Shown one piece after another: positions 1 to 25,774 of a stretch of 25,774 nt of DNA. This DNA comes from an uncultured Gammaproteobacteria bacterium (GTDB lineage Bacteria; Pseudomonadota; Gammaproteobacteria; UBA9214), in the NCBI GenBank assembly GCA_963827755.1, contig CAWHCQ010000003.1, positions 1 to 25,774 on the forward strand, in the 5' to 3' direction. The position numbers were made by a program, and so were the translations under genes. Under the pieces are notes generated by a model. It was not told where the DNA came from. It saw nothing but the letters and a program-made list of their open reading frames with translations, and did no database searches. The stretch's first letter is position 1. Every line of letters starts with the position of its first letter.

Positions 1-2
1 GA

Positions 3-167
3 AAACAACGAGTCCTCATTGGCTTGATACCGGTCTACTTCGCCATAACCCCGCCGGAGATGGTCGTAGTGACAGCGGATGCGGACCTGACGAGAGAAAA
101 GCTTGCTGCTTTCCCGGAAGATACTGGTACGCTCTATATCCATTGGGCCGGGTTTGATCGGCTGTAG
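3..167 (+). CDS. 3' end of a hypothetical protein entering from the left edge
   Basis: Frame 3 is open from the edge (KQRVLIGLIPVYFAITPPEMVVVTADADLTREKLAAFPEDTGTLYIHWAGFDRL) to TAG 165-167. Protein-like composition only; no family recognised. Confidence 0.35.
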   Translation, partial: KQRVLIGLIPVYFAITPPEMVVVTADADLTREKLAAFPEDTGTLYIHWAGFDRL

Positions 168-371
168 GGGTTTCATCCAGGGGTTTCGGGTCCAGTTCCG
201 GGTGATCCTTGCTTGCGCCACCGTTTTGATTCATTTCCCGCAAACAGGGCGGATTGTTGTTGGTGAGGTGAAATATGAGCGATGAGTCGAGTTCCGTGGT
301 CTCCCGTCTGGTCGGCCGGGTGTTTCCACGCATGCCGGTGAGGTGCTGCATGACATCGTAGTCAAGATTCC

Positions 372-617
372 ATAACCACACAATTAATAGATGACGCAGC
401 GCCGCTACGTTATCGGGTCGCGGCGCGCGACGTACTGGAATCCGATTCCGACATCATGCTGGATCAAACAAGAACCATTGATAACCGCCGCATTACCAGT
501 GACATGCTGACCATCCTCACAAAAAAGAAACTCAGCGAGGCCGAAGCGTATTGGCGTGTTGTTTTAGGTCTGGACCAAGCTGTAACACCCTCCACTTCCC
601 GAGTACCCACAGGGTGA
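372..617 (+). pseudogene. 5'-truncated MazF/PemK-family toxin remnant
   Basis: Manual translation ITTQLIDDAAPLRYRVAARDVLESDSDIMLDQTRTIDNRRI resembles the C-terminal half of PemK/MazF (TT...DS...DQ.R.ID..R). In-frame TGA at 351; no N-terminal half and no antitoxin. Confidence 0.65.
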
Positions 618-665
618 ATCATTCTCCCGCAAAAGTCCCGCACTGATTTAATTGGAACAAAACAT

Positions 666-687
666 GGCTACGGCAGATGCCGTAACC
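666..687 (-). terminator. Terminator-like hairpin downstream of the tRNA fragment
   Basis: GGCTACGGCA-GA-TGCCGTAACC stem, followed on the - strand by ATGTTTTGTT. Confidence 0.4.
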
Positions 688-708
688 GCTTAACTTAATC
701 TCGAAATA

Positions 709-727
709 TGGCGCGCCCGGAGAGATT
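709..727 (-). other. tRNA-Arg 3'-end fragment (putative att core of an integrative element)
   Basis: Reverse complement AATCTCTCCGGGCGCGCCA = end of T-loop, T-stem, acceptor strand CGGGCGC, discriminator G and CCA, as in Arg tRNAs beginning GCGCCCG. The rest of the tRNA is absent. Confidence 0.65.
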
Positions 728-853
728 ACTCGGGGCTACGCCCCTCGCCCCTTCGGAGCCGCCGCCTGAATAACAATCCGCCATGTACGGGACGGTCGGC
801 GCGGCCGTCACGGGGGCCGCGCATGGGCAAGGCACCCGCCTTATGGTGCGCCC

Positions 854-887
854 ATTCAGCCTGTATTCAGCGAACATTGCCTATCCT
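854..887 (+). promoter_or_regulatory. PhoP/OmpR-type direct-repeat box plus -10 element
   Basis: ATTCAG(854-859)-N5-ATTCAG(865-870), 11 nt, then TATCCT(882-887). Resembles the Pseudomonas PhoP box GTTCAG-N5-GTTCAG. Confidence 0.7.
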
Positions 888-917
888 GTGCGTGGGTCCC
901 GAAAAAGGAGACAGACA

Positions 918-1445
918 ATGAAACGTACCATGATGGCATTCACCCTCGCGGCTTCGGCACTGGCCTGTTCCGGGGCGGCCGTATCCGGGCAGGACTTCGT
1001 TGACCAGGCCAGGGTCATCGAGGCAGACCCGCTGTATGAAACCATCCAGGTGGCACGCCCGGTCACGGAATGCTGGACGGAAAGGGTCACCCGCCACGAC
1101 CAGCGTCGCGGCGCCTATATCGCACCGATTGCCGGTGGTATTCTCGGTGGCGTGGTCGGCCACCAGTTCGGCAAGGGGCGCGGGAAAACCGCCCTGACCG
1201 TCGCCGGTACACTGCTTGGCGCCTCGCTCGGACGCGGGTACAGCACGGCGCAGCACCGGCCCCGGCCCCGGGTCGAAAACGTGCAACAGTGCAAGACCGT
1301 TGATCGCTATGAACGTGCGCAGCATCTCGTGGGCTATCGTGTAAAATACAGCTATGAGGGACAAACCCACTACACGCAGACGACCGAACACCCGGGCAAA
1401 TTTATACCGGTGCGCGTCAGGGTATCTCCGGCCAACGGAGTATGA
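918..1445 (+). CDS. YcfJ-like glycine zipper 2TM domain protein
   Basis: SD AGGAG 906-910 before ATG 918; signal peptide; GGILGGVVGHQFGKGRGKTALTVAGTLLGASLG zipper; GYRVKYSYEG...PG C-terminus. Confidence 0.88.
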   Translation: MKRTMMAFTLAASALACSGAAVSGQDFVDQARVIEADPLYETIQVARPVTECWTERVTRHDQRRGAYIAPIAGGILGGVVGHQFGKGRGKTALTVAGTLLGASLGRGYSTAQHRPRPRVENVQQCKTVDRYERAQHLVGYRVKYSYEGQTHYTQTTEHPGKFIPVRVRVSPANGV

Positions 1446-1466
1446 TGCACTGCTAGCCGCGCACCC

Positions 1467-1775
1467 ATGACGAACGGACGACTGATTACCGCCGCGTTGA
1501 TCCTGTTACTGGCCGCTGGCCCGGCACTCGCCGCTCCGTTTCATCACCCCCACCTGCTGATCGCGCAACGCGGTCACGCCGGCAACGGCGGGATCAGCCT
1601 GAACGAGGCGGTCACGCAGGCACGGCAGCAAAACAAGGGCAAGGTCCTGTCCGCGGAAACCATCCGCATCGATGGCCGCACTGTCCACCACATCAAGATC
1701 CTGACGCAGGACGGGCGGGTCAAGCGCAGCCGGATCGACGCCCGCACCGGGAACAACCGGTCACGCGGACATTGA
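1467..1775 (+). CDS. PepSY domain-containing exported protein
   Basis: Signal peptide (ALA) then ISLNEAV..AR....GKVLSAE...HHIKILT.DGRV...IDARTG; this type of gene commonly sits before phoP-like pairs. Confidence 0.8.
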   Translation: MTNGRLITAALILLLAAGPALAAPFHHPHLLIAQRGHAGNGGISLNEAVTQARQQNKGKVLSAETIRIDGRTVHHIKILTQDGRVKRSRIDARTGNNRSRGH

Positions 1776-1778
1776 GCC

Positions 1779-2462
1779 ATGCACATCCTGGTGGTCGAGG
1801 ACGAAACCCGCCTGCGAGAACAACTCAGTGAGCGCCTGCGCAGCCATGGCTATGTCGTCGACGAGGCGGCCGATGGCGAGGAAGGCTTCTACTACGGCGC
1901 GGAATTCCCGCTCGACATGGCGATTATCGATATCGGGCTGCCAAAGTTTTCCGGTATCGAGCTGATCCGCCGCCTGCGCGCCCGCGACAGGCATTTCCCT
2001 ATCCTGATACTGACGGCCAGGGGCAACTGGCAGGACAAGGTGGAAGGCCTGGAAACCGGCGCCGACGATTACCTGGTCAAGCCGTTTCGCTTCGAAGAAC
2101 TCGAGGCGCGCCTGAATGCCCTGCTGCGCCGCGCAACCGGCTGGTCGAAACCGGTACTGCAGTGCGGGCCGATTTCGCTGGATACCGTGAAACAGAGCAT
2201 CACGGTCTCGGACAATCCCGTGGAACTGACCGCCTTCGAGTACAAGGTGCTGGAGTACCTGATGCTGCATGCCGGTGAAGTCATTTCCAAGACCGAACTG
2301 ACGGACAACCTTTACGAGCAGGACTACGACCGGGACAGCAACGTACTGGAAGTGTTCATCGGACGCCTGCGGCGCAAGCTGGACCCGGACAACACCATCA
2401 GCCCCATAGAAACACTGCGTGGCCGCGGCTATCGATTTCGGCCGGGATCGAACAGCGGCTGA
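1779..2462 (+). CDS. phoP: OmpR-family response regulator, PhoP-like
   Basis: ILVVEDE, D phosphoacceptor (IIDIGLP), LTARGNWQDKVEGLETGADDYLVKPF, wHTH DRDSNVLEVFIGRLRRKLDP...TLRGRGYRF. Confidence 0.88.
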   Translation: MHILVVEDETRLREQLSERLRSHGYVVDEAADGEEGFYYGAEFPLDMAIIDIGLPKFSGIELIRRLRARDRHFPILILTARGNWQDKVEGLETGADDYLVKPFRFEELEARLNALLRRATGWSKPVLQCGPISLDTVKQSITVSDNPVELTAFEYKVLEYLMLHAGEVISKTELTDNLYEQDYDRDSNVLEVFIGRLRRKLDPDNTISPIETLRGRGYRFRPGSNSG

Positions 2463-3862
2463 TGCATTCGCTGCACAGTCGACTGCTGCTGGTTGCATCC
2501 CTGGTGCTTGCCGGCTTCCTTGGCGCAACCGGCCTGGTGCTCGACAAGGCGTTTCGCGTCAGCGCCGAGGCCGCCATGCAGGACCGCCTGCAGTCTCACA
2601 TCTATGCCCTGCTTGCGGCCGCGGATGACGATGAAAAAGGTCGAATGATCCCGGCACAGGAACTGCCGGAGCCGCGCTTTTCAAAACCGGACTCGGGTCT
2701 CTATGCCGTCATTACCGGCCACGACGGTCAACCGCTGTGGCAGTCCGCTTCACTGACCGGCCGGGACCTCGGTGCAACCCGGCAGCAGCTGCCCGGCGAG
2801 CGCCGCTTCAGCCGGGTTTCCCGTTCCGGCCTGCAGCTGTATACCCTCGCGTTCGGCGTGGCCTGGGGCGACTATGCCGGCAAGGAGTCGCTGTACACGT
2901 TCACCGTGGCGGAAGACACCACGGTATTCCAGGCGGAGATCGACAGCTTCCGCTCCACCTTGTGGCGCTGGCTCGGCGGCATGGCCGTGGCGCTGCTGCT
3001 CGCGCAGGGCTATATCCTGCGCTGGGGCCTGCGGCCACTGCGCAGCGTCACCGCCGACCTGCAGCAGATCGAGAAGGGCCGCACGGACCGCCTCGACGGA
3101 CACTACCCCAGGGAACTCACCGGCCTGACCTCCAGCCTGAATTCCCTCATCGAGCAGAGCAAGGCGGTACAGGTCCGTTACCGCAACAGCCTCGATGATC
3201 TCGCCCACAGCCTGAAAACACCCCTGGCGATCCTGCAGTCCACGGAAGCGGATTGCAGCGACGACCCCGAGGCACATCACGCGCTGGTCCGGGAACAGGT
3301 GGAACGCATGGATGACATCATCAGCCATCAATTGCAGCGCGCCGCCGTGTCCGGCCGGACCACGCTCGCCAAACCGGTGCCGGTCGGCCAGGTCGTGGAA
3401 CGGCTGGTGCGCTCCCTCGACAAGGTGTACCGGGAAAAACAGGTGACGGTTGACCTGGAACTGGACCCGTCAGCCACGTTCACGGGGGACGAGGCCGACC
3501 TGACCGAGATCCTGGGCAACCTGCTGGAGAATGCCTACAAGTACTGCACGCGTGCAATCCGTATAACCGTGCGCGCGAACCAGCACGCCGACGGCATCGA
3601 GATCGGCATCGAGGATGACGGACCGGGCATTGCAGCGGAACAGGTCGACACCCTGCTGCAGCGCGGCAAACGCATGGACGAGTCGGTTCCCGGCCAGGGC
3701 ATCGGCCTGAGCATGGCCAGCGAGATCATTCGCGTGTACGACGGGCAACTGGTCTTTGCCGCCAGCCCCCTGGGCGGCACCCTGCTGCGGGTCAGCTTCC
3801 GCGATCAACCATCCGCCGGTGCGGGGAACCGGGAGCGGTCTCCAGGCAAGCGGCAGGCATGA
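2462..3862 (+). CDS. phoQ: Sensor histidine kinase, PhoQ-like
   Basis: Two TM segments, HAMP, H-box DLAHSLKTPL, N-box GNLLENAYKY, DDGPG, GQGIGL; start overlaps the regulator stop. Confidence 0.87.
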   Translation: MHSLHSRLLLVASLVLAGFLGATGLVLDKAFRVSAEAAMQDRLQSHIYALLAAADDDEKGRMIPAQELPEPRFSKPDSGLYAVITGHDGQPLWQSASLTGRDLGATRQQLPGERRFSRVSRSGLQLYTLAFGVAWGDYAGKESLYTFTVAEDTTVFQAEIDSFRSTLWRWLGGMAVALLLAQGYILRWGLRPLRSVTADLQQIEKGRTDRLDGHYPRELTGLTSSLNSLIEQSKAVQVRYRNSLDDLAHSLKTPLAILQSTEADCSDDPEAHHALVREQVERMDDIISHQLQRAAVSGRTTLAKPVPVGQVVERLVRSLDKVYREKQVTVDLELDPSATFTGDEADLTEILGNLLENAYKYCTRAIRITVRANQHADGIEIGIEDDGPGIAAEQVDTLLQRGKRMDESVPGQGIGLSMASEIIRVYDGQLVFAASPLGGTLLRVSFRDQPSAGAGNRERSPGKRQA

Positions 3863-3896
3863 CGGTAAACTGCGCACGCAATGGTCCGTGAACCGG

Positions 3897-4295
3897 TCAG
3901 CGCAGGGGTGACAGGCTGACATTCACCGGCATGCGTTCACCGGGATCGTAGGACATCCGGGTGGTTTGTGTCTCCCCGCCATACCGGTAGGTCACCCGGT
4001 AACCGCTGATGTGTTCACGGGCGCTTTGTTCCGTGACGTTTCTGCAGCGGCGCTGCTGCTGCCACAGGCGGGCCTGGTGCCGGATATCCTCGCCGATGGT
4101 CGCCGCGATTTCGTTAAATTCCCGCGCCGATGCGTCCGGTTGTGTGCACACCCGGCGCGTGACCGGCTCATAGCGCGTTTCAATAATCGGCTCCACGTTC
4201 AACACCGGTGCAAAGGCGCGGTATTCAACGGCGTTCGCAGCGCCGCACATGAGCCAGGCGAGCAACAGGATCCGCAACTGCATTCCGGTTTTCAT
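3897..4295 (-). CDS. Exported YcfJ-like protein lacking the glycine zipper
   Basis: Signal peptide; shares V..V.P..ET...C / C..V...GYRV.Y.Y.G.T..T...PG...PV.V with 918..1445; SD GGAG. Confidence 0.75.
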   Translation of the reverse strand: MKTGMQLRILLLAWLMCGAANAVEYRAFAPVLNVEPIIETRYEPVTRRVCTQPDASAREFNEIAATIGEDIRHQARLWQQQRRCRNVTEQSAREHISGYRVTYRYGGETQTTRMSYDPGERMPVNVSLSPLR

Positions 4296-4349
4296 GTGTC
4301 TGCTCCGTTGCGCCTATCCCCGCAGGGAAAAATAATTTTCCTCTGCATG

Positions 4350-5147
4350 CTATCCGAACCCCATCTTGCCGAGCAGCTGCTCTCCCCTGCTCCGCTCCGC
4401 CTCGCTGGCATACAGCAGCACCACGTCAAACCCGCCATCGGTTCGACGAAACCAGTCCAGGCGCAACTCGCCGAACCCGGGCTGCAGCCGGTCAACAAAG
4501 GCGGCCGCGCGGTAGGGACGGGAAAAATGGATCACGAACAGGCGGTCCTGCCCCGAGTAGCGCTGCCGCGTCTTGTCACTGCCTGCCTTGTACCGCCGCC
4601 GTGCAGGACATAATCGAGATGCCGCATGATGTAGGCGCTGTACCAGATGGCACCGTCCGGCAAGCGTCCCCCGGTCACGGGAATCCGGCCAGGCCCGTAG
4701 TTATAGGCCGCCAGGGTGCGGTTCAGGTCACCGTCATAGCGCTGCTGCAGTTCCTTCAGGTAGCGCGCACCCGCATCGACATTGGTGCAGGGATCCAGCA
4801 CCTCGGACAACTGCTCCAGTCCCAGGTGTTTTGCCGTGTCGGGCCAGAGTATCTGCATCAGCCCGTAGGCATTTGCCTTTGAACGGGCCCGCGGCTTGAA
4901 ATCACTCTCGCCCCTGGCAACGGCCACCAGCAGGGTTTCCGGCAGGCCATGGGCGGTGGCCGCGCGTTTGAAACAGTGTGCGTAGGGGAAATCCAGCGCA
5001 GGCCGGGTCTCCTGCGCGGACGCTGGCATACGACTGCCAGCGCGCCGCCAGTGCCACGCTGTCGATCGACGGGTCCGTCTTCGACACGACTGTCGCGGCC
5101 CACGACAGGCCGGCACAGACGATCAGTATCAAGGCCGGTCGCAGCAT
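4350..5147 (-). CDS. Lytic transglycosylase (SLT domain) with signal peptide and SPOR-like C-terminal domain; two frameshifts (~5015, ~4575)
   Basis: SLT motifs VARGESDF, GLMQI, AAYNYGPG in ORF 4532..5116. Signal peptide is in ORF 4902..5147. C-terminal domain RLFVIHFSRPYRAAAFVDRL...FDVVLLYASEAER is in the frame of 4350..4535. Confidence 0.82.
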
Positions 5148-5149
5148 GA

Positions 5150-5826
5150 CTACTCCAGCTCGAGCCCGGTCACGTCTTCAATCTGCGCGACCATGGCCTG
5201 GCGTTCAGCGTCGTCCCGGTAACTGAAGACCACCTGGTAGTTTCCCGGCCCCGCGCTGATCACTTCCACCGGCACCGCGGTGGCCTGTGTCAGGCGCCGC
5301 GCAAATCCCTGCGCGGCCCACTCACTCCGAAAGGGCGTCCACACCAGGTAACGGGACACTTTCGCGGCCTCACCGGGGACGGCCGTTGCGTAACCGGCCA
5401 GGGACCGGTTCCATGACTGCGGATTCAACACCCGCCCGTCGTCCCCGGCATCCGGTCCCGGTTCTTCACCCGGGCCTGCAGACTCCGAAACCGGAGGCGG
5501 CATGTGCACGGCGGCGTCGACGGGCGGGACCACGGCCGGCACCGGCATGGGCCGGTTCAATGGCCGGGAATTCAAAGCCAGCGCGTCGTCCACGGCGTCC
5601 AGCCCCGTGCCTTCGGCAGGGCCTGCAGACACAGAAACCGGGGACTCCCTGCATCGACGGCATCCTCGACGGCACGCTCCTCTACCGCTTCGGGTCCGGC
5701 GGGTACATCCACGGCACGGCTGGCGGCCTTCTGCAGCGGCAGCCAGGCACTGCCGGCACCCAGGGCCAGCAGGAACACGGCCAGCATCAGCAGGCTACCC
5801 ACAACCATGCCGACGGCCCGCATCAT
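5150..5826 (-). CDS. Membrane-anchored protein with Pro/Ala/acidic linker and SPOR-like C-terminal domain; frameshift in the G4 run at 5640-5643
   Basis: ATG 5826 overlaps the upstream stop (ATGA); TM VVGSLLMLAVFLLAL; one added base joins it to YLVWTPFRSEWAAQGFARRL...YQVVFSYRDDAER. SPOR call is by pattern only. Confidence 0.65.
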
Positions 5827-7251
5827 GGCAGCCGCCGCGCCGTCCACACGGCATGCTCACGGTTCGCCACGATCAAGCGGTCCAGCCGGTCCAGCCACGG
5901 GTCCCGGCCGGCAGCGGCTGCGTGCAGGCCATCCTCGTTGCCGCAGGCATCGGGCACGTCCTGCAGCAGTTGCCTGAACTGCCGCGCCGGCCCGGCACCG
6001 CTGACGGCAATGGCATACACCGTCGGCCAGTCGGACGACGTGAAACGCGCCTCGGGAAACCGGTAGGCATGCCGGCCCGGGCGCGCCTGCGCCGGTGCTT
6101 GCGTACCGCAGGCGCCGGACAGCCGGCTGATGCCGTCCTCGATGCCGTGGGCAATCACGAACACCTGCTCGGCCTGCTCCACGTCCACTTCCAGTACCGG
6201 GCAGCCGGTCACGCCGTCGCGGCAGCTGTCCCGGTTGTGATCACCATTGGTACGCCGCACCAGTTCCATGCGGGTGATGGTTGGCGTCATGCCGCGGCTG
6301 TCCTGTGCCACGCGGCGCTCCCCCGGACGATTGCCGGCCGGCGGAATGCGCATCCAGGTCGCCGTATCCATGCCGGCAAGGTGCACGCCGGAGTCCCTCG
6401 GGTGCAGGACGACCCAGACCTGGTAGAGGCCCGGCTGGATCATGTGGGTCTCGCCGCGCAGCACAAAGTTCGCCTGCCGGCCGGCGTCGGTCACCTGCAC
6501 CTCGCGGTAGCGCGACAGGTTGTTCCCGACCAGGCCCAGCAGGGTGCGCAGCTGCGGCAGGCCGGAGCCGGGTGTTTCCACCTTGATTTTCAGGTCTTCC
6601 ACATCCTGCTGACGCAGCAGGCAACTCAGGTTGTTGGCCAGGTAGGTGGCGGCCAGGTCCGGCTGCCCGGAACTGAAGGGCAGGACCCGGAGCCCGCGCA
6701 GCGATTCATCGGTACGCCGCACCTGCAGGGCGCGTAATTCACTGCCGGTCAGATTCCCCGACCAGTGCTGACGCGAAACCGCTGACCCATTCACCCGCCT
6801 TGACATCCAGGGCGCGCACCGCCACCCGAAACCGGCCGGTGGCCGTGCGCGATATTTCGATGCCGATATAGTAACTGGCGTCATGGATCCGGCCGCACTG
6901 CACCTGGTCCAGGCGGCGATGATGCTGCGCCTGCTGTTGCCGGGGTTGCCAGGGAACGACGACACCGGGTGTTTTCAGCAGGCTGTCCATGAGCTGGTCA
7001 CGGAGGCCGCGCGTCAGGCCGTCGATGTCCGGCTGTATGTCGTCACCGTCGAGGCGCACGACGATCACCGGCTCGCCCCTGAAGCGCGGATGCTGACCAA
7101 ACTGCTGCACCACGTAGGGTGCAAGCTCGCTGTCCACCCAGTCCTGCAGTGCGGACGGGGTGCCGTGGTCGGGACGCAACGGCTGCTGGCTGCAGCCGCT
7201 AGCCAGCAGCAGGGCCAGTATTGCAAACAAGCTGTGGCGCCCGGTTATCAT
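5823..7251 (-). CDS. Large multidomain lipoprotein (possible FlgO/LpoB/CsgG-like alpha/beta domains); frameshift ~6773
   Basis: SD GGAGG; lipobox LASGC; ORFs 6739..7251 and 5823..6965 join at EWVSGF|QHWSG with a 1-nt change. Fold call is inference. Confidence 0.7.
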
Positions 7252-7255
7252 GCCG

Positions 7256-8222
7256 TCATTCCTCCAGTGTCACCTGGCCGTCAGCGCGGATCACCAGCAC
7301 ACCACCCTGCTGCCCGCGTTCCTGCTGCTCCTGCAACAGCGCACTGATGCCGGCCTTTGCGGCCGCCGGCAATTGCACCCCCCACACAACACCCGAGCGC
7401 CCGGGGCCGTCCGCCCGCGCCTGCAGGCTGTGAAGGTAGTGTGCCGGGACGGTCGCCGCCGACATCTCGTGAAACCATTCCGGGAACGTGATCGGCGTAG
7501 CCGTGGACCGGCCCGCCTGCATCGACAGGCGCCATGCCTGCTGATCGAGCATGCCGTAGAGGATGACGCTGCCCGCCGCGACCAGGCGGTCGAGGGCGGC
7601 GTCCGATGCAAACCGCAGGGTAAATCCGCGTTTTTCGGGCACCGGCCTGGCCACGGGTTCCGGGGGCGGTTGTTTCACGGCCACGGGCGCTGGCTGGCGG
7701 CCGGCGCCTGAGCGCCGCGATGTCCTTGCGTGCCCGGTCCAGCTGCACCTGTGCATCGAGATGCCGCCCGCGCAGTTCGGCGAGGGTGTGTTCTTCCTGC
7801 ATCGAGTCCTGCTCGATGTCTGCCAGCGCCCGGCGTCCCTGCTCCAGCTGCCGGTCAAGGTCTTCCAGTTGCAATGCGAGCCGGTCGCGCTGCCGGCGCG
7901 CCTGCTGCGTCTGCCCGGCGAGCTGCGCAAGGTCCTGCTGCGTGCTGTCCTTTTCCGATTTCAGCGCGTGCAACTCGGCCAGCAGCTCGCGCAGCTGTTG
8001 CTGCTGCGTCCTGATGTCCTCGCGTATCTTCGCGGCCTGCAGCGCCTGCGCCGGTTTCCCGGACTCCTGCACCGGGATACCCTGCACCAGCGCAAAGATC
8101 GCCATCAGGCACAGGCCGATAATCGACATAAAGCGCATGACATCCGTTTGCAGGGCATCGGTATCACTCCCGGCCGCAGCGGAGGCCGGTAAAAACCGCG
8201 CATATCGACGGCGCCGGATCAT
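7256..8222 (-). CDS. MotB/ExbD/TolR-like single-TM protein with long coiled coil and unknown C-terminal domain; frameshift ~7705
   Basis: Basic N-terminus MIRRRR; Asp-containing TM QTDVMRFMSIIGLCLMAIFALV; Q/L/E-rich heptads; Pro linker; C-terminal domain GFTLRFASDAAL... in the frame of 7256..7930. Confidence 0.62.
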
Positions 8223-8882
8223 CGTCCTTCCTGCAATGCATAGCGTGGTGCGGGTGCGTGCGCCGCCGTCGAGGGACTCGCGGATCTCGCCGAGCAGGGC
8301 TTCAACCCGGTTGGCATGGTGCTGCTCGTGCTCCTCGTAGTAGCGGCTCAGCCGGGTACCCAGCAGCGAGCTCTTGGTCACCCGCATCATGTAACCGCCG
8401 ATCCCGCCCACGATGGTGGTCGTCAGCGCGGTCAGGATGCCGCCATCCACGAGACGCTGCAGCACGGCATAGGCACCGGCTTGTGCGGCCACATCCGGAT
8501 CGCCGAGGGCAAACAGCAGCGCACTGCGCATGCCGATCGCGGTCCAGATGACGCCGATGCCGAAGAACAGGCTGGTCCACACATCGTTCAGATGCTCAAG
8601 CTGGCTGATCTCGTCCGGCGAACGGTTGTCGTCGAGCCAGTGCTGCAACATGCGCAGGCTGCGGATATACAGGCCCAGGGTGATCGCGAAAGGCAGTACC
8701 GACAAGCCGAGGTTGCGGCGGCTCCACTCGAACACCAGCTGGACGCGGGGCACCTCGAGCACGGAGACCGAAATAATCCCGAGGACCGTCAGCAGGTACA
8801 CCGCCACCAGCCCGGCCATGAAACTGAGCGTCATGCCCAGCAACACGCCGTTGAAAAAGCCGCGGTCCTTCTGCCGTTGCAT
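8219..8882 (-). CDS. MotA/TolQ/ExbB-like ion-channel subunit; probable frameshift ~8255 creates an apparent fusion to the next gene
   Basis: About 4 TMs; FFGIGVIWTAIGM and GGILTALTTTIVGG resemble family motifs G..GT..G and GI..AL.TT..G. The alternative frame ends in TGA 8219-8221 overlapping ATG 8222. Confidence 0.7.
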
Positions 8883-8888
8883 CGTCGC

Positions 8889-9446
8889 CTACTCGACCGG
8901 CCCGCAGGCCTCGCAGGTGGCCTGCAGCACCAGTTCAGCCTCCTGGTAGAGGTTGCTGGCACGCGTATAGTTGAGCCGGTCCGAGCTGATCTTGAGCAGG
9001 CCCTGTTCCTTGTCGGCCAGTTCCCGGTTCATCTCACGCATGACCTCGGACTGGTGCGGGCAGGTTTGCGCGCAGACGCTGTAATCGCTGACCAGGGACA
9101 CGTACTTGACGCCGAAATAACGGTTGTAGGTTTCCCGCGCCTGGCGCTTGCTCAACAGCCCGGCATCATTGGCCCACAGCAGGAAGTCGCTGAAGACGGC
9201 CTTGTTCTCCTTTTTCGGGTCACCCTCCGCGATCGCAAGCAAGCGCTGGAAGTAGGCATCGAACTGGCGTTCGCAGCCGGTTTCCAGGTCGAAGCGGGCC
9301 GCGCTGATTGCCTGTTCCAGGTTCGGCCCCTCCGGCAGGTTGCAGCTGACCGCCTTGGTGGGATTGCTGTTGCAGGCCGACAGTGACAGGGTGATGGCCG
9401 CCACGGTAACGATGCCGGCCAGTTTGATTTTCATGGATGCGTTCAT
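8889..9446 (-). CDS. Helical lipoprotein, unknown function
   Basis: Lipobox LSAC; six further Cys including two CxxC (CAQTC-like, CEAC). Confidence 0.8.
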   Translation of the reverse strand: MNASMKIKLAGIVTVAAITLSLSACNSNPTKAVSCNLPEGPNLEQAISAARFDLETGCERQFDAYFQRLLAIAEGDPKKENKAVFSDFLLWANDAGLLSKRQARETYNRYFGVKYVSLVSDYSVCAQTCPHQSEVMREMNRELADKEQGLLKISSDRLNYTRASNLYQEAELVLQATCEACGPVE

Positions 9447-9470
9447 GGTGGTTCTCCGGTTCGGTTACGG

Positions 9471-10310
9471 TCACATTTGCAGGGAACTTTCATAGCCGGC
9501 GTCGCTTGGTGCGACGGGCGATATCGCCATCGGCATGACGTCCAGCTCTTCTCCAAACAGGATGGCCTTGACACCGCTGACCACCTCCTGCATTTCCGGG
9601 GTTATGGTCCCGAATGACTGGTTCAGCTGTTCCATCAGGGTGGCGCGGGCAATCTCTTCCCGGGTGCGCGCAATCAGGCTGGACGTCTCCTGCATGTCGA
9701 GATAGATGTCGGAGGCGATCACGGCCAGCGAGGAATTGGTCTTGCTGCCGGAGCGCGCCACCAGCTGGTAGTACTGGCTGAAGCGGGCACTGAGCCGCAT
9801 GCCGGAGCGCCCGCGCAGCGACGGCTGGCTGGCCGCGGCCGCTTGCCCGGACTCCTCGCCGATCAGCAGCTCCTGCAGGGTCCAGGACGTTCTTTTCTGA
9901 CCCAGCTCCTTGCGAATGCGCTTTTCGAGACTGGAAGACGTGGCATTCACCGCGGTTTCCATCTCCGGCAGCCGCTCCGCCATGACGTTCAGCATCTCGA
10001 GATAGCTTTTCCCGAGTTGCCGGGCGATGCGCTCACAGCCGGGATCACCTTCGTTGCCCTCGCACTTGCTTTCCAGGTACAGCTGCTGCTGCTCGTCAAG
10101 CTGGCTGATGACGGCCTGCAAGCCGGTTTCCATTTCCGCGGCGACATTCCCGGTATGCTTGATTTCCTCCAGCACGGTGGTTGGAAACAGCTTGATGGTC
10201 GGCGCGGTCGAACTCGCGTGAACGGCGACCGGCGCCAGCAGGCACCCGCCCAGCAGCATTGCGAGTAATTGCCGGGCACCCTTGCGGGCACAAATGATTG
10301 CAGTCTTCAT
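9471..10310 (-). CDS. Exported helical/coiled-coil protein, unknown function; first gene of the operon
   Basis: SD AAGGAGGT before ATG 10310; signal peptide ending AVHA; Cys pair CEGNEGDPGC. Confidence 0.82.
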   Translation of the reverse strand: MKTAIICARKGARQLLAMLLGGCLLAPVAVHASSTAPTIKLFPTTVLEEIKHTGNVAAEMETGLQAVISQLDEQQQLYLESKCEGNEGDPGCERIARQLGKSYLEMLNVMAERLPEMETAVNATSSSLEKRIRKELGQKRTSWTLQELLIGEESGQAAAASQPSLRGRSGMRLSARFSQYYQLVARSGSKTNSSLAVIASDIYLDMQETSSLIARTREEIARATLMEQLNQSFGTITPEMQEVVSGVKAILFGEELDVMPMAISPVAPSDAGYESSLQM

Positions 10311-10383
10311 GGAGAACACCTCCTTGCGGTTATTGAATTCATGACTCACCTCGATGCCTTCATGGCCTGTCTTCGTGAGCATT

Positions 10384-10417
10384 AATATAGGCAAGTGATC
10401 CTGAACAGAACCTGAAT
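10384..10417 (-). promoter_or_regulatory. PhoP/OmpR-type direct-repeat box plus -10 element
   Basis: On the - strand: ATTCAG-gttct-GTTCAG, 11 nt, TATATT. Same geometry as 854-887. Confidence 0.7.
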
Positions 10418-10485
10418 GGTGCGGAATAAGGCAGGCAGGAATAACCGGGAAGCAGGGGTCAGATCCCGGTTTTCTCCCGGCAATC

Positions 10486-10650
10486 TCATGCCATGGAATC
10501 AGCAACCTGGAGATTGCGAGGCACACCGGCGAGTAGCCCGTAGGCCACCGCCAGGCAGTCCGCCGGTTGCAGCCCTTCGTTGCGCAGAATGCCAAAGGCG
10601 GTCTCCGGAAGTTGCGCTGCCAACTGCCGGTTGTTTCCATAAAGTTTCAC
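10486..10650 (-). CDS. Small ORF or gene remnant (54 aa)
   Basis: SD AGGAGG then GTG AAA CTT (MKLYGNNRQ...), just after the stop of a hydrophobic fragment ending at 10664. No family recognised. Confidence 0.3.
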   Translation of the reverse strand: MKLYGNNRQLAAQLPETAFGILRNEGLQPADCLAVAYGLLAGVPRNLQVADSMA

Positions 10651-10853
10651 GGCAACCTCCTGCTTATTCCAGCACCAGCCGCAGCAACCACAGCAGCCCG
10701 TGTGCAACCAGCCACAGGAACAGCAGCAGCTGGAAGTTATTGGCATCGTGTTTTAGATGGGTGGGCAAGCCTCCCGGCGTACTCAGCGTATCCGGGCGCA
10801 GCTTCACGGTGACGTTGCCGGCCGGGTCATCACCATTAAATACTGGTCGCCCC

Positions 10854-12239
10854 TTACGGCCACTGGTTACCGGGGTGGGCCCAGTCGAATTCATCCAGGC
10901 TACCCGGCTCATGCTCCCGCATCATCTCGAAGGCCAGCCACTCCTCGTCGTTGCCGATGTTCTTCAGCGTCTCATCTCTCGAGAAATAGGTCTGCTTCAT
11001 CTTCGGGTCGAAGTTCAAACCGGGTTCCACATCGTTCGGTATGCCATCCTGGTCCGTGTCTAACGTCGCAAGCTGGTCGTCGGGAATCTTCGAGTACCAG
11101 TTGTGCCAGGCGAGCCAGTGAGTGAACTCGTGCAGGACGACGACGGCGAATGTGTCGATGTTCTGGACCGTCCGCCACCCCAGAAACTTCAGCTCGCGAC
11201 TGCGATCGAGCAACGGAAAGCGCAGCTCATACCGCCTCGGCTTCAGCTTCAAAAGATCACAGACAAGCACGGTCTTGTACCCGAACCTGGGGTTATGGAC
11301 GCCGGCCACGCCCTCTCTCGCGCACATATCCACCGCTCCACCACCGTAATCGATCGCTACGGCCTGGCCCTTGGGTCGTGCAGCCGGTGTCTGACGCCAG
11401 TAGTAGAACCAGTTCGGCTTCTGACCGCCCGGGTTGTTGTAGGCGCTGCGCGGGAAAAACAGCTTGACCTTGCGTTTCGCGCTGGCGCGGCACTCCTCGG
11501 TCTCGACCCGGGCCCGAAACTCCTTCTCGCCGAAACCCGACAGCTCGCGGGGCAGACCGGTCAGGGTCACACGCAGACGAGGGCCGCGCCGGTTCTCCGG
11601 CTCCGTAACGATCCGAGTCGGGGCCTCCATTTTCGGCAGAGACCAGGTGATCTCCGGCTCGTACTTCTTCGGAGTGAGCTTGGCACGGAAATCGAGTTCC
11701 AGTTTGCCCGGCTTGTCGTCCGAGAACTCTTCCCGATACCCCTCGGCCGGCCGCGTGATGGTGAGCTCACACGGTGGATTTACCCCGCCGATTCGCCAGG
11801 TCACCTTGCCGGTGGCACCGCCCGGCGACGGGGTTTCGAAGACCCTCTCCGCGCCGTCCTCGAGCGGGAGCGAGATCGCGGACTCGCCTTCGAACAGGTC
11901 CAGCGGCACGGTCTGACCGTAAACGTGGAGCATCAGGGCGCAGTCAGGGACAAAGGTGAGAATCCCGTCCTCCACGCTGCCGCGGATGATGAGATTCCCC
12001 GTGGACTTCGGGGCATTCTTCCCTGCAAACGTCAGGGGACCCGTCGCGTTGACGGCTACGGGCTCCTGCGCAACGACGAACTCGACGTGCCCCTGCGCTT
12101 TCGACCAACCTCCTCTCGGAGCGGTTCCCGAGAGCTCGTACACCAGAGTCCATTGTTCGCTCTTCCGATCCGCTAGTGCCTCGGAGGGGCCACAGATGAC
12201 CGCCATGAACGTGAGAAGCACGATCAGGCGGCATGACAT
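10854..12239 (-). CDS. Exported putative zinc metallopeptidase-like protein, copy 1
   Basis: Signal peptide (ALA-D); beta-rich N-terminal domains; VLHEFTH; DTDQDGIPND Ca-binding-like loop; downstream EEWLA. Start may instead be GTG 12287. Confidence 0.7.
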   Translation of the reverse strand: MSCRLIVLLTFMAVICGPSEALADRKSEQWTLVYELSGTAPRGGWSKAQGHVEFVVAQEPVAVNATGPLTFAGKNAPKSTGNLIIRGSVEDGILTFVPDCALMLHVYGQTVPLDLFEGESAISLPLEDGAERVFETPSPGGATGKVTWRIGGVNPPCELTITRPAEGYREEFSDDKPGKLELDFRAKLTPKKYEPEITWSLPKMEAPTRIVTEPENRRGPRLRVTLTGLPRELSGFGEKEFRARVETEECRASAKRKVKLFFPRSAYNNPGGQKPNWFYYWRQTPAARPKGQAVAIDYGGGAVDMCAREGVAGVHNPRFGYKTVLVCDLLKLKPRRYELRFPLLDRSRELKFLGWRTVQNIDTFAVVVLHEFTHWLAWHNWYSKIPDDQLATLDTDQDGIPNDVEPGLNFDPKMKQTYFSRDETLKNIGNDEEWLAFEMMREHEPGSLDEFDWAHPGNQWP

Positions 12240-12488
12240 CGTCCGTCGTGCAGGCGCATCGCCCGCCTTCAAAAAGGCGCATGCCACCCTGGCCCGCCCC
12301 GGCTGGGCGACGGCACTGGAGCGAGCGACCCTATCCTGCGCCGACTTTCCCGGATGCCTCGGACAACGTCGTTGCATAACACAGCAAACTCCGAAGCGAG
12401 TCGAGGACAGTGGCGCGGGTCTTGATGACGTCATACACATCTTCGATTGTATTGCTGAAATTAATGGGACCGTATAAAATTATAAAAA

Positions 12489-12540
12489 GGTGTCAGAGCA
12501 CAATTAATTCAAATATTAGGAGAAAATGTGCTCTGACACC
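12489..12540. repeat. REP doublet (REPIN-like), subfamily A
   Basis: GGTGTCAGAGCACA ... TGTGCTCTGACACC perfect 14-bp arms, AT-rich spacer. Confidence 0.8.
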
Positions 12541-12594
12541 ATTATAAGTGCACGCATCTCGAGTGAAACCACCCGAAAAATGACGGTCGCATGA

Positions 12595-12664
12595 AGAATT
12601 CAAGGGGTCAGAGTACCTGGACCCCACTATCAGGCATTTCAAGTACTCTGACCCCTTGAATTCT
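12595..12664. repeat. REP doublet, subfamily B (miniature of the RAYT element)
   Basis: AGAATTCAAGGGGTCAGAGTAC ... GTACTCTGACCCCTTGAATTCT 22-bp arms matching the RAYT flanks. Confidence 0.85.
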
Positions 12665-14093
12665 CAGGGCCACTGGTTGCCGGGACGTGCCCAGTCGTAC
12701 TTGTCCAGGCTACCGGGGGCATGCTCGCGCATGATCTCATACGCCAGCCATTCCTCGTCCCCGTTGATGTTCTTCAGCTTTGGGTCATTCGCAAAATAGG
12801 TCTGGAAAATCTTCGGATCGAAATTCAATCCCGGCTCCATGTCATCCGGTATGCCGTCGGCGTCCGCATCAACCTTCGCCAATTGCTCAGGGGAAATCTT
12901 CGAGTACCAGTTGTGGTCGGTGAGAAAATGCTGATACTCGTGCAGCACGGCCACGGCGAACGTATCGATGTTGCGCACCTTTCGCATACCCGAGAATTTC
13001 CGGGCCGCGTTGCGATCGAGCAGCGGAAAGACCAGCTCGAACGCATTCGGTTTCAGCCTCGAGATATCACAGACGAGCAAGGTCTTATATCCGAACCTAC
13101 GATTATAAATGGCGGTTACTCCCGGGGTTTTACAGAGATCCACGGTGCTGCCGCCGTAATCCAGCGCCACGGCCTGGCCCTTGGGTCGTCCAGCCGGCGT
13201 CTGGCGCCAGTAGTAGAACCAGTTTGGGTGCTGCCCCCCCGGATTGTTGTCAGCCTCGCGCGGAAAAAACAGCTTGACCGTGCGCTTCGCGCTCGCTCGG
13301 CACTTCTCGTTCTCGATCCTGGCCCTGAACTCCTTCTCACCGAAACCCGACAGCTCGCGGGGCAAACCCGTTAGGGTCACACGAAGACGAGGACCACGGC
13401 GATTATCCGGCTTAGTAACGATCTGAGTGGGGGCCTCCACTTTCGGCAGGGACCAGGTGATCTCCTCCTCGTACTGCTTCCGATTGAGCGTCGCGCGAAA
13501 ATCGAGAGTCAGCTCGCCCGGCTTGTCGTCGGAGAACGCCGCGCGATGCCCCTTGGCCGGTCGCGTGATGGCGAGCTCACAGGGTGGATCGACCCCGCCG
13601 ATTCGCCAGGTCACCTTGACGACGGGGCCGGTGGGCTCCACCCTTTGGGAGATCTTTTCCGCGCCCTCCTCGAGAGAGATCGAGACCGGGGAGTCGTCCT
13701 GGAACATGTCCAGCGGCACGGTCTGACCTAGAGGTGTATGAACAGCGAGCTGGAAGGGACGAAGGTAAGAACCCCGTCCTCGACGCTGCCCCGGATCGTG
13801 AAGGTCCCCACGGACTTTGCGATGTTCGTCCCTTCGATCGTCAGCGGACCTGTCGCGTTGACCGCCGCGGGGTCCTGGGTGACGACGAACTCAATGTGCC
13901 CTTGCGTATCAGACGCCATTTGCGGATTGGTCACCAACTGCTGAAAAAAGAGAGTCCATCGTCCACTCTCCCGATCTGCCGAGGCCACGGAGGGGCCGAA
14001 GACCACCGCCACGAACGCGAGAATCACGATCAGCCGGCCTGGGTCCGTCCGTCGTGCTGGCGCATCGCCCGCCCTCAAAAAGACGCGTTGCAC
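12664..14093 (-). CDS. Exported putative zinc metallopeptidase-like protein, copy 2; 1-nt deletion at ~13729
   Basis: Colinear with copy 1; HVY-GQTVPL becomes CAC CTC TA- GGT CAG; VLHEYQH, DADADGIPDD, EEWLAY. GTG start at 14093 is inferred. Confidence 0.7.
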
Positions 14094-14191
14094 CTCGGCC
14101 CGCCCCGGCTCGGGCAACGGCGCAGGAACGAGCAGCCGTACCCTGCGCCATCTTTCCCGGATACCTCGGACAACGTCGTTGCAGAACACAG

Positions 14192-14332
14192 CTAACTCCG
14201 CAGCGAGTCGAGGGCCCGGGCGAGGGCCTCGATGATGTCGTCTGCATCTTCGATCCCGACGCCGAAGCGGAATGCGCCGTCCCCCATCAGGTTCCAGTAC
14301 TTCATCTTCGTTTTCTCGCCGGGCTCGATCAT
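14192..14332 (-). pseudogene. 3' fragment of a Cys/Met metabolism PLP-dependent enzyme (MetB/MetC/MdeA family)
   Basis: GDGAFRFGVGIEDADDIIEALARALDSLRS* resembles the family C-terminal R.SVGIED..D.I.DL..AL motif. A more decayed copy lies at ~12385-12447. Confidence 0.7.
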
Positions 14333-14390
14333 GTGTGCATTGGAAGCATAACCCGGCATAACCCACGCATCTCGAGAGAATTAAAGGGGC

Positions 14391-15948
14391 CTAATTGCCG
14401 ACCGCTTCGAACGCACCCATATCCGGGGCGCGGCCGAGAGCGCGCTTACTGCCGTCGCGATCGCGCAGCGGAAAATCAACAGGCAGCGCGATGCCCGCAT
14501 CGATGGCCGGACTGGAGGCGGCCGGTCGGAGATCCCGGTCCAGCCGCGGATCAGCCGTGAGATTGCCGGCGCCGTAGCGCCGGTTGAGCGCGGTCGGCCC
14601 GTTTCGATAACCGGTTGTCGAAGTCGCCGTGGATCAGGATCTCCGAACCATCAGCCGTGTAGAAGAGCGTGTGCCGGATGGACACGGCCGTAGACTCCGG
14701 GTTGATCCATGCTGCCCCCGAGGGATTGGCGATGATGCTGTTTATGATCTCGATGTGCATGGGTTTGCGCTCGTCATAGCCGCAGATCATGCTGTAGTCG
14801 CGGTGACCTTTGAACTTGGGCTCGAATCCGATCGTGCTGTTCAGCAGTCGGAAGCGCCCTTCCTCGACCACGACCGGGTTCTGCCCACCGCGCAGAATCA
14901 GGGTGTTAACGACGTCGCCGCCGTACCACAGCTTCAGCGCATTGTTCTCGATCCCCTGGACGCGGCTGTCCAGCACCGCAACGCGCGTGGCTTTGGTATC
15001 GATGCCGTCGGAGCCGCTGCCGAGTACCGTGACGTTGACCAGCAGGATGTTGTCGCCCGATTCGATGGCGAAAGCGTCCGCACCCCAGCCTTCACCCCTG
15101 GCCTCGATAGTAACGTTCTCCAGGCGCCAGCCGGTGCAAGGCCCGGTGCCACAATGGATGATGGCCTCCGCTTGCACATTGGCCAGCAGAAGCCCGTCGA
15201 CAGAGGCGCTGGCTTCCCACATGGCGATGGCCTCTTCCGAACCAGTGATGGCAAGGTCAGCAATGACGATGTCGCGATTGCGATTGCGCCCGACGTCAAA
15301 AAGGATACCGACCGAGGGGAAGCCGCTGATGTCGATACCGCGGATGACAAGATTCTGTGCATTGACAACGATTCCATATTTGATCCCTGTCGCCGGCCGC
15401 ATGACGACTTTTTCTCCCGGATATGCCATCAACGTCAGGTTACTGGTGGTAACCACCAAGGCCCGGTAGTCATCGCGCTCCCATGCCTCCGCATAGGTCC
15501 CTGCGCGTACGACGATCGTGTCTCCGGCCACGGCCTTGCCAACGGCACGGACGATGCTGCGCAGGGGTGCCTGCTTGGTTCCGGTCGCCGCATCGTTCCC
15601 ATTGGTGGCGACATAGATCACCCGGGTTGTTGGTACCTTCCAGGCTGGAAGCTCCGGAAACCGATCATAGTCGAGCTTGACAAAGGTCATATCTGCAATC
15701 TCGGCATCGCTCCTGAGCACACCGATCCGTTTGTTCGATGAAACACGCAGCCGTGCACCTGCGGAGGATTTCGGGTCCGGTGCCTGCGCCACCAGTGACG
15801 ACCAGTCAGTCTGAGTCAGCGAGGCGTTGCCCGACACTACCGGCTCGGGAGCAGCGCATAGAAACACCAGAGCCAGATAGCTTGCACCATAACCCAGCAG
15901 TCGTCGGACCGGTCGCTGCTGCATGGTATTCATCGATTTCCCTGGCAT
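14391..15948 (-). CDS. Exported right-handed beta-helix (pectin lyase-like, DUF1565-type) protein with choice-of-anchor Q-like tail; frameshift ~14605
   Basis: IYVATNGND...GT...PLRSI..A...A.AGDTIVVRAGTY. The alternative frame continues ADPRL...SSPAIDAG...DRDG..R....PDMGAFE to TAG at 14391. SD AGAGGA. Confidence 0.8.
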
Positions 15949-16150
15949 ATCAGAAGTTCCTCTCTTATAGCGTGACCCTTGTCGCATATAACGCTCTACC
16001 TGCTCCGCCCATTTATCTGTGAATTCAAGGGGTCAGAGTACTTGAACCCCGTCACCAGGTAAAATCCTACAGACATCGGCCAAGCTGTTCAGTATATTTT
16101 CTGCACTAGCAAATAATCTCCTTTCATCATTACGCAAATGGAGTTGCGTT

Positions 16151-16852
16151 ATGGCACGTTTACCGAGGGTGGTCGTTCCTGGCCATCCGCTGCATGTTAT
16201 CCAGCGCGGCAATAACCGGCAGGCAATATTTTTCGCAGACCAGGACTATTGCCGCTTCCACAATGATTTGCGCGAAGCGTCTCAGCGGTTTGATTGTGTT
16301 ATACATGCCTATGTCTACATGACAAACCATGTGCACTTGCTTGTAACTCCGAGCTCCAGGCAGGGTATATCACGCATGATGCAGTCAATCGGGCGTCGGT
16401 ATGTCCGCTACGTTAACAGTATTTATGGTCGCAGCGGCACCCTGTGGGAGGGTCGTTTCAAGTCGGCTGTTATTGATTCAGACCAATACCTGTTTGCCTG
16501 TAGCCGCTACATAGAAATGAACCCGGTACGCGCGCGTATGGTGACTCAGCCGCAGGACTACCGATGGTCAAGTTATCACCATAATGCGATGGGCAAGGCG
16601 GATTCCATGATCAGTCCGCATGTTCTGTATCAGCAGCTTGGTACCAATCCTGCGGAACGACAGGCGGTCTACTCTGGGTTATTCAAGGAAGTCCTTGAAG
16701 AAAAATTCTTGCAGACTCTGCGAAAGGGTACTAATGATTGTGCAATCGTCGGCAGCGAGAAGTTTCAGACAGAGATTGCTGCCATGCTCGCACGTAGAGT
16801 TAAAAAGTATGAGCATGGCGGGGACCGTCGGAGTGAGCGTTATAAAGTTTGA
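16151..16852 (+). CDS. REP-associated tyrosine transposase (HUH Y1, RAYT/TnpA-REP)
   Basis: HVIQRGNNRQ, MTNHVHLL (HUH), LWEGRFKS, RYIEMNPVRA, YRWSSY; SD GGAG. Confidence 0.92.
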   Translation: MARLPRVVVPGHPLHVIQRGNNRQAIFFADQDYCRFHNDLREASQRFDCVIHAYVYMTNHVHLLVTPSSRQGISRMMQSIGRRYVRYVNSIYGRSGTLWEGRFKSAVIDSDQYLFACSRYIEMNPVRARMVTQPQDYRWSSYHHNAMGKADSMISPHVLYQQLGTNPAERQAVYSGLFKEVLEEKFLQTLRKGTNDCAIVGSEKFQTEIAAMLARRVKKYEHGGDRRSERYKV

Positions 16853-16981
16853 GTATGCCGACTTTCAAGTACTCTGACCCCTTGAATGTAGAGTTAAAAA
16901 GTATGAGCATGGCGGGGACCGTCGGAGTGAGCGTTATAAAGTTTGAGAATGCCGACTTTCAAGTACTCTGACCCCTTGAAT
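16794..16981 (+). repeat. 94-bp tandem duplication of the RAYT 3' end plus right arm
   Basis: 16794-16887 equals 16888-16981 except gagtatg vs gagaatg. Confidence 0.92.
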
Positions 16982-17117
16982 GAAACACGTACCTGCCGTG
17001 CTCAAGCAAATCATCCGGGGCCGATGCCGCACCCATGCTGCAGAAGCAGCCCAGCACGCCCAGGAGCGCAGCAAGATAATTGATTCGGGAAGACCGTGCT
17101 GTTCTCAACTCGCTCAT
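16959..17117 (-). pseudogene. 5' fragment of an exported protein, probably a c-type cytochrome, cut at the REP arm
   Basis: SD AAGGA; MSELRTARSSRINYLAALLGVLGCFCSMGAASAPDDLLEHGRYVFH then runs into the arm. (E/R)GRY.F typically precedes a CxxCH. Confidence 0.55.
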
Positions 17118-17185
17118 CGTTATATTTCCTTAACCAGCAAAAATAACACTATGCCCTGGCTTGCAAGAATACCTTGCATTTAAAT

Positions 17186-17211
17186 GGTGTCAGAGCACAT
17201 TTACTGATACC
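17186..17211. repeat. Collapsed REP doublet, subfamily A
   Basis: GGTGTCAGAGCACATTT followed directly by the partial arm ACTGATACC; abuts the stop at 17213. Confidence 0.65.
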
Positions 17212-17212
17212 T

Positions 17213-18259
17213 TTATTTATTCAAATCCTGCTTCTGCTCCCGCAGTCGCTCCCGGTATTTCCTCCTGGCAAACTCCTGCATATCTTCGACGGTATCGCGT
17301 TCATCGAGAATCTCGCGCCCCAGCAGGGTCTCGATGGCATCTTCCAGCGTCACGATGCCCGCAGTCTGGCCGAACTCGTCCTCGACCAGGAACATGTGTG
17401 CGCGTTGTTTTATGAACTGATCGATCAACTGCTGAATCGACAGTTCTTCGGATACCCGGAAAACGGGTTTGGCGAACCGTACGATTGGTTCCGAACCATG
17501 CCCTGCACGCTCCGCTTCAAACAGGTCCGCGCGAATGACCTTGCCCTTGATATCATCGATACCTTCGCCATACACCGGCATCCTTGTAAACTGGCGTGTA
17601 TCGGCCTGATCCAGCGCTTCCGTGACCGTCACGTCTTCATGCAGCATGTGCACGACGCTGCGCGGCGTCAGCACCTCCCCGGTCGGGATCTCGCGCAGCT
17701 TGAGAACATTGGCCAGATATTCATTCTCCTGGGATATCAGGGTGCCGTCCCTGAGCCCCAGCGAGGCCAGGGCGATGATTTCCTCGCGGGTGATTTCTTT
17801 CCCGTCGTGGTGAGTGAACAGCCGGGTCAGGCGCGTGGCAACCCAGACCAGCGGATAGACCAGCTTCACCAGCCAGGCAATGACAAAAGCGGACGGTATC
17901 GCCAGTTGCCGCCAGAAGGTCGCGCCCAGCGTTTTCGGAATGATCTCGGAAAAATACAGGATGGCCAGCGTCAGCAACACCGCGATCAATGTTTCCCATT
18001 TTGCCCCGAACACCTGCAGGGCCTGCGAACCGACCCCGGCGGCACCCATGGTGTGTGCAAAGGTGTTGAGAATCAGGATACTGGAGAGCGATTCATCCAG
18101 GCGTTCCTTGGCTTGACTCAGCACACCCCCGGCACGCGGCCGATCCGACAGGGCCTGCTCGGCAAAGCTCGGTGTCACTGACAACAGCACGGCCTCGAGT
18201 ATCGAGCAGAGAAACGAAACACCGATGGCGATGGTCAGGTAGACAAACAGCAAGGTCAT
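17213..18259 (-). CDS. CNNM (DUF21) + CBS-pair membrane protein (CorB/TlyC-like)
   Basis: SFLCSILEAVLLS, ILILNTFAHTMGAAG, FSEIIPKTLG, FTRMPVY, VEDEFG...GIVTLEDAIE. Confidence 0.9.
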   Translation of the reverse strand: MTLLFVYLTIAIGVSFLCSILEAVLLSVTPSFAEQALSDRPRAGGVLSQAKERLDESLSSILILNTFAHTMGAAGVGSQALQVFGAKWETLIAVLLTLAILYFSEIIPKTLGATFWRQLAIPSAFVIAWLVKLVYPLVWVATRLTRLFTHHDGKEITREEIIALASLGLRDGTLISQENEYLANVLKLREIPTGEVLTPRSVVHMLHEDVTVTEALDQADTRQFTRMPVYGEGIDDIKGKVIRADLFEAERAGHGSEPIVRFAKPVFRVSEELSIQQLIDQFIKQRAHMFLVEDEFGQTAGIVTLEDAIETLLGREILDERDTVEDMQEFARRKYRERLREQKQDLNK

Positions 18260-18349
18260 GATGGATTCCCGTAAATGGCCAGGGTTTCATTCTCGACCAT
18301 TCATGGCATGGATGTCCATGGCAGCCGGTGAGGCGGCGAACAATATTGC

Positions 18350-18397
18350 TGTCAGAGCACATTTTCTACTTATATTAGCGTTAAATGTGCTCTGACA
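18350..18397. repeat. REP doublet, subfamily A
   Basis: TGTCAGAGCACATTT ... AAATGTGCTCTGACA. Confidence 0.8.
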
Positions 18398-18407
18398 CCC
18401 TTAATGC

Positions 18408-19247
18408 TTACCCCTCTGGCTTATCAACTACTCGTACCGGAAAAGGTTCGCTGACACTGCCAGTGTATAGCGTGCGATGAGGGAAAGGTATTTCGATTCC
18501 GGTTTTGTCAAACGCGTTTTTGATTTCTTCCTGCAGACTGTTGCGCATATCCAGGAATTTTTCCCGCTTCCCCCAGACAGAAAATTGTATATTCAAGGAA
18601 GACTCGCCAAACCCCAGAAAAATAAACAAGGGAACAGGCTCGTCAAGACAGAGCGGGTTTTCATCCGCCACCCGGGCCAACACCTCGCGTGCACGTGCAA
18701 TGTCTTCCTTGTATGCGATGCCTATTTGCAAGTCGAACCGGCGTATCGGGAAACGCGTGAGTGTTTTGCTCTCGCTCTTTATCAGGGTTTCATTGGGGAT
18801 TCGAACAAATATATTATCAAATGTCCGGATTTTGACCGATAACAGGTCGATCGAGAGAACCTCGCCGGTTGTGGAGCCTATCGTTATAACATCACCCACC
18901 TTAAAAGGCCGTTCGGCCATCAGAAACAGGCCGCTGACAAAATTGGAAGCCGATGTCTGGGAGGCAAAACCCAATGCTACCGATACAATACCGGCAGCGC
19001 CAAGCAGCACGTTCAGTTTAAATCCAAGTTCGCGCAGAGCAGAAACAAAAAAGATTGTTAATACCAGGTAAAATACAATTCTTTTAATCAAGCCTGTTTG
19101 ACCTGCGGGCAGATGCTTGCTAAACAGGCGTTTGGACAGGCGTGCGGCAAGCAGCGCAAGCCCATAGCCCACAAACAAAAGCAGCGCGGCCTTGATCATG
19201 GCCATCACGGGGATGGCGGTGGCAAGCGTTTCGGCGGTATTTTCCAT
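18408..19247 (-). CDS. mscS: Small-conductance mechanosensitive channel (MscS family)
   Basis: LLGAAGIVSVALGFASQ...SNFVSG, ERPFKVGDVI, IPNE, GIEIPFPHR. Confidence 0.9.
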   Translation of the reverse strand: MENTAETLATAIPVMAMIKAALLLFVGYGLALLAARLSKRLFSKHLPAGQTGLIKRIVFYLVLTIFFVSALRELGFKLNVLLGAAGIVSVALGFASQTSASNFVSGLFLMAERPFKVGDVITIGSTTGEVLSIDLLSVKIRTFDNIFVRIPNETLIKSESKTLTRFPIRRFDLQIGIAYKEDIARAREVLARVADENPLCLDEPVPLFIFLGFGESSLNIQFSVWGKREKFLDMRNSLQEEIKNAFDKTGIEIPFPHRTLYTGSVSEPFPVRVVDKPEG

Positions 19248-19261
19248 AAGCTCGTCGAGTC

Positions 19262-20062
19262 TTAGCTGAATATAGATTGAAAGGCGCGAAGCAAAATACC
19301 CTTGTCCGCGGTATCGCGTGGCGCAGTGATACGGCTGCCATGTTTTGCCTGATCGGGCGGGTTATCTTCAATATCAACCCGTGCAAATTCGGCGTCATCT
19401 TCGCGTGTCAGTGAAATATCCTGTGTACACAGTCTTTCTTGCGAGTCCGCATAGAGTGCCAGCAGGCCGACGGGTAAACTGATGCGATCCAGTACCAGCG
19501 TCTCCTGAGCGAGATTACGAATATGTATTTGCGTTACTGCACGATGGGGCTTGTAGGAAATGCTGTTGGCATCCAGTGTACCTCTTGAGCGAGCGGAATA
19601 GCATAATTCGCCTTCCATGGTATTGGAGCCAAACCAGGTATCCGACGGTCTGACGATAGCCAGCTCACGTAACGGCGCGGCTTGTTCGTCTACGCAAAAT
19701 TGCATCCAGACCGGTGTGCTGACAAACAATGAAACACTGATGCCGCCGGGAATGTGCAAGGGACTGTCCGGCCTGACGACGACGGGGCGTGGCGCCAATG
19801 CGGGACGGACAAGCAAAGTGTCGCGCGTCTTGCTGACAAGGTAGCGTTCAGGGTTAAGAAATTCATCGGGAATTTTATCGCCACCGTTAATTGCGAAACT
19901 GTTTTTTTCTATATCGCTATGGCTTGTCTCGCGAAAGCCAATGCGCCATTCCTTCGGCAGGCGATGCACCCAAAGTTCCAGGTTTGCGATGCGCCAGCAT
20001 CGAGCCGCATCTGTCTGAAAATCGAAGCTTCCCCACCATTTTGTGCCCTTGTTGTCGGTCAT
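19262..20062 (-). CDS. Conserved hypothetical protein, possibly DUF432-like
   Basis: Beta-rich; RPVVVRP, PSDTWFG...GELCY; 14 bp upstream of mscS. Family call is from recall and unverified. Confidence 0.6.
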   Translation of the reverse strand: MTDNKGTKWWGSFDFQTDAARCWRIANLELWVHRLPKEWRIGFRETSHSDIEKNSFAINGGDKIPDEFLNPERYLVSKTRDTLLVRPALAPRPVVVRPDSPLHIPGGISVSLFVSTPVWMQFCVDEQAAPLRELAIVRPSDTWFGSNTMEGELCYSARSRGTLDANSISYKPHRAVTQIHIRNLAQETLVLDRISLPVGLLALYADSQERLCTQDISLTREDDAEFARVDIEDNPPDQAKHGSRITAPRDTADKGILLRAFQSIFS

Positions 20063-20129
20063 ACGGATGACGCCTGTGTTTAATTTACGTAAAGCCCTGG
20101 TCTTCCAAAGACGAACATGGATAAATGGA

Positions 20130-20199
20130 AATCAATAGGGTCAGACTCCTTTGATCCGTCAACTATTAGTCAAATCAATCGAGTCTGACCCTATTGATT
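20130..20199. repeat. REP doublet, subfamily C
   Basis: AATCAATAGGGTCAGACTC ... GAGTCTGACCCTATTGATT 19-bp perfect arms. Confidence 0.82.
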
Positions 20200-20200
20200 C

Positions 20201-20257
20201 AGCTAACGACCAAGCCAAGCGGCGGCGAAGCCGTCCGACTTGGGCGCCTTGTTAGAG
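20201..20257 (+). other. Integron attC site 1
   Basis: R'' AGCTAAC, imperfect palindrome CCAAG-CGG-CGGC-GAA-GCCG-T-CCG-A-CTTGG, R' GTTAGAG. Confidence 0.75.
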
Positions 20258-20521
20258 GGCGCCACGGTAAACATCCTTCCTGTGACCCACCTTCACTACA
20301 ACGACGACAAGTTCATTGTCTTCGATGCTGTATACAATACGATAAGAACCCTGGCGTATCCGGTATTTATCGTGACCGGATAGCTTCTTTGAACCTGGGG
20401 GGCGTGGATCATTAGCCAATTGGCCAATGCGACGGATTATGCGTTGCCGTTCTTTCTTTTGCGGTATGGCTTCAATTTCCTTCACCGCAGAACGCTTGAT
20501 CGATACCTTATATTTTTCCAC
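20252..20521 (-). CDS. relE: RelE/ParE-family type II toxin
   Basis: YKVSIKRSAVKEI...LANDPRPPGSKKLSG..KYRIRQGSYRIVYSI...VVKVGHRKDVY. Start could be 20521 (GTG). Confidence 0.88.
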   Translation of the reverse strand: MEKYKVSIKRSAVKEIEAIPQKKERQRIIRRIGQLANDPRPPGSKKLSGHDKYRIRQGSYRIVYSIEDNELVVVVVKVGHRKDVYRGAL

Positions 20522-20741
20522 GTCGTTTCAGATCTTTAACGACGTCTTCATACGGCAAGCTGGGCTCGTTCACCCTGTCTTCGAAAGCAGCAAGGTCCTC
20601 GGCATCCTCAACAAGGCTTAATTGCACAGCCTCATTGACCAGGTCCGATATGGATCGCTCAGTCTCTGCTGCTTTGACCCGAAGTGCGCGGTGAAGCGCT
20701 GGATCAAAATATACGGTTGCTCGTTTGGGATCACTGCTCAT
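20508..20741 (-). CDS. Ribbon-helix-helix (CopG-like) antitoxin
   Basis: KRATVYFDPALHRALRVKAA...SISDLVNEAV; acidic C-terminus; overlaps the toxin start. Confidence 0.85.
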   Translation of the reverse strand: MSSDPKRATVYFDPALHRALRVKAAETERSISDLVNEAVQLSLVEDAEDLAAFEDRVNEPSLPYEDVVKDLKRRGKI

Positions 20742-20748
20742 GGGGTTA

Positions 20749-20777
20749 TATATAGCACTTTATCGCTATAACGTCAA
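20749..20777 (-). promoter_or_regulatory. Sigma70 promoter with operator palindrome for the TA operon
   Basis: TTGACG-17 nt-TATATA; palindrome TATAGC-N8-GCTATA (20751-20770). Confidence 0.65.
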
Positions 20778-20795
20778 AACGTTATTTATTCAGCC

Positions 20796-20886
20796 CTCTA
20801 ACGATTGATTCGAGCAGCGCGGCCACCGAACTTAGCCACGAAGCGCCACATCTCTTTCCCGCCTCGGCTCGGACGACTTGTTATGC
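20796..20886 (+). other. Integron attC site 2
   Basis: R'' CTCTAAC, TCGAGC...GCTCGGA pairing, R' GTTATGC. GCCCTCTAAC (20793-20802) is the exact complement of GTTAGAGGGC (20251-20260). Confidence 0.72.
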
Positions 20887-20900
20887 CGCAACGGTCAATG

Positions 20901-20954
20901 GGGTCAGACTCGATTGATTCGGCAAAAGTTTGGCATATCAATCGAGTCTGACCC
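20901..20954. repeat. REP doublet, subfamily C
   Basis: GGGTCAGACTCGATTGAT ... ATCAATCGAGTCTGACCC 18-bp perfect arms. Confidence 0.82.
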
Positions 20955-20967
20955 TATCGATCTCTAG

Positions 20968-21105
20968 TGGCGTGACGGCTACGCCGAGGGGGAAGGCAGG
21001 ACGATGATCGACGGCAGGATCTACGAGGGCACCTGGTCTCAAGGCTGCCTGCGTGGCCAAGAGGTGCCGGTGGGCTGGGGATCGCCGCCCAGGCAATGCC
21101 GCTGA
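20968..21105 (+). pseudogene. 3' fragment of a MORN-repeat protein
   Basis: WRDGYAEGEGRTMIDGRIYEGTWSQGC matches the MORN pattern YEG.W..G...G.G; in-frame TAG at 20965. Confidence 0.65.
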
Positions 21106-21145
21106 TTTAAAGGGTATCAGGCTTGATTCGTACTACGTAAAATGA

Positions 21146-21194
21146 TGTCCGGGCACATTTCCTGCTGATCTTGGAATTCAATCGTGCCCTGACA
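21146..21194. repeat. Degenerate REP doublet, subfamily A
   Basis: TGTCCGGGCAC ... GTGCCCTGACA (1 mismatch). Confidence 0.5.
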
Positions 21195-21257
21195 ACCCTG
21201 TCTTCAATACAAGCTGTAATCGTGCCCCGGCACCATTGCACTTACAGGAAACGCGAC

Positions 21258-22310
21258 ATGGACTATTCAACACTCGGACACAGCGGCCTGAAGGTTTCAC
21301 GGGTCTGCCTGGGCAGCATGACCTGGGGCTTGCAAAACAACCAGCAGGATGCCAACCAGCAGATCGACTACGCCCTCGAGCGCGGTGTGAACTTCATCGA
21401 TACCGCCGAGATGTACGCCATCCCCCCGTCGGCCGATACCTACGGCAGCACCGAAACCATCATCGGTAACTGGCTGGCGGACCATCCCGGCAAACGCGAG
21501 TCCCTGGTGCTGGCCACGAAAATCGCCGGCGAGGGTTTGCCGTGGGTGCGCGATGGCGGGCCGATCACGGGTGACGCCGTGGTCACGGCCGTGGATCAAT
21601 CCCTGGCGCGTTTGCAAACCGACTACATCGACGTATACCAGCTGCACTGGCCCAACCACGCCTTCGCGCACTTCGGCCGCCATTGGCCGAACGATGTTTG
21701 TTTCAGTAAAACCGACGCCGGCCAGGCCGTGGACGGCATGCACGATATATTAAAAGGCCTGGCGCGTTGCGTGGATGCCGGAAAAATTCGCTTCTGCGGT
21801 TTATCCGACGACTCGCCCTGGGGCATCCACAAATATCTCGAACTGGCCAGGGCGCACGACCTGCCGCGCATCACCTCGATCCAGAACGAATTCAACCTGC
21901 TGCATCACATCGACTACCCGCATACCCTCGAAACCTGCGCGATGGAGCAAGTGGCCTATCTACCGTGGTCACCGATCGGTGGCGGCGTACTGAGCGGAAA
22001 GTACCTGGACGGCCAGCGCCCCGAGGGCAGCCGCTGGACCATCTCGCAGCGCATGGGACTGATCCGGGAGGGAGAGCAAGTCGACGTCGCGGTGGCGGCC
22101 TACCAGGCGGTTGCCAAACAACACGGCATCAGCGTCGCGCAACTGGCACTGAAATGGTGTGACCAGGTGGACGGGGTGACCTCGACCATCATCGGCGCCA
22201 CGACGCTCGAGCAGCTTCGCGAAGACCTGGATGCTTTTGAAATTGATTACAGCGAGGGGCTGGCGGATGCGGTGAGTAAGGTGTTGAAGCGGCATGCGTT
22301 GGCTTTTTAG
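21258..22310 (+). CDS. Aldo/keto reductase (Tas-like)
   Basis: SD AGGA before ATG 21258; CLGSMTWG, NFIDTAEMY, LATK, DVYQLHWP, SIQN, WSPIGGGVLSGKY, IIGATT. Confidence 0.9.
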   Translation: MDYSTLGHSGLKVSRVCLGSMTWGLQNNQQDANQQIDYALERGVNFIDTAEMYAIPPSADTYGSTETIIGNWLADHPGKRESLVLATKIAGEGLPWVRDGGPITGDAVVTAVDQSLARLQTDYIDVYQLHWPNHAFAHFGRHWPNDVCFSKTDAGQAVDGMHDILKGLARCVDAGKIRFCGLSDDSPWGIHKYLELARAHDLPRITSIQNEFNLLHHIDYPHTLETCAMEQVAYLPWSPIGGGVLSGKYLDGQRPEGSRWTISQRMGLIREGEQVDVAVAAYQAVAKQHGISVAQLALKWCDQVDGVTSTIIGATTLEQLREDLDAFEIDYSEGLADAVSKVLKRHALAF

Positions 22311-22318
22311 ATTAAAGG

Positions 22319-22368
22319 GTGTCAGAGGACATTTATTGCTTATATTAGAGTTAAATGTGCTCTGACAC
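22319..22368. repeat. REP doublet, subfamily A
   Basis: GTGTCAGAGGACATTTA ... TAAATGTGCTCTGACAC, between convergent genes. Confidence 0.8.
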
Positions 22369-22402
22369 GAATGGCACTTTTACCTGGCCTCAATTACATC
22401 AA

Positions 22403-22993
22403 TCAATCCTGACCACCGGTCATTTTGATCAAGGTACGGTCTTTATTGATAAAGTGATGGTAAAGCGCTGCTGCAGCATGGCCGGCAATCAAAATCCACA
22501 CCAGCCAGGCGCCCATAATTTCTTTATGGAAAAAATCGACGGGCTCTTCAAATTCCTCGAACGTCAGGCCGAGTGTCCCCCAAACAAACACATCGAACAG
22601 CCAGGTTTCTTCAAATTTGGGGATCTGGAATAAATAAAAATACTCCGTGGCGATACCGGTGCCGATATACCCTGTCAGCGGCATCACAATCATGATGACA
22701 TAGAGTACATAATGGGCACTGTGCGCCAGAAAATGCTGCCAGCGCGGCGCGGCTTCAAACGCAGGCTGTACATTCATGTTGCGCCAGATAATGCGCAGAA
22801 TAACGACGACACCGATACTGATTCCCGCCGATAAATGCAACTGCAAAGCAATCATATTTTCCGGAGTTTCTTTCTCGGTAAACCAGTGCCGGTAATACAC
22901 CGCGCAATAGGCCAGTAAAAACAACAAGGCCGTACCCCAGTGCAGCCACCTGGCGATGCGCCCGTAATTCTGTGCAGTGTTGAAATTATTCAT
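22403..22993 (-). CDS. Cytochrome b561 (CybB/YceJ family)
   Basis: RWLHW, LQLHLSAG...LRIIWR, MPLTG, FFH, GHAAAALYHHF..KDRTL..M. Confidence 0.88.
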   Translation of the reverse strand: MNNFNTAQNYGRIARWLHWGTALLFLLAYCAVYYRHWFTEKETPENMIALQLHLSAGISIGVVVILRIIWRNMNVQPAFEAAPRWQHFLAHSAHYVLYVIMIVMPLTGYIGTGIATEYFYLFQIPKFEETWLFDVFVWGTLGLTFEEFEEPVDFFHKEIMGAWLVWILIAGHAAAALYHHFINKDRTLIKMTGGQD

Positions 22994-23075
22994 AGTGCAT
23001 AATCAGGCCGATATCTGCCGCAACCCAAGAGCGATCTTAAGTATAAAATAAAGATATCCAGGCTTCAGTTAATAA

Positions 23076-23104
23076 TTATATTAGAGTTAAATGTGCTCTG
23101 ACAC
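23076..23104. repeat. Half REP doublet, subfamily A
   Basis: TTATATTAGAGTTAAATGTGCTCTGACAC is identical to 22340-22368 and differs by one base from 18370-18398. Confidence 0.75.
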
Positions 23105-23163
23105 TATTTACTCCCACTGAAGTTGTTATCGATAATAATGTTCAAATAACCTTAGTCGATATT

Positions 23164-24057
23164 CTAGCTGCGTAAATGTTTTTCAAAAAAAGCCAGCGTC
23201 CTTGACCAGGCTAATTCAGCCGCTTCAGGGTTATAACGACTGGTGGAGTCATTGTGAAATCCATGTTGCACCCCTGGGTACACGAAGGCCTGATAATCAA
23301 CCTTATTGGCTTTAAGCACCGCTTCGTAATCAGGCCAACTGGCATTAACACGCGTATCGTTCTCGGCAAATTGCAACATTAATGGCCCTTTAACTTTTTT
23401 AACCAACTCACCTTTTGCCGGCGTGCCATAAAACGGTACGGCGGCATCAATCACGCCCGTTGCAGTAGCGGCGAGCATATTACTGATATAACCCCCGAAA
23501 CAGAAACCCACTACCCCTAACCTGTTGTTACCTGATGGGTGTTGCTTAAGGAAACTGGCCGCGGCTATAAAGTCCTGCTCAATTTTTTCTCTGTCCATAC
23601 TTCTTTGCATTGCTCGCCCTTCATCATCATTGCCGGGATAACCACCCAGTGGAAACAGCGCGTCGGGGGCAAAGGCAATAAATCCTGCTTTAGCCAGTCG
23701 CCGGGCGACATCTTTAATATAGGGATTCAATCCGCGATTTTCGTGCACCACCAGCACCATAGGCGCTTTGCCAACAATGCCGTTGGGCACAACCAAATAA
23801 CCTCGACCTTTACCATGTCCTTGCGGTGAATCAAACTCCTGATAACTGGCCTTTATCTCAGCATCATTAAACGACACCTGTTCAGCCAATGCATAGTTCG
23901 GGGTTAAGGCAGTGCTGACCGCGCCGAACGTCAAACCAGCGACTGAAAGGGAGGCCAGGCGCGCGAGGAAAGTCCGCCGGTCGATATCGCCATGGGCATA
24001 TTCGTCATACCAGTCAAAAGCTTGTTGCGGGATGTTTGTGATTGGTTTTGCAGACAT
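23164..24057 (-). CDS. Dienelactone hydrolase family protein (YghX-like)
   Basis: YDEYAHG.IDRRTFL (twin-arginine-like), HENRGLNP, GFCFGG nucleophile motif, HGFHND. Confidence 0.9.
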   Translation of the reverse strand: MSAKPITNIPQQAFDWYDEYAHGDIDRRTFLARLASLSVAGLTFGAVSTALTPNYALAEQVSFNDAEIKASYQEFDSPQGHGKGRGYLVVPNGIVGKAPMVLVVHENRGLNPYIKDVARRLAKAGFIAFAPDALFPLGGYPGNDDEGRAMQRSMDREKIEQDFIAAASFLKQHPSGNNRLGVVGFCFGGYISNMLAATATGVIDAAVPFYGTPAKGELVKKVKGPLMLQFAENDTRVNASWPDYEAVLKANKVDYQAFVYPGVQHGFHNDSTSRYNPEAAELAWSRTLAFFEKHLRS

Positions 24058-24132
24058 TGATGAACTCCGTATTTGGTCATTCAGGTCTTGGGTTCAAATC
24101 ATAGCTAATTTCAAAGAGATGTGAGATAAAAA

Positions 24133-24184
24133 GGTGTCAGAACACATTTGTTACTTAGTCCAGGGTTAAATGTGCCCTGACACC
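24133..24184. repeat. REP doublet, subfamily A
   Basis: GGTGTCAGAACACATTT ... AAATGTGCCCTGACACC. Confidence 0.78.
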
Positions 24185-24232
24185 ATTTACTACCTGCCAG
24201 TATCGTATCCAGAGCACATTCAGGTCATATGC

Positions 24233-24246
24233 TTGATCCACATCAA
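24233..24246. promoter_or_regulatory. FNR/ANR/DNR box
   Basis: Perfect TTGAT-CCAC-ATCAA, about 80 bp upstream of ATG 24328. Confidence 0.7.
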
Positions 24247-24327
24247 CGCGCCCGGAGCTGAAACAAGTTAGCTTCTAAATTGCCAGTAAGTACGTGGCTG
24301 TCAGTAAACCAGACGGAGTTCAACATC

Positions 24328-24609
24328 ATGGCTTGCTATAACCCCGGGTGCCTGGGGAAATACGATTTTGACCAGATCGCGTTTTTCGCCCGCAAGCGTT
24401 TTATCGAGGGTTGCCAGACCGTTACCTTGCTCGAGCAGGCGCGGTCGCAGCGCGAAAAGGAAGAGATTGCACTGGTCTGCATGCTGGATATAGCGGATGA
24501 CCAGATCCGTGACCTGCAACTCAGCTGCCAGCACAGCGAGCACTGCAAAGTGACCACCTGCAGGAGCCAGCTGAAAACAATGATCGCCGCGGAACTGGCG
24601 GTTCAATAA
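24328..24609 (+). CDS. Small Cys-rich hypothetical protein (93 aa)
   Basis: SD GGAG; seven Cys; upstream FNR box and downstream hairpin with U-tract. Confidence 0.7.
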   Translation: MACYNPGCLGKYDFDQIAFFARKRFIEGCQTVTLLEQARSQREKEEIALVCMLDIADDQIRDLQLSCQHSEHCKVTTCRSQLKTMIAAELAVQ

Positions 24610-24614
24610 CAATC

Positions 24615-24700
24615 AGGGACAGACCACGTTTTCTCATTGTGAAAACTGGCTATCAACAGGGTCAGACTGATCTGACCCCTGTTTCTTTTCTGTTTCTTTT
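24615..24700. repeat. REP-related arms; last hairpin probably acts as terminator
   Basis: AGGGACAGACCACGTTTTC...GAAAAC partial pair, then AACAGGGTCAGA-CTGA-TCTGACCCCTGTT (24655-24683) and a T-rich tail. Confidence 0.6.
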
Positions 24701-24711
24701 AAAAACCCGCG

Positions 24712-25746
24712 CTACTCAAACGACTTCGCTTCCATCTCCAGATAGATGCGATAAGCATTTCCACGGTTACTGGCCTTGAAAGCCGGCAGGTCGGAATAAG
24801 CAGACCAGTCGGTCGCGCTATAGGCCTCATCAAACGGCGTGAAATTCGCCACGGCTGTGCGCATTGCGTCGCGCACATAGGCAATATAACCTTCCGTCAG
24901 GGCAACGGCTGCCGACAGGTCGTCCGAGGGTGTGCCGTGCCCGGGGATCACGTAACGCGGTGTCGGTTCAAGTGCTCCCAGTGCAGCCAGCCCATTGAGC
25001 CAGTGTTCTATGTTGGTCTCCGGACTGTCGAGAAACGGGACGCGCCCCTTGTAGATGACATCGCCGCTGAACAACACACCGTAGTCCTTCACCAGCATCA
25101 CCGTGTCGCCGGGCGCATGTGCCGGCCCCAGGTATTTCAGTGTGAAGGTGACGCCGCCGACCGTAAAAGTTTTTTCCGACTCAAAGGTTTCATCGGGTAA
25201 CACAATATAGGTGTGCTCATCCACCCACGGGAACAACGCTTCACGTCGCTGCACCAGGCGCCGCTGGGCGTCTTCTCCCTGGCTTGCTGCCGTACCACCC
25301 GCATAGCCAAGCGCCTGGCGCTGCGCCCACACCGGCGGGTTCCCTGCGTACTCCTTAAAGCCCTGCAGGCCATAGATGTGATCAGCGTGATAGTGACTGA
25401 CGACAATGCGCTCAATGGGCTGATCGGTCACCTCGCGGATACGCTCCAGCAACCGATAGCCGAGCGCCGGTGTGCCGAGTGCATCGAACACCACCACCCC
25501 ACCGTCCGTGACCACAAAGCCGGCGTTGGAGGTGTGCCCCTCGTTGTCCGCGCCCGGCACACCGGAAAGCCCGATAACATAGTAGACCGGCACGCCCGGG
25601 ACCTGGTGCAGGGTAAACGGAAGTGTGACCTTGCCGTATGGATCGGACACGGGTTTGTTGCAGGCGGCCACGGTTAATGTCAGCAGTCCGCACAAACAGG
25701 CCGTGAAATTGAAGGAGTCAGTAACCTTTTTTAGCATTCTGTGCAT
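24712..25746 (-). CDS. Exported MBL-fold metallo-hydrolase (SoxH-like), possible lipoprotein
   Basis: SHYHADH, AHAPGD, LFSGD, IPGHG; NAGFVVT..GVVVFD; lipobox-like VAAC. Confidence 0.85.
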   Translation of the reverse strand: MHRMLKKVTDSFNFTACLCGLLTLTVAACNKPVSDPYGKVTLPFTLHQVPGVPVYYVIGLSGVPGADNEGHTSNAGFVVTDGGVVVFDALGTPALGYRLLERIREVTDQPIERIVVSHYHADHIYGLQGFKEYAGNPPVWAQRQALGYAGGTAASQGEDAQRRLVQRREALFPWVDEHTYIVLPDETFESEKTFTVGGVTFTLKYLGPAHAPGDTVMLVKDYGVLFSGDVIYKGRVPFLDSPETNIEHWLNGLAALGALEPTPRYVIPGHGTPSDDLSAAVALTEGYIAYVRDAMRTAVANFTPFDEAYSATDWSAYSDLPAFKASNRGNAYRIYLEMEAKSFE

Positions 25747-25774
25747 GTTTTTCCTGTGGCGGATGAAAAAGGGT

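What the first reader, a model, noticed from the sequence alone, without database searches (positions are those of the whole stretch)
3897..10310. Candidate undescribed ion-gradient-powered envelope/peptidoglycan remodelling machine (8-gene operon)
Seen: eight tightly packed co-oriented genes, all predicted exported or membrane-bound: helical protein, lipoprotein, MotA/TolQ-like, MotB/ExbD-like with TM Asp, large lipoprotein, SPOR-like, SLT with SPOR-like tail, YcfJ-like. Established: MotAB/ExbBD/TolQR/ZorAB pairs are ion-driven motors; SPOR domains bind denuded glycans that lytic transglycosylases cleave. No TonB receptor, TolA/TolB/Pal, flagellar or ZorC/D/E genes are present. Inference: a distinct trans-envelope complex, perhaps for stress repair or assembly of an outer-membrane ring. 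Novelty is unverified.
Basis: partly seen in the sequence, partly recalled or inferred. Interest (0 to 1): 0.85.

Follow-up and report, generated by a model that had tools for sequence, protein, structure and literature searches.

The report
Conserved envelope operon with divergent stator-like pair
This is a broken copy of a seven-to-eight-gene cell-envelope operon, shared by many marine-sediment bacteria and matching no described system, whose two central membrane proteins faintly resemble the ion-driven Tol/Ton/flagellar motor pair, so it may be a new kind of envelope machine.

Summary
The gene set is real. Intact same-genus copies carry eight co-oriented, overlapping genes (g1-g8). Of 80 related loci, 53 keep g1-g7 in the same order, 8 lack only g6 and 19 are cut by contig ends. 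Relatives were found at 361 places among one genome each of 185,579 species.

The window copy is damaged. It has five internal frame changes (g4, g5, g6, two in g7) and a read-through from g3 into g4. At five of these six sites, near-identical contigs from four public sediment runs lack the extra base(s).

Only the lytic transglycosylase g7 is a clear family member (SLT, E 1.9e-29).

The motor reading rests on weak but consistent evidence:
- g3, with four membrane helices, fails the Pfam MotA_ExbB model.
- Profile comparison aligns g3 with TolQ, ExbB and MotA in one register (P 0.002-0.015; 24 controls P 0.08-0.83).
- That register puts invariant T114 and near-invariant T156 on TolQ Thr145 and Thr178.
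- g4 has an invariant membrane Asp, a spacer that is coiled-coil or proline-rich by lineage, and a constant C-terminal domain.

I found no described equivalent. Verdict: a probable new variant of the ion-driven stator and force-transducer theme; its function is unknown.

The parts
9471..10310 (-). g1: exported, mostly helical protein (279 aa). It is the most conserved gene of the cassette and has no known family.
   Evidence: ORF and signal peptide. 88% identical to L014 g1. Alignment A4 of 45 sequences has 58% mean column identity, with invariant C83 and C92. No Pfam or PDB-sequence match of note.
8889..9446 (-). g2: 185-aa lipoprotein with conserved cysteines and no known family.
   Evidence: Lipobox LSAC. 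Alignment A5 of 44 sequences has invariant C25, C35, C58, C125 and C181. No Pfam or PDB-sequence match.
8223..8882 (-). g3: protein with four membrane helices and a remote MotA/ExbB/TolQ-like channel motif. T114 is codon 8541-8543 and T156 is codon 8415-8417. In the window it reads through into g4.
   Evidence: AF2 model pLDDT 92.5 with helices 3-33, 45-84, 89-126 and 137-211. Invariant G110, T114, G117, L153 and G159. hhalign against TolQ, ExbB, MotA and all combined gives P 0.0039, 0.015, 0.0079 and 0.0021 in one register; controls give P 0.083-0.83. PF01618 is matched weakly by 6 of 74 family members. The locus is not found by PF01618 in the own genome.
7256..8222 (-). g4: single-pass protein with an invariant membrane Asp (D27, codon 8142-8144), a coiled-coil spacer and a conserved C-terminal alpha/beta domain. 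It is broken by a frameshift near 7690.
   Evidence: tblastn frames -3 then -1. Invariant L23, Q24, D26, M28 in 55 of 55 sequences. AF2 pLDDT 85.5. Spacer statistics. One base is left out at 7690 in contigs of all four runs.
5823..7251 (-). g5: large lipoprotein (about 478 aa when intact) with a DUF4384-type region. It is broken by a frameshift near 6773.
   Evidence: Frames -2 then -3. Lipobox ASGC. DUF4384 is matched by 7 of 50 family members, best E 4.3e-10. ESM Atlas neighbours are DUF4384 and CsgG/FlgO/LPP20 lipoproteins (a lead only). hhalign against 14 CsgG sequences gives P 0.0029 over the N-terminal 93 columns. One base is left out at 6773 in all four runs.
5150..5847 (-). g6: single-pass protein whose C-terminal domain is paralogous to the g7 tail. 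The frame changes between about 5494 and 5656.
   Evidence: Frames -2 then -1. g6 tail against g7 tail: hhalign Prob 94.9, E 4.6e-8. g6 tail against SPOR: only P 0.022. Not detected in 8 of 61 loci that have room for it.
4350..5147 (-). g7: exported lytic transglycosylase (SLT domain) with a SPOR-like C-terminal tail. It is broken by frameshifts near 5024 and near 4586-4588.
   Evidence: PF01464 E 1.9e-29, and 5 of 5 relatives at E 1e-26 to 3e-28. Tail against 29 SPOR domains: Prob 51.5, P 1.5e-4. Frames -3, -1, -3. Bases are left out at 5024/5025 (four runs) and at 4586/4588 (three runs).
3897..4295 (-). g8: small exported protein with a YcfJ/UmoD-like C-terminal part. It is a lineage-specific addition.
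   Evidence: NCBIfam PRK11280 E 4.6e-10 and UmoD E 5.4e-08, both far below their cut-offs. Detected in 30 of 80 loci.

Best explanation
The region is one copy of a conserved envelope-spanning cassette, g1-g7, with g8 added in this lineage.

**Proposed core.** The core is a very divergent relative of the ion-driven stator pair.
- g3 would form the ring-shaped channel subunit, like MotA, ExbB or TolQ.
- g4 would sit inside that ring with its membrane Asp as the ion-binding site, like MotB, ExbD or TolR.
- Unlike Ton and Tol, g4 seems to be its own force transducer. Behind the membrane helix it carries a periplasm-spanning spacer and a constant 115-135-aa C-terminal domain.

**Proposed partners.** The C-terminal domain of g4 would engage the probable outer-membrane lipoproteins g5 and/or g2. 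The lytic transglycosylase g7 and the membrane-anchored g6 share a SPOR-like domain; they would open or hold the peptidoglycan where the complex crosses it. g1 would be a periplasmic partner.

**Shown.** Gene content, order and conservation; the SLT domain; the invariant Asp; the variable spacer; the paralogy of the g6 and g7 tails.

**Inferred.** Homology of g3 to MotA/ExbB (weak), ion drive, stoichiometry, all protein contacts, and the cellular role.

**State of the window copy.** It is disrupted by six small insertions, which are either assembly errors or decay in this strain.
For: **A conserved unit.**
- Of 80 loci, 53 have g1-g7 colinear, 8 lack only g6, 19 are cut by contig ends, and none is rearranged.
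- Carriers include Thiogranum, Sedimenticolaceae, Woeseiaceae, Motiliproteus, tubeworm symbionts and Desulfobacterales, by record titles.
- Genes overlap; g3 and g4 overlap by 4 nt in L014.

**g3 as a channel subunit.**
- hhalign against TolQ (31 sequences, P 0.0039), ExbB (10, P 0.015), MotA (8, P 0.0079) and all 49 combined (P 0.0021) gives the same register each time.
- Four reversed and 20 column-shuffled controls give P 0.083-0.83.
- In that register, invariant T114 and the at-least-90%-conserved T156 fall on TolQ Thr145 and Thr178; numbering was checked against 8odt_A.
- G110, G117 and G159 fall on TolQ G141, G148 and G181.
- PF01618 is the family that most g3 relatives touch, though only 6 of 74, best E 0.0028.
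- In the non-significant Foldseek list, MotA, ExbB, ZorA and TolQ chains take ranks 1, 3, 6, 8 and 9.

**g4 as the partner and transducer.**
- D26 is invariant in 55 of 55 sequences, inside the motif LQTDVMRFM at the start of the only membrane helix.
- The spacer is 150-227 aa with 2-10% Pro in one group, and 60-111 aa with 18-32% Pro in most Woeseiaceae-type loci (one has 11%). The C-terminal domain stays at 115-135 aa.

**Other points.**
- g7 carries an SLT domain, and the g6 and g7 tails are paralogous.
- Fused g3-g4 forms are rare. The search for longer relatives found only the window's own ORF and one weak hit to another protein (64% identity over 23% of the query), against 1707 stand-alone relatives.
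Against: **Against the motor reading of g3.**
- The window's g3-g4 ORF and L014 g3 gave no PF01618 match, and scanning the own genome with PF01618 at E up to 1 finds four canonical genes but not this locus.
- The g3 profile finds no MotA, ExbB or TolQ chain among PDB sequences at E up to 10.
- Foldseek has no match at E <= 0.001 for g3.
- hhalign probabilities are low (3-13%), whereas true family members compare at P 1.9e-15.
- The kink prolines of TolQ (Pro138, Pro187; PMC12215075 passage) have no counterpart in g3, by my reading of the alignment.

**Against the motor reading of g4.**
- g4 against 25 TolR sequences gives only P 0.09.
- No ExbD, MotB or OmpA family is matched by any of the 55 g4 proteins.
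- Foldseek has no match at E <= 0.001 for g4.

**Other weaknesses.**
- The window and L047 carry g3 and g4 in a single frame. If real, that fits a 5:2 ratio badly.
- No substrate, receptor or phenotype is known.
Confidence: 0.5

Rival explanations
1. It is an envelope complex without a motor. g3 and g4 would be membrane anchors or scaffolds for a peptidoglycan-remodelling or outer-membrane-tethering assembly (g7 SLT, g6, lipoproteins g2 and g5). The membrane Asp and the Thr/Gly motifs would serve helix packing, not ion flow.
For: No family model or fold search places g3 or g4 in the stator families. The only firmly assigned activity in the cassette is peptidoglycan cleavage. The hhalign signals are weak.
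Against: A charged Asp kept in 55 of 55 single membrane helices is costly unless it is functional. The g3 motifs align with the two pore threonines of TolQ in three separate comparisons and beat all 24 controls. The spacer of g4 swaps between coiled-coil and Pro-rich forms as in force transducers; the comparison with TolA and TonB is from my own knowledge.
Confidence: 0.22
2. It is a secretion or assembly channel. g5 would form a CsgG-like outer-membrane ring that exports or assembles g1 or another substrate. g3 and g4 would act as energiser or gate, and g7 would clear the peptidoglycan.
For: ESM Atlas neighbours of g5 are DUF4384 lipoproteins, many of them with CsgG, FlgO or LPP20 domains (scores 0.91-0.97; a lead only). 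DUF4384 is matched by 7 of 50 g5 relatives. hhalign of g5 against CsgG gives P 0.0029 over the N-terminal 93 columns. g1 is exported and is the most conserved protein.
Against: No CsgG Pfam match in any of 50 g5 proteins at E <= 1. PF03783 finds nothing in the own genome. The CsgG alignment covers only the first beta-alpha-beta unit. No curli-like subunit or other cargo gene is conserved nearby.
Confidence: 0.12
3. It is a domesticated lysis-type cassette. g3 would be holin-like, g7 the endolysin, g4 an inner-membrane spanin-like protein (membrane helix plus coiled coil) and g2/g5 the outer-membrane lipoprotein partner. It would serve controlled lysis or vesicle release.
For: The parts list resembles a holin, SLT endolysin and two-part spanin set; that resemblance is from my own knowledge. 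g4 has a membrane helix followed by a coiled coil.
Against: g3 has no tblastn match in 50,697 phage records or 72,556 plasmid records. The g4 model has no match at E <= 0.001 in the viral structure library, and no spanin appears among the 50 rows shown. No phage genes flank the cassette in the loci clustered. g5 is about 480 aa, far larger than known outer spanins (recalled). In many lineages the coiled coil is replaced by a Pro-rich linker.
Confidence: 0.05
4. On the state of the window copy only: the six frame-breaking insertions are real, and this strain carries a decaying, non-functional operon rather than assembly errors.
For: ORF lengths in the rest of the genome are normal (mean 299 aa and 1.0 ORF per kb, against 278 aa and 1.09 per kb in 14 relatives' loci), so the assembly is not error-ridden overall. 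The sites are not homopolymer runs. The breaks are confined to 4586-8245, while g1, g2, g8 and the flanking kinase are intact.
Against: The five breaks that could be checked are gains of one or two bases relative to near-identical contigs from four runs of four studies; the g6 site was poorly covered. I saw no deletion and no in-frame stop, which is an odd spectrum for natural decay (inference). The broken stretch has the highest G+C of the contig, 0.66-0.70, where consensus errors are plausible. The source reads could not be examined.
Confidence: 0.4

Closest known systems
Tol-Pal motor TolQ-TolR-TolA (and Ton: ExbB-ExbD-TonB)
   Same: A polytopic channel-type protein sits next to a single-pass protein with a membrane Asp. 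The g3 motifs align with the TolQ Thr145/Thr178 region. There is a periplasm-spanning spacer, helical or Pro-rich, ending in a small C-terminal domain. Outer-membrane lipoproteins are encoded in the same operon.
   Different: There is no Pfam membership for g3 or g4. g3 has four membrane helices and no large cytoplasmic domain. The spacer and C-terminal domain are on the Asp-bearing subunit itself, not on a third protein. There is no TolB, Pal, TonB box partner or receptor gene. Canonical MotA/ExbB-family genes lie elsewhere in the genome, among them a TolQ on contig C45.
Flagellar stator MotAB/PomAB with its H/T-ring lipoproteins (FlgO, FlgP, FlgT)
   Same: The A subunit has four membrane helices with both ends in the cytoplasm. 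The B subunit has a membrane Asp and a periplasmic domain. The system is associated with a lytic transglycosylase and with ring-forming outer-membrane lipoproteins. The flagellar side of this comparison is from my own knowledge; g5's Atlas neighbours include FlgO and LPP20 families.
   Different: g4 has no OmpA-like peptidoglycan-binding domain. g3 has no torque-generating cytoplasmic domain. No flagellar genes lie in the cassette.
Type 9 secretion / gliding core GldK-L-M-N (PorKLMN)
   Same: The layout of lipoprotein, small polytopic motor subunit, single-pass subunit with a long periplasmic arm, and a periplasmic or outer-membrane partner is analogous. This comparison is from my own knowledge of that system.
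   Different: No sequence or fold similarity was detected. The phyla differ. The known system has no SLT gene, as far as I recall.
Zorya ZorAB
   Same: It is a divergent 5:2-type pair used outside motility. A ZorAB chain (8vvi_C) appears in the weak Foldseek list for g3 (E 1.3, TM 0.61 by target).
   Different: PADLOC finds no Zor protein. The long coiled coil is on g4, the B-type subunit, and lies in the periplasm, not on the A subunit in the cytoplasm. There is no ZorC, ZorD or ZorE gene.

Membership tests
MotA/ExbB/TolQ proton-channel family (PF01618), for g3 | Match to the family profile above the curated threshold | tested here: not met
   No PF01618 hit for the window ORF or for L014 g3. 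Six of 74 relatives hit weakly, best E 0.0028. The locus is not found by PF01618 in the own genome at E <= 1.
MotA/ExbB/TolQ proton-channel family (PF01618), for g3 | Two C-terminal membrane helices carrying the conserved pore threonines (TolQ Thr145 and Thr178) and their flanking glycines | tested here: met
   hhalign puts g3 T114 and T156 on TolQ T145 and T178, and G110/G117/G159 on G141/G148/G181. P is 0.0039, 0.015, 0.0079 and 0.0021 against controls at 0.083-0.83. Numbering was checked; the role of the threonines comes from PMC12215075 passages. The weak statistics make this a motif-level result.
MotA/ExbB/TolQ proton-channel family (PF01618), for g3 | Fold match to solved MotA, ExbB or TolQ chains | tested here: inconclusive
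   Foldseek finds no match at E <= 0.001. MotA, ExbB, ZorA and TolQ chains are at ranks 1, 3, 6, 8 and 9, with E 0.4-1.3 and large rmsd. The VIA-align libraries were not available.
MotA/ExbB/TolQ proton-channel family (PF01618), for g3 | Pentamer enclosing a dimer of the partner (5:2) | not testable with these tools
   This needs cryo-EM, native mass spectrometry or a full 5:2 model. See Tried and rejected.
ExbD/TolR/MotB family, for g4 | A single N-terminal membrane helix with an invariant Asp, encoded directly after the channel subunit | tested here: met
   D26 is invariant in 55 of 55 sequences. g4 follows g3 in all 80 loci where both are seen.
ExbD/TolR/MotB family, for g4 | Profile similarity to ExbD/TolR, or an OmpA-like C-terminal domain (MotB) | tested here: not met
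   No ExbD, MotB or OmpA family appears among the Pfam matches of the 55 g4 proteins. hhalign against 25 TolR sequences gives P 0.09 for the N-terminus and P 0.027 for the whole protein. No fold match.
SLT lytic transglycosylase (PF01464), for g7 | SLT domain above threshold, with the catalytic Glu-Ser motif | tested here: met
   E 1.9e-29 and 102 bits against a cut-off of 21.3. Five of 5 relatives hit. The window sequence reads ...ARGESDFKP...; the role of the E-S motif is recalled.
SPOR domain (PF05036), for the g6 C-terminus and the g7 tail | Match to the SPOR profile | tested here: inconclusive
   Pfam gives E 0.09 for the window g6 and 0 of 10 relatives. hhalign of the g7 tail against 29 SPOR domains gives Prob 51.5 and P 1.5e-4 over 67 columns; the g6 tail gives P 0.022. 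The two tails are homologous to each other (E 4.6e-8).
YcfJ / UmoD (NCBIfam PRK11280, NF041435), for g8 | Whole-protein score above the curated cut-off | tested here: not met
   39.6 bits against 99, and 32.6 bits against 150. Only residues 69-125 match. This is a shared C-terminal domain, not an equivalog.
DUF4384 / CsgG-like lipoproteins, for g5 | Match to PF14326 or PF03783 | tested here: inconclusive
   PF14326 is matched by 7 of 50 relatives (best E 4.3e-10) but not by L014 g5 or the window fragments. PF03783 is matched by 0 of 50. hhalign against CsgG gives P 0.0029. Atlas neighbours are a lead only.
Zorya and other known defence systems | Match to PADLOC models of ZorA-E or others | tested here: not met
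   Only coiled-coil noise appears on the g3-g4 ORF, plus one weak restriction-enzyme row (REase_II, E 0.004) on g1.

The most novel reading that the evidence does not exclude
g3 and g4 would found a new class of ion-driven 5:2 envelope motor. In it, the Asp-bearing axle subunit is itself the periplasm-spanning force transducer. It would pull or turn a dedicated outer-membrane lipoprotein assembly (g5, g2) through a hole kept open by its own lytic transglycosylase (g7) and anchor (g6). This would be a Tol/Ton-like machine built from unrelated parts, common in marine-sediment sulfur oxidisers, Woeseiaceae, tubeworm symbionts and Desulfobacterales.
Probability: 0.35. Interest if true: 0.8.

Novelty: new variant of a known kind. 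Interest (0 to 1): 0.62.

Why it matters
Only a handful of ion-driven envelope motors are known: flagellar Mot/Pom, Ton, Tol, gliding Agl and Gld/Por, and Zorya. Each one opened a field.

Here a seven-gene cassette appears at 361 places among one genome each of 185,579 species. Five of its seven proteins (g1-g4 and g6) reach no Pfam family threshold. It shows the minimal signature of such a motor joined to its own peptidoglycan-cutting enzyme and outer-membrane lipoproteins.

If the motor reading holds, it would show that the channel-plus-Asp core can be reduced to a 221-aa protein with four membrane helices. It would also show that the axle subunit can take over the TonB/TolA role. That gives a directly testable system for how force crosses the periplasm.

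If it does not hold, the cassette is still an unexplained, strongly conserved envelope module in bacteria that are recalled to be abundant in marine sediments.

Tried and rejected
**Searches and tests that gave nothing**
- Complex prediction with four copies of g3 (residues 1-205) and two copies of g4 (1-60) returned "no answer" (score 0.01, controls not run). It says nothing either way.
- PADLOC gave coiled-coil noise on the g3-g4 ORF and one weak restriction-enzyme row on g1.
- The g3 profile against PDB sequences gave only unrelated membrane proteins at E 0.14-6.8.
- The profiles of g1, g2 and g5 against PDB gave nothing usable.
- Pfam on the g1 and g2 relatives gave nothing consistent.
- The ESM Atlas on the g4 C-terminal domain gave no usable hit, with TM-scores of 0.42 or less.
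- Foldseek of the g4 model against the PDB and viral libraries gave nothing at E <= 0.001.
- An HMM of g3 against 180 ORFs from TolQ loci ranked a TolQ first, but at E 0.063, which is not significant.
- The promoter and terminator scan was at chance level.

**Matches judged to be chance**
- The urea-transporter match of L014 g3 (PF03253, E 1e-4, seen in 2 of 74 relatives) was judged membrane-composition noise.
- PF24161, listed for the window's 533-aa ORF, is a coiled-coil family (CCDC39) with no match in the genome.

**Apparent exceptions explained**
- Loci L029 and L041 seemed to lack g5-g8. They are scaffolds with N-gap joins right after g4.

- The part 5372-5773 had little or no contig cover, so the g6 frame change could not be checked.

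**Limits of the literature check**
The supplements of PMC12505986 and PMC12204202 may list uncharacterised motor families that I could not see.
- PMC10666116 was searched for residue names and returned nothing.

Full report
**What is at the coordinates**

The minus strand of 3897..10310 carries a run of ORFs. They match, at 70-88% protein identity, eight genes of an intact same-genus locus, L014 from genome G003. I call them g1 to g8.
- g1: exported helical protein, about 279 aa.
- g2: 185-aa lipoprotein.
- g3: 221-aa protein with four membrane helices.
- g4: 322-aa single-pass protein.
- g5: lipoprotein of about 478 aa.
- g6: 183-aa single-pass protein.
- g7: 264-aa exported lytic transglycosylase.
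- g8: 137-aa exported protein.

In L014 the genes abut or overlap; g3 and g4 overlap by 4 nt. Signal peptides and lipoboxes can be read in the window copy. The window is the whole of contig C3 of a 2.85-Mb, 52-contig genome that is 92% complete.

**The window copy is broken**

Against the intact proteins, the frame changes inside g4 (residues 180/188), g5 (162/164), g6 (68/70) and twice in g7 (about 43-59 and 183/184). In addition, g3 runs into g4 without a stop.

I laid contigs of four public sediment metagenome runs from four studies on 4300-8300.
- They leave out two bases at 4586/4588 (three runs).
- They leave out one base at 5024/5025, at 6773 and at 7690 (four runs each).
- They leave out one base at 8243/8245 (three runs).
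- These are exactly the break points. One 2746-nt contig spans 5810-8300 with 87 mismatches and only these three gaps.
- The g6 site was poorly covered.

The sites are not homopolymers. ORF lengths over the rest of the genome are normal: mean 299 aa and 1.0 ORF per kb, against 278 aa and 1.09 per kb in 14 relatives' loci. So the damage is local.

The five checked sites are all small gains of bases, and they lie in the most G+C-rich stretch of the contig. That makes me lean to a local assembly artefact (about 0.6) over real decay (about 0.4). Only the source reads can tell.

**Conservation**

- The g3 protein has 1707 relatives at E <= 0.001 among proteins of 121-387 aa. All of those listed are unnamed or called "hypothetical", except one called a nickel/cobalt efflux permease by its source.
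- It has 220 clusters at 50% identity in a library of 1.84 billion representatives.
- In one genome for each of 185,579 species, 361 places encode a relative.
- Of the best 80 loci, 53 carry g1-g7 in the same order and strand, 26 of them with g8. Eight carry g1-g5 and g7 but no detectable g6: six Desulfobacterales or delta-proteobacterial loci and two others. Nineteen end at a contig edge or an N-gap. None is rearranged.
- Record titles name Thiogranum, Ectothiorhodospiraceae, Sedimenticolaceae, Chromatiales, Woeseiaceae, Motiliproteus, tubeworm endosymbionts and Desulfobacterales.
- Within the window's own genus, 11 of 24 genomes have the cassette. Sixteen genomes of 16 other families of the class have none with this query.
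- Clustering of flanking ORFs finds no further gene conserved beyond the genus. The response regulator, kinase, PepSY protein and glycine-zipper protein next to the cassette are genus-level neighbours.

**What the proteins are**

*g7 and g6.* g7 has an SLT domain (E 1.9e-29; five of 5 relatives). Its C-terminal 70-90 residues and the C-terminus of g6 are homologous to each other (hhalign Prob 94.9, E 4.6e-8). The g7 tail aligns over 67 columns with 29 SPOR domains (Prob 51.5, P 1.5e-4), while Pfam's SPOR model is not reached.

*g8.* It shares only a C-terminal part with YcfJ and UmoD.

*g5.* DUF4384 is matched by 7 of 50 relatives. The Atlas neighbours are DUF4384 lipoproteins with CsgG, FlgO or LPP20 domains (a lead). 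A weak alignment to the start of CsgG gives P 0.0029.

*g1 and g2.* They match nothing, although g1 is the most conserved protein of the set, with 58% mean column identity.

**The putative motor pair: g3**

g3 folds with high confidence (pLDDT 92.5) into four long helices plus a long C-terminal helix. From the charge distribution I read both ends as cytoplasmic; that is inference.

Evidence against family membership:
- It fails Pfam PF01618.
- It fails a profile search of PDB sequences.
- Foldseek gives no significant match. The weak list is headed by MotA, ExbB, ZorA and TolQ chains, at ranks 1, 3, 6, 8 and 9 with E 0.4-1.3.

Evidence for a remote relationship:
- Profile-profile comparison with alignments I built from other genomes of the class gives P 0.0039 (31 TolQ), 0.015 (10 ExbB), 0.0079 (8 MotA-type) and 0.0021 (all 49).
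- Each comparison pairs the same two segments.
- Four reversed and 20 column-shuffled controls give P 0.083-0.83.
- MotA against TolQ, as a positive control, gives P 1.9e-15.
- In the shared register, the invariant T114 and the at-least-90%-conserved T156 of g3 fall on TolQ Thr145 and Thr178 (numbering).
- Passages of PMC12215075 describe these two threonines as a polar ring next to the essential TolR Asp23.

**The putative motor pair: g4**

- It has an Asp that is invariant in 55 of 55 sequences, inside a near-invariant LQTDVMRFM motif at the start of its only membrane helix.
- It shows no significant similarity to TolR (P 0.09) and no Pfam family beyond coiled-coil noise.
- Behind the helix lies a spacer. 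In one group it is 150-227 aa, with 2-10% Pro and predicted helical. In most Woeseiaceae-type loci it is 60-111 aa with 18-32% Pro (one has 11%).
- Then comes a constant 115-135-aa alpha/beta domain.
- Swapping a helical spacer for a proline-rich one while keeping both ends is what TolA and TonB look like (my own knowledge). It suggests that the spacer only has to span the periplasm.

**Reading**

The best-supported model is an envelope-spanning machine. Its inner-membrane core would be a very divergent stator-type pair, and its Asp-bearing subunit would carry its own force-transducing arm toward the lipoproteins g5 and g2. By the E. coli +2 sorting rule, which I recall, Ser or Asn after the lipid-modified Cys predicts an outer-membrane location for both lipoproteins. 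g7 and g6 would handle the peptidoglycan.

I put this at 0.5. The rivals are:
- the same complex without ion drive (0.22);
- a CsgG-like export or assembly channel (0.12);
- a domesticated lysis-type cassette (0.05). This one is disfavoured because g3 has no match in the phage or plasmid collections, the viral fold search shows no spanin, and the loci have no phage context.

Two observations sit badly with a 5:2 ratio: the window and locus L047 carry g3 and g4 in one frame. However, related contigs lack one base at the window's junction. A search for longer relatives found only the window's own ORF and one weak hit to another protein.

**Novelty**

Three full-text searches returned nothing that matches this gene set:
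- stator family names;
- DUF4384;
- ion-driven rotary motors with new families.

Two recent surveys of stator and force-transducer evolution were read as passages only (PMC12505986, PMC12204202), and their supplements were closed.

I therefore rate this a new variant of a known kind, on the condition that the weak g3 homology is real. If it is not, the cassette is an unexplained conserved envelope module. The interest score is 0.62.

Noticed in passing
window 4586-8245: All six frame breaks of the operon lie in a stretch of about 3.7 kb, which is also the most G+C-rich part of the contig (0.66-0.70). Genes on both sides are intact and genome-wide ORF lengths are normal.
   Followed up: partly
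L047:1119-2753 (+): A second locus, with a 3.5-kb contig labelled Desulfobacterales, has g3 and g4 in one 544-aa frame like the window. It is 72% identical to the Thiogranum-type g3, so the bin label may be wrong.
   Followed up: no
L070, L076, L079, L089, L092, L102, L061, L064: g6 is not detected between g5 and g7 in these loci. In the four gaps I worked out (L061, L076, L089, L102) only about 110-180 nt lie between the two genes. The anchor protein therefore seems dispensable in Desulfobacterales-type versions.
   Followed up: partly
window 783-3862 (+): A glycine-zipper (YcfJ-type) protein, an OmpR-type response regulator and a HAMP histidine kinase lie convergent to g8. The same set, plus a small protein that I read as PepSY-like (not tested with a family model), flanks the cassette in 15-17 loci, all among the closest relatives. 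It is a possible regulator of the operon.
   Followed up: partly
window 10854-12440 (-): A 528-aa ORF directly upstream of g1 has no Pfam match and contains an HExxH-like string (HEFTH). It is not present at this position in L014.
   Followed up: no
window 12664-15987 (-): Two ORFs without any Pfam family (351 and 212 aa) are followed by a DUF1565 / right-handed beta-helix protein (478 aa).
   Followed up: no
window 16000-25774: G+C falls to 0.46-0.59 in the second half of the contig, against 0.60-0.70 in the first half. This may be a composition boundary.
   Followed up: no
L029 and L041 (records titled 'chromosome'): These records contain 100-nt N runs every few kb, so they are joined contigs. 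The apparent loss of g5-g8 there is a scaffold artefact.
   Followed up: yes

Follow-up and report, generated by a model that had tools for sequence, protein, structure and literature searches.

Unrelated genes alternate with copies of a short inverted repeat around a transposase gene at this locus, which raises the question of how the genes came to stand between the repeats and whether the transposase joined them. The DNA belongs to a marine-sediment bacterium known from a metagenome bin of 52 contigs (92% complete, 5.4% contamination). The window, the whole 25,774-nucleotide stretch analyzed, is one entire contig of this bin. The first-pass annotation described a repeat-delimited gene array, an observation that is confirmed here, and proposed a transposase-centered platform for gene capture.

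Repeat Arms and Modules of the Window

The motif GKGTCAGA occurs 21 times in the window compared to 1.19 expected, a number equaled in 0 of 100 shuffles. Nineteen copies lie at 12490 to 24678, and the remaining two (9896 and 10456) lie within genes. Family patterns with up to 3 mismatches identify 20 arms, all at 12489 to 24184, and none left of 12.4 kb, where the annotation had likewise seen no clear copy; reversed patterns give 0 matches genome-wide. The three stem types, A, B, and C, share the core GG(G/T)GTCAGA(G/C). Eight doublets are present, five of type A (starting at 12489, 18348, 22318, and 24133, with a decayed one at 21144), one of type B (12601), and two of type C (20131 and 20894), besides single arms at 16022, 16864, 16958, 17186, and 23089. 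With a core-only palindrome and a truncated arm in addition to the 20 arms, this tally makes the earlier estimate of about 12 inverted repeats in three subfamilies a fair one. Doublets fold into long hairpins (z of −6.1 to −9.3), and the folding of single arms is weak (z of about −1.1 to −1.5). Counted by hand, 10 of the 12 gaps between called genes at 12.4 to 24.7 kb hold arms, and a script that takes spacers of 20 bp or longer gives 9 of 11, in agreement with the description of arms between nearly every one- or two-gene module. The features outside the transposase unit and the integron-type cassette are as follows.

12489-12540: type A doublet (arms 12489-12505 and 12524-12540), between tandem paralogues
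12595-12664: type B doublet, 25-nt arms, 96% complementary; −23.4 kcal/mol, z −9.15
16983-17117, reverse strand: cytochrome c 5' fragment, 45 codons, stopping at the outer end of a type B arm
17186-17202, forward strand: single type A arm, left edge of the CNNM block
17213-18259, reverse strand: CNNM/CBS membrane protein module, 96% copies in contig C9 and in G012:C111
18348-18399: type A doublet; three contexts split immediately past its right core
18408-19247, reverse strand: MscS channel
19262-20062, reverse strand: 266-aa protein without family
20131-20198: type C doublet, 2 bp from the attC-like site of the cassette
20894-20961: type C doublet, with the upstream attC-like site 7 bp away
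20968-21105, forward strand: MORN-like gene 3' fragment, 45 codons plus stop; full length at C9:91836-92903
21144-21197: type A doublet, decayed, on the upstream side of the aldo/keto reductase
21171-22310, forward strand: aldo/keto reductase (AKR) module
22318-22369: type A doublet, then 11 nt (22370-22380) remaining from the end of a repeat-targeting MITE
22403-22993, reverse strand: cytochrome b561 module
23089-23105, reverse strand: single type A arm; loop-like sequence before the arm, left arm absent
23164-24057, reverse strand: dienelactone hydrolase module
24133-24184: type A doublet
24210-24220, forward strand: truncated type A arm (CAGAGCACATT, without GGTGT), left edge of the ORF109 block
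24280-24609, forward strand: ORF109, 109 aa, without family
24659-24679: core-only palindrome; 99.8% identity with C9 begins at its center
24712-25746, reverse strand: metallo-beta-lactamase-fold hydrolase

The modules are a mosaic in composition. Third-position GC content ranges from 46 to 76% per gene, and neighbors lie up to 28 points apart (e.g., 46 to 48% in the toxin-antitoxin [TA] genes versus 76% in the AKR gene), as the reported differences in AT content had suggested. Truncated genes had been reported at several junctions, and two genes are indeed cut off beside an arm end: the cytochrome c gene, full length in G012:C338 and reduced to a fragment in the window, at 1 bp, and the MORN-like gene, whose fragment begins past a type C doublet, at 7 bp. 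The arm cut short at the edge of the ORF109 block is full in C9 and in G012. The spacer that separates the two tandem paralogues, which are 77% alike, is taken up by the type A and type B doublets. Positions 24671 to 25774 repeat C9:114424-115527.

The Transposase Unit

The transposase gene is bounded by two inverted arms of 24 to 25 bp each, both containing GGGGTCAG.

16022-16046, forward strand: type B arm, left inverted repeat of the unit; homology with G011:C348 begins here
16151-16852, forward strand: Y1-HUH transposase (RAYT/TIRYT type), intact, 233 aa, H60-V-H62 and Y120...N124-P125
16864-16887, reverse strand: type B arm, right inverted repeat of the unit
16888-16981, forward strand: tandem duplication of 94 bp, second copy (first copy 16794-16887)

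The protein matches Pfam Y1_Tnp (1.2e-14) and scores 74.7 bits with NCBIfam REP_Tyr_transpos (cut-off of 80). In an alignment of 47 homologues, 95% or more keep H60, H62, Y120, N124, and P125. Some positions are also conserved in the ∼90 residues past the core, to which Pfam at E values up to 10 assigns no family; the C-terminal helix-turn-helix reported for subclass 2.1 (Bac_DnaA_C, HTH_23, or HTH_28-like) is undetected at the same setting. A phmmer search gives no match among solved structures, which leaves E. coli TnpA-REP unmatched at an E value of 0.01. At the 10 loci examined in this genome and nine relatives, every transposase gene has its own stem type built on one common core, and the core flanks the gene at 8 of them. 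In this genome, 92% complete, the rare type B (7 arms) is the only type with a full-length cognate transposase gene; none is present for the abundant type A (69 arms).

The duplicated 94 bp comprise the transposase 3' end and the type B arm, with the joint immediately past the outer end of the arm. This joint and the doublet-filled paralogue spacer substantiate the duplication end noted at an arm. Microhomology is absent from the 94-bp joint, which fits poorly with simple repeat recombination.

The Integron-Type Cassette

One module is boxed in by the two type C doublets.

20201-20886, reverse strand: integron-type cassette
20201-20257: attC-like site of the cassette
20252-20521, reverse strand: ParE/RelE toxin gene
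20508-20741, reverse strand: RHH antitoxin gene
20796-20886: upstream attC-like site of the cassette

Copies with 94 to 95% identity lie 3 to 4 kb from integron integrases in relatives, and the homology with these cassettes stops at the RYYYAAC/GTTRRRY boxes. The longer attC-like site folds end to end; the shorter one does not in its minimum-energy fold. What had been called an orphan integron cassette at a junction is a true ParE/RHH cassette with attC-like sites between doublets. The attC boxes are seen in this module and in no other, a count made where the genome-wide attC finder is unreliable.

Regional Confinement of the Arms

The genome contains 89 arms (up to 3 mismatches), many as doublets, on 9 contigs. 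Their density is unequal, with 67 of them in three stretches: 20 at 12.4 to 24.2 kb of the window, 40 at 57 to 112 kb of C9, and 7 at 15.6 to 18.2 kb of C8. In a scan statistic, at most 9 of 12 consecutive spacers carry arms, which 0 of 2,000 permutations equal. Four GTAG-type repeat families of the same genome, none of them in the window, occur on 13 to 23 contigs and reach a maximum of only 2 to 4 of 12 consecutive spacers. These families are unclumped, which indicates that tolerance of the zone is not enough by itself to explain the confinement of the arms.

Similar clustering near their own transposase genes is found in four relatives with assemblies of 9 to 20 contigs. Of the 39 type C arms in G002, 19 are no more than 9 kb away from its type C transposase gene, and 16 of its 26 type A arms are at C5:196-240 kb. 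For type C, 20 of 39 arms in G050 are at C3:100-137 kb and 13 of 31 in G008 at C1:394-424 kb.

Rearrangement in Relatives and Metagenomes

Module order varies: a second contig, one related genome, and metagenomes of sediment carry the same modules in other arrangements. Blocks common to C3, C9, and G012:C111 differ in order, and metagenome contigs of four studies show five further module adjacencies, with 48 to 166 unique bases on the shorter side. Among the zone proteins, only 21 of 108 have a match in the zones of relatives. ORF109 directly adjoins CNNM in C9, where the joint has no arm. The joint recurs with an arm in G012:C111 and in two metagenomes, each from a separate study, and the 10 to 11 intervening letters are nearly identical. 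One metagenome carries CNNM, a doublet, and AKR without the 2.9-kb block that two complete doublets flank in the window. The mismatch rates on the two sides of one doublet are 42/1,757 and 3/999.

Rearrangement joints fall preferentially at arms. In this genome, 18 of 44 internal block ends have an arm no more than 30 bp away, compared to 21% of intergenic positions (binomial P of 0.003); the 44 ends include some alignment gaps that are not rearrangements. If arms of either genome are counted, the number rises to 28, leaving 16 ends without a nearby arm. At the base level, joints fall in or at arms, some of them inside the loop, inside an arm, or at the center of a palindrome. The proposal that arms serve as recombination junctions is partly supported, by the enrichment of joints and the two genes cut off beside arms, with the 16 armless ends against it. 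The module at C9:85759-87359 is placed in the G012 backbone with no arm on either side.

Origin of the Joints

The best explanation as a whole, and on balance a probable one, is a local spread of arms with recombination between repeats shuffling modules in an accessory zone. The right half of the window would belong to an accessory zone of lower GC content and rapid rearrangement that is built around a Y1-HUH transposase of RAYT/TIRYT type. The transposase probably spreads the arms; its own arms and MITE-like doublets of related arms would spread mainly locally and end up between one- or two-gene modules of differing origin. Doublets may be favored break-and-join points because they are repeated hairpin-forming sequences of ∼50 to 70 bp. 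Crossovers among arm copies could then delete, duplicate, invert, or swap the intervening modules, within one genome or with incoming DNA of relatives. The joints would mostly stem from such arm-arm recombination, of the RecA type or by template switching, and not from transposase-catalyzed capture. Short dispersed palindromic repeats are known as crossover points for duplication, deletion, and exchange from enterobacterial REPs and Neisseria mosaics; those repeats are genome-wide, in contrast to the concentration of arms and reshuffling in one zone around the transposase gene. If ordinary recombination makes the joints, the locus still shows clearly how a repeat family structures a flexible hotspot of the genome.

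It is unlikely that doublets inserted in the ordinary way into a region variable for other reasons, such as exchange through flanking-gene homology, so that arms and joints coincide merely through both having to be intergenic. This reading is consistent with the intergenic position of 73 of the 89 arms, the longer spacers of the zone (median of 187 versus 131 bp), the armless block ends, and the module relocated without arms. Joints sparing genes must be intergenic and arms fill much of the spacers, which keeps the enrichment at block ends to about 2-fold over random intergenic positions. Against coincidence stand this enrichment, the two genes cut off 1 and 7 bp from an arm end, the arm that is itself truncated at a block edge, and the unclumped GTAG-type repeats. 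Ordinary REPIN insertion, named as the alternative in the first-pass annotation, is insufficient as the whole story in view of the joint enrichment, the cut-off genes, and the confinement.

Transposase-catalyzed capture is quite unlikely. The Y1-HUH enzyme would cut arms in single-stranded form at the hairpin foot and link them to other arms. Segments bounded by arms would be released, perhaps in circular form, and enter the DNA at other arms in the manner of attC or pdif sites. Several joints at outer ends of arms or doublets agree with this, among them the tandem duplication without microhomology, the truncated genes, and the attC-like sites 2 and 7 bp from doublet ends, as do the 77% conservation of the arm-transposase-arm unit from arm to arm in another genome and the metagenome contig lacking the 2.9-kb block, the expected outcome of one doublet crossover. 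Excerpts of PMC8266576 describe in vitro cleavage and rejoining of REP DNA next to the hairpin by related enzymes. Capture is opposed by a cleavage site that is not mappable, by the other joints inside a loop, an arm, or a palindrome center, as crossovers anywhere in the repeat would give, by the missing cognate gene for type A, and by the apparent immobility of REPtrons as units in the available part of PMC6006769. Recombination between repeats accounts for the data equally well. What survives of the proposed transposase-centered capture is the reshuffling of blocks with joints often at arms, and the transposase as joint maker is unproven. If the enzyme does make the joints, a new route of gene capture would be at hand, and concrete arm sequences and joints are now named for a cleavage and strand-transfer assay.

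The wider idea of a true gene-cassette platform, with a TIRYT-type HUH transposase and hairpin arms as the HUH counterpart of the integron, is improbable, and it is equally improbable that single-gene modules, including integron cassettes, are excised and inserted on single-stranded DNA and traded among related lineages. Such a platform would give a role to a large transposase group so far without function.

Very improbable is an artifact in which the module order of the window and of the short G012 contigs reflects misjoins or misbinning at repeats: the source is a metagenome contig, so misjoins are possible, the bin is contaminated, the right end of the window repeats C9 at 99.8% and then stops, and G012 is split into 390 contigs, but the ORF109-CNNM joint recurs across assemblies, the 17 to 25 exact bases common to arms, with differing doublet loops, are short for misjoins, and the clustering recurs in the relatives of few contigs. 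The window-specific joints are bridged by none of the contigs from four metagenome runs.

Relation to Known Systems

The arrangement resembles integron arrays in its one- or two-gene modules of unrelated function between imperfect inverted repeats that fold single stranded and in containing one real cassette. In contrast to integron arrays, the arms carry no RYYYAAC/GTTRRRY boxes, gene orientation is mixed, several genes are large, and an HUH transposase rather than a tyrosine recombinase stands beside the arms. An integron was rejected, as the only integrase remnant in the 92%-complete genome is a 70-aa frame on another contig (C40), with a best TIGR02249 match of 105.9 bits (cut-off of 265). 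The idea of a DNA-cutting enzyme that moves its neighbors, or of short sites delimiting portable modules, is shared with IS91/ISCR and pdif. The IS91/ISCR enzymes are Y2 HUH proteins, and rolling-circle capture of that kind was rejected since the transposase matches only Y1_Tnp, even at E values up to 10. The pdif sites are Xer sites; the window contains no Xer-like gene, and the tyrosine-recombinase-like matches map to other contigs.

REPtrons likewise have palindromic repeats of their own on both sides of a Y1-HUH gene, one repeat class per gene, and REPINs form long hairpins like the doublets here, as far as the available parts of PMC3116915, PMC8266576, and PMC6006769 describe them. A classical REPtron/REPIN was rejected because the arms lack the GT[AG]G tag at the 5' hairpin foot; single arms also fold weakly here, unlike REPs. 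The REPINs of P. fluorescens are described in part of PMC3116915 as spread roughly at random outside genes, with small groups next to the RAYT gene. Two-thirds or more of the arm family lie in a few tens of kilobases instead, and the dispersed pattern was rejected on the scan statistic. Prior accounts, in the portions available, treat RAYT/TIRYT genes as mostly immobile and their repeats as dispersed. In this genus, repeats cluster about the gene and alternate with unrelated single genes, and the blocks between them, including an integron cassette, are demonstrably reshuffled in nature.

TIRtrons consist of a RAYT-like (TIRYT) gene flanked by inverted repeats with GGGGWSAS (Di Nocera et al. 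2013, PMC3733652, in the text available). The motif is also given as GGGG[AT][CG]A[CG] in an excerpt of PMC6006769, which is said to equate TIRtrons/TIRYT with TnpA-Y1 subclass 2.1, and an excerpt of PMC5581495 largely equates them with RAYT group 1. The arm core fits this motif, in the window as GGGGTCAG, which indicates an element of a known kind. Of the RAYT/REP label, the Y1-HUH transposase with flanking repeats stands and the GTAG tag is missing; judged by these excerpts, TIRYT/TIRtron is the better name. Further similarities to the TIRtrons described there are repeats elsewhere as single copies, dimers, or clusters in moderate numbers (here, 89 arms) and the presence in one genus of several distinct paralogues with separate repeats. 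The same excerpts make no mention of repeat arrays interleaved with single genes over tens of kilobases around the gene, of gene reshuffling between repeats, or of a repeat-boxed integron cassette. The flanking arms of the type C and D loci of relatives also fit GGGG[AT][CG]A[CG], and type A arms, with GGTGTCAG, differ from the TIRtron motif by one letter.

The Transposase and Its Element

The 233-aa Y1-HUH transposase matches Pfam Y1_Tnp at 1.2e-14 and scores 74.7 bits against the NCBIfam model for REP-associated tyrosine transposases, slightly below the cut-off of 80. The residues H60-V-H62 and Y120...N124-P125 are retained in at least 95% of 47 homologues. The nearest named relatives belong to gammaproteobacterial bins, e.g., Thiohalobacterales, Thiohalomonadaceae, and Sedimenticola. 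A phmmer search of the protein against solved structures gives no match at E 0.01, and a Pfam search of its C-terminal 98 residues gives no family at E 10.

Features of the transposase unit
16151-16852 (+), transposase gene
16022-16046 and 16864-16887, type B arms, inverted with respect to each other and flanking the gene

Homology of 77% to this unit in the related genome G011 (contig C348) extends from arm to arm. The arm core flanks the transposase gene in 8 of the 10 loci inspected, with a separate stem type for each gene. Di Nocera et al. describe inverted repeats of "TIRtrons" that carry the motif GGGGWSAS and name the enzymes TIRYT (PMC3733652). The arm core GGGGTCAG fits this motif; the element is therefore of a known kind, and the "RAYT/REP" of the first-pass annotation is a loose name for it. 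Judged by the arm motif, the element is classed as a TIRtron. Quentin et al. treat TIRtrons as equivalent to their subclass 2.1, to which they assign 291 of the 292 group 1 RAYTs of Bertels et al. (PMC6006769). In group 1, the flanking 16-mers are described as moderately frequent, and its behavior as the most IS-like among true RAYTs (PMC5581495).

Structure and Placement of the Arms

The string GKGTCAGA occurs 21 times in the window, compared to an expected 1.19. Patterns for three stem types, allowing up to 3 mismatches, detect 20 arms in the window, all within 12489-24184, and reversed control patterns give 0 matches genome-wide.

Arm types
Type A, ..AAA(T/A)GGTGTCAGAGCACATTT
Type B, AATTCAAGGGGTCAGAGTACTTGAA
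Type C, ATCAATAGGGTCAGACTCGATTGAT

As read directly from the sequences, the bases before the core complement those after it (AAATG/CATTT, TTCAAG/CTTGAA, and ATCAAT/ATTGAT), and a fourth stem type found in relatives obeys the same rule (AAAC/GTTT). Folding is weak for lone arms (z about -1.1 to -1.5) and strong for inverted doublets of 52 to 70 bp (z -6.1 to -9.3). Arms are present in 10 of the 12 spacers at 12.4-24.7 kb. The occupied spacers show no excess of convergent gene ends, and a terminator role of the arms is thus not indicated.

An element of ∼150 bp with 18-nt inverted ends is found at L011 (3570-3719 of contig C111 in the relative G012), at the loci L019, L126-L128, L133, L135, and L139, and at C8:15620 in the genome under study. 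About 11 of its 19 detected ends fall in or right beside an arm core, where part of the arm seems to have been duplicated; the element looks like a MITE targeting the arm repeats. In the window, only an 11-nt remnant of it remains (22370-22380), after the doublet at 22318-22369.

Confinement of the Arm Family

The genome contains 89 arms, with 20 in the window, 40 in contig C9 at 57-112 kb, and 7 in contig C8 at 15.6-18.2 kb. They occupy 42 of 1,896 spacers (2,826 genes called). The densest run, 9 of 12 consecutive spacers, is reached by 0 of 2,000 permutations in a scan statistic. This statistic was substituted for a Fisher test (31/65 versus 11/1,831), which was discarded as circular because its zones had been drawn from the arm map. 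GTAG-tagged repeat families of the same genome serve as an internal control for clumping: their densest runs are 3, 4, 3, and 2, with only the second unusual (12/2,000), and they spread over 13 to 23 contigs, compared to 9 for the arms. A GTAG-type motif, G2, gave no match and was dropped. Besides the arms, and outside the window, the genome carries at least four dispersed repeat families on 13 to 23 contigs, of which two are GTAG-tagged and two are GC-rich palindromes, and about 99 repeats of the 7-base unit GAAGTGA.

Relatives with assemblies of 9 to 20 contigs, which are kin and hence not independent, show a similar clustering of type C arms: 19/39 in G002 are within 9 kb of its type C transposase gene, 20/39 in G050 are at C3:100-137 kb, and 13/31 in G008 are at C1:394-424 kb. 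The arms are more scattered in G017, and a search of G048 for type C arms found none. Type A arms share the type C neighborhoods (16/26 in G002 and 7/12 in G008). Transposase neighborhoods contain 25 to 30 core matches per 40 to 60 kb, compared to a calculated ∼4 per 60 kb, and G008 and G017 have several transposase copies or fragments grouped together. For REPINs, Bertels and Rainey describe doublets spread roughly at random and state that distinct RAYTs "almost never cluster" (PMC3116915); in contrast to those roughly random doublets, the arms described here are clustered, in relatives as well.

Modules between the Arms

The genes between the arms are mutually unrelated, with a GC3 of 46 to 76% per gene and differences of up to 28 points between neighbors. 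The arm-rich zone of C9 has a similar assortment.

Modules of the two zones
Window: CNNM/CBS, MscS, unknown 266-aa protein, ParE-RHH, aldo/keto reductase (AKR), cytochrome b561, dienelactone hydrolase, unknown 109-aa ORF (ORF109), MBL-fold hydrolase
C9: peptidases, MgtE, Na/H exchanger, subtilase, methyltransferase, RIO kinase, symporter, epimerase

Of the 108 zone proteins, 21 have a counterpart in the zones of relatives. The transposase array of G002 holds other small genes, of 41 to 46% GC. At this locus (L103, C5:232.5-239.7 kb), seven type C doublets, spaced 0.6 to 1.9 kb from one another, follow immediately downstream of the type C transposase gene, in DNA of 41 to 46% GC compared to near 60% in the rest of the region; the small, unrelated genes between them are glycine-transporter-like, PhnA/YjdM, DksA/TraR-like, methyltransferase, SOUL, and HNH-repeat.

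Two genes are truncated at arms. A cytochrome c gene, full length in G012:C338, is reduced to 45 codons whose end lies 1 bp from a B arm, and the last 45 codons of a MORN-like gene, full length at C9:91836-92903, start 7 bp after a C doublet. A 94-bp tandem duplication comprises the transposase 3′ end and an arm, with its joint right after the arm and no microhomology.

The Integron Cassette

The ParE-RHH toxin-antitoxin module has 94 to 95% identical copies in G048 (two) and G045; others are 74 to 88% identical. Homology stops at RYYYAAC/GTTRRRY-like boxes; past them, the imperfect palindromes differ from genome to genome, which is the look of attC sites. In the window, a type C doublet stands on either side of the cassette (attC-like site, toxin-antitoxin genes, attC-like site), separated from the boxes by 2 and 7 bp. 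In G014 (L015, C282, about 3640-3700), a core-only palindrome of the arm family replaces the cassette's attC right after the stop-codon box. Integron integrases above the TIGR02249 cut-off are located near the copies in G048 (3.7 kb away) and G002 (3 kb away). The genome under study has only an integrase remnant (C40:95643-96103; best piece, 105.9 bits; 70-aa frame). Integrase matches over the cut-off occur in G048, G002, and G045, and a further copy in G048 contains two TGA stops. A home-made attC finder was discarded, as its 118 candidates were scattered and included neither of the sites next to the toxin-antitoxin genes.

Reshuffling and Joints

The arms are clearly preferred joints. Second copies of CNNM, ORF109, and AKR occur in C9 at 96%, 93%, and 89%, with ORF109 directly adjoining CNNM. 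The G012:C111 contig is a mosaic: its ORF109, CNNM, and one more block match the C9 arrangement (96 to 99.5%), and its AKR and cytochrome b561, which come next, match that of the window (95%). CNNM is found in three contexts that have the left arm and loop of its doublet in common and diverge right after TCTGAC(A/C)C. At the head of the ORF109 block, the window retains only CAGAGCACATT of an arm present elsewhere, and the doublet upstream of AKR differs from context to context. At one doublet, the mismatches between C9 and G012:C111 change from 42/1,757 on the left to 3/999 on the right. The last 1,104 bp of the window (24671-25774) equal C9:114424-115527 at 99.8%, the identity beginning in the center of a core palindrome, and the contig ends there; this repeat represents either gene duplication or the presence of a second strain within the bin.

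Comparison with 18 contigs of G012 gives 44 internal block ends in the zones, some of which are alignment gaps; an arm is found within 30 bp of 18 of them in the genome under study, of 22 in G012, and of 28 in at least one of the two. A coincidence of block ends with arms is unlikely: 21% of intergenic zone positions lie within 30 bp of an arm, giving a binomial p of 0.003 for 18/44. On the side of coincidence, 16 of the 44 ends are near no arm, and one module stands in the G012 backbone without arms. That zone modules resemble G012 far more than the backbone does is only weakly borne out (roughly 81 to 99.5% versus 72 to 92%, with matches below 80% dropped in one comparison and short G012 contigs possibly misbinned).

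Contigs from four runs of four studies yield 23 joints, 15 of them listed. Among those listed, 4 are short skips within genes and 11 connect modules; at 10 of these 11, an end lies no more than 5 bp from an arm, and at 5 both ends do. Unique bases on the shorter side number 48 to 166 for five of the module joints.

Joints in independent contigs
ORF109 to CNNM (two runs)
CNNM doublet to AKR
Toxin-antitoxin cassette to B arm and transposase
CNNM to cytochrome b561
CNNM doublet to hydrolase end, inverted

Many loose ends and five listed joints link repeat to repeat; they reflect copies elsewhere and are excluded as module joints. The stretch at 18.8-19.8 kb (MscS and the 266-aa gene) has almost no cover in the four runs, which is not taken as evidence of its absence.

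Probable Recombination and Its Alternatives

The best explanation, held at somewhat better than even confidence, is recombination between locally spread repeats. Crossovers could fall anywhere within the repeats and would thereby produce joints in the loop, inside an arm, and in the palindrome center. The first-pass annotation had suggested a possible gene-capture platform; capture by the enzyme is improbable. Joints at outer arm ends (the duplication, the truncated genes, and the attC-like neighbors) suit cutting at the hairpin foot, where related enzymes cut in vitro (PMC8266576), whereas those in the loop, inside the arm, and in the palindrome center suit crossovers anywhere in the repeat. 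Also against capture, the bin lacks a full-length cognate gene for type A, the most abundant (69 arms); the type that does have one, B, accounts for only 7 arms. A crossover between two doublets also leaves apparent outer-end break points, and the data therefore do not separate the two processes by joint position; together with the type A arms lacking a cognate gene, this ranks recombination first. Joints made by the enzyme would show one fixed cut position relative to GGGGTCAGAG, and recombination between repeats would spread crossovers through the doublet. An assembly artifact is the least probable reading, to which the metagenomic origin of the bin, the possible misbinning in G012, and the window's own module order, unbridged by independent contigs of the four runs, lend some weight. 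The window contig (C3) and C9 may represent separate loci or separate strains.

Both the TIRtron element and repeat-mediated rearrangement are known. Searches of open-access text on RAYT/REPIN recombination and on REP and genomic-island rearrangement breakpoints gave no description of a transposase-centered array in which reshuffled single-gene modules alternate with the repeats over tens of kilobases, nor of one that recurs across a genus or encloses an integron cassette.

Source and Composition of the Window

The window is the complete contig C3 of a metagenome-derived bin of 52 contigs (2.85 Mb, 91.8% complete, and 5.4% contamination), for which the genes were called in the present analysis. 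Sequencing runs containing parts of it are labeled sediment or marine-sediment metagenome. An Rfam search of the window gives no family. Neither the window nor C9 contains a tRNA gene, and thus no tRNA-linked island border is found. GC is 60 to 70% in the left 12.4 kb, compared to about 43 to 63% in the right half. In the left part (1-12400), besides a glycine-zipper protein (783-1445) and a histidine kinase (2462-3862), several long ORFs have no Pfam family. Only two stretches of it match G012 (72 to 78%), which makes this half look accessory as well.

Tandem paralogues
10854-12440 (-), first copy
12664-14366 (-), second copy, 77% alike in DNA

They encode a product that looks secreted and has an HExxH motif (HEFTH/HEYQH); neither Pfam nor NCBIfam gives a family for it. 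A one-base frameshift near 13720-13728 interrupts the second copy. It is not present in one metagenome contig, where an extra G stands at a depth of 3.5, and may reflect either polymorphism or error.
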